Assembly: GCA_963815095.1 (NCBI GenBank)
Contig: CAWFFH010000003.1
Location: 1,467,541-1,531,540, forward strand
Reading direction: 5' to 3'
Length of the DNA stretch: 64,000 nucleotides
Source of the DNA: Candidatus Bathyarchaeota archaeon
Lineage (GTDB): Archaea > Thermoproteota > Bathyarchaeia > Bathyarchaeales > Bathycorpusculaceae
The notes under the pieces are model-generated. The model had not been told where the DNA came from, did no database searches, and saw only the letters and a program-made list of their open reading frames with translations. The position numbers were made by a program, and so were the translations under genes. This document shows, piece after piece, positions 1-64,000 of this stretch (position 1 is its first letter; each line of letters opens with the position of its first letter).

Positions 1-264
1 TTCCGGTGAACCAGGACTTGGATACTTGAGTTGATATAATTCTTCAGGAAAGCCATAGAAGTCATAGATAGTCTTTGGTTTTTCCACACAAGTCACAAAT
101 GTTCCTTGTGTTAACCAATGAGCTGATATCACCAGTATAGCTTTTGGCTTAGGAATTTCTTTGGCTGCTTTAACCAGACTATCAGTATAGCTATTTTTGA
201 GAACAATGTTCATGGGCGAGCCATGACCAACAAAGAGAACAGGCAAATTTTTAGTTGTATCCAT
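1..264 (-). CDS. ygiD: 4,5-DOPA dioxygenase extradiol / LigB-YgiD family (runs off window edge)
   Basis: Manual translation [19 protein letters not shown]...ILVISAHW...[13 protein letters not shown] shows the HGSPMN, SAHW and DFYGFP motifs; not in ORF track. Confidence 0.85.
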
Positions 265-423
265 TTTACCTTGCCTTACTTTTAACTATAAACACTTACT
301 CTAAAACAGTTTAGTCTATCTAAGCTAAAGAGATTTCTTTATTTGAAATACAAACTTATACATTTATGTTTTAAAACATAGTATTACCCAAAAAAACAAT
401 ACTTTACCTGAAGGAAAAACCGT

Positions 424-1614
424 TTGGCGCCGCAACAAAGTGTGTTCAAAGACGAATCAAAACTCGACATAAACTACATCCCAGCAAAGCTGCCGCACCG
501 CGAAACCCAACACCGCCTCCTCATGGAATTCTTCAACTTCATTTTGCGTTGTCCAGAACGCATGGCACAACGAGTCATATTAACAGGTGATGTAGGCACT
601 GGAAAAACTGCTCTCGCCCAACATTTTGGAGCAAACATCACCTCAGAATCCAACAAACGAGGAATAAAATTTCGTTATGTCCACGTTAACTGCCGCGAAT
701 ACCGAGGAAGCCTCTCGCCGATTCTGCATTGCGCGGTCACCGTTTTCCGTCCTAACTACCCCGCCCGCGGGTATGGTTCCGAAGAAATCTTGGGAACTCT
801 CATGCAGGTTTTGGACGAAGAAAACGCCACAATGATTCTCACCCTTGATGAATTTGATAGCTTGATCGAGAAGGAAGGCTCCGACGCCGTGTACAAACTG
901 ACACGGTTGCAGGAGATGCGGCAAGGCAAACCACAGCGGCTATCGTTCATCTTTATTATGCGTGACTTAGCGGCAATTGAACCGCTAGATGAGAGCGCTA
1001 AAAGCACGCTACAACGTAGCATCATTCGATTAGAGCGTTATGGAAAACCGCAACTCATCGACATCTTAAAAGACCGTGTCACCATGGCGTTTGAGTTGGG
1101 CGCGGTGCCCGAGGATGTGGTGGATTTGATTGCGGAGTTGGCTTTCACGGAGACTGGCAATGCCCGCTTCGGAATTGAATTGTTGTGGAGATCAGGCAAA
1201 TACGCTGACGCCGAAGACGCAGGTGCCGTAGAACCCGAGTGTGTTCGACTAGCAGTTTCTTCAATTATTCCTGGTTTACGTCGCAGTGAGTTGTCAACTT
1301 TGGGTTTGCATGAGAAGTTGTTCTTGCTTGCCGTTGCGCGTTACTTTAAGGAAAACGAGCAAGCCTATGTTTCTCTCTCTGAAATTGAGAAAGCCTATGC
1401 GGTTGCATGCGAAGAATTCGACGAGACACCTAACGGTCATACACAAATTTGGAACTACGCCCAATACCTCTCAAAACTCGGCATAATAAAAGCAGAGACA
1501 GCAACTGCCGAAACACGCGGACGCACAACAAAACTTTCTTTGCCAACCATCCCAGCGGGTGAATTGGAGAAGGAATTAACTGCGAGTTTGCAATCCAAAA
1601 CAGAGCGAGCGTGA
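424..1614 (+). CDS. cdc6: Orc1/Cdc6 replication initiation protein
   Basis: IPAKLPHRE start, Walker A GDVGTGKT, HVNC, Walker B LDEFD, GNAR sensor, C-terminal wHTH ending RGRT. Confidence 0.93.
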   Translation: MAPQQSVFKDESKLDINYIPAKLPHRETQHRLLMEFFNFILRCPERMAQRVILTGDVGTGKTALAQHFGANITSESNKRGIKFRYVHVNCREYRGSLSPILHCAVTVFRPNYPARGYGSEEILGTLMQVLDEENATMILTLDEFDSLIEKEGSDAVYKLTRLQEMRQGKPQRLSFIFIMRDLAAIEPLDESAKSTLQRSIIRLERYGKPQLIDILKDRVTMAFELGAVPEDVVDLIAELAFTETGNARFGIELLWRSGKYADAEDAGAVEPECVRLAVSSIIPGLRRSELSTLGLHEKLFLLAVARYFKENEQAYVSLSEIEKAYAVACEEFDETPNGHTQIWNYAQYLSKLGIIKAETATAETRGRTTKLSLPTIPAGELEKELTASLQSKTERA

Positions 1615-1618
1615 GCGC

Positions 1619-1885
1619 ATGGAAATAGAGGAAGTTTTTTCTTCAAAATCTCGCGTGAAAATCTTAAAACTCGTCTATCAACTGGGGCAACTTAATGTTT
1701 CAGATGTTGCTAGGCGATTAAAACTGAATTTTGCCTCAACCAGTGAGCACCTGAAAGTTTTGGAGTCTGAGGAGATTTTGCAGGAGCGCACTTATGGTCG
1801 TGTTCGCATGTACAGGTTTAATGAGGGTTCAGCAAAAGCTAAAGCAGTGCAAAACCTATTAGACGTTTGGGAACAGGATAAGTAA
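1619..1885 (+). CDS. ArsR-like winged-helix protein
   Basis: SRVKILKL...NVSDVARRL...SEHLKVLE...GRVRMYR. Confidence 0.8.
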   Translation: MEIEEVFSSKSRVKILKLVYQLGQLNVSDVARRLKLNFASTSEHLKVLESEEILQERTYGRVRMYRFNEGSAKAKAVQNLLDVWEQDK

Positions 1886-1897
1886 GGTTGATTTAGC

Positions 1898-2335
1898 ATG
1901 GCTATGGTTGATGTTTCGGGTAAAGCAGAAGTTTTCAGGGAAGCAACCGCGACTGGTTCGATAAAGTTGAAGTCAGAGACTATTGGTTTAGTTCAGGATG
2001 GAAAAATCGCTAAAGGCGACCCCCTCTACACCGCGAAGATTGCAGGCGTGCTGGCGGCTAAACGAACAAGCGATTTGATTCCTCTTTGTCATCCATTACC
2101 ATTGACTAATGTAGAAGTAGACGTGAAAGTTACCGATAAAACAACAGTATCCGCCACTGCAACCGTAAAAACCAAGGCCCAGACGGGCGTAGAAATGGAA
2201 GCCCTAACCGCAGTTTCTCTCGCGCTACTTACGGTTTGGGACATGACAAAACAATACGAAAAAGACTCCGCAGGACAATACCCTTCTACTACGATTGAGA
2301 ACATTCACGTGGTCAAAAAATTTAAGCAGGTATAA
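1898..2335 (+). CDS. moaC: cyclic pyranopterin monophosphate synthase MoaC
   Basis: MVDVSGK, LIPLCHP and TGVEMEAL motifs. Confidence 0.96.
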   Translation: MAMVDVSGKAEVFREATATGSIKLKSETIGLVQDGKIAKGDPLYTAKIAGVLAAKRTSDLIPLCHPLPLTNVEVDVKVTDKTTVSATATVKTKAQTGVEMEALTAVSLALLTVWDMTKQYEKDSAGQYPSTTIENIHVVKKFKQV

Positions 2336-2337
2336 TT

Positions 2338-2871
2338 ATGAGTGAAAGTTCCAAAGGACATAAAGCAAAAGCCCCTAAAATCCTGAATTTTGGCATTTAC
2401 ATCTGCAGCACCTCACGTTACAACCAAATTGAAGCTGGCGAAAAAGATGTCAGCGATGTCGGCGGCGGCACCATTGTGGAACTGCTCGAGAAGGCTGGGC
2501 AAAAAGTGGTCTTCAAAAAAATTGTTGCCGATGATGAAACGATGATTCAGGATGCGGTTATGTACGTAATGGGTTTAAATGAGGTGGATGTCGTAATCTT
2601 TTCAGGCGGCACAGGCATAACCCCCACAGACATCACGATTGAGACGGTTTTGCCATTCCTGGACAAAGTCTTGCCGGGGTTTGGCGAGTTTTTCCGCAGA
2701 ATAAGCTTTGACCACGTGGGTTCCGCAGCTGTTTTATCTCGCGCTATAGCTGGAGTTGCAAGGGGCAAAGCTATCTTTTGTATCCCAGGTTCGCCTGACG
2801 CTGTGAAAACCGCGGTGGAAATACTTATTTTGCCCGAGGCTCCTCACATCGTTAAGCACGCACGTGAATAA
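2338..2871 (+). CDS. moaB: MoaB/MogA molybdopterin adenylyltransferase family
   Basis: GGTGITPTDITIE, PGFGEFFR, SRAIAG, IPGSP; lies between moaC and moaA. Confidence 0.92.
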   Translation: MSESSKGHKAKAPKILNFGIYICSTSRYNQIEAGEKDVSDVGGGTIVELLEKAGQKVVFKKIVADDETMIQDAVMYVMGLNEVDVVIFSGGTGITPTDITIETVLPFLDKVLPGFGEFFRRISFDHVGSAAVLSRAIAGVARGKAIFCIPGSPDAVKTAVEILILPEAPHIVKHARE

Positions 2872-2873
2872 CG

Positions 2874-3815
2874 ATGAGTTTAACAGACAACTGCGGCAGA
2901 CCGCTTCTAAACCTTCGAATTTCGATTACTCAGCGATGTAACAATCGCTGCGCCTACTGCCACCGAGAAGGCGAAGTGCAACGTGCAAACCGCTCGGCAG
3001 AGTTAATGTCTGTGCAAGAAATCGTTCGCATCACTAAAGTTGCCGTAGGTTTAGGGATTGCGCGGATAAAGTTGACTGGCGGCGAACCCCTAATGCGCAA
3101 GGACCTGCCTGAGATCATCCATGGAATATCTGAGATCGCTGGCTTGAGAGATTTATCATTAACCACAAACGGCTTATTGCTCGGCGGAGGCATGGCAAAG
3201 AAACTAAAAGACTGTGGACTCAGACGTGTAAACATAAGTTTACCTTCCTTAAATCCAGAAACCTACAACAAACTGACAGGCGGAAACCTCGAAGCCGCGT
3301 TGCAGGGTGTAAAAGCTGCTATTGAAGCAGATTTTCGTCCAGTTAAACTAAACACGGTTGTTTTAAAAGACGTTAACGTAGGCGATGTACCCGATCTAAT
3401 TGAATACGCTGGACGCAATGACATTGTTTTGCAGCTTATCGAACTTGACCCTGTAAACGTCGGTGACAAATACTACCTTGAACACCATCGAAGTCTAGAA
3501 GAACAAGAAACTATGCTTAAAGCCAAAGCCATCTCAGTTGAGAAGCGTCCCTTCATGCATAACCGCCTAATCTACCACCTCCCAAATGCAACAGTCGAAG
3601 TTGTAAAACCTATAGAAAACACCGACTTCTGTATGCACTGCACGCGAATGCGCATCACCAGTGACGGCAAACTAAAACCCTGCCTAATGCGAAACGATAA
3701 CTTGACTGACATTTTGACGCCTATCCGTAAAGGCGCAAGCGACGAGGAACTGCAGGAACTTTTTGTTAAAGCTAACTTTTTGAGGGAACCCTACAATAAA
3801 CCTAATACATTGTAA
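2874..3815 (+). CDS. moaA: GTP 3',8-cyclase MoaA
   Basis: LRISITQRCNNRCAYCH, TGGEPL, FCMHCTRMRITSDGKLKPCL. Confidence 0.96.
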   Translation: MSLTDNCGRPLLNLRISITQRCNNRCAYCHREGEVQRANRSAELMSVQEIVRITKVAVGLGIARIKLTGGEPLMRKDLPEIIHGISEIAGLRDLSLTTNGLLLGGGMAKKLKDCGLRRVNISLPSLNPETYNKLTGGNLEAALQGVKAAIEADFRPVKLNTVVLKDVNVGDVPDLIEYAGRNDIVLQLIELDPVNVGDKYYLEHHRSLEEQETMLKAKAISVEKRPFMHNRLIYHLPNATVEVVKPIENTDFCMHCTRMRITSDGKLKPCLMRNDNLTDILTPIRKGASDEELQELFVKANFLREPYNKPNTL

Positions 3816-3817
3816 GG

Positions 3818-4582
3818 CTAACTTTGATTTGACGCATATTTTGTTCTGAATCTATTTTGGGCAGCTTTAAAATCGTTTCGAATGGACTCGTTTTCTGATT
3901 GCGCTGGTATTGTCTGCTGCTTGTCTGATTTGCCTTTTGTTTCCAATAGTTTGTCAGCGCATTCTTTGGCTTCCTCTTTTCGGTTAAGCCTAGCCAACAT
4001 GATTCCTTTCCCAAGCATAGCATCTGTGAAGTTAGGTTTCAGTCGGAGTGCTTGCTCAAAAGATGCCAAGGCTTTCTGGTAGTCTGCAAGGTTGCTCCAC
4101 ATGAGTCCGATGTAGTAGTCGATTCTGGCGTCGGTTGGTCTTTGCATTTTTGTATCTTGATAGCATTTGAGGGCGTCTTCGAATCTTTTGAGTTTTTGAA
4201 ACGCGATGGCTAAACCCAAACGGAACTCCAAGTTATTTGGATCCAACTCAACAGCTTTTTTGAAGCATTCAACTGCTTTTTCGTTCAGATTCATTGCGGT
4301 GTAGGTTGCTGCTTTTAGGCGGTAGGCATCGGCAAATCTTGGGTCAATTTGGATTATTTTGTCGTAGGATTGGAGGGCTTCTTTGTATCTGCCCAGTTTG
4401 CCATAAATTACGCCTTTTATGAGCCAAGCATCAACATAGTCTGCTTGGAGCGCTAAAGCTTCTTCAAGTGACATCAATGCGCTTTCATATTTGCCAGTAC
4501 TTTCGTAGACGACAGCATTTTTGAGTTTGGTAGCTGCTTTTATGAACGTAGGCGGTCCATTGTTTATGTTTTGGTCAACCAT
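3818..4582 (-). CDS. tetratricopeptide repeat protein
   Basis: About 6 TPR units (AW..KG..Y..LG.Y.EAL..YD); start uncertain, ORF extends to 4666. Confidence 0.88.
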   Translation of the reverse strand: MVDQNINNGPPTFIKAATKLKNAVVYESTGKYESALMSLEEALALQADYVDAWLIKGVIYGKLGRYKEALQSYDKIIQIDPRFADAYRLKAATYTAMNLNEKAVECFKKAVELDPNNLEFRLGLAIAFQKLKRFEDALKCYQDTKMQRPTDARIDYYIGLMWSNLADYQKALASFEQALRLKPNFTDAMLGKGIMLARLNRKEEAKECADKLLETKGKSDKQQTIPAQSENESIRNDFKAAQNRFRTKYASNQS

Positions 4583-4815
4583 GTCATCAACCGGCAATTC
4601 TTGGCAGTTAGCTAAAGTGTCACATTGGTTAATTCGATTTATAGGTAACCGCCTAAAAAAATGCAAACTGCCCTCAGGAAGATGTTCGGTTTAACAACGC
4701 ATGTTGATAAAACAATAATTGAAGTTAACAAACGAAAGACAAATAACCATTATAAATGGTGAAGAACGTTTTTTTTGTATAAATACTAATTAAAATTAAG
4801 TTGAAAAAGAATGGC

Positions 4816-5313
4816 TTAGAGTTCGATTATTCTTGCTTGCCATTTAAGTGTGTCTAAGATTGCAAGGGTAGGTTTTCCTGTTAGGTATCCGCAGAGTTCT
4901 CCAGGGTTTATGGAGAGGGTTTTGCCTTTTTGTTCGATGCCCTTGTTGTGGGAGTGCCCGTGGATTACAGCGTCAAAGTAGCCGCTGTCAATTAAGGCGT
5001 TTAGAAGTTCTGTTTCGTGTCCATGGAGCAGGCCGATTCGGTAGCCTTCTGTGGTTAATTGGGTGAATCTGTCGTGGATGGTGCAGTTGGCAGTTTCGCT
5101 AAAGCGTTTTTTTAATAGTTCGTGATCGCCATCGTTGTTGCCAAATACCCCAATGAGTGGGCAGTTTAGCTTAGCTAATTTTGGGATAACAAAACCGGCA
5201 ACGTAGTCGCCTGCGTGAAGCACCAAGCCGACTTTTTGCTCGTTTAGAATCTTCACAGCTTTTTCTATCAGAGGCAAATTATCATGAGTGTCCGAGATTG
5301 CGCCAATCAACAT
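4816..5313 (-). CDS. YfcE/MJ0936-family metallophosphoesterase
   Basis: SDTHDN, HAGD, GNND, HG, HGHSH and INPG motifs. Confidence 0.92.
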   Translation of the reverse strand: MLIGAISDTHDNLPLIEKAVKILNEQKVGLVLHAGDYVAGFVIPKLAKLNCPLIGVFGNNDGDHELLKKRFSETANCTIHDRFTQLTTEGYRIGLLHGHETELLNALIDSGYFDAVIHGHSHNKGIEQKGKTLSINPGELCGYLTGKPTLAILDTLKWQARIIEL

Positions 5314-5526
5314 ATCTGTTCACACTTGTTTTTTCGCGCATTAAGAAATAAATGTTTACTGCAAAGGACAGAGGAAGCATTTGAAAAAATTACAGTTTAA
5401 GAAAGACTTTTCCATTGGTAAGCATATTGGAAATTAAAACCTTAAAAATAAAACGGTAAATAAAAGAGATAGAAGTGAACAGCCATAACAAGGACTAAAC
5501 GCAAACGAAGAGACCAACTAACGATA

Positions 5527-5784
5527 ATGGCTAACATAATAGAAATCGCCAAAGAAGGTGCTCTCAAAACCCAAATAATGTACAAAGCAAACCTGAGCTT
5601 CACACAACTCAACAATTACATATCATTTTTAATTAGTAACAATCTGTTAACCCGGACAATTTTTGATGGCAGAGAAGGCTACACAGTTACCGAGCAAGGG
5701 CTAGATTTTCTTCAAAAACACAGCAGATTAGTCCAACTTCTAAAGATCTCTGGTAGCTCTAGAAAAAATGAGGTTTATCTCTGA
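5527..5784 (+). CDS. winged-helix DNA-binding protein
   Basis: KTQIMYKANLS...Y.VTEQG pattern; an in-frame RRDQLTI just upstream suggests an earlier start. Confidence 0.8.
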   Translation: MANIIEIAKEGALKTQIMYKANLSFTQLNNYISFLISNNLLTRTIFDGREGYTVTEQGLDFLQKHSRLVQLLKISGSSRKNEVYL

Positions 5785-5814
5785 CTGACTGCACTCAAAA
5801 AAACTTGAGGAAAT

Positions 5815-6534
5815 TTAGCACTTCTCAAGTACAGAGGGCAATTCACTTAGGCTTTTAATGGTATGATCCGGACAAAATCGTTCTGAGGCTTTTTGTTCGC
5901 GGCGTTCGATATAGATGGATTTCATTCCTATTGCTTTGGGGCCTTCAATGTCTGCGTCAATGGTGTCCCCGACAAAAACTGCTTCAGTCGCATAAACACC
6001 TACCGTTTTCAATGCATTTTGAAAAATTTCTGGGCATGGCTTGCGTTTGTTAATAGCTGCAGAAACCACAATTACTTCAAAAAATCCATCCAAACCAGCC
6101 GCTATGAGTAACTTGTGAACACATTCTGGAATAGCAAAGTTGGAGACGATTCCCAGCTTGTATTTTCCATGCAACTTCTTGAGCATTGCTTTAGCGTTCA
6201 CATCTATTCGGACAAATTTCATGAATTCCTCACAAAACTCATTTGTTGCAGCCGCTACAAGAGGGCTTGAAACATCATAATTGTAGCCTAAACTTTTCAG
6301 TGCTTCAAAAACGCGGACGTTAAAGTGGGGTTCTTCCCAATTCAAATCTGCTTTGGCGTAGAGGCAGTCACGCGCTTCAATGTACGCTGCGTTAAACTTT
6401 TCAAAAGGAACCTCTATGCCGTTTTTGTGGAGGTACCGATACATTCTCATTAGAGATGGACTGTAAAACTCATGATTCTTCTCAATCATCATAAGGGTAT
6501 CGAACATGTCAAACAAGACGGCTTTAATCGGCAT
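5815..6534 (-). CDS. HAD-superfamily hydrolase
   Basis: FDMFDTL, VSN, RKP, VGD...D..G. Confidence 0.92.
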   Translation of the reverse strand: MPIKAVLFDMFDTLMMIEKNHEFYSPSLMRMYRYLHKNGIEVPFEKFNAAYIEARDCLYAKADLNWEEPHFNVRVFEALKSLGYNYDVSSPLVAAATNEFCEEFMKFVRIDVNAKAMLKKLHGKYKLGIVSNFAIPECVHKLLIAAGLDGFFEVIVVSAAINKRKPCPEIFQNALKTVGVYATEAVFVGDTIDADIEGPKAIGMKSIYIERREQKASERFCPDHTIKSLSELPSVLEKC

Positions 6535-6583
6535 CAAATTTCCTGAATTTAAGGCTGGTTGAACCTTAAAATTCTTATCGCAC

Positions 6584-7864
6584 CTAAACGGGCCTTTTTT
6601 CATTTTGCCGCCCTAACCTTTTACGCACCCAATAGTAGGCTGTTCCTGCTATTAAGAAGATTACTCCAACCAACCAAGCTTGTGGCGAAGCAAATAGAAT
6701 AAAAGCTAACAACAATATGCAAGTCGCTAACCCCAGCAACGGCAGAAACCTCAGCCATCCACCCCCATTCTTCAGTTTAAAAGCTGCAACGTTAGTGATC
6801 GAATAGTTAAACAAAAGAGCAAACGTGCTGATTGCTACTACCTGCGTCAAATCGACAAATAAAACCAAAACTGCCATCAAAACTCCACTAACCAAAATCG
6901 CCCAATAGGGCGTTAGAAACCTGCTATGCAACCGAGCCAAAGCAGACGGCAAATCATTGCGGCGCGCCATCGAATAAGCCATACGGGAAACGCCCAGAAT
7001 CGCTGTCAGCAAAACGCTTGCCGTAGCCACCAAACCGCCAACAGCAATAATTTGAACAGCCAGAGAATTGCCCGTGGTACCAATAGCGGCACTTAGAGGA
7101 GACGACGACGCAGCAAGGCCAACGGAACCCAACAAACCCACAGCCACTAACCCGACTAAAACATAAACAACCATCGAAATCCCAAGCGACAACAACATTG
7201 CACGAGGCACATTTCGCTTAGCATCCTTCACTTCCTCAGCGACTACTGATACTCTTGCGAAACCGCCGTAAGCGAAAAAGATAAAGAATGTTCCATAGAG
7301 CACGCCGCTTGAAAGGGGGACGAACGGACTGAAATTTCCTGTGTTAATATGCAAAACGCCAAAAGAAACAAAAAACGCCAATGCTGCAAGTTTAATGGTG
7401 ACTAAAACATTGTTGACTTTTGCAGATTCTCTAGCTCCAACTAAATTTAGCCCTGTAAACCCCAAACACAAAATAGCTGCAACTATGCCTGTTGGCAAAC
7501 TTGGGAACGCCGACTTCAAATAATAGGCAAACCCAAGCGAGACGGCTGCTCCTGTGAATGTGTTTGCGATCAGCCACATCCAACCAGCTAGAAAGCCAGC
7601 GTAGGGTGAAACTAGCTGGCGTCCGTATTCGTAGACGCCGCCTTCGACTGGTTGCCAAGTGGTTAATTTTGTAAAGCTCCAGGCTGTGATGAAAGCTATT
7701 ATGCCTGCGATAACCATGGATACGACAAGTGCGGAGCCGGCGTAACCTGCTACGATGCCTGTGACAACAAAGATTCCGCCACCTATGATGGCGCCAACGT
7801 TGATAGCAACGGCGCTCCACAACCCAATTGAGCGTTTAAGTTTTCTGGGTTCCTGTTTCTCCAC
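6584..7864 (-). CDS. APC-family amino acid permease
   Basis: IIGGGIF, GG.Y.Y, FFAYGGF..V..VAEE; about 12 hydrophobic segments. Confidence 0.92.
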   Translation of the reverse strand: MEKQEPRKLKRSIGLWSAVAINVGAIIGGGIFVVTGIVAGYAGSALVVSMVIAGIIAFITAWSFTKLTTWQPVEGGVYEYGRQLVSPYAGFLAGWMWLIANTFTGAAVSLGFAYYLKSAFPSLPTGIVAAILCLGFTGLNLVGARESAKVNNVLVTIKLAALAFFVSFGVLHINTGNFSPFVPLSSGVLYGTFFIFFAYGGFARVSVVAEEVKDAKRNVPRAMLLSLGISMVVYVLVGLVAVGLLGSVGLAASSSPLSAAIGTTGNSLAVQIIAVGGLVATASVLLTAILGVSRMAYSMARRNDLPSALARLHSRFLTPYWAILVSGVLMAVLVLFVDLTQVVAISTFALLFNYSITNVAAFKLKNGGGWLRFLPLLGLATCILLLAFILFASPQAWLVGVIFLIAGTAYYWVRKRLGRQNEKRPV

Positions 7865-7918
7865 TCAGACCACGGCTAGCCAAACTCAAGCGTTTTGCCT
7901 ATTAAAACCTTGCAAGCG

Positions 7919-10819
7919 CTATTTGTCCCAGAATTCTCTTGTTCGCAGGTATTGCACCTTCGCTTTGAGCAGGTCCATGTAGAAAGTGTCTTCATCGGGG
8001 TGCATTTTTCCCAAAATCCTCGATGCTGTCTCGGGACCAACCCCTTTTACCTGAAGGGCGCGAACCGCCTGTTTTCCATAACTTAGAATTAGGTCGGCTT
8101 TGCGTCGGGCGTTGCTGAGGTCTTTGAGTTCTTCAGGCGTGAGCTCTTTACCCTCGCGGCGCTTCTGTAAATCTCCTTTCAATTTCTCCACATCTTGACT
8201 GAAATACAGCAGTGTTAGGAGGCGTGAGTGACAGTTTCCACATTCTGGCTCTTCGGGTAGGTCTTTGATTCGCGTTTGTGCAGTCCATGTGCCGCAGTGC
8301 ATGCAGAGCAGTTTGGCAACTCGTACGTCGATGGAGTGTTTCATTCGGTCGATGTTGGTTAAGAGTAAGCGTTCCGGAGTCATGAGTTCGGCTGTGTCGG
8401 CATACTGCATTAGAATGTGGTAGGCGAAGGGTGTGGGTTTTTCACGGATGATTGTGCTGACTGTGATTTTTCCGTCTCTTATGTCGCCCAGAATCTGTTT
8501 AACTTGGGGCAAGTCAACTTTATCCATCATAGCTTCCCGAATAGTTTCATCGTAGATTGGGGTGTCTTTGAAAGCGGCTTGCAGTTTTTCAGCGCGATCC
8601 GAGTGGGCTAAGGGTCTTCCTCTTGGTAGAGCGCCAAAACGCTCGGCTACAGCCTTCATTCGGCTAACAAAGGGAAATTTGGAGTTAACATAATTGAGGA
8701 AAGCCTCATCTACTCGATCGTCAGACAAGCCAAAAAGCTCTTTTTGCAAGCCTTCAACCTCTTGCTTGGAGGGTTTGTGGCTGGTCTCGATTAATATGCG
8801 GTAGCCGTCGGTCCACCAACCAGTAATTGCTTCCCGCTCTGAGAGAATTGAATCGAAAATTCCGCCCAAAGTGCGGTTGACTAGCTCGCCAAAGCATGCG
8901 TGGACCACAATGTAGCGGTCCAAAACCTCGATGACTATGCGGTTCTGCGTGGGCAGAGGGGCGCCGTCTTTAATGTGCTCAGCAATCTCCAAGACAGTGT
9001 CCGAGAGTGTTTCTTTATTCGTTTTCATCTCCACGGCTAACTCTTCTGACGCTTCTTGGGGCTTTTTGCCCTGTTTTATCAGTTGTCCGACTTTTTCCCG
9101 CATCACGCCTGTCTGCTGCGCTAAATCGAAGGGGACAGGCAGGATTTCTCCATCCCACCCTGGAATAGCCGCTGATGGGTCTTCAGCGGGTAAAACGTGT
9201 ACCGTGCCGGTTTCATCTTCAATTTGGACGATGCGCCAAACCTTTCCCCGCATAACAAAATTCAAACCCACACGCGCGTGAAGAGTCATGAATTCGTCGC
9301 CTAAAGTGCCGATTTTGCGGTCACTTATTATGTTGACTACGGGGTAGCGTTTCTCGTCGGGGATCATAGATAGGTTGCTGTAGTAGTATTCGCGTGTTCG
9401 TCCGGTTTTTTTCAAAACTTTTCCTTCCTCTTCAGTTCTTAGTTTGTGGAGGCTTTCCAAAAACTGCACCACATCTTGGAGCTGTTGTTGTGTTAGGGTG
9501 CTGTATGGATAAGCCCTCTGAATTATGGTTAATAGTTCTTGTTGGGTGATGGTTTCTTTGTCCATGAGGACGCCGGCGATTTGATGCGCTAAAACGTCTA
9601 AGGCGTTTTTGTGGAATAGTACTGGTTCGATTTTGCCTGCTTTGGCGTTTGCGACTGCGGCTATGGATTCTAAGGTGTCATCTGGGAATGCTGTGATGAT
9701 GATGCCTTCTGAGAGGCGCTCTAAGCTGTGGCCGCTTCTGCCTACACGTTGGATAAGGCTGCTGACTTGCCTTGGAGACATGTACTGTATAACCAAATCT
9801 ACATTGCCGATGTCTACACCTAACTCGAGTGTGCTTGTGCAGATTATCGCTTTTATGGTTCCCGCTTTGAAGGCATCTTCGGTCAGAACCCTTTCTTCAC
9901 GGGATAAAGACCCATGGTGCACCGCTATGTCTGTTCGACCCAGCTGGTCAAATCTGTGCCCAAGTAATTCTGCAATGGTGCGGCTGTTCACAAAGACCAA
10001 TGTGGATTTGTGGGTGTCGATTAATTCGATTAGTCGGCGGATTCTTGTTGCGGCTTCAGGTGCGGTTTCCAGTTTTGCGGCTAATTCGTAGTCTTTTTCG
10101 GTTGGCGTTAAATATTCGACGCGGTAACGGTAGTTTTTGGCTAAAACCGCTTGTACGATATTGATTTCTCGTTTGGTTCCAGCGATGAAACGGGCAACTT
10201 CCAGGGGGTTGCCCACAGTTGCTGATAACCCGATTCTTTGGAACTCTTTGCCTCTTGCTTCAACTATTCGTTCCAGCGCTATAGTCAATTGGGCGCCCCG
10301 TTTGTTCTCCGCCAAATCATGCACCTCATCAATAATTACGCATTGCACGTTGCCAAGGTGTCTTCGCATCTGGGAACCAGGCAAAATCGCTTGCAAAGTT
10401 TCAGGTGTGGTGACGAGCATTTGGGGCGGTTTTAGTGCTTGTTTTCGGCGAATCTTCATTTCTGTATCGCCATGCCGAACCTCAACTGTTATGTCGAGTT
10501 GTTGGCTCCAAAACGTTAAGCGCTTAAACATGTCACGGTTCAAAGCCCTCAAAGGCGTAATGTAGATTACTTGAATGCCTTTTTGATCCTGATTTTTCTG
10601 TTCGATGAGTTTGGAGAAGATTGGGAGCAGAACGGCTTCGGTTTTGCCTGTGCCTGTGGGCGCAATTAAAAGCACGTTTTTGCCTTCTAAAATCGGTGGA
10701 AAAGCCAGAGTTTGAGGCAAAGTGGGTTCAGAGAATCCAAGCGTCGCTAAGGCTTTGCGTACGGGTTTGGCGAGTAATTCGAAAACAGAATTGGAGCCTT
10801 CAAGCTGCATTTTCTTCAT
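7919..10819 (-). CDS. lhr: Lhr-family SF2 helicase
   Basis: APTGTGKTEA, DEVH, SAT, HHGSLS, QRVGRSGH, C-terminal CxxC...CxxC and HhH. Confidence 0.93.
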   Translation of the reverse strand: MKKMQLEGSNSVFELLAKPVRKALATLGFSEPTLPQTLAFPPILEGKNVLLIAPTGTGKTEAVLLPIFSKLIEQKNQDQKGIQVIYITPLRALNRDMFKRLTFWSQQLDITVEVRHGDTEMKIRRKQALKPPQMLVTTPETLQAILPGSQMRRHLGNVQCVIIDEVHDLAENKRGAQLTIALERIVEARGKEFQRIGLSATVGNPLEVARFIAGTKREINIVQAVLAKNYRYRVEYLTPTEKDYELAAKLETAPEAATRIRRLIELIDTHKSTLVFVNSRTIAELLGHRFDQLGRTDIAVHHGSLSREERVLTEDAFKAGTIKAIICTSTLELGVDIGNVDLVIQYMSPRQVSSLIQRVGRSGHSLERLSEGIIITAFPDDTLESIAAVANAKAGKIEPVLFHKNALDVLAHQIAGVLMDKETITQQELLTIIQRAYPYSTLTQQQLQDVVQFLESLHKLRTEEEGKVLKKTGRTREYYYSNLSMIPDEKRYPVVNIISDRKIGTLGDEFMTLHARVGLNFVMRGKVWRIVQIEDETGTVHVLPAEDPSAAIPGWDGEILPVPFDLAQQTGVMREKVGQLIKQGKKPQEASEELAVEMKTNKETLSDTVLEIAEHIKDGAPLPTQNRIVIEVLDRYIVVHACFGELVNRTLGGIFDSILSEREAITGWWTDGYRILIETSHKPSKQEVEGLQKELFGLSDDRVDEAFLNYVNSKFPFVSRMKAVAERFGALPRGRPLAHSDRAEKLQAAFKDTPIYDETIREAMMDKVDLPQVKQILGDIRDGKITVSTIIREKPTPFAYHILMQYADTAELMTPERLLLTNIDRMKHSIDVRVAKLLCMHCGTWTAQTRIKDLPEEPECGNCHSRLLTLLYFSQDVEKLKGDLQKRREGKELTPEELKDLSNARRKADLILSYGKQAVRALQVKGVGPETASRILGKMHPDEDTFYMDLLKAKVQYLRTREFWDK

Positions 10820-11467
10820 TTAAAGTACCGTGAAATGTTTGTTTTAACTCTTTAGTTTGACCAAGACTAATTTGCCTAATTGTTGATATGGTCAGCTTTT
10901 TTATTTAATGCCGGAAGAAAGGTTTTGCTTTTTTAGAAAACCGTAGCAAAGTAACTTCTGTTTTGGGTTTTTGCGTGTGACAAAAAGTGCGGTTTGATGT
11001 GTGAAATGTTATGTTTTGTTTGGTAAAATTTGGCGGAATGTTCCAATTTATGATGAATGTGTCTGTTGTAAATGGGGTTTTGGGGTGTTGGATATGGCTT
11101 GTTTGGGGTGGTTTTTGGTTAAGGGGTTGTTTTTGGGGTTTTTGCGGTTCCCTATTTTGTCGTTTTTTGGCGTGTTTTGGCCTGTTTTGGAGGTGTTTTG
11201 TCGTGTTTGGTAGGGTTTTTGATTTGAAATGGCGTAGTAGCTTTAAGCGTGGGCTGAGGTTTGGCGTGTAGATAGTTGTGTTGAGAGTTTGGTGCAGGTC
11301 AATTGTGAGGAGGTGGGGGTATGTTGGGGTTTTTTTCTGTGTTGATTGTTTGTCAATAAATCTTGTTAGGTTAAGTGTGTTTTAGTAACTCGTGTTTTTG
11401 GTTATGCTGTATCTATATGTTGTTTATTTTAATTAAGAAAATGAGAAAGTTAGGACAATATATGTCC

Positions 11468-12319
11468 TTAACTTACTTGTAGTTCTTGAATGAATGTTCC
11501 GTGCCAGGTATGGAACCAGACCTGTCCGCTGTACCCGTTGACGCTTAGCATCCCATAGGTTGCTGCGCCGTTAAGCACTTCGATAGTATAGTAGCCATAG
11601 GATGTGGTAACGTCGCCAGTTGTTGCCCCGCTTATGTAGGTGTTTAGGTATTGTTGTGCGTCTGTTGTTGCTTGTTCAGGTGTTACTGTCATGGTTGTGG
11701 TTGGGGTTCCAAAGATGCCACCCAAGATTCCTCCGCGCATCATGCCGTACTTGGTGTTCCACATCATGTTAGGACCCATCTCTGGATAGATGCTGCCAGT
11801 GTACTTGTTTATGAGTAGTTCGAATGCTCCGTTGCCGGTGCTTTTTTCATTAACTTGGACGTAGAAGTTGTTTGTGTATTCTTCTACTTGCTTAACCACC
11901 AGGTCGGGGTTGCCGGTTGATGAGACGTAGTTTTCTGCGATGGTTTCTGCGTTTGCTATGGTTAGTGGTGTTCCTGTATAGGTGTAGGGCGCATTGTATC
12001 CGTATCCGCCCATCATTCCACTAAAGCCTAGTCGACCCATCATTCCACCGAACATGGAAGGGTAAACTGGTTGATAATACTGAGTTGAAGGAGCAGTTGT
12101 GCTGGGTTGTTGGGTTGTGTATGGAGAGTTGTTGTATCCATAGCCGTACCCGTAGCCTCCCATCATTCCTCCACCTCTATAGCCGCCTCCCATCATGCCG
12201 CCGCCATAGCCTCCTAAAAAGTTTGAGGCAAACGGTCCCATGGCTGCTGCCGTGGAAACTAATAGTGCAGCTGCAACGAACGCAACTGCGACGAATGTTA
12301 TTATTTTCCAACTTTTCAT
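11468..12319 (-). CDS. secreted Gly/Met/Tyr-rich protein with PepSY-like C-terminal domains
   Basis: Signal peptide; GGMMGG repeats; PEMGPNMMWNTKYG and GMLSVNGYSGQVWFHTWHG. Confidence 0.75.
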   Translation of the reverse strand: MKSWKIITFVAVAFVAAALLVSTAAAMGPFASNFLGGYGGGMMGGGYRGGGMMGGYGYGYGYNNSPYTTQQPSTTAPSTQYYQPVYPSMFGGMMGRLGFSGMMGGYGYNAPYTYTGTPLTIANAETIAENYVSSTGNPDLVVKQVEEYTNNFYVQVNEKSTGNGAFELLINKYTGSIYPEMGPNMMWNTKYGMMRGGILGGIFGTPTTTMTVTPEQATTDAQQYLNTYISGATTGDVTTSYGYYTIEVLNGAATYGMLSVNGYSGQVWFHTWHGTFIQELQVS

Positions 12320-12550
12320 TTTTATTTTACCTCCAATTTTATCTTAAGCATATAATGGTATTCGAATGATATGATAGTTGGCTGAAACAGATGTGAAACA
12401 GTTTTGAAACCGTGGGTTTTCAGGTAAACCTTGGAGGATTCTAAACCAACTACCATTTCTTTGAATAAGATTCCCTAAAATCATGCTATTATCAAAAAAA
12501 TTGGGTAGTCAGCCATTTATTGGCTGATACTTCGGTTGTTGATCCCGTAA

Positions 12551-13426
12551 CTATGGGATTTGGTCTTTTACCAGAGTGCTTGTAAAGGTAATAAGCGAGT
12601 TGTAGTTTGCATTGGTGCCAAGTTGGCTGGAGCTGGACATAGTTAGCTCTACGGTGCTTTGAATCTGTTTGCATGTGCCCATTTCCAAATAGGATTGCCC
12701 TGAGACATCAAAGTTAAGGCTTAAAGATTTGGCTTGATTTTGCTCGGGCGTTGTTTGCGAAAAGTCAAGGCGGAAAACCTTAAAGTTTCCACCTTTAACT
12801 GATAGATCCTGAATAGCTACAAACTTTACATTTATTTCTGAAGCGGGGGAAGAGCTTAATGCAGTGGTGGTGAGTGGAATTTGCCATTCGTCTCCAACTT
12901 TGGCTTGGGTTTGATTAAAGAATGCTGTTTCTACGGGATTGCTATTGTTTGTGGGCGTTGCATATTGCTGAAGTGCGACGGGTAGCAGAGTTAGAAGGTT
13001 AACCATGTCGGTTTCTTTTACTTCCATGAGTCGCGAAGTTGTCATCGAGTACCCTAATACCGAGGATGTGGTTGTGTAGTTTAAGGTGTAGGTGTCACCA
13101 ACCAAACTTATCACTTCAACAGTTAAGGTACTTTGAGCACTTAGGTTGGTAGATGTATTTCCACTCTGACTTGAAGTTGAGGTAGTTACTTCGTAGGTCA
13201 GTTTTTCTCCTGTTGAGTAATGAACGCCTAAAGAAATTACATTCGCGTTGCTAGATGGAACATAAAATACTGCAGTCAAAATAACTGCAATCGCTATGAT
13301 AGCAGCCACGGTAAGGTAAAGTTTCTTTCCAAACCGTTTTTTAGATAACGCCTGTCCAGTCGGCTGCTCCGAAGGACCAGAAGCGGGTAGTGCCGCACTA
13401 ATTGTTCGAAATAATTTGTTTTCCAT
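12551..13426 (-). CDS. membrane-anchored Ser/Thr-rich hypothetical protein
   Basis: Single N-terminal TM then beta-rich domain; start uncertain, ORF extends to 13483. Confidence 0.7.
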   Translation of the reverse strand: MENKLFRTISAALPASGPSEQPTGQALSKKRFGKKLYLTVAAIIAIAVILTAVFYVPSSNANVISLGVHYSTGEKLTYEVTTSTSSQSGNTSTNLSAQSTLTVEVISLVGDTYTLNYTTTSSVLGYSMTTSRLMEVKETDMVNLLTLLPVALQQYATPTNNSNPVETAFFNQTQAKVGDEWQIPLTTTALSSSPASEINVKFVAIQDLSVKGGNFKVFRLDFSQTTPEQNQAKSLSLNFDVSGQSYLEMGTCKQIQSTVELTMSSSSQLGTNANYNSLITFTSTLVKDQIP

Positions 13427-13500
13427 ATGGGTCATTCCAAGACTAAATTTTTCTAAATACCCTAAATTGCTATTTCGTTTCATTTACTATTTAAGACTTG

Positions 13501-14586
13501 CTAGGTCACCAAATTTGCATTTGAAATTCCCTTTAAATTTTTAGTTGACTTATTTTGGGGTTGAGAAAATAGAGGAGGAATTTTTTTTCTGCCTCGAATA
13601 ATCAGCGGCATCCCTACAAGGATGAAGGCTAATCCCCACAGGTTAGGGTTATGCAGTGGACCAATCACCTCGTACCAGACGCTTGGGTGCGCTTCATAGC
13701 TGCCCGTGAGGTAGTAGTAGAGAGTGTTGAAGAGGAAGTAGCTGCCAAAAGCCACCATAACGGCGCCAACTCGGGTCAGATTCAGAGGGGCCGCTGGTTT
13801 TTTGATTGCAGGCAGAACTATTACCAAAGCGGTTGCAGCAAGCGCGAATAACCCAAAAACGGTTAACGTGAAACTTAGCAGATTTGAGGGTTGAAGCAGA
13901 AAGTCTAAGCCGTACACTTCATACGCGCGAGGGTAAGGCACCATAGTAGCTGCCCAAAGCATCGCATAATTAAACCAGAAAACCACAAAAAGGTATGCAA
14001 CGCCAGTTAAGCAACTCCACTTGAGAATTTCCTGTAAAGGCGCCTCAAACTTGATTTTTGAGCGGAGTTTTAGTAAGATTGGCGGAACAACCAGAACGAT
14101 TGCTAAGCAAGGAATTGCAGTGCCAAACAGCAAAATATGCTCGGGGGTGTGGTCGAAGTAGAAGAGGTAGTCGCTGGTTAAGTTGTAGGCGAAGGCGGCA
14201 ATTATCGACGGAATTAAAGCCAAGAAAAATCCGGCTTCCAAAAGCAGTGCCCGAGCCGCGTTTTTTCTGATTGTTGGCGTGGCTGTGTCTTTTTTTCTCC
14301 ACCAAAGAAAAGCCGCGTAAAACGCAAATGCACCTGCAAAGGCGCGCATAACAATTGCCACTGAACCTGCTACGCCCTCGCTGCCATAATAGAGAACTAT
14401 CCACCACCAAGGGTTCTTGGTCACCAAACCGTAGACGTAGTGATCGGTCGTTAACTGCAAACTGAACTGCAGCCCGTAAACTGCAAAGTACAGTGCGTAC
14501 CCAAGGTAAACGGTAACTAAAATTAAAACCCAAAATCGAATTGACCCTGCATATTTTTCAAGCCATTTTCCCATAAAGCTCACCAC
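13501..14586 (-). CDS. multi-pass membrane protein
   Basis: 361 aa with about 8-9 hydrophobic segments. Confidence 0.75.
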   Translation of the reverse strand: MVSFMGKWLEKYAGSIRFWVLILVTVYLGYALYFAVYGLQFSLQLTTDHYVYGLVTKNPWWWIVLYYGSEGVAGSVAIVMRAFAGAFAFYAAFLWWRKKDTATPTIRKNAARALLLEAGFFLALIPSIIAAFAYNLTSDYLFYFDHTPEHILLFGTAIPCLAIVLVVPPILLKLRSKIKFEAPLQEILKWSCLTGVAYLFVVFWFNYAMLWAATMVPYPRAYEVYGLDFLLQPSNLLSFTLTVFGLFALAATALVIVLPAIKKPAAPLNLTRVGAVMVAFGSYFLFNTLYYYLTGSYEAHPSVWYEVIGPLHNPNLWGLAFILVGMPLIIRGRKKIPPLFSQPQNKSTKNLKGISNANLVT

Positions 14587-14707
14587 TCGATTTGTGGGCT
14601 AACGGTAATTTAGTTCTACTCAAGGAACAAACTGTTCCAGCTTTGGAACAGACAAAATAAATTGTAGAGGGGGAAACTTTTCCAAAATGTCTTATTTTCT
14701 ACGATAA

Positions 14708-15901
14708 TTATGTAATTGTTTGGTTCCAATAGAAGACTCTGTTATAGTTACTCAATGTTGATCCGATTATTTCTGGGTCATCATAAATGATGTTTAGATT
14801 GCCATAATATCTGGTGAGCAAAGTGTGAACATCTAACGAAATTTTTTGAGTTAGGTTGTCAGCTGGGAACAAACCCCAAATGGTATCGTTTGGACCGCGA
14901 AAACCGTACCCGTAGTCTTTGGGTAAAACATAGGCTACTGTACCCTTGTTTTGTGCAATAGAGGCAGGATTCGAGTGTATGACATTCCAGAATTTTTGTA
15001 GGGCCAAGAAATGTTCATCCTGCAATGTACCGTAAGGGTTGTTATCAGGATATGTTGGATAACTAAAAACCACTGCGTAAGTTGCCCCTGCACTATAGGC
15101 TAAAGTTAAGTCAGCGTATAATTGGGTTCCATTTTCAAGGTATGGTTCGTTATCGTACGCCCATGTGATGATTACTCCCCAATCCTTATTGAAGGATTGA
15201 GCCGCTCCTCGACCTAAAGAAATTGTTTGTTGTCTATCTTGATTAGTATGACGAGTTTCATTCCCCACAAACTCTGCGAAAATCGTTGAATAATTCGATG
15301 CGTAGTCAAACCAATATAGTCCATAGTCTGAAGTGAATATGTTTGGTACTCCAGTGTGGGCATAATAGTAATTGATTATAGTCGAAAGATTTCCGGTATA
15401 ACTGTTAGCTACTCCTGAGTAGCCGCCAATCCCACTATTGATTAGTTGGAATTTGCCATCGTCTAATTGGTTTCCGCCAGGTTCATCGTAGCGGTATATT
15501 CCCAGGAACTGGTTTCCATATTTGAGTGTTGCATTACCTATCCAATCAAAGACAGAATTGTTTGGAGGATAACCGTTAGAGGCATTATACATTAAAGAGC
15601 TGGTGATAAAAACGATGAAGTTTAATCCAGTGGCATAAATATAATTGCAGGATTGGTCAAGGGCAGATCTGTTGAATGTTAAAATCGGTGAGCCTATGAC
15701 AAAAAGATTTGTGTAATCTTTGACTTTGTCAACTAGAGTCTTCACTTCGCTAAATTGGTCACCATATGCATATTCAACACCCATATAGAATGGGCTTGTT
15801 CTCACCTGTTTTTCATTGGGGTTTTTGAAGGCTATAAAAAGGGAAACGGCAATCAACGCAATAAGCAATACAGCGGCTAAAGTAATGTATTTCTTATTCA
15901 A
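14708..15901 (-). CDS. secreted hypothetical protein, possibly glycoside hydrolase-like
   Basis: N-terminal signal anchor; YRYDEPGG, FTSDYGLYWFDY and WGVIITW motifs; function is inference. Confidence 0.7.
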   Translation of the reverse strand: MNKKYITLAAVLLIALIAVSLFIAFKNPNEKQVRTSPFYMGVEYAYGDQFSEVKTLVDKVKDYTNLFVIGSPILTFNRSALDQSCNYIYATGLNFIVFITSSLMYNASNGYPPNNSVFDWIGNATLKYGNQFLGIYRYDEPGGNQLDDGKFQLINSGIGGYSGVANSYTGNLSTIINYYYAHTGVPNIFTSDYGLYWFDYASNYSTIFAEFVGNETRHTNQDRQQTISLGRGAAQSFNKDWGVIITWAYDNEPYLENGTQLYADLTLAYSAGATYAVVFSYPTYPDNNPYGTLQDEHFLALQKFWNVIHSNPASIAQNKGTVAYVLPKDYGYGFRGPNDTIWGLFPADNLTQKISLDVHTLLTRYYGNLNIIYDDPEIIGSTLSNYNRVFYWNQTIT

Positions 15902-16329
15902 AGATTCTCAACCAATTGTTACAACTATCAGTTGGTAAATCTATTTAACATTTAAGAAAAAATCAGCTAAGGAACTATTTTAAATTTTAATAAAGAGCTA
16001 TTCGGTGAAAAATTCTTTTTAAAGTTTAGAAATTTCTAAATTAGTGGGCTCAATAGCGGAAAAAGTATTCACAAGCCGCCGGCGTTTTTATTCCCCACCT
16101 TAAGCTTCATCGTACCTCGATTTTCTCATTGCCCGTTCTAAAATGGAAAACTGCGAATTTCAATGTTTTGGTATTGTTGACCATAAAATTTGATTGATTA
16201 GTACACATCAGCGTTTATGTGTTCTTAGAGGAAAAAATAGTTCTAAAAACCAATTTTTTAGAATGGAGATTTGTCAGTTATAAGTGTACGCTTCGAAATG
16301 AAAAAAAACGTAAGATTTAATTAGAAAAT

Positions 16330-16560
16330 TTAGGCGTGGACTGCGGTTTCGGTTATGGTTACGTCGTGTAGTTCGTGTACAGCTTCGCGTATGCGTCTTA
16401 TGTCTTCAATGTCTTTTCCTTCACCGTAGAGAATAATATCATAGTTTCCCATAACGGAATGTACTACTTTGACGCCTTCAATCTTTTGTATCTGATGGAC
16501 TACTGCTGTGGATCGTCCAACTCGGGTTCGAAGAAGCATATAGAAAGGAATCACGGACAT
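16330..16560 (-). CDS. stand-alone Lrp/AsnC ligand-binding (RAM) domain protein
   Basis: IEGVKVVHSVMGNYDII...DVTITET. Confidence 0.85.
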   Translation of the reverse strand: MSVIPFYMLLRTRVGRSTAVVHQIQKIEGVKVVHSVMGNYDIILYGEGKDIEDIRRIREAVHELHDVTITETAVHA

Positions 16561-16810
16561 ACATTTTTCTCCTATCAAAATAGAGGAAAATACATCAATG
16601 TATAGTTTGCTGTTATGTTTGAACTCTCTTGGGGCTAAATTTGGCGGAGCATCATCTTTTGGCAAAATTAATGGCGGATGTATCGCTGTGAAATTTGTTT
16701 TTTCTTCTATCTTACATGCGATGCCTTAGTTGGTTGTGTATGTGGCACCCGACAATCACAAATGCTAAAATACAAGCTCTCAAGAATCTTTAAGAGCGAG
16801 GATACTTTTC

Positions 16811-19800
16811 ATGTCGAAACCCCAAGATTCCGACGATACAGTAAAAGATAGTTCAAAAAGAAGATTCTTAAGATCGGGTGCTGCTGTTGCAGGTGCCCCA
16901 GTTCGTGAATTAACACAAGAACAAAAACCTCCGAAAAAGAGAGTGTTAGGGCGTCACAACGCTAACACTGCAAATAACTCAGTTTCTCGACGTACTTTTG
17001 TCAAAGTGGCGATTGCTGGTGCGGCGGTTGTTGGAGTGGGGTTGGCTGTTTCTAAATCTCTTCCTGCCATTGGTCAAACTAGCAATGGTTCCACATTGAA
17101 TTATAAGGGTAAAGTAACTCCAGCTGAGCGAATAGCTGCAGCTGCTTCTCGACCCAAGGCAACATCATTTGCGCCTACTGTGGTTCCAGCTCCAGGCGGA
17201 ACACCTGATTATTTTGGTACCACACCTAACTATGCCTATAGTCCAATGCCGACTGTTACTGGGACTCCTGTTAGTGGAGTAACTCTTAACGGATTTTCCG
17301 TTACTAGTGGTGGCAGTGGTTATACTACTCCCGCTGTTGTATTGACTGGAGGAGGTGGCACTGGAGCAACTGCTACTGCTAGGGTTTCAAACGGGGTTGT
17401 TTTGGCTTTGGTGTTGACTAATGCTGGGACTGGTTATACTTCGGCTCCCACAGTTACTTTGAGAGATCCAAGTCCAAGAGCTAAAGGTGCCGTTGCAACT
17501 GCAACTTTTACCAGTAATGCAGGGACCTTTGTAATTACTGGCGGTATTCGCAAATTCATCGATGGTTTGCCTGGCCTTGGACCGACAGGTGCAAACACTC
17601 TTGGGAAATTCATGCCGGTTGCCGTCGCAGATACAACAACGTATCCTGGAACTGACTACTACATTATAGAATGTAGGCAATATTCTGAGAAAATGCATAC
17701 TGATCTGCCTGCTACGACCTTGCGGGGATATGTGCAAGTTAATGGCTCGGGAACTCCTATTGCTCCAATCCACTATATGGGACCAATAATTGTTGCCACA
17801 AAAGATCGTCCCGTTCGAATAAAATTCACTAACAGACTCCCAACTGGGACTGGAGGAAACTTGTTCATACCAGTCGATAGCACGTATATGGGTGCTGGGC
17901 CTGGTCCAAGTGGCGGAACCTACCCCCAAAACCGTACTGCAATGCACCTTCACGGTGGTAACACAATCTGGATATGCGATGGAACCCCCCACCAGTGGAC
18001 TGTTCCGGTTGGAGAAAGCACACCGTATCCAAAGGGTGTTTCAGTAAAGTACGTACCTGACATGGATGGCGGAACAGAACCACAGGGAACATTAACGTTC
18101 TTCTATAGCAACCAACAAACCGCCCGACTAATGTTCTACCACGACCACGCTCTAGGCACAACTCGTCTTAATGTTTACGCAGGTATGGCAGCAGGGTACC
18201 TGGTGACTGATCCAGTTGAACAAGATTTCATAAACCAAACCAACAATTCGGGAGCAAATCCAGCTCATGCAAAGATTCTTCCAGACATTGGAATTCCATT
18301 AGTTATTCAAGACAGATCATTTGTGGATGCCACAACTATTGCAGCTCAAGATCCAACTTGGAATTGGGGCACAACACCGCCAACTCCACACACAGGAGAC
18401 CTCTGGTGGCCGCACGTTTACATGCCAAACCAGAATCCATACGATAATACTGGTGCTAATCCGTGTGGTAGGTGGGATTATGGTCCCTGGTTCTTCCCAC
18501 CTTGGACAGTGCAATTCGGTACACAACCTAATCCATACTACAACCCAACAGCTGCACCCTGGGAACCACCAGTCATTCCAGGAATCCCTAACCCATCAGG
18601 TGTCCCCGAATCATTCATGGATACACCAATCGTCAACGGAAACGCTTACCCATACCTTACTGTCCAACCAACTGTTGTTAGATTCCGCATTCTAAATGCT
18701 TGTAACGACCGATTCCTTAACCTACAACTCTATGTTGTCTCCAACATTATCAACACAATCAACTTAACCGGAGGCGGCAGCGGATACACGTCAGCTCCAT
18801 CTGTTACGCTTTCAGGTGGAGGAGGAACAGGTGCATTTGCAACCACAACAATCGCAAACGGAGCTGTTACAGCAATTAACATTTTAACCGTAGGCAGCGG
18901 ATACACTTCTGCTCCAACCGTTACAATTTCTCCACCCTCAGGATTAGGTGGGGTTACAGCAACGGCTACCGCTACAATTTTTACTGGTCTAACTGAAGTA
19001 GGTATGTTGCCTGCAAATCCAGGAACCTGGCCAGCAGACTATCCAACAGCAGATGGTAGAGCGGGTGGTTTTCCAGATCCAGCAAAAAGAGGTCCTGCAA
19101 TCATCCAAATAGGCACCGAAGGTGGTTTCTTGCCTGCACCTGCATTAATCACAAACAGACCTGTAGGCTACGACTATAACCGCAGAAGCATCACAGTATT
19201 AAACGTGCTAGAGAAGGCTTGCAATTTAGGTCCAGCTGAAAGAGCAGACATACTCGTGGACTTCACAAATTTCGCCGGTAAAACCCTAATTCTTTACAAC
19301 GATTCACCAGCTCCTGTACCAGCATTTGACCCACGTATAGATTACTTCACTGCAGACGGAGACCAAACATCAACTGGCGGAGCTCCAAATACAATCCCAG
19401 GCTACGGTCCAAATACCCGAACTATAATGCAAATTCGCGTGGCGGCTGGTGGTTCGTCAACTGCGCCACCCAATGACTATAACCCAACAAACCTAACAGC
19501 ACTCGCGACAGCCTTAGGCAACGCATTCCGACTCTCTCAAGACAAGATTATAGTTCCAGAAGCTGCCTACAACTCAGCCTACGGCGGAAACTTCCCAGAT
19601 AATTTCGCAGCAATCCAAGATACAACCCACACATTCACTCCACTTGGTCAAACAACCCCCATAACAGTGCCTCTATTTCCCAAAGGAATCCAAGAACTAT
19701 TCACAAACGACTACGGACGAATGAACGCACTACTATCTTACGAAATACCCAACACTAATGGTACAATTCAGACAACAATTATACAGGCATACGTAGATCC

Positions 19801-20605
19801 ACCAAACGAAATTATGGCACCTTCACTTGCAGCAACACCCATTGGATCTGCTGCTGACGGTACTCAACTTTGGAAGTTCACACATAACGGAGTAGACACA
19901 CATGCCGTACATTTCCATCTCTTTAATCTTCAGCTAATAAACCGGGTTGGTTGGGATGGTGCAATCAAGCCGCCAAATGATAACGAACTTGGCTGGAAAG
20001 AAACAATACAAATGAATCCACTCGAAGATGCGATTGTAGCACTCAGACCAATCATACCAACGAATCATTCACAGTATTTCAAGGTTCCAAACAGCGTCAG
20101 ACTTCTCGACCCAACCCAACCGCAAGGCGGCACAATGAGATTCACCAACGTCAACCCGTTAGGCAATCCAGTCACTGTGACAAATGAAATGGTTAACTTT
20201 GGTTGGGAATACGTAGATCACTGCCACTTACTAGGACACGAGGAAAACGACATGATGCGCCCAATGTGTTGCGCAGTTGCTCCAGAAGCTCCTTCCGGAT
20301 TAACAGCGACTCATGTTACAGGTGCCATCGCATTAGCCTGGACAAACAATGCAATAAACGCAACCAGCCTAACCATTCAAAAATCAACAACTTCAGCGTT
20401 CACTACTTTCACAACAATTACGCCTACAACAGCCACTGCCACTTCATACACAGATTCCACTGGTACCCCAGGTCAAAGATACTACTACAGAGTGATAGCA
20501 TCAAACAACGTAGGTGCACTTATGGCGACGGGCATTCCTGTAACTGGATACCCTTCAATAAACGCCGACTCCACCCCGTCAAACACTGCAAATGCATTAA
20601 GATAA
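16811..20605 (+). CDS. Tat-exported multicopper oxidase with Gly-rich inserts and C-terminal FN3 domain
   Basis: HLHG, YHDH, HAVHFH and [13 protein letters not shown] copper motifs; RR signals; [11 protein letters not shown]3 pattern. Confidence 0.92.
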
Positions 20606-20709
20606 TTTTGACCCCCAAAATTTTCTTTCCTTTTTTAATTTTTTATTAACAAATAAATTCAAAAAAAATCCAATCATCAAATCATCATTGTTAACATAAT
20701 ACAATTGAA

Positions 20710-21612
20710 ATGAAGATTCTCAAGATGCCGGGAAAATTTTTTACGTGGCCAAAACTTCTGATAATTATTGTAGCAATCATAATAGTAATCGTAGGCGTAG
20801 TCTGGTATGCTTCTAACAGTGCCCCTTCTACATCCACATCTCCAACTCCTACCCCCTCAATTCCTGCCAGTTCGCCAACTCAAACCGCCACTTCTTCACC
20901 TAAACCCAGCCCAACATCAACCAATCCCCAAACACCCACACCATCCGCGACAAATTTACCAAACCCAACCCCCACAACTACTTCAACTCAAACGACAACT
21001 CCAACCCCTTCTCCATCACCCTCTCCAACCCCCACCCCATCTCCAACTCCAGTCCCACCCATAACAGTGGTCTTCAACTTCGACAACGCCACTCCAACAC
21101 TTACCCAAGGCGTATCCACACCGATTGACCAAACCTCCCTTGGATTAACAGCCCACTTCAGCTCCCCCACAGACTCCCCTTCAAAACCCTCTTTTTCAGT
21201 GCAAAACCTCCACTCGCTCGCTGCACTCTCAACTGTAATAAATTCCGCCAACTTCTCAGGGCTATTTCTTTGGCCAAGCACAGTCAACAGAGACCGCCTA
21301 GACATCACCTTTAGCCAAAGCATAACAAGCATAAGCTTCAATTTCAAGACTGCAGAATTACATGATCCTGGTCCAGGCGGAACCGGCAGCCCCATCAGGT
21401 TAACAGCGTACATGAACTTGCTCTCTACTCAGATCGGAACTCCAGTTACAGTAAACGGCATCGAAACGCCATACGATAACTACCCCGAAGGCACCTTAAC
21501 GTTCAATTCAAACGGACAACCTTTCAACTTGGTTGAAATTGATTTGCCTTATATTTCCGCAGAGGGAGCTACAGGTATTATTATCGACAACATAGTCGTT
21601 ACCACTGCGTAA
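20710..21612 (+). CDS. membrane-anchored protein with Pro/Thr/Ser linker and beta-sandwich domain
   Basis: TM, about 80 aa PT/PS linker, C-terminal IIIDNI. Confidence 0.8.
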   Translation: MKILKMPGKFFTWPKLLIIIVAIIIVIVGVVWYASNSAPSTSTSPTPTPSIPASSPTQTATSSPKPSPTSTNPQTPTPSATNLPNPTPTTTSTQTTTPTPSPSPSPTPTPSPTPVPPITVVFNFDNATPTLTQGVSTPIDQTSLGLTAHFSSPTDSPSKPSFSVQNLHSLAALSTVINSANFSGLFLWPSTVNRDRLDITFSQSITSISFNFKTAELHDPGPGGTGSPIRLTAYMNLLSTQIGTPVTVNGIETPYDNYPEGTLTFNSNGQPFNLVEIDLPYISAEGATGIIIDNIVVTTA

Positions 21613-21863
21613 TTGAGGAAGTTAGTTATTGCCTGCGGTTCAATCACTATTTTCAAATTAGAATCTCAATTAATAATTTTGAATTGTTTTTAATAATTAA
21701 CTTTTAATACAGAAAAAATAGAAAAAATATTTTGTTAATAAGGTTGTAAATAATAACGAATTTTTGAATGTGGCTGTTGTCTCACAGTCACACACACTTA
21801 AATCAACAAGCTATCTGTTATAGAGAGTAACTCACATTGTGGGCATAAAAAAAGGTAGATTTT

Positions 21864-22154
21864 ATGAAAAGTAAAGAGTTTATGGATAAAGATGTTTTTG
21901 CTTTAGATGAGAAAATCGGCAAAATCAAAGAAATAGAAATAGATGTTGATGAGTGGAAAGTGACTCATCTTGAAGTTGAGTTGGATAAGAACGTAGCTGA
22001 GTCAGTGCTTGGTGCAAAGAAAGGTGGCGTGCGGAACATGTTAAACGTTGCAGCTTTAGAGAAAGGAACTGGCATGTGGATGGACAATGGATTGCACTTG
22101 AAAGTTGCAAAAGATAAGCTTCACATGTACCTAAGTCCAGCAGTTAAAACTTAG
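21864..22154 (+). CDS. PRC-barrel domain protein
   Basis: KEFMDKDV...KIGKIKEIEIDVDEWKVTHLEV. Confidence 0.8.
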   Translation: MKSKEFMDKDVFALDEKIGKIKEIEIDVDEWKVTHLEVELDKNVAESVLGAKKGGVRNMLNVAALEKGTGMWMDNGLHLKVAKDKLHMYLSPAVKT

Positions 22155-22192
22155 GTAGTACAATTTCGAACGCGTTTGGAGGTGCTATAATT

Positions 22193-22390
22193 ATGCCGGA
22201 ACAACATATGGACATTAAAGATCAGATGCAGAAAATGGGCGAAAAATGGAGCGAATTTCAGAAAACCTGGGTTTCCCACTTCAAAGACATGGACGTTGAA
22301 GTGTTAGAATGGAACTTTGGTGTTGGAAAAAATGGTGAAGACACCATTTTTGAAATGAAAGCTAAGGTCGCCGTTAGAAAAAAGAAGTAG
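22193..22390 (+). CDS. 65-aa hypothetical protein (paralog of 45281..45478)
   Basis: GGAGGTG SD; near-identical second copy with many synonymous changes. Confidence 0.85.
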   Translation: MPEQHMDIKDQMQKMGEKWSEFQKTWVSHFKDMDVEVLEWNFGVGKNGEDTIFEMKAKVAVRKKK

Positions 22391-22535
22391 AAATCATTGA
22401 CGAATGGATATGAATAAATGTCCTTTCGTTAAGAACGCTGCCGCAAGGCATTTTTTTATTTTGCTGGCTAAGGCGTTTTGTTTGGTAATATTTCATTAGT
22501 GAAAGGTCGATGGCTAAATCTCGGTGTTATTGTAA

Positions 22536-23036
22536 TTGGTATTTAAAGATGTGAAAATAAAAAGTTCTGATGCTGAAATAGATGAAATAGCACAGAGAAT
22601 TTTGCTGGAGCTTGAATCTGCAAGTTCTACTGATTTGTCAGATGCTCGCTACGCAAAAATGATGTTACGTTTGTCTGATGCTCATTATGCAAAAGGGGTA
22701 GTGCAAAAGATAGGCAGTGCTACCACTGAAGATAAAGATCTTGAGAAAAGAGCAGTGATTAAGGTTTTGTTGTTTTCCACTTGGTTGCAGAGGCTTTATT
22801 TTATAATAAGAGCTTTTCTTATGGGGCAGGTGGGCGCGGTCTTTACATATCTGATCATATGGTACCTTGGTACGATAAACGTTGTTGGAAGCATAATCGT
22901 TGGCGGGTTTGTGTTTATTGCTTCACTAGTTATAACAAGATTATTTGATTCGCAGATAACTCATGCCACAAAAAAACTTGTCGAAATCCTGGCTAATCAT
23001 GGAACTATTAGGGATTTTATAATGAAACACTTCTAA
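22536..23036 (+). CDS. hypothetical membrane protein
   Basis: Two C-terminal TM segments; short LSDAxYAK duplication. Confidence 0.65.
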   Translation: MVFKDVKIKSSDAEIDEIAQRILLELESASSTDLSDARYAKMMLRLSDAHYAKGVVQKIGSATTEDKDLEKRAVIKVLLFSTWLQRLYFIIRAFLMGQVGAVFTYLIIWYLGTINVVGSIIVGGFVFIASLVITRLFDSQITHATKKLVEILANHGTIRDFIMKHF

Positions 23037-23077
23037 CTCGGAATTTTGGTAGCTGGTAGATTTAATGTTTTGTTAGC

Positions 23078-23306
23078 ATGAAGCCCATCTTTGAAAAATA
23101 TCCCTATTGGGCAACAAGCGAAGAGCAAGAGCGAGAACTAAAACAAGGAATGAACCAAATATTCATAAGAGCAAAAATTCCTGTTAAGCAATCTGTAGAA
23201 TTAACCAATAAAATTCTCGCTATTTTAAAGAGTGCATAAAATGGTTTCCGTAAGCGAATTTAAAGAAGAAGTCGCAGGCTGGGCAAGTAAATTGAAATAC
23301 CTTTAA
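23078..23306 (+). pseudogene. possible relic of a type I RM hsdR 3' end plus 5' end of a YgjP-like gene
   Basis: KYPYWATSEEQERELK...LTNKILAILKSA* followed immediately by MVSVSEFKEEVAGWASKL*; recognition from memory only. Confidence 0.4.
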
Positions 23307-23612
23307 TTCGCGGTTTTCTTAGCAAACTATTGGTTTTGAGCCTAATTCTGGCTTTTTTCACGCGTAGTTATTGCTTTATTTTAGATTTAACTTTTAACGT
23401 AAATTAATGCGGCTTCGTTCATTGGGATTGTCATTAGGTTTCCACCAAAAAAAGATTTTGAGAAACTGATGGTTTGATGTGGACATTTTTAAGGATGCCT
23501 GACCCTCTTTCCGGGAGGGAGGACATTTAAAGAGTGTGCGAAAAGAGCACTCGTCGCGTTCCTTCCACCGCCGGGACAACTTTCATTGCTTCCACATTGA
23601 ACCGGTTAACTA

Positions 23613-23774
23613 TTAACGGGCACTGTATATTTCGGTCGAAAAAACAAATTCACTAACTATTCTAAAATGGTGTTCGCAGTTTTTGCATGTATATGCTTCT
23701 ATGTTGAAAGTCTTATTCTTGAGTGCTTTGTCAGGTTTCGCAACTCCTGCTCCGCAACTTGGGCATCTTACCAC
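23613..23774 (-). CDS. 53-aa zinc-ribbon protein
   Basis: Manual translation MVRCPSCG...YTCKNCEHHFR; GGAG upstream; below ORF-track cutoff. Confidence 0.7.
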   Translation of the reverse strand: MVRCPSCGAGVAKPDKALKNKTFNIEAYTCKNCEHHFRIVSEFVFSTEIYSAR

Positions 23775-24075
23775 GCAATCTCTCCATCAAAAATTGATCA
23801 TGTCTTTTATCTACATGTTATGAAACGATGTAATAAACATTGTTGTTTTGTTGTTGTTTAATTCAAGCAATTTTGCTTTTAATTAGCATATTAATTTTTA
23901 ATATAGTAAAAAAAATTGAATGATACATAATTGTGCAAATATTATCGATAAATTTGATTGTAATTGTGACTGACACGCGCGCCTACCATAACCAAACTTT
24001 TTAAAGTCTTTCTGCTGAACGGTTTGGGTTTGCTAATGTAGTAGGGTAAATCTTAAGTACGTATAGCTTGACATA

Positions 24076-24354
24076 GTGGAATTGAATGTAACAATTATTG
24101 GGGGACTTTATATTAATCGAACTAAAGCGATTGAAGTTATACATGAAATATATGAAGTGCTCAAGGAAACAGTTTCAATGAGTCAAGTTTCTTTGGAATC
24201 TAAATCTCAGATTGTTGAAAACTCTGATGGCTTTGAGATAAAGATGAGATGCGCTTTTGAGAACGATTCTTGGGAATGCATCAAGCCAATTCTGCAAAAT
24301 CATGGCTTAAGAATGAAAATTGAAGATGGAGCCGTAATTGTTTTTACGCCATAA
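24076..24354 (+). CDS. small hypothetical protein (paralog of 25300..25566)
   Basis: Shared pattern N..A...I.....G(F/Y).I.....C...I..I...H.L......I.V(F/Y).P. Confidence 0.65.
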   Translation: MELNVTIIGGLYINRTKAIEVIHEIYEVLKETVSMSQVSLESKSQIVENSDGFEIKMRCAFENDSWECIKPILQNHGLRMKIEDGAVIVFTP

Positions 24355-24887
24355 TACATCTCTTCTAGAGAAATAACGGGTTATTTAGGCGGATTTAGCC
24401 GTGCTAACACTGACAAGGGCAAAAACTGAAGAAGAACCCTTATTATGTGTTAGCAACCAGACCAAACCAACAATCCGATGGCTCTACTTCTTCTTTTTTT
24501 TAGCTACTTTTGATTCTTGCGAAGCCTCGTCCTTTGATTGGTTGTCCGTAACGAAATACTCTCCAGTTTTCCATGTTTCCCCGTATGATCTGGGAGAAAG
24601 CTGAAGATGAGGAATGATAAGAGAAAGAATGGAAAAATAGTTTTTTTAATTTTGTTTTAGAAGGTAAAAGATAACGCTTGTTGCAGGTTATGTACTACCA
24701 CATTTACTTTTATTTTATAACTGCTTTGGTATGACTGCTGCGAAAGCGTGGACATATGAGGCTTGGCGAATCGTCGGGTTTTTTGCATTTTCTCCCTTCT
24801 CTCTCCTTTTGAATCTACGATGGTTTGTCAAGCCTATTATAAATCCGTGTTCAAGATCTTGCATTTTGGACCGGTTTATTCTATGGT

Positions 24888-25058
24888 TTATTCGAATTTT
24901 CCGCCACACATAGGGCATTCTTGCTTGTGTTTATTTTGTAATTTTGAGAGTTGAGTTGTGCAATAGAAGCAGAAGTAGATTTTGCATTTTGTGCAGCAAT
25001 AGAATCCGCCACCTATGTATTTGCCGCAAGCATCGCAAGGCCTAGATAAATTAACCAT
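24888..25058 (-). CDS. 56-aa Cys-rich zinc-finger protein
   Basis: Manual translation MVNLSRPCDACGKYIGGGFYCCTKCKIYFCFYC...ECPMCGGKFE, 9 Cys. Confidence 0.75.
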   Translation of the reverse strand: MVNLSRPCDACGKYIGGGFYCCTKCKIYFCFYCTTQLSKLQNKHKQECPMCGGKFE

Positions 25059-25299
25059 AATTCGCTAACTAATCGTTACTTGTCTATTTTAAAAACAGTA
25101 TGTCAAAGAAAATGCGTATTTTTGTTAATTAATTTTTTTTCAGTGTTTTTGGTTTAAGTCTATACGGTTAAGGGGCAAGAAGCATAAGGAGCAACCGTAC
25201 AGCCCTAACCCACAATTATAAACCAGTTGCGTCAGCTTAAAAGTGATTCGTGTATCCTACTATTGGTTCTTGAACAAAGTGACGCCTTCTGCAGCGGGG

Positions 25300-25566
25300 C
25301 TATTTGTAGGATGATTTAGGTTTGTAAACTATGATTTGATTTTGTTCTTCGACTACGGCTAAATCATGTTTTTTTGTAATTTCTTTTATCTGATTTCTGC
25401 AATCATTATCAATAATTGCATTTATTCTAATTTTGTAACCGGTTGATAAAGAGTCTTCGGGTTTTGGCTCCAAGAAAATGAATGAATTTGAATCTAATTT
25501 GCATTCAGTTAATAATATTTTGAGCAAACTGCTTGCTTCTTGTTTGTTCATCTCAAAACGCTCCAA
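25300..25566 (-). CDS. small hypothetical protein
   Basis: Paralog of 24076..24354. Confidence 0.65.
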   Translation of the reverse strand: MERFEMNKQEASSLLKILLTECKLDSNSFIFLEPKPEDSLSTGYKIRINAIIDNDCRNQIKEITKKHDLAVVEEQNQIIVYKPKSSYK

Positions 25567-25761
25567 CTAAACTATGGTGATAAAAACTTAAAGATTTGGG
25601 AAGTAAGTTGGCACATTGAAGTGCCCACAACTTTGCAATCAAATTTTAAGTCATTTCTACCCTCATAACTTGAAGTCTGAAAAGACCTAATTTTTGGAAA
25701 TAGTGACTAAACAAAATTAAAGCTATTAGATTCTTTGGTGCTTGTCAAACGTACTTGTTAT

Positions 25762-26100
25762 TTAGCATTCAATTAGTAAGTCGTCGCCATCAACTTTCAC
25801 ATCGTAACTTGGTAGACTGCTGCGTGTTCCAGAGATTACTTTTCCCGATGTTACGTCAAATTTTGAAAGATGCCTAGGACAGGTAACAACTGCTTTATCC
25901 AATTTACCCTCAGATACCTTAGCGTTCAAATGAGGACATCTATCACCAACCGCATAGAACTTGCCTTCAACATTAGCAATCAATATTTCTAGTCCTTCAA
26001 TTTCCACATGTTTCATCTTGCCTACCGGAATATCAAACATTTTGGCAACTCTAACCAAAGTCACAATATCACCGTTGATTCTTATTTGGAGTTCATTCAT
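25762..26100 (-). CDS. Rieske [2Fe-2S] ferredoxin
   Basis: CPHL...CPRH motifs; true start probably about 12 codons downstream. Confidence 0.9.
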   Translation of the reverse strand: MNELQIRINGDIVTLVRVAKMFDIPVGKMKHVEIEGLEILIANVEGKFYAVGDRCPHLNAKVSEGKLDKAVVTCPRHLSKFDVTSGKVISGTRSSLPSYDVKVDGDDLLIEC

Positions 26101-26555
26101 TATTTATATTATTTAAATTCTCTGAATCTAAAAGCAATAGCGAAAGACAACAGAGATTGAATTAAAGTCTTTGAGAGTTGATTCGTTTTCTGCAAGCAGA
26201 CATGTGCAAAAGCAAACGTTGTTTTAGCAATTAGCCGGACAAGTTACTCCAGAAAAATTTTCTTAGAAAAACACCCCTACCTCTCGTTAGGCGTTGCAGA
26301 ATTGCCAAATGAAAGCTTAACCATTGCTGATTTTGCGTAAGCTTACCAATAGAGTTGCCGCAAAAGTGCTTTATGTAGCCCTAAGCCATATCTATTAAGT
26401 CTTAACAATACTTTTAAAAGTAGTTAGGTGGTAGTACCCAAATCAATTAGGGTCCGCAGTGAAGGAAATGGTTACCCAGAAATCTAATATAGTTGGGAAA
26501 ATTCTGAATCTAATTCATCTCGATCCACGATTCTTGCCTAGATGTAGTAGAAAAA

Positions 26556-27371
26556 ATGACGGGTTGCCAATCGATTCTTTTAGATTATCCGGTAAAAGTG
26601 GATCCTCGCTATGGGTATGGGAAACCACCTCATTCAAAACTCCACGAGATAATTAACAAAAATAGAATTGCATATAAAAGTACATTGGAAAGTTTTTTGA
26701 CACTAAAAGAGTATTTCCTCAAAATTCCCACTGAAAGTGCGAAAAATTCGCATGAACCATCATGGATAAATGACTATTTGCCTGGTTTGGATTCAGTGGC
26801 TCTTTATTCACTTCTTTATTTGAATAATCCGAAGAGATTTATAGAAATTGGCTCAGGGAACTCAACGAAATTCGCAAGGAAAGCTATCCTTGACCATGGT
26901 TTACAAACGAAAATAACCTCAATTGATCCATGTCCTCGTGCCGAAATTGATTTAATTTGCGATACCGTAATTCGGCAACCTCTTGAGGAGGTAGATCTAA
27001 GTATTTTTGAACAACTTGACTTGGGTGATTTCCTTTACGTTGATTGTTCCCATCGTTGTTTTACTAATTCAGATGTAACAGTTGTTTTTTTGGATATTTT
27101 GCCCAGATTGAGAGCTGGAATATTTGTGGAATTTCATGACATTTCACTTCCCTACGATTATTCTGCAAAATTTGCCGAACGATATTATTCTGAACAGTAT
27201 TTACTTGCAGTTTATATTTTGGCTGAAAACAACAAGTTTAACATTATTATGCCTGATTCCTTCATAAGTGAAGATATAGAATTGAACAAAATATTAGATC
27301 CTCTTTGGAGTGAATCAAAAATGGTAAATGTTTCAAATTTTGGATGTTCTTTTTGGATTCAGATAAAATAG
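26556..27371 (+). CDS. class I SAM-dependent methyltransferase
   Basis: IEIGSGNST, SIDP, YVDCSH, FHDI, YSEQY. Confidence 0.88.
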   Translation: MTGCQSILLDYPVKVDPRYGYGKPPHSKLHEIINKNRIAYKSTLESFLTLKEYFLKIPTESAKNSHEPSWINDYLPGLDSVALYSLLYLNNPKRFIEIGSGNSTKFARKAILDHGLQTKITSIDPCPRAEIDLICDTVIRQPLEEVDLSIFEQLDLGDFLYVDCSHRCFTNSDVTVVFLDILPRLRAGIFVEFHDISLPYDYSAKFAERYYSEQYLLAVYILAENNKFNIIMPDSFISEDIELNKILDPLWSESKMVNVSNFGCSFWIQIK

Positions 27372-27543
27372 CTGCAATAGGGAACATCAAAATTTTAACA
27401 TTAATATTTGTGACATTATTGTGGAAAATATTGCATTGAAACTGTTATGCGATTTCGGCTTAGGCTACTTCGGATTTCATTATTTATTCGTGTATTACCT
27501 CTTCCTTTGCTGGCGTGTCCGTAACGGGGTATTTTCCATTTTT

Positions 27544-28240
27544 CTATGTTTCCCCGATAATCTGGGGATTGCTAGTGAGAATATAGAAAGGCATTTTGGT
27601 TTGTGAAGAGTAAAGTTCAGTAATAAAGTTAAGGAGCTTTTTGCCAACGCCGATTCCTTGGTAGTCCGGTAGTACAACTAAGCGGCTGACTCGATAGTAT
27701 TTTGCTTTCATCCTAATACATGCGACAGCTGTGAAGGCAATTGGTTTGTCTTGGTAGACAGCGGTGTAGCATCTTACTCCTGCGCCTAAGTAGCCGTTTA
27801 GATAAGTGATAGCTCCGAAACATCTTCCATAAGTTATTGCCGCACCGATGAATTTTGAGGTCAATGGCGGTCGGCTTCTTTTTTCGGCTAAACTCCATTG
27901 TGTCAGTACAGAATACCCAGTCAGGATCTAACCAATCAACCACGTCATAGTGCAGGTGACAGCGATAAACTTCTTGGGACTTCTGCGAGCTGCCTTGCTG
28001 ATTGCAAAGGCGCTAACTTTCGCAATCTCCCTATCAACAACTGAGGTAAACTCATTGAAAACGACCAATGGCTTATCCAAACAAAGTGCTCGGGCGATGT
28101 CAACACCCATCTTTTCTCCTTGACTGAGGCAATCATACGCCTTAAGCCAATCCGGTGGACTCGCAAAACCTACGCTGCAAAGCAGCTTGGTAATTTCTCC
28201 TGTTTCAAGTTCTTGGGGAAAATCATCTAAACGTATTTGC
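27544..28240 (-). pseudogene. fragmented ABC-ATPase/GNAT fusion
   Basis: LSQGEK, VVF(N)EFTSVVDR, AVTC.HYDV.DWLDPDW, then HYL...RLVVLPDYQGIGVG, spread over 3 frames; Walker A half missing. Confidence 0.8.
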
Positions 28241-28722
28241 TTTGATATTCAAACTCTCGAACGTAGGCTTCTGGGAAAAGATGCTTGGCGATACTTGTTT
28301 TGCCTTGTCGATGTTTCCCTCGGAGTGAATTTTTTGTGGGAGAGGCTTAAAACTCCGTCTAAAACGCTAAACAACGTATTTCTGCGGTCTTTTGGAGATC
28401 GGTTTGATGACGGTTTCTTTTCGGTTTTAGCTTCAACTTCACCCAAGCTTAACTATGCCTTCCTAAGTTTGTCTCCAACACCACTGGAGGAAAGACAACC
28501 ATTAAGCCGCTTAGAGAGTAAGCTGCCTAAGACAACATAAAACGAGACAACAAAATAGTTCTATAGAGGTATTCAGATAAAAGATTTGTGCAGTAGTTAT
28601 GGAAGAAGAGGTTTTCTGAGGATTCTGAATCAAACTAAGGAAGGAAAGCTAATCTTTCCTCTAACCAGTTTGCCATATAGTTCTTAAGGTAGACTTATTT
28701 GATGAGAAAAAGCATTGTGTTT

Positions 28723-28932
28723 TTAATGATATTCGTGCGACTTCTGATCAGAAACAGGTTCGTGCCCTTGGTTTTTGCTTCTCGCTTTTCCAGCAGTTGA
28801 TCGGGCCTTGTTTTCGGCTTTATCCATTTTGCCTTTATGTCGCTCTCTTTCACTCATGGCAGTTTGGTTTGCTTTTTCAACAATCTTGCTCCCTACTTGA
28901 TTGCCTTTATCTTTCTTGTTTTGGTTACTCAT
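28723..28932 (-). CDS. small hydrophilic hypothetical protein
   Basis: 69-aa charged ORF with ATG start. Confidence 0.55.
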   Translation of the reverse strand: MSNQNKKDKGNQVGSKIVEKANQTAMSERERHKGKMDKAENKARSTAGKARSKNQGHEPVSDQKSHEYH

Positions 28933-29324
28933 AAAATCCCTAAAAACTTGCTCACACCGAGTTTAATAAATACATGTTTTTGCTAATCTGTTGAACTTTC
29001 GGAGTGAGAATAATGGACAGTTTTTATATTTCTAATTTCTGGGAAAAAACTATTTCGCAGTGGAGTTCGATATTTTTGCTTCTTTGATCAATGAAACATT
29101 TACTAAATCTTAAATTATTTCCAACTTTTTCTTTCTTTTTTTAATAGAAACTCAGCTTTTCCTAGATAAAAGTGTCTTTGAAGAGAGGTTGGCTTCTTTT
29201 TTTTACGCACAATGCACCCTGTCAGCCAACCTCTGGGTCTCTCTTTGAGTCTTTATGTTAGAATTCGGTTGTAGCTGTAGTTATACAGTCACAAATCGTT
29301 AAGTGGCTCTGGTCATTGGATTAA

Positions 29325-29570
29325 GTGGTGAATAAACAAATGAGGTTTTTGAATTATAAAGGTAGTTTAGCTGGTTGGTTTTCGTATGCTATTATAGTAA
29401 TAGTATCACGCGCATGCTATGAGTCAGTTATGCAAGTGGTGAATAACCAGATGAATATTTGGCATAATAAAAAAGGTGCTTTAGCTGGGTGGCTCTTGTA
29501 TGCTATTATAGTGGTAGTATTAATAATAATTCTAATTCTTGCTCTGAGATTTCTTTTTGGCTTAATATAA
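29325..29570 (+). CDS. small membrane protein with internal duplication
   Basis: Two copies of VN.QM....KG.LAGW..YAIIV. Confidence 0.6.
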   Translation: MVNKQMRFLNYKGSLAGWFSYAIIVIVSRACYESVMQVVNNQMNIWHNKKGALAGWLLYAIIVVVLIIILILALRFLFGLI

Positions 29571-30122
29571 GGCAAACTTAAAAGCAGGAAGAAAGAGCAA
29601 GGACTTTTTTACTATTCTCCTATCTTAATAGTTGGTTTGCGCGGTTAATTCGCCCAGCGCGCACTTCCTTTTTTTTACCTATTATATTGTTATTTTTTTC
29701 GGTAAATCTGGCTTCTTCTTCATCTAACTGTTGGACAAAACGCCCAATTTGATTTCGTTAGACAAAAATGTCCAATATTTAATGTCTATTGGCTAAATCA
29801 ACTCATTTTTAAAGTCAAACCTTAAACAAAGCCTTCGACCAACTACAAGTAAGGTGTTACAATAACTTGGATAAAAAAGAACGCATAGAAAATGTTTGGT
29901 TGCTTTTTTGGGGAGTAGCTATAGCATTTTTATTACAAATAATTTATGATGTGCTTTAGACTTTTTAGGCAAAACGCGCAGCCAATCTGCTTAGTTTCGC
30001 AGGCTACACAACCCAATCGGTCTCTGAAACAATCTCGGGACAAAACCAAAAGAGTATCTTGGGGTATTAAATGGAAAAAAAATAGTGATTGAAAGTTGTT
30101 TTTTTCTGAATTATAAAAGGAC

Positions 30123-30446
30123 TTGTTAGCAAGACTAACATCTGAAAATGATAGTCTTGTAATTGTGCCTACACAGTCACAGAGGTATATATCTCAGCAT
30201 GATATGTTTGAGTCGATTGAGGAGATATTGGGTATGAGGAGAAAGTTAAAAGGTCGATGTCCGTGCGGTTACAGTTTTGAAATCTTAGGCGATATATGTG
30301 AAGCCATATCTGTAGTACGGAGACATGTAGATAGTTTTCACAAAGATTTTCTCCCATTTGGAATAACAAATGATGAGGCACTAGAACTTCTAAATCAAGA
30401 TAAACCGAAAATCTCCGCAAATACAAGGCTTCTTCAGTGCATATAA
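30123..30446 (+). CDS. small CxCG...HxxxxH putative zinc-binding protein
   Basis: CPCGYSF...RRHVDSFH; resembles 56896..57138; start uncertain. Confidence 0.55.
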   Translation: MLARLTSENDSLVIVPTQSQRYISQHDMFESIEEILGMRRKLKGRCPCGYSFEILGDICEAISVVRRHVDSFHKDFLPFGITNDEALELLNQDKPKISANTRLLQCI

Positions 30447-30456
30447 AAGTCTCTTA

Positions 30457-31315
30457 CTACGTTTTCATTAAGAATTTGTTCTCACCTAAGTTTTGAATAA
30501 AGCTCCAGCCTTCGTCTAAGTGTTTAACGAGTTCGCCATCGCCTTTTACCATGCTGTACTTTGCCTTGGCACTTTTCTTTGAGCTTGATTGCGAGTCTGT
30601 TCTTTGTCTTCGTTTAAATCCTAAATTCTGTATATCTTCATCAAAAACTTGTCCTGGTCGATGTATTCAACTAGACTATAACCGTCATCAAGTTTCTTCA
30701 GAAGCTTAGCCTCGCCTTTAACAATAATGTGCAGGATGTTTCTTTGGATTTCCCTAAATCATAGGGCTTTCCGCATTGTCTTTTAGCTTGCGAAATTCAT
30801 CTATAGCCTCATCCGGATCTTTCGCTCTCTGAAGTGCGTCTTCAAGTTTCTTAAGTTGGTCTGACCTAAAACCACTGACTTTTGCTAAATCTAACAGCAT
30901 TTGGCTTCTAAGCTTCTTTTCGTCAATCACATGCGAGCTTTCATGCAAGAACTCAAGGTCTGCAAACGCTAATCTATACTTAGCTCTCAACTGTTCAATC
31001 AGTGGTTTCGAATATGGAGCTTCTTCACCTCTAACTTTTCGTCCTTTAATTTTCTTAATCCAGTTGTTAGGACATCCAGCGTTCTCTAGTGCCGTTTGAA
31101 CTATTCGTCTACCGTCGTGAATAGTAAATCGACACCGGATCTCTTTTCAAGCATAGTTGATTTCCTTGCAATAAGTTTGTAACTTAAAGGTTCACCGATG
31201 GTGCGTTTGATTGAAAGAATAACATTATTTTCGTTTTTCCATTTGTGATTAAAAGTCTTTTCCATCCAATCTCTATATTCGATTATTACGTAGACATTTT
31301 GAGAAGATACATCAT
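30457..31315 (-). pseudogene. tyrosine recombinase/integrase relic
   Basis: FTIHDGRRIVQTALENAG...IKGRK...APYS (HxxR, catalytic Tyr) and tail ELVKHLDEGW; frameshifts and stops, N-terminus missing. Confidence 0.75.
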
Positions 31316-31561
31316 AGCAAAATGTCCAACATAAAAATGATTTTATAATGAGTGTGGTTTGTTTTCTTTGGCTGTTTTTTATATAAATTGTTTATAAATT
31401 TTGTTTTTACGTTGATTTGGTTTTGTTTGGGGTTTTAGTTTTTGAATAGGTTTTTTATCAGGTAGGTTTGCGTTTTTTGCATTAAATAATATTGGGTGTG
31501 TGCCCATTTGTTAGCAACATTTATGTGGGTAGAATTGTATTGTATTTGTGGGTGCAAATTA

Positions 31562-31783
31562 GTGGGAAAAGCTAAAATGGATGAACGTGGCAGGATCTTG
31601 ATTCCGCTTGACGAACGTGAGAGGCTCGGTTTGAAGTGTGGTGCCGAATTTGACTTAGTTTGCGAGGGCGGCGTCTTGGTTTTGAAGCCTATACTTGTCG
31701 AGCCATTACGGGTTGACGGCAGCCATCGTAAATGGGGCAAAGAAGCGTTCTTGGATTCTGGAGAGGCAACCTTTGGCGAGTAG
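31562..31783 (+). CDS. AbrB/MazE-family antitoxin
   Basis: KMDERGRILIP...RERLGL; overlaps the PIN gene. Confidence 0.88.
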   Translation: MGKAKMDERGRILIPLDERERLGLKCGAEFDLVCEGGVLVLKPILVEPLRVDGSHRKWGKEAFLDSGEATFGE

Positions 31784-32258
31784 TAATGATTCGGTGGAGA
31801 AACGGGTTTTTGATCTTAACATTTTAGCGGTCTTTTTAGTGAAGGGGCATCCTGGTTTTGAGTGTGTTTCGCCAGTTGTAGAAGAAGGTTTAAGAGGATC
31901 ATACATTCCGTTGATCATGGATTTTTTGCCCATGCGGGCTTATTGGATAATGACTCAGCGATGGGGTCTTCCGCAAAAGGACTGCGCAGCTTCAATTGAA
32001 TATTTCTTAAAGAAATATCAAATGCCACGGTATCCAAGTTTGAATCGAGAAACAATTCTGGAAGGTTTTCACTTGGCTGAAGATTTGAAACACGACGTTT
32101 TCGACTGCATGTACCTTGCGGTTGCTTTTCAGGAGAAAGCCGTCGGGGTAGTTACTACGGATACTGATTTTGAGAAACTTTGCAATCATGTGGGCTTAAA
32201 ATATTTTAACCCTGTGCCGAGAGAAGTTCTCAAACGATTCAAAGAACAAAACAAGTGA
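31773..32258 (+). CDS. PIN-domain (VapC) toxin
   Basis: VFDLNIL...DVFDCMYLAVA...TTDTDF. Confidence 0.88.
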   Translation: MASSNDSVEKRVFDLNILAVFLVKGHPGFECVSPVVEEGLRGSYIPLIMDFLPMRAYWIMTQRWGLPQKDCAASIEYFLKKYQMPRYPSLNRETILEGFHLAEDLKHDVFDCMYLAVAFQEKAVGVVTTDTDFEKLCNHVGLKYFNPVPREVLKRFKEQNK

Positions 32259-32349
32259 ACAATCTTTAGGAATCGTTGTTAAAAAACCTTTATTTTTTCA
32301 GAAAAGAATAGCAAAAGTAACTAACAAAAAAGCTTCTCCAAAAAATGAA

Positions 32350-32400
32350 GCGTCCTCATATTTTTTAAAAACCCTAACTCGTCAAAACACTGCTCATAAA
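32350..32400. repeat. ~50-bp dispersed repeat, copy 1 (copy 2 at 34738-34788)
   Basis: ctcat.ttttttaaaaaccc.aac...aac.ctg.tcataa present in both copies. Confidence 0.6.
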
Positions 32401-32600
32401 TGAGGCACTTCTGACTTGGATTTTTGCGTAGTTGATTAATTTAGTGTTTTGTTTTCTTTATGGTTGGATGAATTTTTGGAAGAGCTAAACTTTTCTTGTA
32501 ATTTTGGTGTTATTAAGGCAGCGAATTGTTTATTAGGTGATTTATCTATTTATTGGATTATCCTAAAAGTGGATAATAATTTAGTTTGGAGGTTTGCTGC

Positions 32601-33959
32601 TTGAAGTTTTACGACAGGAAAAAAGAACTTGAAACATTAGAGAAGGCGCATTTGAGGTCAGGCGCCGACTTAATTGTTGTCAGCGGCAGAAGACGAATAG
32701 GAAAAAGTCGCCTCATTGATGAATTTGCCAAAGATAAGAAAGCAATAAGCTTGCTTATAGTGCCAAAGGAAGAGAAACAGGTTGCCAAGGACTTGGAAGC
32801 GGAGATTCGACTTAAATTGGGGTATTCTCCACCTTTTGATTCTTTAAAGAACGCCTTGGAGTACCTTTTTGAGCAAGATGTTGGTCTTGTTTGTCTCGAT
32901 GAGTTTTCCAATTTGCTTGTTGTAAACAATGCTATTCCTTATGAGTTGCAGAGGCTATGGGATGGTTATAAAGACTCGAAAAACATTATGCTCATTGTTT
33001 CTGGCTCTTATGCGGGAATGATGAATCGTCTTTTTGCTGCTAAAAAAGCGCCTCTTTTTAATCGTGCTTCAAACACGATAAATCTGCAGGCACTTTCGTT
33101 TAAGACAATGGTTGAAGTTTTAACTGATTTTGGAGTATTATTGCCTATTCAGCAGGTGAGTTTTTACTGCGTTTTCGGAGGGGTTCCTTTTTACTATGTC
33201 CTTGTAGAAAAACTTGAGAACCGTTCTTTCGAAAATGCCTTAAATTCTCTGTTCTTTGACGTTGGAGCGCAGCTTAAGGAAGAAGGCGAAAACATTCTAA
33301 GACAGGAATTCGGAAACGCATATGCAAAATATTATGCCATTCTGGAGGCAATTAGCGCTGGCTATGTTTCTATGAATGAAATATCACTGAAGGTGGGAAT
33401 CCGTTCAACCACTTTGTCCAAGTATTTGAAGTCTCTTCAGCATGATTTCAAAATTGTGGAGCGGTTTGTGCCTTTTGGAGAAAAACCTGCAAGAAGCAAG
33501 AAAGGACTGTATGTTATTCAAGATAATACGCTTGCGTTCTGGTTTTCAGAGGTTTATGGAAAACCGTCTGTGCCGAGCAAGGAGCAACTTAGTGTGTTCA
33601 TAGGTAAGCGTTTTGAGATTTTATGTCGGGAGTTTTTAACTACGTACTTGGTTGGAAAAGGCGAGAGGTTGCTTGGGGCGGGTAAATGGTGGGGGTCTTT
33701 GAAAGTCGGAGGCAAGTTTGAGCAGCGGGAAATTGATGTTTTAGTAGAAACTGACAAGGCCATTTACTGTGGCGAGTGCAAATGGACTGAACAGAAAATA
33801 GGAGAGCGTGAACTGAACTGGTTGAAAGCGTCCGCCAATGCCTTTGTAGGGACTAAAAAACCTGTTAAGTTTGTTCTTTTCTCCAAAAGAGGCTTTGAAA
33901 TTTCCGATGATAGGGAAGCCCTTATGTTTGATGCGGAGCGTTTATGCAAGAATACATAA
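32601..33959 (+). CDS. archaeal ATPase with wHTH and DUF234-like PD-(D/E)xK C-terminus
   Basis: FYDRKKEL, GRRRIGKS, LDEF, GGVPFY, WW...EIDV...GECKW. Confidence 0.9.
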   Translation: MKFYDRKKELETLEKAHLRSGADLIVVSGRRRIGKSRLIDEFAKDKKAISLLIVPKEEKQVAKDLEAEIRLKLGYSPPFDSLKNALEYLFEQDVGLVCLDEFSNLLVVNNAIPYELQRLWDGYKDSKNIMLIVSGSYAGMMNRLFAAKKAPLFNRASNTINLQALSFKTMVEVLTDFGVLLPIQQVSFYCVFGGVPFYYVLVEKLENRSFENALNSLFFDVGAQLKEEGENILRQEFGNAYAKYYAILEAISAGYVSMNEISLKVGIRSTTLSKYLKSLQHDFKIVERFVPFGEKPARSKKGLYVIQDNTLAFWFSEVYGKPSVPSKEQLSVFIGKRFEILCREFLTTYLVGKGERLLGAGKWWGSLKVGGKFEQREIDVLVETDKAIYCGECKWTEQKIGERELNWLKASANAFVGTKKPVKFVLFSKRGFEISDDREALMFDAERLCKNT

Positions 33960-34121
33960 CTGATCTGCGGAAATGCTGAAGATTTAGCGATCCAATGCCG
34001 GATAAATATGGTTTTAACGCGGCCACAAGGTTTGGGTTAGGCATACTAAATAGCACTGTAGCAACAAAATGACGCCCCAAAACATCTCCAAAAAATACCG
34101 TTAAACAGGTTTTGCAATCCT

Positions 34122-34376
34122 TCAAAGAAGTTTGCTAAATTCATCAACTGAAAGGTCAACTTCTCTGATAATTGTGCGTAACATTCCCTTCCCTAAAGGT
34201 TTGTGTGCAGGGATAACCACCATGACTTTGTTTTTCCTGCAACCGAATAAAGAGTGTATTTCTCTTTATCGGCAAGCCGCATAACTATGTGGCTGCCTTT
34301 CTGCTTGATAACAACGTAACCGACACATACAAGAGCTTTAACCACTTTGTCATAGTTGACAGCTGTTAGTCTAGAC
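34122..34376 (-). pseudogene. hicA: HicA toxin, frameshifted and lacking a start codon
   Basis: KVVKALVCVGYVVIKQKGSHIVM then, in another frame, VVIPAHKPLGKGMLRTII. Confidence 0.8.
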
Positions 34377-34583
34377 GCTTACTTGCACCGTTTCAATAGG
34401 GACCGGATCGCCGTGTTCCTTTAGCGCTTCAAGATATGCCTGTATTGCTTCCTTGACGTTTTTCATTAGCTCCTGCCTTGTTTTTCCTTCAGTGGCGCAA
34501 CCAGGCAGGTCAGGAACCTTAGCAACGAGGACGCCATCTTCGTCCTTTTCTATTATCACTCGATATTTTAGCATAGTTTGCAT
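34371..34583 (-). CDS. hicB: HicB antitoxin
   Basis: VPDLPGCATEGKT.QE...NVKEAI. Confidence 0.92.
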   Translation of the reverse strand: MQTMLKYRVIIEKDEDGVLVAKVPDLPGCATEGKTRQELMKNVKEAIQAYLEALKEHGDPVPIETVQVSV

Positions 34584-34815
34584 GTAGAGTTGGAAATTCT
34601 TAAGCTTTCTCTTTTGTTTTAATTGGACTGCCTTAACAAAAGAATCCGTTTGGTGCTAAAGTGCCACAAGATTTGACGGATTTTGAGAAGCAACGCAATA
34701 GCAAAATGCCTACATAAAAACCAACCTCTAAAATAAGGCAGTCTCATCTTTTTTAAAAACCCCAACGCCCGAACGCTGTTCATAACAAATCGAAATGGTA
34801 AATTATAGGATTTAG

Positions 34816-35034
34816 CTATGTGTGTTTCCTGATTTTTGTTTGTTTTTTCGGGGTTTTGATTTCTGCTTCGATTTGTTCTATGGTGAGTGTTTCTGTTGCA
34901 TTTCTTAGCTCAACAACGGAATCGCCATAGCACATTCTGATTTCACTTATAAATTCTATGGCTCTTTTTGTTCCGAGTTCTTTGGCTAAAGCTTCAAAAG
35001 GCACCTCGACGGTGGCTATGTGCGAGGTTGTCAT
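34816..35034 (-). CDS. putative antitoxin
   Basis: ALAKELG...AIEFI...GD motif directly downstream of the PIN gene. Confidence 0.65.
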   Translation of the reverse strand: MTTSHIATVEVPFEALAKELGTKRAIEFISEIRMCYGDSVVELRNATETLTIEQIEAEIKTPKKQTKIRKHT

Positions 35035-35042
35035 TTTTTATT

Positions 35043-35522
35043 TCACTCTCCATTTTCCTGCATGTAATCTAGTGAATTCCTAACTTTTAACTTATACCCT
35101 TTCTTTGCAGCGAGTGTTTCGATGCAGTTGGTGTTTTCTAAAATTTCGTCGTCGCATGTTAGCAGGAAACTCGCTTTGCCTATGCAAGCTGCTGCCAAGT
35201 GCAAAGCGTCTAAAGAATTGAGTTTGCATTTAACCATGATTTCCTTGGCTATTATAATCAATATTTTGCTGCTTGCTACGTTTGTTTTGCCCAGGATTCT
35301 CTCGAAGCCTTGGATGTTTTTTCTTTTTAAGGGGTCTTTGATTTGTTCAATTTCAAACTTCACGTAATCGGAGCTTACTATCCTTATTTTTCCTCTTTCA
35401 ACTTTGTCTACGATTTGTAAGAATGCTTCGGATTCTTGGTGAATGCGGCTATTATTTTGGTCGTCCAATGTTCTGCAGTAAACGTTTGTGTCCAGATAAA
35501 CTCGTTTAGTCGTTTTCATCAT
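35043..35522 (-). CDS. PIN-domain toxin
   Basis: VYLDTNV...LDALHLAAA...LLTCD. Confidence 0.9.
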   Translation of the reverse strand: MMKTTKRVYLDTNVYCRTLDDQNNSRIHQESEAFLQIVDKVERGKIRIVSSDYVKFEIEQIKDPLKRKNIQGFERILGKTNVASSKILIIIAKEIMVKCKLNSLDALHLAAACIGKASFLLTCDDEILENTNCIETLAAKKGYKLKVRNSLDYMQENGE

Positions 35523-35835
35523 TACTTGACCTGGAGTGTATCTGTTTTGCTGATGTTGTTTTTGTATTTTGCTATGTTCATAGTTATGATAATAGAGTTG
35601 TTTTCTTCTCTGTAATTTTTGTTCCCTAGTCTTTTGAGAAAGGCTTGATTATTCTTGGAATTTTATGCGAACGGACGGAAATTCAGTCGTATTCGCAAAT
35701 GCATTGTGGTGGAAGATTGCGGTCTTTTTTTTCCTAAATCATTTGTTCTTTTAAGCGAGAAAAGCCATCAGTATTAAGGTAGTTGATTGATTTGGTGTTT
35801 TGTTTTCTTCTATGTTGAGCAAAAATTTGGGAGAA

Positions 35836-36018
35836 CTACACATCTTCTTGTAATGTCAAGAATGTAAATACTTTATGATCCTTAGCAATTATTGCTGTAA
35901 ACTCCTCCAGGCTGGAAGCGTTTTCTTCATATCTAATAGGCTCCTGATTGCCTTCTACTTTAACTAAAGCAAGAAACTTGTGTGTTTTGGGCTTAGCGCA
36001 TTCATCTTCTTCTGTCAT
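35836..36018 (-). CDS. small hypothetical protein
   Basis: 60-aa ORF with SD-like GGAAG. Confidence 0.5.
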   Translation of the reverse strand: MTEEDECAKPKTHKFLALVKVEGNQEPIRYEENASSLEEFTAIIAKDHKVFTFLTLQEDV

Positions 36019-36274
36019 GACTCAACTTCCTTATGCTAATGCTAATGATACATAAAACAACTATATGGGTTTTTGAATCAACAAGTTATAAATAATTATG
36101 AGTTCGTTAAGTGATTATTTGCGATTGTTTAGGGGAGGCTTAGGGTAAAGTTGAGGGGAGACAGGAGGTTGCGTTTTTCCTGCTCTTTGCGTTTCAGTTT
36201 GGGACTGCTCAATTGTTTGGTTCCTTTTGTTTGTTTTAGTCTTCTCGAAAGGGAAGTTGTTGAGGATTAGCTAA

Positions 36275-37804
36275 ATGTTCGAGTCCACACAATCTGCTCG
36301 GATGCATGGTTTACTTTCCAAAAGTTTCCTATTTCCCTTTCTTGCATTTGTGGTTCCTCTTTTGTTTAGAGCTATTCCGGAGGTTTTGATGGGACCCTAC
36401 GTTGTGGGGTTTGATACGATGGCTCATTATGTTCCTACAACTTTGTTGTGGTTTAGGGGGGACGTTTCTTTTTTGAGTTTTATTGGGACCGCTCCGTTGT
36501 TTTATTCTATAGTTATTTCGTTGGTTTCTTTGGGTGGCTCTCTTGTTTGGGTGCTTAAAGTGGTTTCAGTGGTCTTTGAGGGTGTTTTGGGGTTGTCTAT
36601 TTTTGGGTTTGCTCAGAGAGGTTTAGGGTGGTCTTCTAGGAAGAGTTTGGCGGTGGCTTTTCTGGGGACTTTGTATTTTGTGGCTTTGCGGGTTTCGTGG
36701 GATTCGCTTCGGAATATGCTTGGTTTGGTTTTCTTTTTTGTGGTTCTAATGCAGTTTAGTTTGAGTGAGCGTGAAGGGTCTTCGTGGAAACGTTATGGGT
36801 TGCTTTCTTTGGCGATGGTGGCGGTGGTTTTGTCGCATCAACTTGTGTCTGTGATAATGTTGGGTGTATTTGCGTTCACGATCGGTTATAAGTTCGTTCG
36901 GGGGATGCCTGCAAAAGCGTTTCGTTTGGTTTTGGTTGTTTTGCCCGCTGCTGTGCTTTTTTTGGCTGTGTTTTTTTTGGTTCCTTCAGTGCCAGAGTAC
37001 CGCTTGATTTTCGGTTTTGCCAATGCCAATGATGGGTGGCTTGCTCTTTTCGGCTTTTCCTCTTATCCAACGATGCTGGTAAGCGAGGCGGGTTTCTTTT
37101 TCTATTGTTTTATGCCTCTATTTCCTTTGGTGTTTTTGGGGATTTGGCGTTTTAAGAATTTGCAGATTAGAAGCTGGCTAGCTTTGAGTTTGATTTTGCT
37201 GTTGGTTCCAATGGTTAGCCCAAGTAACCTTCGCTGGGTCATAATGCTCACATATCCCTTGGCATTTTGTGTAGTTGAGGCTTTGAGCCGGCTCAAATCT
37301 GTGTCGTGGAAACGTTTCGGCTTCACTTTGCGGCGAATCGGTGTAGTTTATTTGGTTTTGGTGGTGTTGGTGTTGAGTTTAGGTTTTATGTTGATGCCGC
37401 CCCAAGATCCTTTTCCCTACTACTCAGCGCCCGTAAACGGCTACGTTTACCAAATTCCATCTTCGATGCTGCAGAACACTGTTCCCAAGGTCTATTGTGC
37501 AGATACCGTTAACGCTCTGCAATGGTTCAAAAATAACGCTGATAGTGGCGGAGTTTTGCTTACGCATCGGGCTTTCTATGGTTGGGCAATGTTAAATGTA
37601 AATGCAGATCAAATTGTGCTCTATGAGTATGATAATCCCGTTAATGCAGCCAAGACAGTGGCTCAAGAAAGTCAAAACAAAATATATTTGATTTGGTGGG
37701 TAAATGGGAACGGTTGGTATGGACAATCTACAGTGTCCTCTTCATTTGAGGAAGTTTACCACAGTGGAGAAATCGCCATCTACACCTACGATGCAGCATC
37801 TTGA
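36275..37804 (+). CDS. multi-pass membrane protein, GT-C glycosyltransferase-like
   Basis: VGFDT..HY after first TM, about 12 TMs, soluble C-terminal domain; function is inference. Confidence 0.7.
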   Translation: MFESTQSARMHGLLSKSFLFPFLAFVVPLLFRAIPEVLMGPYVVGFDTMAHYVPTTLLWFRGDVSFLSFIGTAPLFYSIVISLVSLGGSLVWVLKVVSVVFEGVLGLSIFGFAQRGLGWSSRKSLAVAFLGTLYFVALRVSWDSLRNMLGLVFFFVVLMQFSLSEREGSSWKRYGLLSLAMVAVVLSHQLVSVIMLGVFAFTIGYKFVRGMPAKAFRLVLVVLPAAVLFLAVFFLVPSVPEYRLIFGFANANDGWLALFGFSSYPTMLVSEAGFFFYCFMPLFPLVFLGIWRFKNLQIRSWLALSLILLLVPMVSPSNLRWVIMLTYPLAFCVVEALSRLKSVSWKRFGFTLRRIGVVYLVLVVLVLSLGFMLMPPQDPFPYYSAPVNGYVYQIPSSMLQNTVPKVYCADTVNALQWFKNNADSGGVLLTHRAFYGWAMLNVNADQIVLYEYDNPVNAAKTVAQESQNKIYLIWWVNGNGWYGQSTVSSSFEEVYHSGEIAIYTYDAAS

Positions 37805-38298
37805 GCAAAAATTGGCAACAACGAAATCTTTTTTTAGAAAATATGGTTACGTGCTTGCCGCATTCCTTATCCCCAACTAATTAGGAAAATTCCTGAGATT
37901 CTCTCATTGTCTACCCACTCGAATTAACACGCTAAATGTTATGTCATGCGTTGTTAAAGTTGGCGATTATTTACCTGCCAAGCCGCCAGATTGTACTTGT
38001 TCTTGGGATACCTGAAAAAATGAAGTGATTGCATGGCGAAATTGCAATTTAATAAAAATAATAAAACGTTGAAAAAACAACAGGCGAGTTTATCAATACG
38101 AACAGGTTTTTTTTGAATTTCCTTAAAGATTCCATGAAATATTGCAGTGCCCTCGGAACCGCCAACTTGAAATTGAAACAAGTCGGCTGAACAAAATTAT
38201 TTGCATACAGTTAATAGACAAAGGACTTTCAAAAATTACCGTAAATAATAATCTTAAAAATGATGCTTAATTAATAAGAAAACTAGAAAGGATAAAGA

Positions 38299-39156
38299 AT
38301 GAAAATGAAATTCAAGCTTCTAGGGTTCTCTCTTTTTCTCATCTTATCATTGGTTTTGATAGTTCCTGCATTTGTAAGTGCTGATGACAATAATTTGGGT
38401 AAGCTTTCGAGCTTTAACGGTTGGGGCGATGGTGGAAATGTTTATACTTTTCAAACTCAGTGGCAAGGGAACACGGCTTTGAAAACTGTTTATAACCCAA
38501 ATTACTGGGTTGGGAGTCGAGGAGAAAATGAACTTGATGGGCAATGGATTCCGGTAAGTCCGGGTGATCATGTCTATTTTACAGCTTTAGTTTGGACAAC
38601 CGCATCAAGCCTTGGAGATACTGACCCGTTTGATGGGGGACGGATTGGGATAGACATGTATGCTAAGGGCAGAATTTGCGAGATTGACACGACCGACGGC
38701 AGGCAAGGCAATGATGCTATGTGGAATGGCGATCCGGCTTTTTATGCTCTAAGTGTTCCTTGGGGTAGTGGCCATTGGGTTCGGTGTACAATGAATTTTA
38801 TCGTACCTGCAACCTACGTGGCAGATGGCAATGGCCCTAATGCTGCCTACTCTAAAGGGACAGTGGTGAAACCAACTGGGTTTATTCCATGGATGAATGG
38901 TCCTGATAGTTATACTTATCAGCAAACTGGGCAGATTGAAAAAGGAGCAGTATATTATGCCGATACGCAAATTTACGTTAACCCTGATTCTTCTCTCTCG
39001 CTTCCTGCTCCAGTTCCGATGGCTACTTCATCTTCTCAGGTTGCAGGGGGAATCGGGTATTTTGGCGCGATTATGCTTTTTGGTTTAGTTGTGGTTGCCG
39101 GAGTTGTTGGGTTGTATTTATTTTCGCATTTAAAAAACCTGAAATTGCGTTATTGA
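38299..39156 (+). CDS. secreted protein with C-terminal TM anchor
   Basis: Signal peptide, Trp/Gly-rich beta domain, C-terminal TM plus basic tail. Confidence 0.75.
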   Translation: MKMKFKLLGFSLFLILSLVLIVPAFVSADDNNLGKLSSFNGWGDGGNVYTFQTQWQGNTALKTVYNPNYWVGSRGENELDGQWIPVSPGDHVYFTALVWTTASSLGDTDPFDGGRIGIDMYAKGRICEIDTTDGRQGNDAMWNGDPAFYALSVPWGSGHWVRCTMNFIVPATYVADGNGPNAAYSKGTVVKPTGFIPWMNGPDSYTYQQTGQIEKGAVYYADTQIYVNPDSSLSLPAPVPMATSSSQVAGGIGYFGAIMLFGLVVVAGVVGLYLFSHLKNLKLRY

Positions 39157-39383
39157 CCGGTTGCTTGAGATTCAAGGCAACGAGGATTAACAGGGAAAAG
39201 TCAAGTTAATCCTTCCCTTTTGTAAGAACTGATTTCTAACTCCTAGTCCTTCCCTAAAATTTTGAGATTTTACTCTTTTATTTAACATGAATTAGGAAAG
39301 CCAGCAAAGAGTCAATTATACTCTTAAGCTTTCGTTGTCTGACTCTATTGCTTTTCTTATGCAAGACCTTTTTGGTCGAGATA

Positions 39384-40292
39384 GGGCCAAAATTTTGGAA
39401 GATCTTGAGCATGGTCCGATGACCACATGGAGAGGGATTTGGAAAATGGAAAAAGGTCTCGGCTTTCTCTAAGCTTTCTTGGATGAATTTCCAGTCGGGG
39501 CGATTATGACTTGACCTTTAGTGACATCAAATGTTATGCTATGGTCACTTAGGAACTTGGAGATGGCACTGCTTACTTTTTGGAGGTAGTGTTCTAGGCT
39601 TGCTTTGTATTGGTCGTTTGTTACGTTAGAAACTCCCTGCTTGATTTTACCTTGCAGAAACAGGCTGCAGGTTTCGTTAATGCAATCAGATGCCTTTGCC
39701 TTGTCAGCTAAAAGCGTCTGGTTGTCAATTCTGGCGTACGCAGTTATTTTGGGATTGTTTTCTGGAGTTGAAAATTCAGGAGCGGCAAAAATCACTATCG
39801 CCGGTGGGCGGTTCACGTTAAAATTTGAGAGCACATTTGTTAAGTCGGGGGCCCCCATGCTCCATATGCCCACAAAAATATTATTTTCAGCCGTGACTCC
39901 TGCTTTGTATAGCTCTTCCTTAAGATCCGTGTAATCTTTCATCAATGCGGGCAGATAAAATACGTAAACTTTGCAGTTGCTCGGTACATCGGAGGCTAAT
40001 TTCAGGTCTTTTACCGCTGCTTTAAAAAGTGTGCTTGGTCTAAAAAGTAATTTCATCTTATCACACTCTATTGTACATTCTGGTTTTACTAAAAAGGCTT
40101 CCTAAAAGCGAAAATCTCACAGATAAGAGTACACTGCTTAGGCAAGGCCTTCCGCGGATTGGGTTATAGTAGAAAAGGCTTGATAGGTTTTAGCTTATCA
40201 TCAGAACCTATGATATGAACAAAAAGTCAAAGAGGCAATGCCTAAAACCACCGTTGGGCAATAGAGTCGTATATTCAAAATCGTATCGCTTG
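39384..40292. repeat. ~0.9 kb direct repeat, copy 1
   Basis: Aligns by eye with 57376-58282, including both non-coding flanks. Confidence 0.92.
39469..40056 (-). CDS. 195-aa hypothetical protein, copy 1
   Basis: Differs from copy 2 at two residues. Confidence 0.85.
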   Translation of the reverse strand: MKLLFRPSTLFKAAVKDLKLASDVPSNCKVYVFYLPALMKDYTDLKEELYKAGVTAENNIFVGIWSMGAPDLTNVLSNFNVNRPPAIVIFAAPEFSTPENNPKITAYARIDNQTLLADKAKASDCINETCSLFLQGKIKQGVSNVTNDQYKASLEHYLQKVSSAISKFLSDHSITFDVTKGQVIIAPTGNSSKKA

Positions 40293-40482
40293 TGTAGAAG
40301 GCTTAAGGCAGAAGACGCAACCTAAATCAAAAAAGATAGCGCGAGCGGGTTAAGTCTCTATGATTCTGCGCCCAAAAGGGTTGGAACTTTTTAATAATTT
40401 TATGACTTTTTTCGAATAATCATTGGAACCCAAAAGGCCACCATAGTTCTGAATAAATAAAAAAAGAAAAGAAATTTTAGGT

Positions 40483-41571
40483 TTATGTTAACGCAGTGGT
40501 TTGATCAATGATCTTGGCCATTGGGGCGTTCTTCTTTATCGATGCTATACCATTTTCGGCTGACCCTCTTGAAAGGTAGGACTGGCTTGCTGCAATTATC
40601 TCCCCGTTAGCCGCTTTTAGATGGAATCGGAACTTGCCAGCAGAATCACATTGAATTTCGAAATCTGGGTCTTGTACAATTCCTCGGTGAACAAAATCTG
40701 GTACAATCTCTTTCGTTGTGGAATCAGCGATCGTGGCTATTGGAGCATTCTTTTTTATTGAAGCAATGCCTTTTAGAGCGGCCTCTTTTGTCCCGTATGA
40801 TTGGCTTACAGCAATTATCTGTCCATTAGTTGCTTTTAGATGGAAACGGAATCTGCAAACAGAGTCAAAGAAAACCTCGAAAACTCCTGTCACTTTCGCT
40901 GCTATGGGCATCTGTTCTGTTATAACTTCTGTGGGTGGCAACGGTTCAGGCATCGGTTCTGGCGCTGAGGCAACTACCGGCATGACCTCAGGGTTTGGCA
41001 TTGGCTCCGGGGCTTTTTCAACATCTGGCATAACTTCAGCAGGCATTGGTGTTTCGGGGGTTTTCTCAACTATGTGGGCTGTCTTAGTGTGATCATCCAT
41101 AGCTTGTTTGGTCATAAAGCCCATACCACAAACAGGACAAGTAAGCTCCATATTTGGCATCAGCACCCTATCCACTACATGTACCATACCGTTGTCTGTT
41201 ACAATGTCTGTGCTTACAATGTGTGTGTCATCGTTGATTATTGGGTTCATGTGAAGATGCCACCAACCTTTGCCGTGAATCTTAATTTCTTGGCCTTGAA
41301 GAGTTTTAGCGGTTTTCATCTGAGCTATTTCGTCAATCGTAAACTTTCCCGGAATAACATGGTACAATAGAATCGCCTTAAGTTTTGGAACATTTTTCAT
41401 TAGTTCATCCTTTGAACCTGCGGGTAGCAATGAAAAAGCACGATCATCTGGAGCAAAAATAGTGAATGGCCCTGGACCTTTTAGTGTTTCAACTAATCCT
41501 GCAGCTTTTATTGCTGCGATAAATGTTTTGAAGCCTCCAGCTGCAACAGCAATATCAACTATATCTTCCGT
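40483..41571 (-). CDS. fasciclin + C2H2 finger + 2x DUF1508/YegP fusion protein
   Basis: Frame open to an ACG at 41571 behind GGAGGTGA; LVETLKGPGPFTIFAP, YHVIPG, NG.VHVVD; CPVC...H...H; two FRFHLKA.NG.IIA.SQSY repeats. Confidence 0.85.
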   Translation of the reverse strand, partial: TEDIVDIAVAAGGFKTFIAAIKAAGLVETLKGPGPFTIFAPDDRAFSLLPAGSKDELMKNVPKLKAILLYHVIPGKFTIDEIAQMKTAKTLQGQEIKIHGKGWWHLHMNPIINDDTHIVSTDIVTDNGMVHVVDRVLMPNMELTCPVCGMGFMTKQAMDDHTKTAHIVEKTPETPMPAEVMPDVEKAPEPMPNPEVMPVVASAPEPMPEPLPPTEVITEQMPIAAKVTGVFEVFFDSVCRFRFHLKATNGQIIAVSQSYGTKEAALKGIASIKKNAPIATIADSTTKEIVPDFVHRGIVQDPDFEIQCDSAGKFRFHLKAANGEIIAASQSYLSRGSAENGIASIKKNAPMAKIIDQTTALT

Positions 41572-41843
41572 TATTTTTCACCTCCTCAAAATCTTCAAGT
41601 TGCTCTACATTATGTAAGCATACGCTAAGCAGGTTAACTGTGAATAGCTGCGCATAAAAGGTGATGTGATTGTGATAGTACAGGCACAAGTTGCTTATTC
41701 CATTCAATAAACTATTCTATGTTGAAAGTTAGCGCGAGAATATACTGACGGTTCTGCAGGTAAAAATCGAAATTCTAATAATCATATTGTAAGCTTATTT
41801 TATCATATCATAATAGGCTTAAAAAACTCCCTAAACGGCAAAT

Positions 41844-41869
41844 TGGTGCGGAGGGTGGGACATCAACCC
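41844..41869 (-). repeat. tRNA-3'-end-like remnant (att-like)
   Basis: Reverse complement GGGTTGATGTCCCACCCTCCGCACCA resembles a T-arm, acceptor strand and CCA; no 5' half found. Confidence 0.55.
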
Positions 41870-42422
41870 TATTTTACCGGTAAAATATCTACATAATCAA
41901 CGAAAATTCAAAAACATCTCATCTCAATTGGGGCGAGGGCCGTACCGGACTTACCCCCTAACGGGTATGAGTCCCTGTACTTAAATTCTTGGAATTAGGC
42001 TATTTGACGAGTTAGAATGATCTGAAGCCTCACCCTACTTAACCAATAAGAGACAAGTCCACGAGTTGCAGACATGAACAGGTTTAAGTCCAGTTCAATT
42101 TGCGTGTTATTAAATTTAATGACACGTTCGTAACATCGCTCTAAGAATGAATTTGGTGAATGAGTTGCTGAGCGGAGAGGATGACACTAAGCTCTAACAA
42201 GTTTCGCGGGTGAAGCATGAGGCAAGAGAAAAAAAGAAGTAGGAGCAGATCTATCTTAATCTCAGAAAAAATAGCGACTGGCAATTCTTTTGTTAATTTT
42301 CGGTTTTAATGTTCTTTCCCAAAGGTCAATTGTCTCTGATCAATTTAATATTGTTAAATCTTAAATAGGAATGAATGCGAATTTAATCAAGAATTGTCAG
42401 TATAATTGCTGGGGGTCTGCAA

Positions 42423-42704
42423 GTGGCGACAAATAAAAACGGTTTGAAAGTGCAAAGCTCTTCTGAAATCAAGATCGAAAATTCGGAGTTTCCAATTGTC
42501 GGAATTGGCGCTTTTGCAGGCGGATTAGATCTAATCAAGAAACTGCTAGGGAATTTGCCTCTCGATACGGGTATGGCGTTTATAGTTATTCAACATTTGG
42601 CTACGGGACAGCAATCGCTCAACATCGTCATTGGATCCGAGAAAAAACCGAAAATGTACCAGCATAAAACAAAACGTGGTTTTGAGGGTCAATCTAATTT
42701 TTGA
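42423..42704 (+). pseudogene. truncated CheB-type methylesterase N-terminus
   Basis: FPIVGIGAFAGG (catalytic Ser replaced by Phe), DTGMAFIVIQHL, then unrelated sequence. Confidence 0.75.
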
Positions 42705-42717
42705 AAGAGGTTATTAG

Positions 42718-43077
42718 ATGTCAGAAAAGATATCCCTAAGGGAAATAGTTAGTGCAATTCTAAATGAGATAAAAACCATCCTCAAAGCGTACATGAATGA
42801 AGCGGAAGCAACTGTTAAGAAACGACTCAAGAAACTTATCATAGTAAGCATAGTTACCAGTGTTTTGATATCTCTTGGAATTTCATTTATTGGTTCAGCT
42901 TCACTGTTCATACTCATCGGGTCTTTCAAGTACCTTAGCACATCCATGCCCGCGTGGGAAGCCTTATACATCATGGGCATTACCTCAGGCATCACAGCAG
43001 GTGTGCTCTTTTTTGCGCTTTTCATCATAATACGAAATCAATTAAGATCTCCCGAAAAAACTGACAAGGATAAATAA
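42718..43077 (+). CDS. two-TM membrane protein, holin/YqjE-like
   Basis: Amphipathic N-terminal helix followed by two TMs. Confidence 0.65.
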   Translation: MSEKISLREIVSAILNEIKTILKAYMNEAEATVKKRLKKLIIVSIVTSVLISLGISFIGSASLFILIGSFKYLSTSMPAWEALYIMGITSGITAGVLFFALFIIIRNQLRSPEKTDKDK

Positions 43078-43199
43078 GTCACGAACTTTTCCTCTCGCAA
43101 AGATGGCAAGTGAGTTGACCTCACAGAAAAAGAAGATCTACGAATAACATGTTAAGAATAGAAAAAACTGACATAGCGTTAGCTTAAAAAATAAATAAT

Positions 43200-43552
43200 C
43201 TGCTCAAAATTCTCGTGCTTGTATTTTATCCAATGTACGCAATGAAAAGGCTTTCTTTTGTTGCACTGCAGAGGGAGTTAACACAAAAATTTCAACAATC
43301 AGCCTCCAAGATTTTGCGGCCAAATTGCACGACATATATGAAAGCTCTATTCTGTTTCATTATCCACGGGGCAATTTCCAAGCTTGGATAAGAGACACAG
43401 TAAAAGACAACGAGTTAGCCAGCAGAATTTGTTTTATAGAAAGGGGCATTTTCGGGAGAGAAGCTAAGGCAAGAACTGTTAAAAATGGTTCAAACGAGAA
43501 TAAGCGAACTCAAAGATACAAAACAACAAGTATTCCCACCCAGCCAATGTAA
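43200..43552 (+). pseudogene. DUF5752-like fragment
   Basis: EKAF...SLQDFAAKL...SILFHYPRGNFQAWIRDTVKD.ELA; no proper start, shifted C-terminus. Confidence 0.55.
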
Positions 43553-43737
43553 CAAGGACGGGTTATGTCTATCTTAATACAAACGATGATTAACGTTTAA
43601 TTTAGAGGCTTGCCTTTTCTCTTTTTTTCTGTTATTGTTAATAAATGATAAAAAGTGAGGCTAATTGTCTGTAGCTGTGAGAGCACAATCACAACTCTAT
43701 ATGTAGCATTGTTCCTTCATTTGTTTAGGTGTAAGTT

Positions 43738-43911
43738 TTGTCGAAAGTTCAACCTCATCCAGGTCATGAAAATCACCTCTGCAAAATGGTAGAGGACAAA
43801 GTACCCTTAGAGAAAATAAAGCCACTTGTGAAAGACGCGAAATACATCTGCAAAAGCTGCATGCGAACAGCTGCCAAAGCTGAAAATCTTTGCTCTCCCG
43901 AACCCCTCTAA
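43738..43911 (+). CDS. 57-aa putative metal-binding protein
   Basis: Manual translation ...HENHLC...YICKSCMRTAAKAENLCSPEPL; AGGTG SD. Confidence 0.75.
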   Translation: MSKVQPHPGHENHLCKMVEDKVPLEKIKPLVKDAKYICKSCMRTAAKAENLCSPEPL

Positions 43912-44293
43912 ATACATCTTTTCTTTTTTTTGAGAACAAAATCCCACTTAATATCCGTCAGAAACTAAAAGCAATTCTCGAAAACACACTTTCCTATTCT
44001 GGCTAAAAGTCGAATAGGCAATGCTCTTCTTTACGAATTTAATCTTTGATTTCTCAAATTTACCCTTGATTTTGTCGTCACTCATAAAAAATCACAAAAA
44101 AGCTAATCTCATAGAATCAAATAACCAAAGTGACACCTTGATGTTTCAAAGGAAATTGAACCTAAAAATAATTCAAAAACTCATTTATAGTTTTTTAAAA
44201 AAACCAAATAGAAACTTGATGAATTGTAATTGTTTGATGACATTCACATCTTAAAATAGACTGGCAAGTTAAGGGTAAGTGAGGTTTTTGAAT

Positions 44294-44452
44294 ATGGGTT
44301 TACTTGATTTGCTTTTTGTAGTTGCTGCGATCCTTATAATACTGTGGCTTCTTGGCTTTGTATTCTTCAACCTTGGCGCTATCATATGGGTACTGCTTGT
44401 CGTTGCGGTCATCATAATACTTTTCCGGCTGCTCTCAGGACGCAGAGTATAA
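44294..44452 (+). CDS. lmo0937/DUF5670-like small membrane protein
   Basis: Manual translation ILIILWLLGF...G.IIWVLLVVAVIIILFRLLSGRR. Confidence 0.85.
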   Translation: MGLLDLLFVVAAILIILWLLGFVFFNLGAIIWVLLVVAVIIILFRLLSGRRV

Positions 44453-44617
44453 CATCAACCGAAATCGAAAAAGCAGCGTCAGAAGCTGCTTTCCAATTTT
44501 TTTTGCAACCATAAAGATGATGTGTATTCTTACGATTAGGTGCATTGTTTGTTGGTGCGAGATGACAGTCACATACTTTAATAAAATCGGTGAGACAATA
44601 GTTTTTAGTGAATTTTT

Positions 44618-44782
44618 ATGAGCGAAGAAGAAACTAATGGTAAAATTAAACAGGGAAAAGGCAAAGTCCGCGAAGGCTTAGGCAAAATTACGGGCGACAA
44701 AACTGAACAAATTAAAGGCAAAGTGGAACAAGTAGAAGGCAAAGTCCAAGAAGAAGTAGGTAAAGCAAAAAGAAAAGCCTAA
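44618..44782 (+). CDS. csbD: CsbD-family stress protein
   Basis: Manual translation GKIKQGKGKVREGLGKITGD...KGKVEQVEGKVQE..GK. Confidence 0.88.
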   Translation: MSEEETNGKIKQGKGKVREGLGKITGDKTEQIKGKVEQVEGKVQEEVGKAKRKA

Positions 44783-44892
44783 GAAGTATTAGCAACTCAA
44801 CGTTTTAGACAGAATATGTAAAAACGTTGTCCATCCTTTTTAGGAGAATAATCTTGGAAACTTGAAATTAAATGGTTATTTAGAAACTTTGG

Positions 44893-45219
44893 TTGGTGAA
44901 TAATATGGTTAAGTGTGAAATTTGTGGGGCCGACTTACTTGTAGGGGCCAAATTCTGTTCAAATTGTGGGGCTCCCGTAGGCGTAAAAGAGGAGTTTACT
45001 GTCCGCTCAGAGGATCTTGTTGCGAAAATCAAGGAACTGCTTCATGAGAGCGACGTATCAAGAATAATAGTTAAGGATGAGAGTGGAAAGTCCCTTTTAG
45101 AAATACCCGTTTGGGCTGGTATTGTAGGAACTATATTGGCTCCTTGGCTGGCAGCTTTGGGTGCAATTGCAGCTTTAGCAACAAAATGCACCATCACTGT
45201 CATCAGGCAAAAAACCTAA
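44893..45219 (+). CDS. zinc-ribbon + DUF4342 protein
   Basis: CEICG...FCSNCG; KIKELLHE..V.RIIVK...LLEIP. Confidence 0.85.
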   Translation: MVNNMVKCEICGADLLVGAKFCSNCGAPVGVKEEFTVRSEDLVAKIKELLHESDVSRIIVKDESGKSLLEIPVWAGIVGTILAPWLAALGAIAALATKCTITVIRQKT

Positions 45220-45280
45220 GAACAAAGGCAAAAACTTAGGCAAGTGACTTTTTAGAATATCTTAGGAGGTGTAACAAATT

Positions 45281-45478
45281 ATGCCAGAACAAAAAATAGA
45301 CGTCAAAGAACAGATAGAGAAGATGGGTGAGAAATGGAGTGAATTCCAGAAGACTTGGGTTTCTCACTTCAAAGACATGGAAGTAGATGTATTAGAATGG
45401 AACTTTGGAGTGGGAAAAACCGGCGAAGACACCATCTTTGAAATGAAAGCAAAGGTCGCAGTAAGACAAAAGAAGTAA
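45281..45478 (+). CDS. 65-aa hypothetical protein (paralog of 22193..22390)
   Basis: GGAGGTG SD; duplicate. Confidence 0.85.
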   Translation: MPEQKIDVKEQIEKMGEKWSEFQKTWVSHFKDMEVDVLEWNFGVGKTGEDTIFEMKAKVAVRQKK

Positions 45479-46234
45479 TAACCCTTAACGCACATGGGTG
45501 AACAAACAACCTGTTTCGTTAAGAACCAAGATTCTTTTTTTCTTTCTGGCTTAGCCCTTCTTCTATTTGTTCCCTACTGATTAGATAGGCATGAGCTTTA
45601 TCCAAGACATTATCACTCTGTGCGATTGCAGCGGGCATTGAGGCTTCAACGGGGTGCCCTCGCAGAAGATAATTGTTTTGAATGAAAGATCTTAAAAGTC
45701 AACAATCCTTCACTTGTGACAATAATCAAGGATTATTACGAAACAATTTGGGGACAAACGTCAGAAACACCAATAAAAAAAATGGTGGAAAAAAATCTTA
45801 CCCCAAAAACCGTAACCATTTACTAATAGTCGCTTGTCAAGGTTGAATATTTTTCCCATATTGGCGTTCTCAGCAAGTTGTTTTCAAGTATTGATCAAAA
45901 GCACGAATATGTTTAGGGTAGTTTTTTGTAAAAAAACTTGTTTTCTGTCTCTATGTCTGCATAGAATAGAGTCTCAAAATGAAGTTCCACATATTCGCTT
46001 CTTGACCTTTTTGCTTTGAGGCTTCCTTGAATAGTTTCTCTTTACGCGATTGGAAAGGGCTATACTCACTGGATTGTCTCCGTATAATAACTTAGCCTTT
46101 ACTGGTTTCACACCCTAAATGGTGCAAGTCTCTATGGACTTATCCCCGACCGAGTCTGAGTCATTCTTTTTAAGATGTTCTTAGTCAATGGGGGATCCCA
46201 GCACCAATTTGCCAGTAAAAATGAAACCCCCTTA

Positions 46235-47152
46235 TCAGACATTCTGGTCTAGTTCTTTTGCAAGCTCTTCCAGAAGGGTCTTTTGACGTTGAGTTATCTT
46301 TTTAGGGACAACCACATTCACGCGGACGCGCAGATCACCTCTGCCATATCCGCCCATTCTCGGCATGCCTCTGCCTCTAACCCTCAGAATCTGTCCAGGC
46401 TGTGTTCCAGGATGAATTTTCAGTCCAGCTTTTCCTTCGATTGCCGGTATGGTGACTTCCGCGCCTAACGTGGCTTGAGAGATGCTAACATATAGATTGT
46501 ATAACAGATCGTCGCCATCTCTTTTGAAGTATTGATGAGGCATCATGTGAATCATTATGTATAAATCTCCTGAGGGGCCTCCGTCCTGGGCTGCGTCTCC
46601 TTGTCCTTCAAGCCTTAGCTGGTATCCTTCAGATATCCCAACTGGTATTTTTACCGTAATCTTTCGCTCCTTTTTTACAAGTCCTTTTTGGGATCTCTCA
46701 ATTCTTGGGACCATAATTTCCTTTTCAACACCGCGTGTTGCTTCCTCAAGGGTTATGTAAACTTCGTAGCCCAAGTCTCTGCCACGGATGGTTCTTTTTC
46801 TTTCTACAAAGTCTTGACCATCAAAGAAAACACTAAAAAGATCCCCAAAGCCTGAGCTGACGCCCATGTCGCGAAATATCGAGTCAAAGTCAGCCCCTCG
46901 GAAAATGTCCTCTCGACTATATCTTTGATCAAATCCAGTGCTGCCCAAATTGTCAAACTGTTTTCGTTTCTCATCATCCGACAGCACTGCATAGGCTTCA
47001 GATATCTCTTTGAACTTCTCTTCAGCTCCCGGAGACTTGTTTCTGTCAGGATGATATTGCATGGCTAGTTTCCTGTAGGCGTCTTTTATCGCGTCTTTGG
47101 ACGAGCCCTTTGGAATTCCTAGTATCTCGTAGTAACTCTTTTTTTCAGCCAT
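46235..47152 (-). CDS. DnaJ/CbpA-type co-chaperone without zinc finger
   Basis: J-domain HPD and C-terminal DnaJ domain; no CxxCxGxG repeats. Confidence 0.92.
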   Translation of the reverse strand: MAEKKSYYEILGIPKGSSKDAIKDAYRKLAMQYHPDRNKSPGAEEKFKEISEAYAVLSDDEKRKQFDNLGSTGFDQRYSREDIFRGADFDSIFRDMGVSSGFGDLFSVFFDGQDFVERKRTIRGRDLGYEVYITLEEATRGVEKEIMVPRIERSQKGLVKKERKITVKIPVGISEGYQLRLEGQGDAAQDGGPSGDLYIMIHMMPHQYFKRDGDDLLYNLYVSISQATLGAEVTIPAIEGKAGLKIHPGTQPGQILRVRGRGMPRMGGYGRGDLRVRVNVVVPKKITQRQKTLLEELAKELDQNV

Positions 47153-47332
47153 TAATTTTTCCTTCGTATCTTATGCTGGCAAGTTTGTTTGCTCTAAAGA
47201 GATTAGTTCAGCGTCCTACAAATAATCTACTGAGTAATGCGCGATTTTAAACTCTGTGTGCGCGCTAATGCAGGCGCACTTTTAAAAGTCAAACCCTTAT
47301 GTTGTAACCATCAATCGTTTGGATGATAGAAA

Positions 47333-48007
47333 ATGGGACTAATAAGCTCCATTATGGTGCGGTTGCTTAAAGCACAACCATTTGAAAGTCAAGCACTTGA
47401 CACTATAGCCGAGAGTATGAAAGCAACTTCAATCATCAAAAAAGATCGATTCCACCGCTACTATAAATCAAGTATTCTTCCCATTCCTTGCTTAGCCTAC
47501 TCTGACTCGCTTGTCTTTAACTCAAATTATTACCAAATGCTTTCGACTGATGAGGTTCTTGCTATTGGCGCCCACGAATTTAATCACATAGCAAAAAGGC
47601 ATATTGCAAAAAGGTTACCTCGAACGGTTCTTCCTGCTGCAGTGCTTGCTGTTGTGATAGGTTACCTGTTTTTTATTAACTCTGCCTCATTTCTGTCCAT
47701 TGCATCGACAGTAGTTCTGTCTTTCCTTTTCTTTTTGTTTGGTTCGTACTATGTTAACGCTAAATGGTTTAGAAAACAAGAAGCTGAATCTGACCTTAGT
47801 GCCGTTGAGTTCGTTAATGGGTCCGCCATGATTTCTGCCCTGGCGAGGCTTCGCCCACAAAAAATAAGTTGGCTTTCTAAATTAATTCCTCATACTCATC
47901 CAACAATAGATCAAAGAATACATAATATTCAAACTGTTATGAGCACTAAAAATTCATTTAGCTTTACTGTCACTTTTGGTGATGGGTCGCAGTCTAGTTT
48001 GGTCTAG
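47333..48007 (+). CDS. M48-family zinc metalloprotease
   Basis: AHEFNH, E..SD and THP...RI motifs. Confidence 0.85.
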   Translation: MGLISSIMVRLLKAQPFESQALDTIAESMKATSIIKKDRFHRYYKSSILPIPCLAYSDSLVFNSNYYQMLSTDEVLAIGAHEFNHIAKRHIAKRLPRTVLPAAVLAVVIGYLFFINSASFLSIASTVVLSFLFFLFGSYYVNAKWFRKQEAESDLSAVEFVNGSAMISALARLRPQKISWLSKLIPHTHPTIDQRIHNIQTVMSTKNSFSFTVTFGDGSQSSLV

Positions 48008-48222
48008 AATATGAAATTACATCTGATGTCGTAAATATAGATAAGCTACTTTTGGGAAAACATAAACTTGGTATGAGAGAGATATTTTTTGAAGAAGAGA
48101 ATCCTGAACCAATCACGGGATATATCTAAAAAAATCCATTGCTAATATTCAAAAGACTTGCTCAGAAAACTGACCAATTTTGTTCTCCATGTGAAAAATC
48201 GTCACCTATGTTGATAACTAAA

Positions 48223-48351
48223 TTATTTTTCCTTTTGTCTTTTTAACGCAGATTCTTGTTTTCTTAGGGCTTCCTTGGCGTCTCCTAATGTAACAACTTC
48301 AACGGTGTTTCCAGCGATAACGACTTTAAATGCTACCATTTCTAATCCCAT
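48223..48351 (-). CDS. 42-aa hypothetical protein
   Basis: AGGTGA SD then MGLEMVAFKVVIAG... Confidence 0.5.
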   Translation of the reverse strand: MGLEMVAFKVVIAGNTVEVVTLGDAKEALRKQESALKRQKEK

Positions 48352-48381
48352 TTCTATTCACCTACCATGTTTGTACTTAGT

Positions 48382-48555
48382 TTAACGCTTCCTCGGGTTC
48401 AACGCACAGCCTTCACAGATACATTGACGAAAGCATTCCTGTTCATCAAAACAAACATATTCGGGCTCGGGTTGCGTTCCACTAAAAGATACAAAAGATT
48501 CTTCTACAACCAATTCAACCGTATCTTTCTCGTCATGTATCGGTTTTTTCTTCAT
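48382..48555 (-). CDS. 57-aa protein with Cys-rich C-terminus
   Basis: Manual translation MKKKPIHDEK...YVCFDEQECFRQCICEGCALNPRKR. Confidence 0.5.
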   Translation of the reverse strand: MKKKPIHDEKDTVELVVEESFVSFSGTQPEPEYVCFDEQECFRQCICEGCALNPRKR

Positions 48556-48724
48556 TCTATATCAAATATACTGTTTTAGTTAGCAACTTAAGACCTATGA
48601 ACCTCGAATCAATATTTGAAATAAACAACAATGCAACCAAAGCAACCAAGAAAAAACGTCGTGACAGGCAGTAGCTCTTCAGCTTATACCAATAAAGCAA
48701 AAGTAACTCGTGTTGACTTATTGG

Positions 48725-48875
48725 AGTTTTTCTCCGCACATGGGCAAGCCCCAACTTTTTTGAGTTGATCTAAGGTCATTCCTATGTTGCACTTATAGCA
48801 GAGGCGTATTTTACACTTTTGACAGCAGAAGGTAGCACCTGCGTGCCACAAGCATCACACGTTTTAAAGACACAA
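48725..48875 (-). pseudogene. frameshifted paralog of the 24888..25058 zinc finger
   Basis: KTCDACG / FCCQKCKIRLCYKC...GACP across frames. Confidence 0.6.
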
Positions 48876-49147
48876 TCATTACACAATAAATCTCGCTTCT
48901 TTCCTCATTAAAAAAAGAAACCTGCTTATAGGTAATGTCAACTGGTGAACAGCACTTTCAACCTGGATTTAATCTTCGTTTCCCAACTGGTTTAAACAAA
49001 AAAATGGTTAATAATCAAGTTTTTCCAAAAGTCTCTATCCTCAGCGAATTTGTTTAGCTTCGCAGGCTACACCAACCGAAAAGGTGTTTGAGGCTGTTAA
49101 CCAACAGAGGCAGACATGTCTAAGCGGTTACTAATAATTTAATAGAT

Positions 49148-49219
49148 TTATTCCCATCCTTCGTCGTCGAACTCTTCATCTTCAGTTTCTTCCCATTCCT
49201 CTTCTTCATCGAATGTCAT
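49148..49219 (-). CDS. 23-aa hyperacidic peptide
   Basis: GAGGTGA SD then MTFDEEEEWEETEDEEFDDEGWE*. Confidence 0.55.
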   Translation of the reverse strand: MTFDEEEEWEETEDEEFDDEGWE

Positions 49220-49976
49220 ATCCTTTTTCACCTCAAACGAAACTGGACAAGTTACTTACATTGAACGTCATAAGCCTTTACTTTCGACAAACGACGTTGA
49301 AAGTCACATATGGGACGGTTTCCGAGCGATGTCAGTTTTTGTACCGGGATGGGTTTTTGAGTTGAGGTTCGAATCTCTTCCCCGACGCTATTTTTTAAAG
49401 ACTGATCAGGAACGAAGTTGAACTGGATGCCTTAATGGATAAATCGGGTTCGAACCTGAACCAAGGCAGGTCTCTACGATTCTGCGCCCAAAAGGGTTGT
49501 AACTTTTTAATAGTTTTATAACTTTTCGAATTTTGCTGTAAGATTTAAACGCTCTCCGGGAATGCCTGGACATGAAAAAAATATTTATAGACAAAATAAA
49601 TTAAATTGGGCCAGCTCTACGCTAACGCACTCCAGATCAAGTAGATTGGTTTATGTTACTGTTGGTGCCGAGGGCTAGCTTGAAACCGTCGTTTAAACCG
49701 TCGGTACAACATAATCCAAAAAACAGGGCAGGTCGTACCGGGCTTAACCCCTTCACGGTATGAGTTCCTAACTCAAACTTATTGAATAACACTAATCTTA
49801 GAAAATTTTGACCAAGGTTTCAAAAACTATAGCGCTGAAAGGGGGCTCCCAACACCAATCAACCAATAAGAATTAGATGCAAGCAAGTCGAGCCATGCTT
49901 GAAACTTTAGGTTTGGAACCAACCGATTTAGATAACATACGAACTCCCCGCAAAAGAAAATTCTTTCAGTCCTTCG

Positions 49977-50207
49977 TTAATATAAGGTTGGATTTTGATT
50001 AATAAATTGTGCTTGCCTTTCCCTTGCACCTAGATTCTGACAAGTTATTGAAGGACCATTCTGCCATATGGATTCATATAAATTTAGAAACTCTTGGCTT
50101 GAGAGCCTCTTCTGATTTTCCATTTTTGCAACAGCTTGAGCCATTTTTTTATTTTGCTTAGTTTTGTTGATGTTTTTAAACGAATCAATTAATCTGTTTC
50201 CCAACAT
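49977..50207 (-). CDS. hypothetical protein
   Basis: 76-aa ORF, no recognisable motif. Confidence 0.4.
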   Translation of the reverse strand: MLGNRLIDSFKNINKTKQNKKMAQAVAKMENQKRLSSQEFLNLYESIWQNGPSITCQNLGARERQAQFINQNPTLY

Positions 50208-50677
50208 TAATGCCCCAGATTGAAATGCAAATCAACGATGCTTTTTGCCAAAGTATTTGGGCACTGGCACTTGGCTGCCAAAACTTTTCTCAAGAGCTAT
50301 TCGGCACTTTTTTGCTAAGTCTTTCTCGTTTTCGAATGTTATTGTTTCAGCCATGTTGAATCTACCTGTAACTAAAAACTATGATTTTGTAATGATAAAA
50401 GCTAGATTTCTGTTGGGAATATATACCAAGAACAAGCATGTTCTATTTAACTGGATTATGTCAAAAGTAGGAATATTTTGCTTGCATATTACATCAGTTT
50501 TGATAGCACAGTTGGTAAAGACACACATTCTTCATTAAGCTGCCGTTCTAGCGTGGCGGGGCTTTATGCAAACGGCTATAACGTTCTTTTGGTTTATTGT
50601 TTTGATGTTTTTTATGAATGTATCAGTTGTTTTGGGTCATCCTAACAAATTCAGTTTTAATCATTCGTTTGCAAAGG

Positions 50678-51247
50678 CTACGGTGGAGATGCTTGAGCAG
50701 ATGGGACACACACCGTTAAGCAGCCGTCGAGAGCAAATTCGCCCATTGGAATTTTTATCAGATCACAGAATTCTTTCTCCTTCTCTAATTCTTGGGTTAT
50801 AGAAAGAAACTTGAGACCTAATCCTGAGGCTGCAGCTTTCAGCCACATATTTTGAAGACAATGGGCTAAAGAAAGATGCTCAACTCGAGGAATCCCCCGT
50901 TGTTCAGCTATTACGATGTAGTATGGTCCTTTTCCTATATTTGGCGTTCCATTTTCGCCTTCCAATTTGATCCGTTCTAAAAAAGGCCCTGCATGCTGAT
51001 TGGTGAATTCGTCGAGTTGCATTTGGGTTTCTATTTCTTTGCTCCAAGATTCAGCTTTACGTTTCATTATTGCAACAATTTGAGCTGTCGCTTTGCTTTC
51101 TCTTAGAATATCTATAAACCTTCTGAAATCTTCTCGTGATACACTTGCGACGGCATAAGAGGCTAATATTCCTGCTTGAAGAATTTGTACTATCAAATCT
51201 CTTGGGGGAGTTTCTGTCTTAAACTTTCTAATTGCCCCCCTGTACAT
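50678..51247 (-). pseudogene. nitroreductase-family protein, probably degraded
   Basis: RGAIRKFK...QILQAGILA...LQNMWLKAAASGLG; N-terminus short and C-terminus aberrant. Confidence 0.75.
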
Positions 51248-51337
51248 CGAAAATGATCGTCAGTGGGATTTTAGGAAAGATTTTAATATTTTGTTAGTTT
51301 ATGGACATTTAAAATTGTTTTCTTTTTAGGTGGGTAA

Positions 51338-52754
51338 ATGAGCAAAAAACAATCTAAGAAGTTTAATGTTTTTATGAATGGAAGTCAGCCTTCCGGGCAA
51401 ATGCTCCGCGAAGGGTCTGCTCAATGGATTCTTTCGCCGTTTGTGCATCTATTTAATATTGATGAATCGACGAAGTGTCTTTTCAATTCTTTAACTCTAA
51501 AGAAGGTATATTTAACCAACAAAAAGTACGAAAAAGTTTTATCAGATCTGAGTAAAGGCGAGTGCAGTAAGGATGTCAAAGAATTAATTGAACTAAAATT
51601 TGTGGTGCCTCAGGGATTTGATGAGGAAAAAGTTTTTGATACTGTTGCAACCAGCTTGCTTAGAAAAAAACCAGACCCAAGTCTTGCCTACATTTTGGTG
51701 ACTGACTTCTGCAATTTCCGATGCGGCTATTGCTTTATCGAAAACAATCTAAAAGGACCGAGCTCCGTGATGTCTAAGGATTTGGCTGACAAAGTCATAA
51801 ACGCCTTAATCAACGAGGCAAAGCAAGTTCCAGAATTCAGGGTTACATTTTATGGGGGAGAGCCGTTTAGCAATAGCGAAATTGTCTTCTATATTATTGA
51901 AAAGCTTGAACAGGCATCTAAGAAATTCATTGTTTTCATGTGTAACAAATGGAAGCCTAATAACCGAAGAAATAGCTAAACAACTTAAACAACACAACGT
52001 TGGTGTAGGATTGTCGCTAGATGGATGGGCCAACATTGACAAAAACCGCGTTTTCACCGATGGAAAAGAAACCTTTTACCAAGCTCTCAAAGCCTTAGCT
52101 ATTCTAAAAGAAGCAGGCGTAAACGCAGGAATATCGTGCACAATCACAAAACAGAATTATATGCATGCAGAAGAAATAGTAGAATTTATCCAGAAATTGG
52201 GAGTCAGAACCATAGGCTTCAACTTGTTGACCAGACTTAAAGAGCCAAGCAAATTTGAAGTGCCTGACCCAAAACAACTCGCCCATCATCTTTTCGCAGC
52301 TTACTTAAAAGCAAAAGAATTGCACATGTTTGAAGATCGCATTGATAATCGGCGAGCAAATTATTTTTTCAAAGAAATATTTCACTTGTACGATTGCCCC
52401 GCTTTTGGTCAACTAATATTTTTTTCGCCAACCGGAACAGTAGGTCCTTGCCACGCGTTCTATCCCTCTGGGAAATATCAAATTCCAATCAAAGATGATT
52501 TGAAAATTCAAGAAGAACCATTATTTCACAAATGGCTGGAAATAGGCACTCTAAAAAATAAAGACTGCATGAGGTGTGCGGCGATTGGAATTTGTGGCGG
52601 AGGATGTGCCTACGATATCTATGTTAAAACTGGTCAACTTGGCATAAAAGAAGACTACTTCTGTATTTTTCAAAATGAAATACTAAAGCTCCTAATTTCA
52701 TACAATTTCTTGCTGGAATCTCAAAAAACCGAAGTTGCAAAAGTCAAAAGTTAA
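51338..52754 (+). CDS. radical SAM/SPASM peptide maturase, +1 frameshift near 51925
   Basis: CNFRCGYC, FYGGEP | VTNGSLIT, SLDG; SPASM C...GPC...CMRCAAIGICGGGC...FC; ~90-aa N-terminal extension (possible RRE). Confidence 0.88.
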
Positions 52755-52908
52755 AGAATTTGCAATAATCCAGCCCTGATTTACTTTACAATAAACATTA
52801 AATAAAACGACTTAATACATCAATGTAGTGATTGTTTTTGTCAAAAAATAAACGAATACCTCAACTCTTCCTTAAAAAAACCAAATAGCTGTTCCATCGG
52901 AAAAAAAA

Positions 52909-53256
52909 TTGACTCCAGCACAAAAGAAGCGTTTACAGAAAACTTTGGCAAAAATGCCAACTATTGAGAAACTGGATCCTAAAATGTATGCAAAACTGCA
53001 GTCAACAATACGAGATGCTGTAGCAAAAACCTTACCGGAATATCAACAATGGGTAAATTCTTCATTGGTAGCAGCCGATGATTGCCCGACAGAACTCTGT
53101 AGCGCCTGTGCCAACCAATGTCCAACAGAATTGTGCAGTGCATGTAGCAACCAGTGTCCCACACCAACTAAAGGCGTTGATGATATTGTTGTGAATGCTG
53201 TCAACGAGGCTATGTTGGGAGCTATTCGTAAAGCTTTGCACGAACAGTTCAAATAA
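52909..53256 (+). CDS. putative RiPP precursor 1 (7-Cys repeat core)
   Basis: AADDCPTELCSACANQCPTELCSACSNQCPTP between helical leader and follower; the start homologous to precursor 2 (52832) is out of frame across an A7 run. Confidence 0.78.
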   Translation: MTPAQKKRLQKTLAKMPTIEKLDPKMYAKLQSTIRDAVAKTLPEYQQWVNSSLVAADDCPTELCSACANQCPTELCSACSNQCPTPTKGVDDIVVNAVNEAMLGAIRKALHEQFK

Positions 53257-53378
53257 GAAGCAGCTTTATGGTCCAAAAACCGAAGTGCGATCTACTGAAA
53301 AAACATCTCTCCTATTTACGCCACAAATATATTAGCAACCATAAAAACCCGTCCTATAGACTGTTCAAATGATCTAAA

Positions 53379-54969
53379 TTGCCTATTTTTCTTTGCATTC
53401 CACCAGTTTCTTCTTTAATTCCATATCCAGCAATTCCATACTTGACAAGCCGCCTGAGAGCAAATAATCAAAAGGTAAGTACCTTTGATCTAAACATAAA
53501 GGCTTTCAACCTAACTCTTTTCCATCAGAGAATAGATATTAAACCTGGAGAAATTCTAAGCAAAAGTAACAACACGAAAAGGGCGAAATGGAAAAGAGTT
53601 CCTAAAGCAGAGATTTATTCGACCATGCGAGAAGGCCAAACAATTTTTGAAGAAATAATGTTACAAGAGGCTTATGAACAACTAGGCTATGACATTTCAA
53701 ACTTAATTTTCAAAGAGATTATTAGTGAAGAATCAAGGCAGGCAACATTGTCGGATGTTTGGAAAATTTGTAATGACTGGTTTTTAGAAGTTGCCCAAGA
53801 TTCCAAAAAGCAAAACATAGTGGGATTTCATGTAATAAGCCATACTGGTTTAATGTGGAGCTTACTTTTGGCACATAAATTAAAGAAAATTCAGCCAAGA
53901 ATTTTGACAGTTTTGGGCGGTCCAGCATTATTTTCAGCAGAAGAAATTTTGTCTGTCAATTCAGAAATTGACGTAATAGTTCGAGGGGAGGGCGAGGTTA
54001 CGATTTCTGAGATAGCTAATTCTTATGACGGTAGTTTGGAATCAATAAAGGCAATCGATGGAATTTCCTACAGAACTGATAAAAACGGAATTGTTTCCAA
54101 CGCTGATCGACAGTTGATTAAATCTCTTGATGTTTTGCCTTTTCCCGATTACGATGATTTACCATTACATGAATATCCTCAGAACAAGTTTGGAATGCCT
54201 GTTATGCCGGTTGTCGGCTCTAGAGGCTGTATTGGAGATTGTGTTTTTTGTGTTGAAAAACGTTTATGGGGCAACACGTATCGGATGCGCTCACCAGAAA
54301 ACATCGTTTCGGAAATCAAGAATATCAAAGAAAAATACGGACCTTCCATCATTCGATTCAATGACAGCTCGATTAATTGCAACATCAAATCGCTTGAAAA
54401 ACTCTGCGATTTATTGATTGAAGAGAATATCGGAATGCAGTGGACCTGCAACGCCAGAATTCGTCCTGAAATGAACACCAAACTGCTTAGGAAAATGCGA
54501 CAAGCGGGTTGTATGGGCTTGTGGTTTGGCATAGAATCTGGGTCCCAGAGAATTCTGCGTAAAATGAAAAAAGGGTATTGATTTGGAAACTGCTAAAAAC
54601 GTGATCCGCGATACTGCAAAAAATGGCATTCGTGTTCAGATATTTATGATAGTAGATTTTCCGGGAGAAACTCTTGGCGATTTTAACAAGTCTGTTACTT
54701 TCTTAGAACAAAACCACCAATTTATTGACCAAGTCAGCGTTTCACGGTTTGGGGTCTTGCCTGATTCAGAAATTTCTCATAACCCCCAAGAATATGGAAT
54801 TGAAATAATCAAAGGAAAAACGCCGGTTAATTACAGTTATTCTTATTCGCCTACGCCCGAGAGTTACCGATTTGAAAATCTCCGTTTGGTTTGGAATCGC
54901 TTAAGCATGGAAAAAACAGCAGGCTCAAAAAGAAATTATCCCCTAAAAATAATTGTTCCATATTACTGA
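53379..54969 (+). CDS. B12-binding radical SAM enzyme (class B methyltransferase-like), +1 frameshift near 54575
   Basis: LGGP...VIVRGEGE, SRGCIGDCVFC, FGIESGSQRIL..MKKG | IVDFPGET. Confidence 0.88.
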
Positions 54970-55019
54970 GTTTATTTTCACGAAAACGTCTCCTAGCTTA
55001 GTCTTAATGTTAACCATTT

Positions 55020-55071
55020 AAACCATAAATATTATCTTGAGAGATCATAAAGAGAGCAGTGATTGTTTTTG
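55020..55071 (+). promoter_or_regulatory. duplicated promoter/leader block (second copy 55599-55650)
   Basis: aaaccataaatattatcttgagagatcataaa identical upstream of precursor 2 and of the core-less paralog; contains TATA-like ATAAATA. Confidence 0.7.
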
Positions 55072-55464
55072 TCAAAAAATAAATCTACGCCTAACTATTC
55101 CACAAAAAACCTGACCCCAGCACAAAAGAAACGTTTAGAGAAAACCTTGGCAAAAATGCCCCCTATTGAAAAACTGGATCCTGCTGTTTATGCAAATTTG
55201 CAGTCATCGATACGTGATGCCATAGCAAAGACTTTGCCGGAATATCAGAAGTGGGTAAATTCTTCATTGATAGCAGCCGACGATTGCCCCCCGCCGACAC
55301 CTGTATGTAGTTCTTGTAGCAACGATTGCCCCACGCAGCTTTGTAGTTCATGCAGTAACGACTGCCCAACTCCAAATAGAAAACTGGACAATATGGTTGT
55401 TAATGCTGTCAACGAGGCTATGATGGAAGCAATTCGTCAAGCTTTAAAAGAGCAGTTCAAATAA
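55063..55464 (+). CDS. putative RiPP precursor 2 (7-Cys repeat core)
   Basis: AADDCPPPTPVCSSCSNDCPTQLCSSCSNDCPTP; leader and follower highly similar to precursor 1. Confidence 0.8.
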   Translation: MFLSKNKSTPNYSTKNLTPAQKKRLEKTLAKMPPIEKLDPAVYANLQSSIRDAIAKTLPEYQKWVNSSLIAADDCPPPTPVCSSCSNDCPTQLCSSCSNDCPTPNRKLDNMVVNAVNEAMMEAIRQALKEQFK

Positions 55465-55647
55465 AAAGCAGCTTTACAGTCAGAAACCAAACGCAATAAA
55501 CTGAAAAACAGCTCGCCCATTTACACAACAAAGGTGTAGTGGCCACTATTTTTCTTTGCAATCCGCCAGTTTCCTCTTTGATTCCATATAACTGCAAAAA
55601 ACCATAAATATTATCTTGAGAGATCATAAATAGAGCAGCGATTATTT

Positions 55648-56049
55648 TTGCCAGAAAATAAACCAACAACCAAAACCCTCTCTAAAAGACCTACAAAAAC
55701 CAAAAAACAAAATCAACGCCTGAACGCACCTTCGAAAAAACTTCCATATTTTGAAAAGTTAGATCCAGAAATTTATGCAAAACTGCAATCAACCGTCCGT
55801 GAAGTCATCGAAAAAATGTTGCCCGAGTACAAAGAATGGCTAAATTCTGCATTTGGCGAAAAAATCATAGACAACGATGGTTCAAATGGGTCCTTGCAAA
55901 ACATTGATAAGCTGGTGGTTTCGGCTGTCAACAATTTAATGACAACTGCATTGGATAAAGCTTTGAAGGAAAATGACGAGCAGCGGGGCATTATGGAAAA
56001 ATGGTTTAAAATGAAATTTTATGATGATGTTTCAGACATTACGACCTGA
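55648..56049 (+). CDS. core-less precursor-scaffold paralog, probably the N-terminal domain of the methyltransferase
   Basis: EKLDP.IYAKLQST.R....LPEY..W.NS and VV.AVN..M..A..KAL retained; no Cys; overlaps the next ORF in the +1 frame. Confidence 0.75.
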   Translation: MPENKPTTKTLSKRPTKTKKQNQRLNAPSKKLPYFEKLDPEIYAKLQSTVREVIEKMLPEYKEWLNSAFGEKIIDNDGSNGSLQNIDKLVVSAVNNLMTTALDKALKENDEQRGIMEKWFKMKFYDDVSDITT

Positions 56050-56752
56050 AAGCCGAACGTATTACAAATATTGTGTAGAAAATTTCGTTACTCAATTTTT
56101 TACGAAAGAAAAAATATCTGGAAAGAAAATTTTCGATTTTGGATGTGGCCCGGGGTACTTTTCCAAGATTTTAGCCCAACATGGAGCCCACATAACTGGA
56201 ATTGACAGAAGTGCATTTCTAATAGACAAAGCGAATGAACTTAAGCAAAGAATAGGACTTGAAAATGTAGAGTTTTTGGAGGGGGATTTTCTTGATTTTG
56301 CAAAAAATATGCCCTCGGAAAAGTTTGATTATATTGTAGCGATTGATACGATTGTGAGTTTTGACTATTGCAGACAAACGCATAATCATAAGGATTTCAC
56401 CCAGGTTTTAAGTGAGATTAGAAGAGTTCTGAAAGATGAGGGTAGATTTTTTGTTATTGAGGCGCATCCGTTTTTTGGTCAACTTGCGAAAGGAATAACT
56501 CTCTCGAAGGAAGGACGTTTTCATGGTCGTTTGCCTAATTATAAGATAGCGTATAAAGCTAAGGATAATCCTCATCATTGGTTTACCCTTGATGAAATGA
56601 CGAGCGCTCTTGACGAGAACTCTTTGGCTATTTGCAGGATTTATGAGCCTGATCCAAGTGTTGATTTAGAAAAGGAAAATCCTCATTTGTACAGGTTTTA
56701 CTTGAAGTATCCGCATTTGATTGTATATGAAATATGCAAAGTGAAAATCTAA
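56021..56752 (+). CDS. class I SAM-dependent methyltransferase
   Basis: IFDFGCGPG, GIDRS, FDYIV, RVLKDEG. Confidence 0.9.
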   Translation: MMMFQTLRPESRTYYKYCVENFVTQFFTKEKISGKKIFDFGCGPGYFSKILAQHGAHITGIDRSAFLIDKANELKQRIGLENVEFLEGDFLDFAKNMPSEKFDYIVAIDTIVSFDYCRQTHNHKDFTQVLSEIRRVLKDEGRFFVIEAHPFFGQLAKGITLSKEGRFHGRLPNYKIAYKAKDNPHHWFTLDEMTSALDENSLAICRIYEPDPSVDLEKENPHLYRFYLKYPHLIVYEICKVKI

Positions 56753-56895
56753 TTCTACTTATTGCATGCTAACGTATTTTTTTTCTGTCTTTGGGAGTTG
56801 TAGACGGTGAAAAGATTAAATTTTAATCCAAAAATGTTCTGTTTCTGGTAATATTTCAATAATGGAAACTTTGCTTTTTTAGTAGTTACTGATAA

Positions 56896-57138
56896 TTGTC
56901 ATTTCTGGGAATATTATTGGTAGGTCCAAAGCTACATAAGGGTTCGGTTAGGGGTCATTTGCCAGTTATAACTTGCAGTTGTGGCTATGAAATTCTTATC
57001 TTGCCCGATTTGAAGATTATGAGTCAAGTTATTGAAGAACATGTTTTGGACCACAAAAATAAAGGCGTTACCGATTCTGAGGCTGATGTTATTGAACTTG
57101 ACCTGATTGCCCAGATTTTTAGTAAGATTGCTGAATAA
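56896..57138 (+). CDS. small CxCG...HxxxH protein
   Basis: ITCSCGYEIL.LPD...IEEHVLDH. Confidence 0.7.
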   Translation: MSFLGILLVGPKLHKGSVRGHLPVITCSCGYEILILPDLKIMSQVIEEHVLDHKNKGVTDSEADVIELDLIAQIFSKIAE

Positions 57139-57221
57139 GAAGTTTAGTGCATCTGCCAAAATCTCAAATCCACTTTATATCCTTGGGGACCGGATTAACC
57201 CCCAAAAGGGGTCGGAACTAA

Positions 57222-57247
57222 TAGCGGGTTCGGAGGAATTTGAACCG
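57222..57247 (-). repeat. tRNA-3'-end-like remnant (att-like)
   Basis: Reverse complement CGGTTCAAATTCCTCCGAACCCGCTA contains a GGTTCAAAT T-loop. Confidence 0.5.
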
Positions 57248-57375
57248 AAATGGGGTAGGGTCCAATTCTTGGAAGTTGCAAATTGACTTTTAAGAATCTT
57301 CAAAAAATGGTGAAAAGTCTATCGATAAACGTTCTGATGATAAGATAAAAGCCGAAAGACCTCTCTTCCTATATG

Positions 57376-58282
57376 GGGCCCAAATTTTGGAAGACTTTGA
57401 GCATGCCCGATGACCACAAAGAGGGATTTGGAAAATGGAAAAAGGTCTCGGCTTTCTCTAAGCTTTCTTGGATGAATTTCCAGTCGGGGCGATTATGACT
57501 TGACCTTTAGTGACATCAAATGTTATGCTATGGTCACTTAGGAACTTGGAGATGGCACTGTTTACTTTTTGGAGGTAATGTTCTAAGCTTGCTTTGTATT
57601 GGTCGTTAGTTACGTTAGAAACTCCCTGTTTAATCTTACCTTGCAGAAACAGACTGCAGGTTTCGTTAATGCAATCAGATGCCTTTGCCTTGTCAGCTAA
57701 AAGCGTCTGGTTGTCAATTCTGGCGTACGCAGTTATTTTGGGATTGTTTTCTGGAGTTGAAAATTCAGGAGCGGCAAAAATCACTATCGCCGGTGGGCGG
57801 TTCACGTTAAAATTTGAGAGCACATTTGTTAAGTCAGGGGCCCCCATGCTCCATATGCCCACAAAAATATTATTTTCAGCCGTGACTCCTGCTTTGTATA
57901 GCTCTTCCTTAAGATCCGTGTAATCTTTCATCAATGCGGGCAGATAAAATACGTAAACTTTGCAGTTGCTCGGTACATCAGAGGCTAATTTCAGGTCTTT
58001 CACCGCTGCTTTAAAAAGTGTGCTTGGTCTAAAAAGTAGTTCCATCTTATCACACTCTATAATAAATTCTGGTTTTACTAAAAAGGCTTCCTAAAAGCGA
58101 AAATCTCACAGATAAGAGTACACTGCTTAGGCAAGGCCTTCCGCGGATTGGGTTATAGTAGGAAAGGCTTGATAGGTTTTAGCTTATCATCATAACTTAT
58201 AATGTGAGCAAAAAGTCAAAGAGGCAATGCCTAAACAACGTTTGGGCAATAGAGTCGTATACATTCAAAACCGTATCGCTTG
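57376..58282. repeat. ~0.9 kb direct repeat, copy 2
   Basis: Aligns with 39384-40292. Confidence 0.92.
57458..58045 (-). CDS. 195-aa hypothetical protein, copy 2
   Basis: Duplicate of 39469..40056. Confidence 0.85.
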   Translation of the reverse strand: MELLFRPSTLFKAAVKDLKLASDVPSNCKVYVFYLPALMKDYTDLKEELYKAGVTAENNIFVGIWSMGAPDLTNVLSNFNVNRPPAIVIFAAPEFSTPENNPKITAYARIDNQTLLADKAKASDCINETCSLFLQGKIKQGVSNVTNDQYKASLEHYLQKVNSAISKFLSDHSITFDVTKGQVIIAPTGNSSKKA

Positions 58283-58498
58283 AACAGAAGACTCAACGCG
58301 CATCTAAAGGCGCTAAAGTTCTGTGAAGTCTTCGTTTGCTTTGAGGTTCATGTGAAAAAACCGTTTTTGCTTTACTGAAAATATTAAAAGATAAGAATAA
58401 TGCGGAATTGGGGTAAGATTTTGAAAAATTATTTAATAATACTTCGCATTGTGCTTGGATAGACAGCCAAGAATTGAATATTAAATTTATTTTCAAAC

Positions 58499-61025
58499 TC
58501 ATTGCATCGCAATTTGGTAGTTTTCATTTCCCTTCTTGCTAAGCTCAGGAATGGTTATGATGAATTTTGCTCCTTTGCCAGGTTCTCCTTCTTCAGTTAT
58601 TGTCCAGCCGTAAACATCCATCATTTTCTTAATAAGATACAATCCAAGACCACTGCCTTTGCCAGTTGAAAAACCTGCTTCAAAAAGCTTTATTTTGCTC
58701 TCTTCAGATATGCCCACTCCGTTGTCTTCATAAAAAAGTTTCAAACCGTAAACGTTTTCAACGTAGCGGAGACAAATTTGTGTGAGTTTTTCGCCATGTT
58801 TAAGCGAGTTATCAATAAAGTTGTAGAACAGTTGTTTTAGAAGCGAATCAGCAATAACCTGTAGTCCTTGACATTCATTAACAACCTGTACATTCCCCAA
58901 ATTTTTCACAAGCGCTATGGCTTGGTTGAAGCTTTCAAAGACATTCTCCTTTGAGAGCTTTTCTGAGCCAATTTTCTCATAAAGACGACTGAACTCAAAA
59001 AGCCTGTCAGATGCAGCAAGCGCACAGTCAATGGCGTCAAAATATTTAGCCAATTCAGGATTATCACCTACTCGCCTCTTTAGCAAATACACATTTGATT
59101 TTGCTGTCATAAGCTTGTTACCAACATCATGCCTAGTTAAGCTTCCAACAACACGTAGCTTCTCATTAAGCAATTCAATTCTATTACGTTCCTCTTTTAA
59201 GTTTTCTTCGGCTTTTTTGCGTTCGGTTACATCTCTTGCTATACTAAGAATTGCTTGTTTTCCTTGAAAAGTTACCAGGCTTGAACTAATTTCTACAGGG
59301 ATTTTGCATCCGTCTTTTCGAGTATGCACAGTCTCAAAAACTTGTTTTTTAACAATAAGCAACCTCTCAATTAACTCACTTACATGCTCTCTGCTTAGAT
59401 TATTGTCAATCCCTGCGATACCTATTGAAAATAATTCTTCTTTTGAATAACCTAAGACCTCAACTGCGGCATTGTTAACTTCTAAAAAGTTGCCGCTAAA
59501 ATCAATAACCCATGCGGATTCAGCCATACTGTTAATCAAGTTTTTGTAATTTGCCTCACTTTCCCTCAATGCCCCTTCAGCCAGCTTTCGTTGGGTAATG
59601 TCTGAGCTGTAAATGTTTACATATCCTTCAGAGATAACTGGCGTGAAACTAAAAGAGAAAACGCTTTCATTTATTTTTTCTTCAGACTCTAATCTGCGCT
59701 TAGATTCTAAAACCTTAACGACTAGCTTTCGCCAATGTTCAGGCACAAAACCCCCAACATTAACCATCAAAGAGCTCAGGAGGCTTTTGGCAGAAGCATT
59801 AGCAAACAACAAAGTGCCTGTTTTGTCTATTCGAAATACTGCAAAGGGGTTTTCATTAGGAAACCTAGCTAAGCTTTTAATTTCTTGTTCTTTTTTCTTA
59901 CGTTCAGTTATTGGTACTGCCAATTCTAGTGCAGCGGTTATTTTGCCATTTGTGTCTTTGAGTGGCGTTACTCTTAACTCGACCCAGGTTATTTCGCCTT
60001 TAGAATTAACTGTTTGGTACTCATGAACATCAAGAGAAACGTTCTGGTTGAAAACTTTCTCTACGCCGCAGTCAGGACAAATTGCCCCTAAATTGTTGAA
60101 AGTCTCGTAGCATTTCTTGTTGGGTGCAACCCCCAAAGCCATCATACGTTTATTTGCCCAAACTACGCGATAATCCTTGCCAATAACAGCTAAACCAGCA
60201 TCAATGCCTTCCCCAACTCGTTCAAGAACATTAAATGTTCCTCTTAACTCTGCTTCCGCTTGCTTTCTTTGAGTAATGTCTTCTAATTCGGCAACAAAAA
60301 GAACTGGTTTACCCTCGTTGTCGCGTATTACACTAACTGTTGCTTTTCCGTCAATTATATTACAGTCTTTTCGAACATACCTTTTCTCTTGGCTAAAATA
60401 CAGAATGTTTCCACAAATGAGTTCTTTCATTTCTTCATTGCTGATTTCGACATCCTCTGAGTACGTTATGTCTTTAAAAGAAAGTGTTTGCAACTCATCC
60501 TCCGAGTAACCAACTATTCTGCAGAAAGCCTCATTTGCACTTCTAAAACGCATATTTGAATCAGATGTCGCAATCCCAAGAGGCGCATTACGAACAATTG
60601 CTTTTAGTTCTGCTTGGCTTTTCCTAAGTGACTCCTCAGCTTTTTTATGCCCAAAACTTGATAGAATACCATATGCGAGTTCTCCATACACTGTTTCAGG
60701 TGAGCCCTGCTTGTTATAGTATCCATTTGCTCCTAAGTTTAGGGCTTGTATGGCTACTTCTTCTCTGCCTTTCCCCGTAAACAAGATAAAGGGAATTTCA
60801 TTTTTGGATTCGCGGAGTTCTTTTAGAAATTGTAAACCGTTTTTCTGCGGCATCTCATAGTCAGAAACTACAACATCATAGTTTCCAGATGCCAATTTTT
60901 TAAAGCCATCATCCACACAACAAGCCAAATCAATCTCAAAGCCGCTGTTTAGATCCATGCAGCATTAGTTTTGTTATTTCTTTAATTGATTGGTCGTCGT
61001 CAACATGTAAAACATGAATCGGCAT
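58499..61025 (-). CDS. receiver-PAS(x4)-histidine kinase, +1 frameshift near 60960
   Basis: MPIHVLHVDDD upstream in another frame; VSDYEMP, PAS repeats, RHDVGN, DNG.G, GSGLGLY. Confidence 0.9.
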
Positions 61026-61074
61026 GTTTCCGTTGGAAGCTTTCAAACTAGCCAACTTGAACAGTGCTCCACGC

Positions 61075-61963
61075 TATTTTTTTGGTAAAAGTTCACTAAA
61101 ATCATAACTATCCCGCACACAACGCTATCAGCGCCGCCATAATAGAGTAAAAGTTGGTTATCCATCATGACTTGCCCACAGCTGAAAACTACATTTGGAA
61201 CCTGTCCAAAACGTTCATAGTCTTCTTCCGCTCAAAATTGGCTCTTTGGAACGATATAGAACTTGCTCGGGATTGTTCTTGTCAAGTAATAAAACGCCAA
61301 GGGAGTAAACCCTATCCACACTCACGCCATAATAGATGAAAAGCCATCCTTCATTCATCAGAATTGGAGGACCCGCAGCACCGACCTTCCAGGCATCCCA
61401 ATCGTTTGAACTTGGACCTAAAACAAACTTTAAACCATGCCAGTGTCGAAGGTCATGCGAACGAGCTATACAAATATCCGGTTCCAAACGGTGAAACATC
61501 ACATATTCTCCTTTTACCTTTTGAGGAAATATCACTGCATCTTTATTGAAAATTCCCGGAAAAGCCAGAAGCTTTTCGCCCAGTTCCATTTCCTATCAAC
61601 AAAATCATTAACATCGATAGAAGTTAACCCAATCTGATAGACTCTACGCTGAGAATGCATTCCAAAAGCAGTATACGCCAGAATTAATGAGCCATCTACC
61701 AAGGTCAAACGTGGATCTTCACATCCTTCATTCTCGCACAAACTTAATGGACTAAAAACTGGAATAGGCAATCGCTCATCTATATGATATCCAATCGAAG
61801 AGGAAGCTAAGCATATGCGAGAAATATTGTCTGCACCCATTGCACGATATAGAATGTGAACGCGATTGTCTTTGGCGAACGCAGCTGCATTGAAGACTTG
61901 ACGTGACTCCCATGAATGAGTACTTATGCCTTCAAGTATAGGATTATTCTGAAATCGTTTCAA
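61075..61963 (-). pseudogene. GH130-like glycosidase/phosphorylase, multiple frameshifts
   Basis: NPIL, VFNAAA, GCEDPR | NKDAVIFP, FHR, KVGAAGPP | NVVFSCG, YYGGAD. Confidence 0.85.
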
Positions 61964-62050
61964 CTCTGTTCATCAAACCCTTTTGCTTAGCAGATAAACT
62001 CGGGGTCCCTAACTCACTTGTGAAAGCCAACATAACATTTAGTGCCTCAA

Positions 62051-62331
62051 TTATGCGCTTTGCTTTTGGGTTTCTATGATTGGTAAAGCTTGAGTAAGTT
62101 CTCGGAAATAATTCCGCACCGTTCTGCCACGCTTTGTAATGCGAAAACTTATCCGTTCCTTTTCAATCATATGTTTTTCGGCCAGACCTTGTTTGATTAG
62201 AACGTCGATATATTCATTGAGTATATTGCAGTTGACGTTAGCTTTGTACATGATGTGCGTCAGCTTCAATGGTCCCTTGTTCGCTAACACGTTGAGGATG
62301 GCAACGTGCAATTAAAGTTTTGAACGTCTCA
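62051..62331 (-). pseudogene. winged-helix protein with an early in-frame stop
   Basis: TTG-RRSKL*-LHVAIL...LTHIMYKANVNC; TAA where Glu is expected. Confidence 0.7.
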
Positions 62332-62693
62332 ATTTCGTTTCACCAGTTTGCTAATTGCCCATTTTTTCTCTTCGGAAATAAACCCTATTTGGCTTTTCTT
62401 CTCAAGGGGTCTAAAGTACCTCAACACATTAGTTCCTTGTTGAGTCAACGAAAAAGTGGCATTTAATTTTTTGCCTTGGCTTGTTTTGTTGATTAAGCCA
62501 TGATTTAATAGAGTACCCAAATAGATCTCCATGTTATTATTGGAAATCCTTTTTTTGATAGCTAGTTCATTCAATGTTGATGGACTTCTTACGGATAACA
62601 TACCAAGCACGTTCACAAAGTTTCGAGTTTTGTTTGACTTTCAAGTTTAGGCGAGGGCGCGTTCTTTTCTCCAATATTATCTTGTGAAATCAT
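62329..62693 (-). pseudogene. winged-helix protein, frameshift near 62618
   Basis: ATG at 62693 after GGAG; QTKLET then VNVLGML...LTQQG..VLRYF in another frame. Confidence 0.6.
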
Positions 62694-62956
62694 GATTATT
62701 ATGTCTCCGAGTGTATGTGTGTACATCAATGATGCGGTTAAACGTGCTGTGACTGGGCAAACGCAAGCTTGGGTGACAAGTAGAAACTTATAAAAACTCG
62801 ATTCTCCAAAAAGTCTTTGCTAAAACGTTTCCTGTAAATCAAGAAACATTTTTTCCAGAAAGTTTTTTGATTCTGAGGAACCGTTTTTCAATTCATAAAT
62901 AATTATGAAGTCATTTATGTGATTTTGTGCAAATTAGTTTCATCAATTTTAAGTTT

Positions 62957-64000
62957 CTAATTGCGGAATAAATTGGAAAAGAAAGAACCAAGAGTTTCGC
63001 TACTGCAAAATAACCCGACTACTTTGCCATCGATGTTTTTATTGGAGTCCTTTTTGAGGCAATAGAAAAAAAGCTCTGTCTTGTCCACCTTCATCAGAAA
63101 AATGGGAATAGATAAACTTACATGCTCCACTTTGTAATTTACCCTGAGGTCTTTGACAAAACTTCGGTTTGAAGGTCCAATTGGAACCTTTATTAGAATT
63201 TTGACTCCATTTTCAGCCAAACCATCCAGTGCTTTGGCAAAATTTTTGTGAAAAGAGACTAAGCCTTCTTCCGTTGTTAAGATGAAGATTGAGGTTTTAA
63301 CTTTAGAGAGAATATCGCTTATTCTTTGTTTAATTTCCTGTTCGCTTCGAATATACCAAACATCTTCCTTTTGCAGATCAATTTGTAAAGGGTTCAACTG
63401 CTTTGCATGAATTGAATTCATAACAGCTATTGCGCTCTCAAACTCTATCAAAAGAGATGAACGCTCCGAGAGCTCACTTTTCCAATTTTGGACAATGATG
63501 AAGAAAGCTCCCTCCAGGTTAGCAACGGAAAACCTTTGTATCGCTCCCGGAACCTCATAAATAAGTCCCCTTCCTTTTAGCTTCTTTAGAACTTCATACA
63601 CTTTGGTTCTTGGAACCCCAGAGGTCATGCCAAGTTTTCTCACTTCAGAAGGTCCCGACAAAGTCAAAGACAAATAAATTTTGACTTCATAAATCGACAG
63701 CCCCGTGTTTCTGAGTAGGGTCTCCCATCTTGTAAACTGACGTCTATCAAGTTGAGCTTTAATTTGCTCCAGCAATTTTTGAGACTTGAAAGGCTTAACT
63801 ATGTAATTGTCAACTCCTAAATTCAAGGATCGAACGGCATTGTCCAATGAAGGATAACCCGTCATGACAATTAGTAGAGTCGTGGGCATTCTGTTTTTTA
63901 ATAATTCAATTAGTTCCGTTCCTTCCATATCTGGAAGTTTCATGTCAACGAGTGCAACGTCAAATGTTTGCATTTGACATTTCTTAATAGCAGCTTCCCC
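62957..64000 (-). CDS. response-regulator receiver fused to TrmB-family regulator (5' end beyond window)
   Basis: VDMKLPDM, MTG, YIVKP; GLSIYEVKIY...SGVPRTKVYEVL..L...GL. Confidence 0.88.
   Translation of the reverse strand, partial: GEAAIKKCQMQTFDVALVDMKLPDMEGTELIELLKNRMPTTLLIVMTGYPSLDNAVRSLNLGVDNYIVKPFKSQKLLEQIKAQLDRRQFTRWETLLRNTGLSIYEVKIYLSLTLSGPSEVRKLGMTSGVPRTKVYEVLKKLKGRGLIYEVPGAIQRFSVANLEGAFFIIVQNWKSELSERSSLLIEFESAIAVMNSIHAKQLNPLQIDLQKEDVWYIRSEQEIKQRISDILSKVKTSIFILTTEEGLVSFHKNFAKALDGLAENGVKILIKVPIGPSNRSFVKDLRVNYKVEHVSLSIPIFLMKVDKTELFFYCLKKDSNKNIDGKVVGLFCSSETLGSFFSNLFRN

Follow-up and report, generated by a model that had tools for sequence, protein, structure and literature searches.

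A conserved gene cassette in the window

Two radical SAM enzymes, two small cysteine-rich proteins and a methyltransferase encoded side by side raise the question whether an uncultured archaeon carries a dedicated system for modifying its own peptides or proteins, which chemistry such a system would perform, and whether the product is released or kept. The sequence-only reading had placed such a co-oriented cluster at positions 51338-56752 of the window, by which we mean the complete stretch of 64,000 nucleotides of a Candidatus Bathyarchaeota archaeon that was analysed. The list of open reading frames with translations has the six elements there, all on the + strand; the features are:

51338..52754, + strand: RRE-radical SAM-SPASM enzyme, ~471 aa read through (family matches, intact paralog, alignment)
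52909..53256, + strand: precursor 1, 115 aa, 7 Cys (ORF as it stands)
53083..53166, + strand: core of precursor 1, two 12-residue repeats (CPTELCSACxNQ) and a closing CPTP, 7 Cys (translation)
53379..54969, + strand: B12-binding radical SAM enzyme, 529 aa read through (Pfam matches, intact orthologs)
55063..55464, + strand: precursor 2, 133 aa, 7 Cys, intact (translation)
55285..55374, + strand: core of precursor 2, CPPPTPVCSSCSND-CPTQLCSSCSND-CPTP, 7 Cys (translation)
55648..56752, + strand: precursor-like scaffold (~135 aa, without Cys repeats) with a class I SAM methyltransferase, 367 aa in relatives (alignment to relatives)

The neighbours of the cassette in the window encode a nitroreductase, a 195-aa protein without assigned function and a PAS histidine kinase, and a patchwork of multi-copy repeated fragments adjoins the cluster.

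The co-occurrence of precursors with SPASM enzymes that the sequence-only reading anticipated was recovered from both directions: a precursor gene lies directly downstream of the SPASM gene in 26 of the 28 SPASM-bearing loci, and the SPASM gene adjoins 7 of 9 precursor places when the search starts from the precursors. Two orphan precursor genes (L026 and L028) lack radical SAM genes over a distance of 12-13 kb. The B12 enzyme was found in 22/28 loci and the scaffold-methyltransferase fusion in 24/28; the steps that these two would perform are therefore accessory, being absent from six and four loci, respectively. Because the gene order repeats in 28 loci and dN/dS lies at 0.08-0.48 for all genes, the cluster is real and not a product of chance. 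The ratios were 0.08-0.24 for the cassette enzymes (0.08-0.15 for the methyltransferase domain), 0.25-0.48 for its N-terminal part and, in the precursors, 0.13-0.46 (precursor 1 against intact relatives mostly 0.16-0.21, precursor 2 against orthologs 0.18-0.25), with a single short-distance pair of precursor 1 at 0.61, and they indicate that purifying selection acts on all cassette genes.

The precursor family is present in 22 of the 120 genomes of a single genus, whose named relatives are recorded as Candidatus Bathyarchaeota; a set of 1.84 billion clusters contains 17 representatives of the family. It matches no Pfam or NCBIfam model, in agreement with the earlier statement that it was not recognised. 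We consider it somewhat probable (roughly 0.6) that the genes form a RiPP-like cassette, compact and mobile, for the post-translational modification of small cytoplasmic proteins, with thioether and C-methyl chemistry as suggested by the enzyme families.

Single-base insertions in the window copy

Five 1-nt insertions (at 51929, 52862, 52888, 54578 and 56039) are unique to the window copy when it is compared with six related loci; every enzyme gene contains one, and the other two lie in the 5' end of precursor 1. The insertions split the SPASM gene into the frames 51338-51979 and 51852-52754 (extra base at ~51929), the B12 enzyme gene into 53379-54581 and 54583-54969, and the methyltransferase fusion into the ORFs 55648-56049 and 56021-56752, while in precursor 1 the ancestral Lys/Ser-rich 5' part (~52833-52908) is broken and its upstream match contains two TAA. 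With one extra base in each of three enzyme genes the copy is either very recently inactivated or mis-assembled, and it may be non-functional. An intact second locus (L007), situated 130 kb away and comprising SPASM enzyme, precursor and methyltransferase without a B12 enzyme, could stand in for the SPASM and methyltransferase genes.

The redundancy provided by this second locus would suit a scenario in which the insertions are real and the window cluster is a dead duplicate, so that any remaining function falls to the intact locus; the multi-copy fragments next to the cluster and the concentration of five unique events within 5.4 kb, in an alignment of seven loci, agree with it. Yet all five events are +1 insertions, with neither a deletion nor a nonsense change among them, and all genes read through without a stop once the five bases are removed. 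Moreover, the repaired window genes show dN/dS values of 0.12-0.24, equal to those between intact pairs, also against an intact locus (L039) that is 97-98% identical. The remainder of the genome can be read both ways: elsewhere, among the 30 genes compared (29 kb), only 2 are broken into separate frames, but since other genes are thus also split, consensus errors are indicated. Likewise, at least one gene is split in 15 of the 28 related loci from metagenome assemblies, each at another place, which exceeds what strong purifying selection allows, and the read-derived contigs that bridge the sites, which come from 94-97% identical relatives and not from this strain, all come without the extra base. 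Taken together, we put the dead duplicate at somewhat less than an even chance.

The SPASM enzyme and its probable leader-binding domain

Both Pfam Radical_SAM (81 bits) and the NCBIfam SPASM model TIGR04085 (43.9 bits, above the cut-off of 27) match the first enzyme, as do many peptide-maturase models. Its CxxxCxxC motif (C124/C128/C131) does not vary among 6 orthologs or 48 homologs, and in these 48 homologs seven SPASM cysteines are invariant as well (C352, C370, C409, C412, C418, C422 and C441; pattern Cx12Gx4C...Cx2Cx5Cx3C...C), a motif that stands for two auxiliary clusters. In the AF2 model of the intact 471-aa paralog (L007:9917-11332; pLDDT 91.3, pTM 0.90) the radical SAM barrel is preceded by an N-terminal beta-sheet and helices (strands 35-39, 44-49 and 54-59; helices 60-72, 77-84 and 95-106; pLDDT >90). 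Foldseek aligned the model over nearly its full length (446-462 columns) with TigE (8vpo; E 5.7e-20, TMq 0.70) and CteB (5wgg/5why; E ~1e-18); CteB is also the best PDB sequence match (E 1.5e-24), and anSME is among the top matches in both sequence and structure. The N-terminal extension, for which RRE detection had been proposed, is thus RRE-like by its modelled fold and would serve as a leader-binding domain; Pfam PqqD gave no match on the enzyme.

The top NCBIfam matches are all maturases of Cys-containing peptides or proteins: FibroRumin (TIGR04136, 178 bits, cut-off 400), PapB (NF047865, 155/340), CefB (NF038107, 121/600), QhpD (TIGR03906, 115/453, aligned over residues 27-443), CcpM (TIGR04068, 104/500), SCIFF (TIGR03974, 103/425) and the CrpC family (TIGR04463, 94/525). 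In these profile scores no cassette enzyme reaches the curated cut-off of any characterised family.

The precursors and their cysteine repeats

The three small proteins of the cluster are paralogous, with identities of 76% and 45% between precursor 1 and the other two. Across the family (115-207 aa) the plan consists of a disordered Lys/Ser-rich N-terminus, a helical leader (invariant stretch IEKLDPxxYxKLQS...LPEYxxW), an unstructured Cys-repeat core and a helical follower, a conserved helix of ~30 residues directly after the internal core. The AF2 model of precursor 2, poor overall (pLDDT 61, pTM 0.27), has helices at 19-31, 40-72 and 106-132 and a disordered core at 73-104 (pLDDT <50). The repeat follows the consensus C-P-[TV]-[EPQ]-[LIV]-C-S-[SA]-C-[GSD]-N-[DQ] in two to five copies, with repeat numbers over the family ranging from 1 to 5. 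A set of 133 proteins provided 271 units, of which 260 have N at position 11; at position 12, D occurs 155 times, Q 104 times and E 9 times, so that D, Q or E sits three residues past the third Cys in 268 units. No signal or double-glycine-like hydrophobic segment was found by hydropathy (19-residue maxima: precursor 1, 0.83; precursor 2, 0.44), and the precursors are predicted from their sequences to be cytoplasmic.

The B12 enzyme and the scaffold-methyltransferase fusion

Orthologs of the B12 enzyme are intact at 529 aa. The window fragment matches PF02310 with 36.1 bits (cut-off 32.1) and PF04055 with 44 bits, and the intact ortholog scores 31.2 bits for PF02310, slightly under the cut-off. 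The combination of B12-binding and radical SAM domains in a protein-modification cluster resembles the B12-radical SAM C-methyltransferases, but the enzyme stays under every cut-off: TIGR03975 (159.1 bits, cut-off 281.85), ApyD (156/750) and the MCR glutamine C-methyltransferase TIGR04014 (97/360), and also HpnJ (160/578).

A core-less paralog had been read as a separate gene upstream of the methyltransferase. A relative of the precursors without cysteine repeats is indeed present, but the separate gene was rejected: in 24/28 loci it forms the N-terminal part of the methyltransferase itself, within the 367-aa protein of the intact relatives. The N-domain keeps both the leader and the follower parts of the scaffold, and the Cys core is absent from all 14 aligned fusions; the fused scaffold therefore cannot itself be a substrate. 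The methyltransferase domain, generic in its profile matches, covers residues 156-272 of the fusion according to Pfam (ORF 56021-56752 against Methyltransf_31, E 1.6e-24). In borosins a methyltransferase is fused to its own precursor, and split borosins exist; the cassette shares with these the union of methyltransferase and precursor-derived sequence in one polypeptide, but its fused part is N-terminal and core-less, it has separate core-bearing precursors, and its catalytic part is an ordinary class I Rossmann domain.

When the N-domain was modelled in complex with precursor 2, the runs gave scores of 0.48, 0.60 and 0.53; the median, 0.53, is graded as weak support and falls in a range where a pairing is more often wrong unless it was likely beforehand. 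The best of three controls gave 0.00, the runs shared at least 39% of their contacts and the partner pLDDT was at least 60. Of 80 solved complexes 58 attain the mark for this score, as do 2 of 110 mismatched pairs, and only 7 of the 80 solved complexes, plus both passing mismatches, lie at the mark with scores up to 0.60.

Chemistry of the core

SPASM enzymes are also known to form C-C bonds, ethers, formylglycine and epimers, and with such diverse chemistry thioethers are no more than the likeliest product. The RRE-rSAM-SPASM domain order is that of the ranthipeptide/SCIFF maturases (CteB/CteA, PDB 5WGG/5WHY; PapB/PapA, freyrasin), of which CteB gave the best PDB sequence match with a near full-length fold match and PapB the second-best NCBIfam match, and whose cores, like that of the cassette, consist of Cys-plus-acidic/amide repeats. 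The scores are, however, far under the cut-offs, and the substrates of CteB/PapB-type enzymes are peptides of ~45-50 aa with a C-terminal core, in contrast to the 115-207 aa, internal core and follower helix found here. QhpD makes Cys-to-Asp/Glu thioethers in QhpC, the gamma subunit of quinohemoprotein amine dehydrogenase, and thus likewise combines a SPASM enzyme with a small protein retained by the cell as a subunit; it differs in profile score (115/453 bits), in the dehydrogenase subunits, which are not found near the cassette, and in that the cassette substrate is repetitive.

An alternative is that the SPASM enzyme performs another reaction on the core (Cys-to-formylglycine conversion as by anSME, C-C or ether cross-linking, epimerisation), or that the repeats bind metal or an Fe-S cluster and are not substrates at all. 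The rank of anSME among the top fold and sequence matches fits the former, as does the best fold match, TigE, whose product is cyclopropylglycine and not a thioether; against it, the top families PapB, CefB, CcpM, QhpD, SCIFF and TIGR04463 act on Cys-rich substrates, and the characterised ones form thioethers. The number of cysteines, 3n+1 per precursor protein, is compatible with metal binding, and so is the C-x2-C-x3-C-P of the repeats, which we take to resemble the end of a ferredoxin-type motif. A metal-related role is also suspected for the archaeal protein CrpA, according to the report on it (PMC13692751). Nevertheless, the invariant D/Q three residues past the third Cys and the invariant N would be superfluous for metal binding alone, and the tight gene linkage argues that the precursors are substrates. 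Both variants appear to us quite improbable.

We thus return to thioethers, for which CrpA/CrpB/CrpC, described in 2026, is the closest precedent: in Methanococcus voltae the SPASM enzyme CrpC installs thioethers on the C-X-X-Q/D repeats of the protein CrpA (PMC13692751). As SPASM-installed thioethers on an archaeal Cys-repeat protein have hence already been demonstrated, the novelty is lower than the sequence-only reading assumed. As Crp is described there (with QhpD used as a comparison), both systems have an archaeal host, a three-cluster RRE-rSAM-SPASM enzyme beside a substrate of at least 100 aa with a repeated C-X-X-Q/D Cys motif, and a second protein that shares the N-terminal region of the substrate without its core (PMC13692751). 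The cassette differs in that its SPASM enzyme lies outside the CrpC family TIGR04463 (94 bits, cut-off 525), in its 12-residue repeat with 3 Cys in 2-5 copies, in a core that is internal where that of Crp is described as C-terminal, in the additional B12-radical SAM enzyme, in the fusion of the scaffold-sharing protein to a methyltransferase, and in a soil/peat Bathyarchaeota/Bathyarchaeia host as opposed to a methanogen.

On this basis the RRE of the SPASM enzyme would dock the leader helix, and the enzyme would link Cys sulfur to the side-chain carbon of an acceptor close by, giving ranthionine-type thioether bridges within the molecule. The likeliest pair is the third Cys of the repeat and the D/Q three residues on (C-x-N-D/Q); CrpC cross-links this motif, C-X-X-Q/D, in CrpA (PMC13692751). 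The B12-radical SAM enzyme would then methylate unactivated carbons of the core. In a third step, the class I methyltransferase may methylate a heteroatom, our guess being a free thiol or carboxylate, and may find its substrate via its own N-domain, a cysteine-free leader-plus-follower copy that would pair with the substrate scaffold as the complex model weakly suggests.

A modified protein or a released peptide

Neither a protease nor an exporter or an immunity gene is conserved among the flanks of the 28 loci, where no flanking family occurs in more than five and none resembles a protease or transporter; the earlier remark that no protease or exporter is adjacent thus extends beyond the window. 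This fits a modified protein that is retained, and for Crp, too, the product is a modified protein and no protease or exporter has been identified (PMC13692751). Since the cassette is not accompanied by a protease or exporter gene and its core is flanked by two conserved helices, the product would be a modified intracellular protein of 13-20 kDa, possibly metal-binding, rather than a released peptide.

The layout is, on the other hand, that of a classic RiPP, with a conserved leader, a hypervariable Cys-rich core of 1-5 repeats and an RRE on the maturase, and several among the best-matching enzyme families have products that are released as peptides; a protease encoded elsewhere could remove leader and follower, and a polycyclic thioether peptide of 25-60 residues could be exported as a signal or antimicrobial. 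Cores also differ by subtype (e.g. CPQPACWSCGTGP in L053 and L054), as expected of diversifying natural products. Besides the missing neighbours, however, the lack of a signal or double-glycine-like segment in the precursors argues against export, the closest experimental precedent yields a protein and not a peptide (PMC13692751), and the follower helix, conserved in the precursors and kept in the methyltransferase N-domain, points to a structural function of the protein as a whole. We therefore regard a released peptide as unlikely and the retained protein as the preferred product.

A more specific version of the latter, rather doubtful as a whole, is that the helical scaffold pairs with itself and that the cysteine-free copy lets the methyltransferase recruit its substrate like-binds-like, without an RRE; the product in these uncultured soil Bathyarchaeota/Bathyarchaeia archaea would then be a thioether-stapled, methylated Cys-loop protein with an intracellular function, e.g. 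in metal or redox processes. If the pairing is real, it would reveal a new way in which tailoring enzymes locate their substrates, one that offers engineering a simple handle. There are very few examples of enzyme-installed thioethers on whole proteins, the first archaeal case having been published in 2026. If thioethers are formed, the family would extend this chemistry to uncultured Bathyarchaeota/Bathyarchaeia, organisms of peat and soil, with a B12-radical SAM enzyme and a methyltransferase carrying a copy of the substrate framework as tailoring partners, and the 12-residue repeat with its invariant C-x-N-D/Q would be a clean substrate for probing SPASM specificity. The nearest bacterial homolog of the SPASM enzyme that was found (L063, 31% identity) is encoded beside an 82-aa peptide with 11% Cys.

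Gene content of the cassette

Between positions 51338 and 56752, all of the + strand open reading frames that the sequence-only reading had listed were recovered, and they encode the following:

Genes of the cassette in the window
51338-51979 (N-terminal part) and 51852-52754 (C-terminal part), overlapping frames, + strand: SPASM enzyme (RRE-radical SAM-SPASM protein; radical SAM/SPASM matches)
52909-53256, + strand: precursor 1, seven Cys, paralog of precursor 2
53379-54581 and 54583-54969, two parts of one protein, + strand: B12 enzyme (B12-binding radical SAM matches)
55063-55464, + strand: precursor 2, seven Cys, paralog of precursor 1
55648-56049, + strand: third paralog, without Cys repeats, 45% identity to precursor 1
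56021-56752, + strand: class I SAM methyltransferase (family match)

The two precursors are 76% identical. The neighbours of the cluster are a nitroreductase (opposite strand), an uncharacterised 195-aa protein and a PAS histidine kinase. An 819-aa protein encoded 1.7 kb beyond the downstream end of the cassette (window 58499-60958, - strand) combines a receiver-like N-terminal region with several PAS-like segments and ends in a histidine kinase; it is not kept beside the cassette at other loci.

A family of Cys-repeat precursors

The family is absent from Pfam and NCBIfam, where neither precursor matched anything over threshold, and precursor 2 had no usable match in the ESM Atlas. LppA (PF16708) was rejected as an identity, the matches (20.8 and 18.7 bits, short of the 26.4 required) running over a Lys/Ala-rich helix and being taken as spurious. 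A profile of ten precursors retrieved 180 clusters from a collection of 5.8 billion proteins; the 120 clusters listed were unnamed or 'hypothetical' save for two evidently mis-transferred names, and one was labelled Candidatus Bathyarchaeia. Only 17 matches to the family came up when 1.84 billion representatives were searched exhaustively with HMMER. At the level of whole genomes the family was found in 22 of the 120 species of the window's genus (10 of 73 among the high-quality genomes) and in none of 24 genomes from other families of the same order.

The precursors share one layout: a Lys/Ser-rich N-terminus, a helical leader in which the signatures IEKLDPxxYxKLQS and LPEYxxW are near-invariant, a core and a helical follower. 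The AF2 model of precursor 2 (mean pLDDT only 61) has helices at residues 19-31, 40-72 and 106-132 and a disordered core at 73-104. The core is built of units C-P-[TV]-[EPQ]-[LIV]-C-S-[SA]-C-[GSD]-N-[DQ] (271 units in 133 proteins), of which the Cys positions were set by the search pattern and the remaining positions were free; N occupies position 11 in 260 units, and 268 have D, Q or E at position 12. Most precursors have two or three units, giving 7 or 10 Cys. Precursors 1 and 2 contain no hydrophobic segment (maximum 19-residue hydropathy 0.83 and 0.44). Precursor dN/dS values were between 0.13 and 0.46, with one short-distance pair at 0.61. In a peat metatranscriptome run, contigs of 90-99% likeness covered 21 of 30 bins; as DNA can be carried over into such libraries, this gives no more than an indication that relatives are transcribed.

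The SPASM and B12 enzymes

Both the radical SAM motif and the full set of seven SPASM cysteines are present in the SPASM enzyme. In its confident AF2 model (pLDDT 91.3, pTM 0.90) the N-terminal extension that the sequence-only reading had pointed out forms an RRE-type domain of three strands and three helices. Foldseek aligned the model over nearly its full length to TigE and CteB, and CteB is also the closest solved relative by sequence (E 1.5e-24). The top NCBIfam models were Cys-peptide or protein maturases throughout and none reached its cut-off (FibroRumin 178/400, PapB 155/340, QhpD 115/453, TIGR04463 94/525). For the B12 enzyme the nearest models, all under cut-off, were TIGR03975 (159/282), HpnJ and ApyD.

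The same genome encodes 14 or more other B12-binding radical SAM paralogs (25-34% identity to the B12 enzyme of the cluster); those on contig 3 lie at about 425-460 kb, 798-801 kb and 1230-1235 kb, several of them grouped together, and at 425-457 kb SPASM-like genes adjoin them. Other SPASM homologs (P0193, P0195, P0196, P0202-P0204, P0206 and P0210; 34-47% identity, 550-596 aa) carry GNAT acetyltransferase domains in the precomputed Pfam annotation and are putative radical SAM-acetyltransferase fusions.

The scaffold-methyltransferase fusion and an intact second locus

The core-less paralog had been read as a gene of its own, but it is the N-terminal domain of the methyltransferase, since the two are fused in frame in 24 of 28 related loci and at a second locus of the same genome, L007 (8093-11332, on the - strand of contig 3, some 130 kb upstream of the cluster in the window). 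This intact paralogous locus is 88% identical to the window copy at the DNA level and encodes a SPASM enzyme of 471 aa, a three-repeat precursor of 152 aa and a scaffold-methyltransferase fusion of 367 aa, all intact; a gene for the B12 enzyme is absent from it.

The N-terminal scaffold, i.e. the leader-plus-follower framework without the Cys core, retains the leader and follower signatures and is under purifying selection (dN/dS 0.25-0.48, versus 0.08-0.15 for the catalytic domain). By family comparison the methyltransferase domain is generic. The complex model of the N-terminal domain with precursor 2 had a median score of 0.53 (three runs), whereas no control of three scored above 0.00. The tool grades 0.53 as 'weak support': among 80 solved complexes 58 reached its mark, as did 2 among 110 mismatched pairs, and scores past the mark but not above 0.60 were found for only 7 of the 80 solved complexes and for both passing mismatches. 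The model offers a lead, namely that the methyltransferase may find its substrate by pairing like scaffold with like.

Linkage and flanking regions

The 28 related loci were gathered via the SPASM enzyme, which is thus present by construction. A precursor gene lies directly downstream of the SPASM gene at 26 of them, and the B12 enzyme is found at 22, the fusion at 24 and a second precursor at eight. The supposed association of precursors with radical SAM enzymes was also recovered when starting from the precursors: the SPASM enzyme was adjacent at seven of nine places, the other two being orphans. Flanking genes vary from genome to genome; no flanking family is common to more than five of the 28 loci, nor are proteases or transporters among these families, which agrees with the earlier remark that neither a protease nor an exporter adjoins the cluster. 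Compared with three relatives, the 10 kb upstream in the window form a patchwork of multi-copy fragments with no clean ortholog set. Because of this patchwork and the differing flanks, the cassette looks mobile. Window 41000-51300 has few long open reading frames and short multi-copy matches at many places scattered over three related genomes (parts 4960-5073 and 8152-8385 of this stretch are examples), and resembles the decayed remains of mobile elements or repeats at the cassette border.

Five extra bases in the window copy

In an alignment with six related loci, five single-base insertions were found in the window only, and the window's own copy may be defective:

Insertions in the window copy, each absent from the six aligned relatives
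51929: SPASM gene
52862 and 52888: 5' end of precursor 1
54578: B12 gene
56039: scaffold-methyltransferase junction

Pyrrolysine or another recoding was dismissed as the cause, because the breaks shift the frame rather than being in-frame stops. A genuine inactivation would fit the density of the insertions (five in 5.4 kb, several-fold over the background in the rest of the genome) and the presence of the intact, redundant L007 in the same genome; we give this reading somewhat less than even odds. The insertions may instead be artefactual or have arisen very recently: all five are of one type (+1), and with the extra bases removed by script the three enzyme genes are open throughout, with zero stops, and have dN/dS values (0.12-0.24) equal to those of intact-intact pairs, even against the nearest intact locus, L039, at a dS of 0.05-0.08. 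Moreover, at least one gene is split in 15 of the 28 related loci, at a different position each time, and elsewhere in the same genome two of 30 compared genes (29 kb) and two further cases are split relative to the open reading frames of relatives (frame comparison; C4:95632-96217, C7:38766-39484, C7:24151-24872 and C3:861795-862363), so that frame breaks are not limited to the cluster.

Public read-derived contigs that bridge 51929, 54576/54578 and 56042 are without the extra base; since their sequences diverge from the window by 3-6% (94-97% alike), they show the state of intact relatives and not that of the window strain. One DNA contig over 54578 that does not show the deletion was set aside as it begins only 10 bases ahead of the site. 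The best read runs contain only 0.24 of the sampled words, and among the contigs listed none of at least 99% likeness bridges any of these sites.

Proposed working and comparison with Crp

Beyond the observed gene content, domain architecture, repeat motif, linkage and selection, we infer a chemistry of thioether formation and methylation. The RRE of the SPASM enzyme would dock the precursor leader and the enzyme would form Cys-to-side-chain thioethers, most probably linking the third Cys of a unit with the D/Q that follows three residues later. The B12 enzyme and the methyltransferase, both of which are dispensable at some loci, would add methyl groups, the latter possibly recruiting its substrate through the modelled scaffold pairing. 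As product, a retained, modified intracellular protein is favoured over a released peptide, because the cassette lacks both a protease and an exporter and two conserved helices flank the core.

This kind of system, a SPASM enzyme with a Cys-repeat substrate, is already known, now also for archaeal proteins. According to PMC13692751, CrpA of Methanococcus voltae is a 28.8-kDa protein with ten Cys repeats, CrpC cross-links its C-X-X-Q/D motif, and CrpB, which has its N-terminus in common with the substrate CrpA, raises processing. The two systems are alike in the C-X-X-Q/D motif, which the precursor units also carry, and in a second protein with the N-terminus of the substrate (CrpB there, the scaffold domain here). 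New are the internal position of the core, with a leader before it and a follower after it, the three-Cys unit of 12 residues, the addition of a B12 enzyme to the SPASM/Cys-repeat pairing and, above all, the methyltransferase joined to a copy of the substrate scaffold that lacks the core. No description of the precursor family or of any Bathyarchaeia radical SAM RiPP was found in the searchable literature (supplements outside the search); Supplemental Data set 1 of PMC13692751, a list of CrpA-like proteins across life, may include relatives.

Divergent relatives

A divergent subtype, of which the SPASM enzyme is 67% identical, was found at two loci (L053:5953-12082 and L054:5950-8205). Its 193-aa precursor has a Trp-containing core of CPQPACWSCGTGP-like repeats and a long C-terminal extension, and neither locus has a B12 enzyme or a methyltransferase; in L053 the precursor is followed by two small Cys-bearing open reading frames and two further 330-aa radical SAM genes. 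The nearest bacterial SPASM homolog found (31% identity; L063:5513-7173, a Myxococcales MAG record) follows a peptide of 82 aa that is 11% Cys and has a CxCxCxCxC-type core; a similar peptide of 78 aa is encoded close by on the opposite strand.
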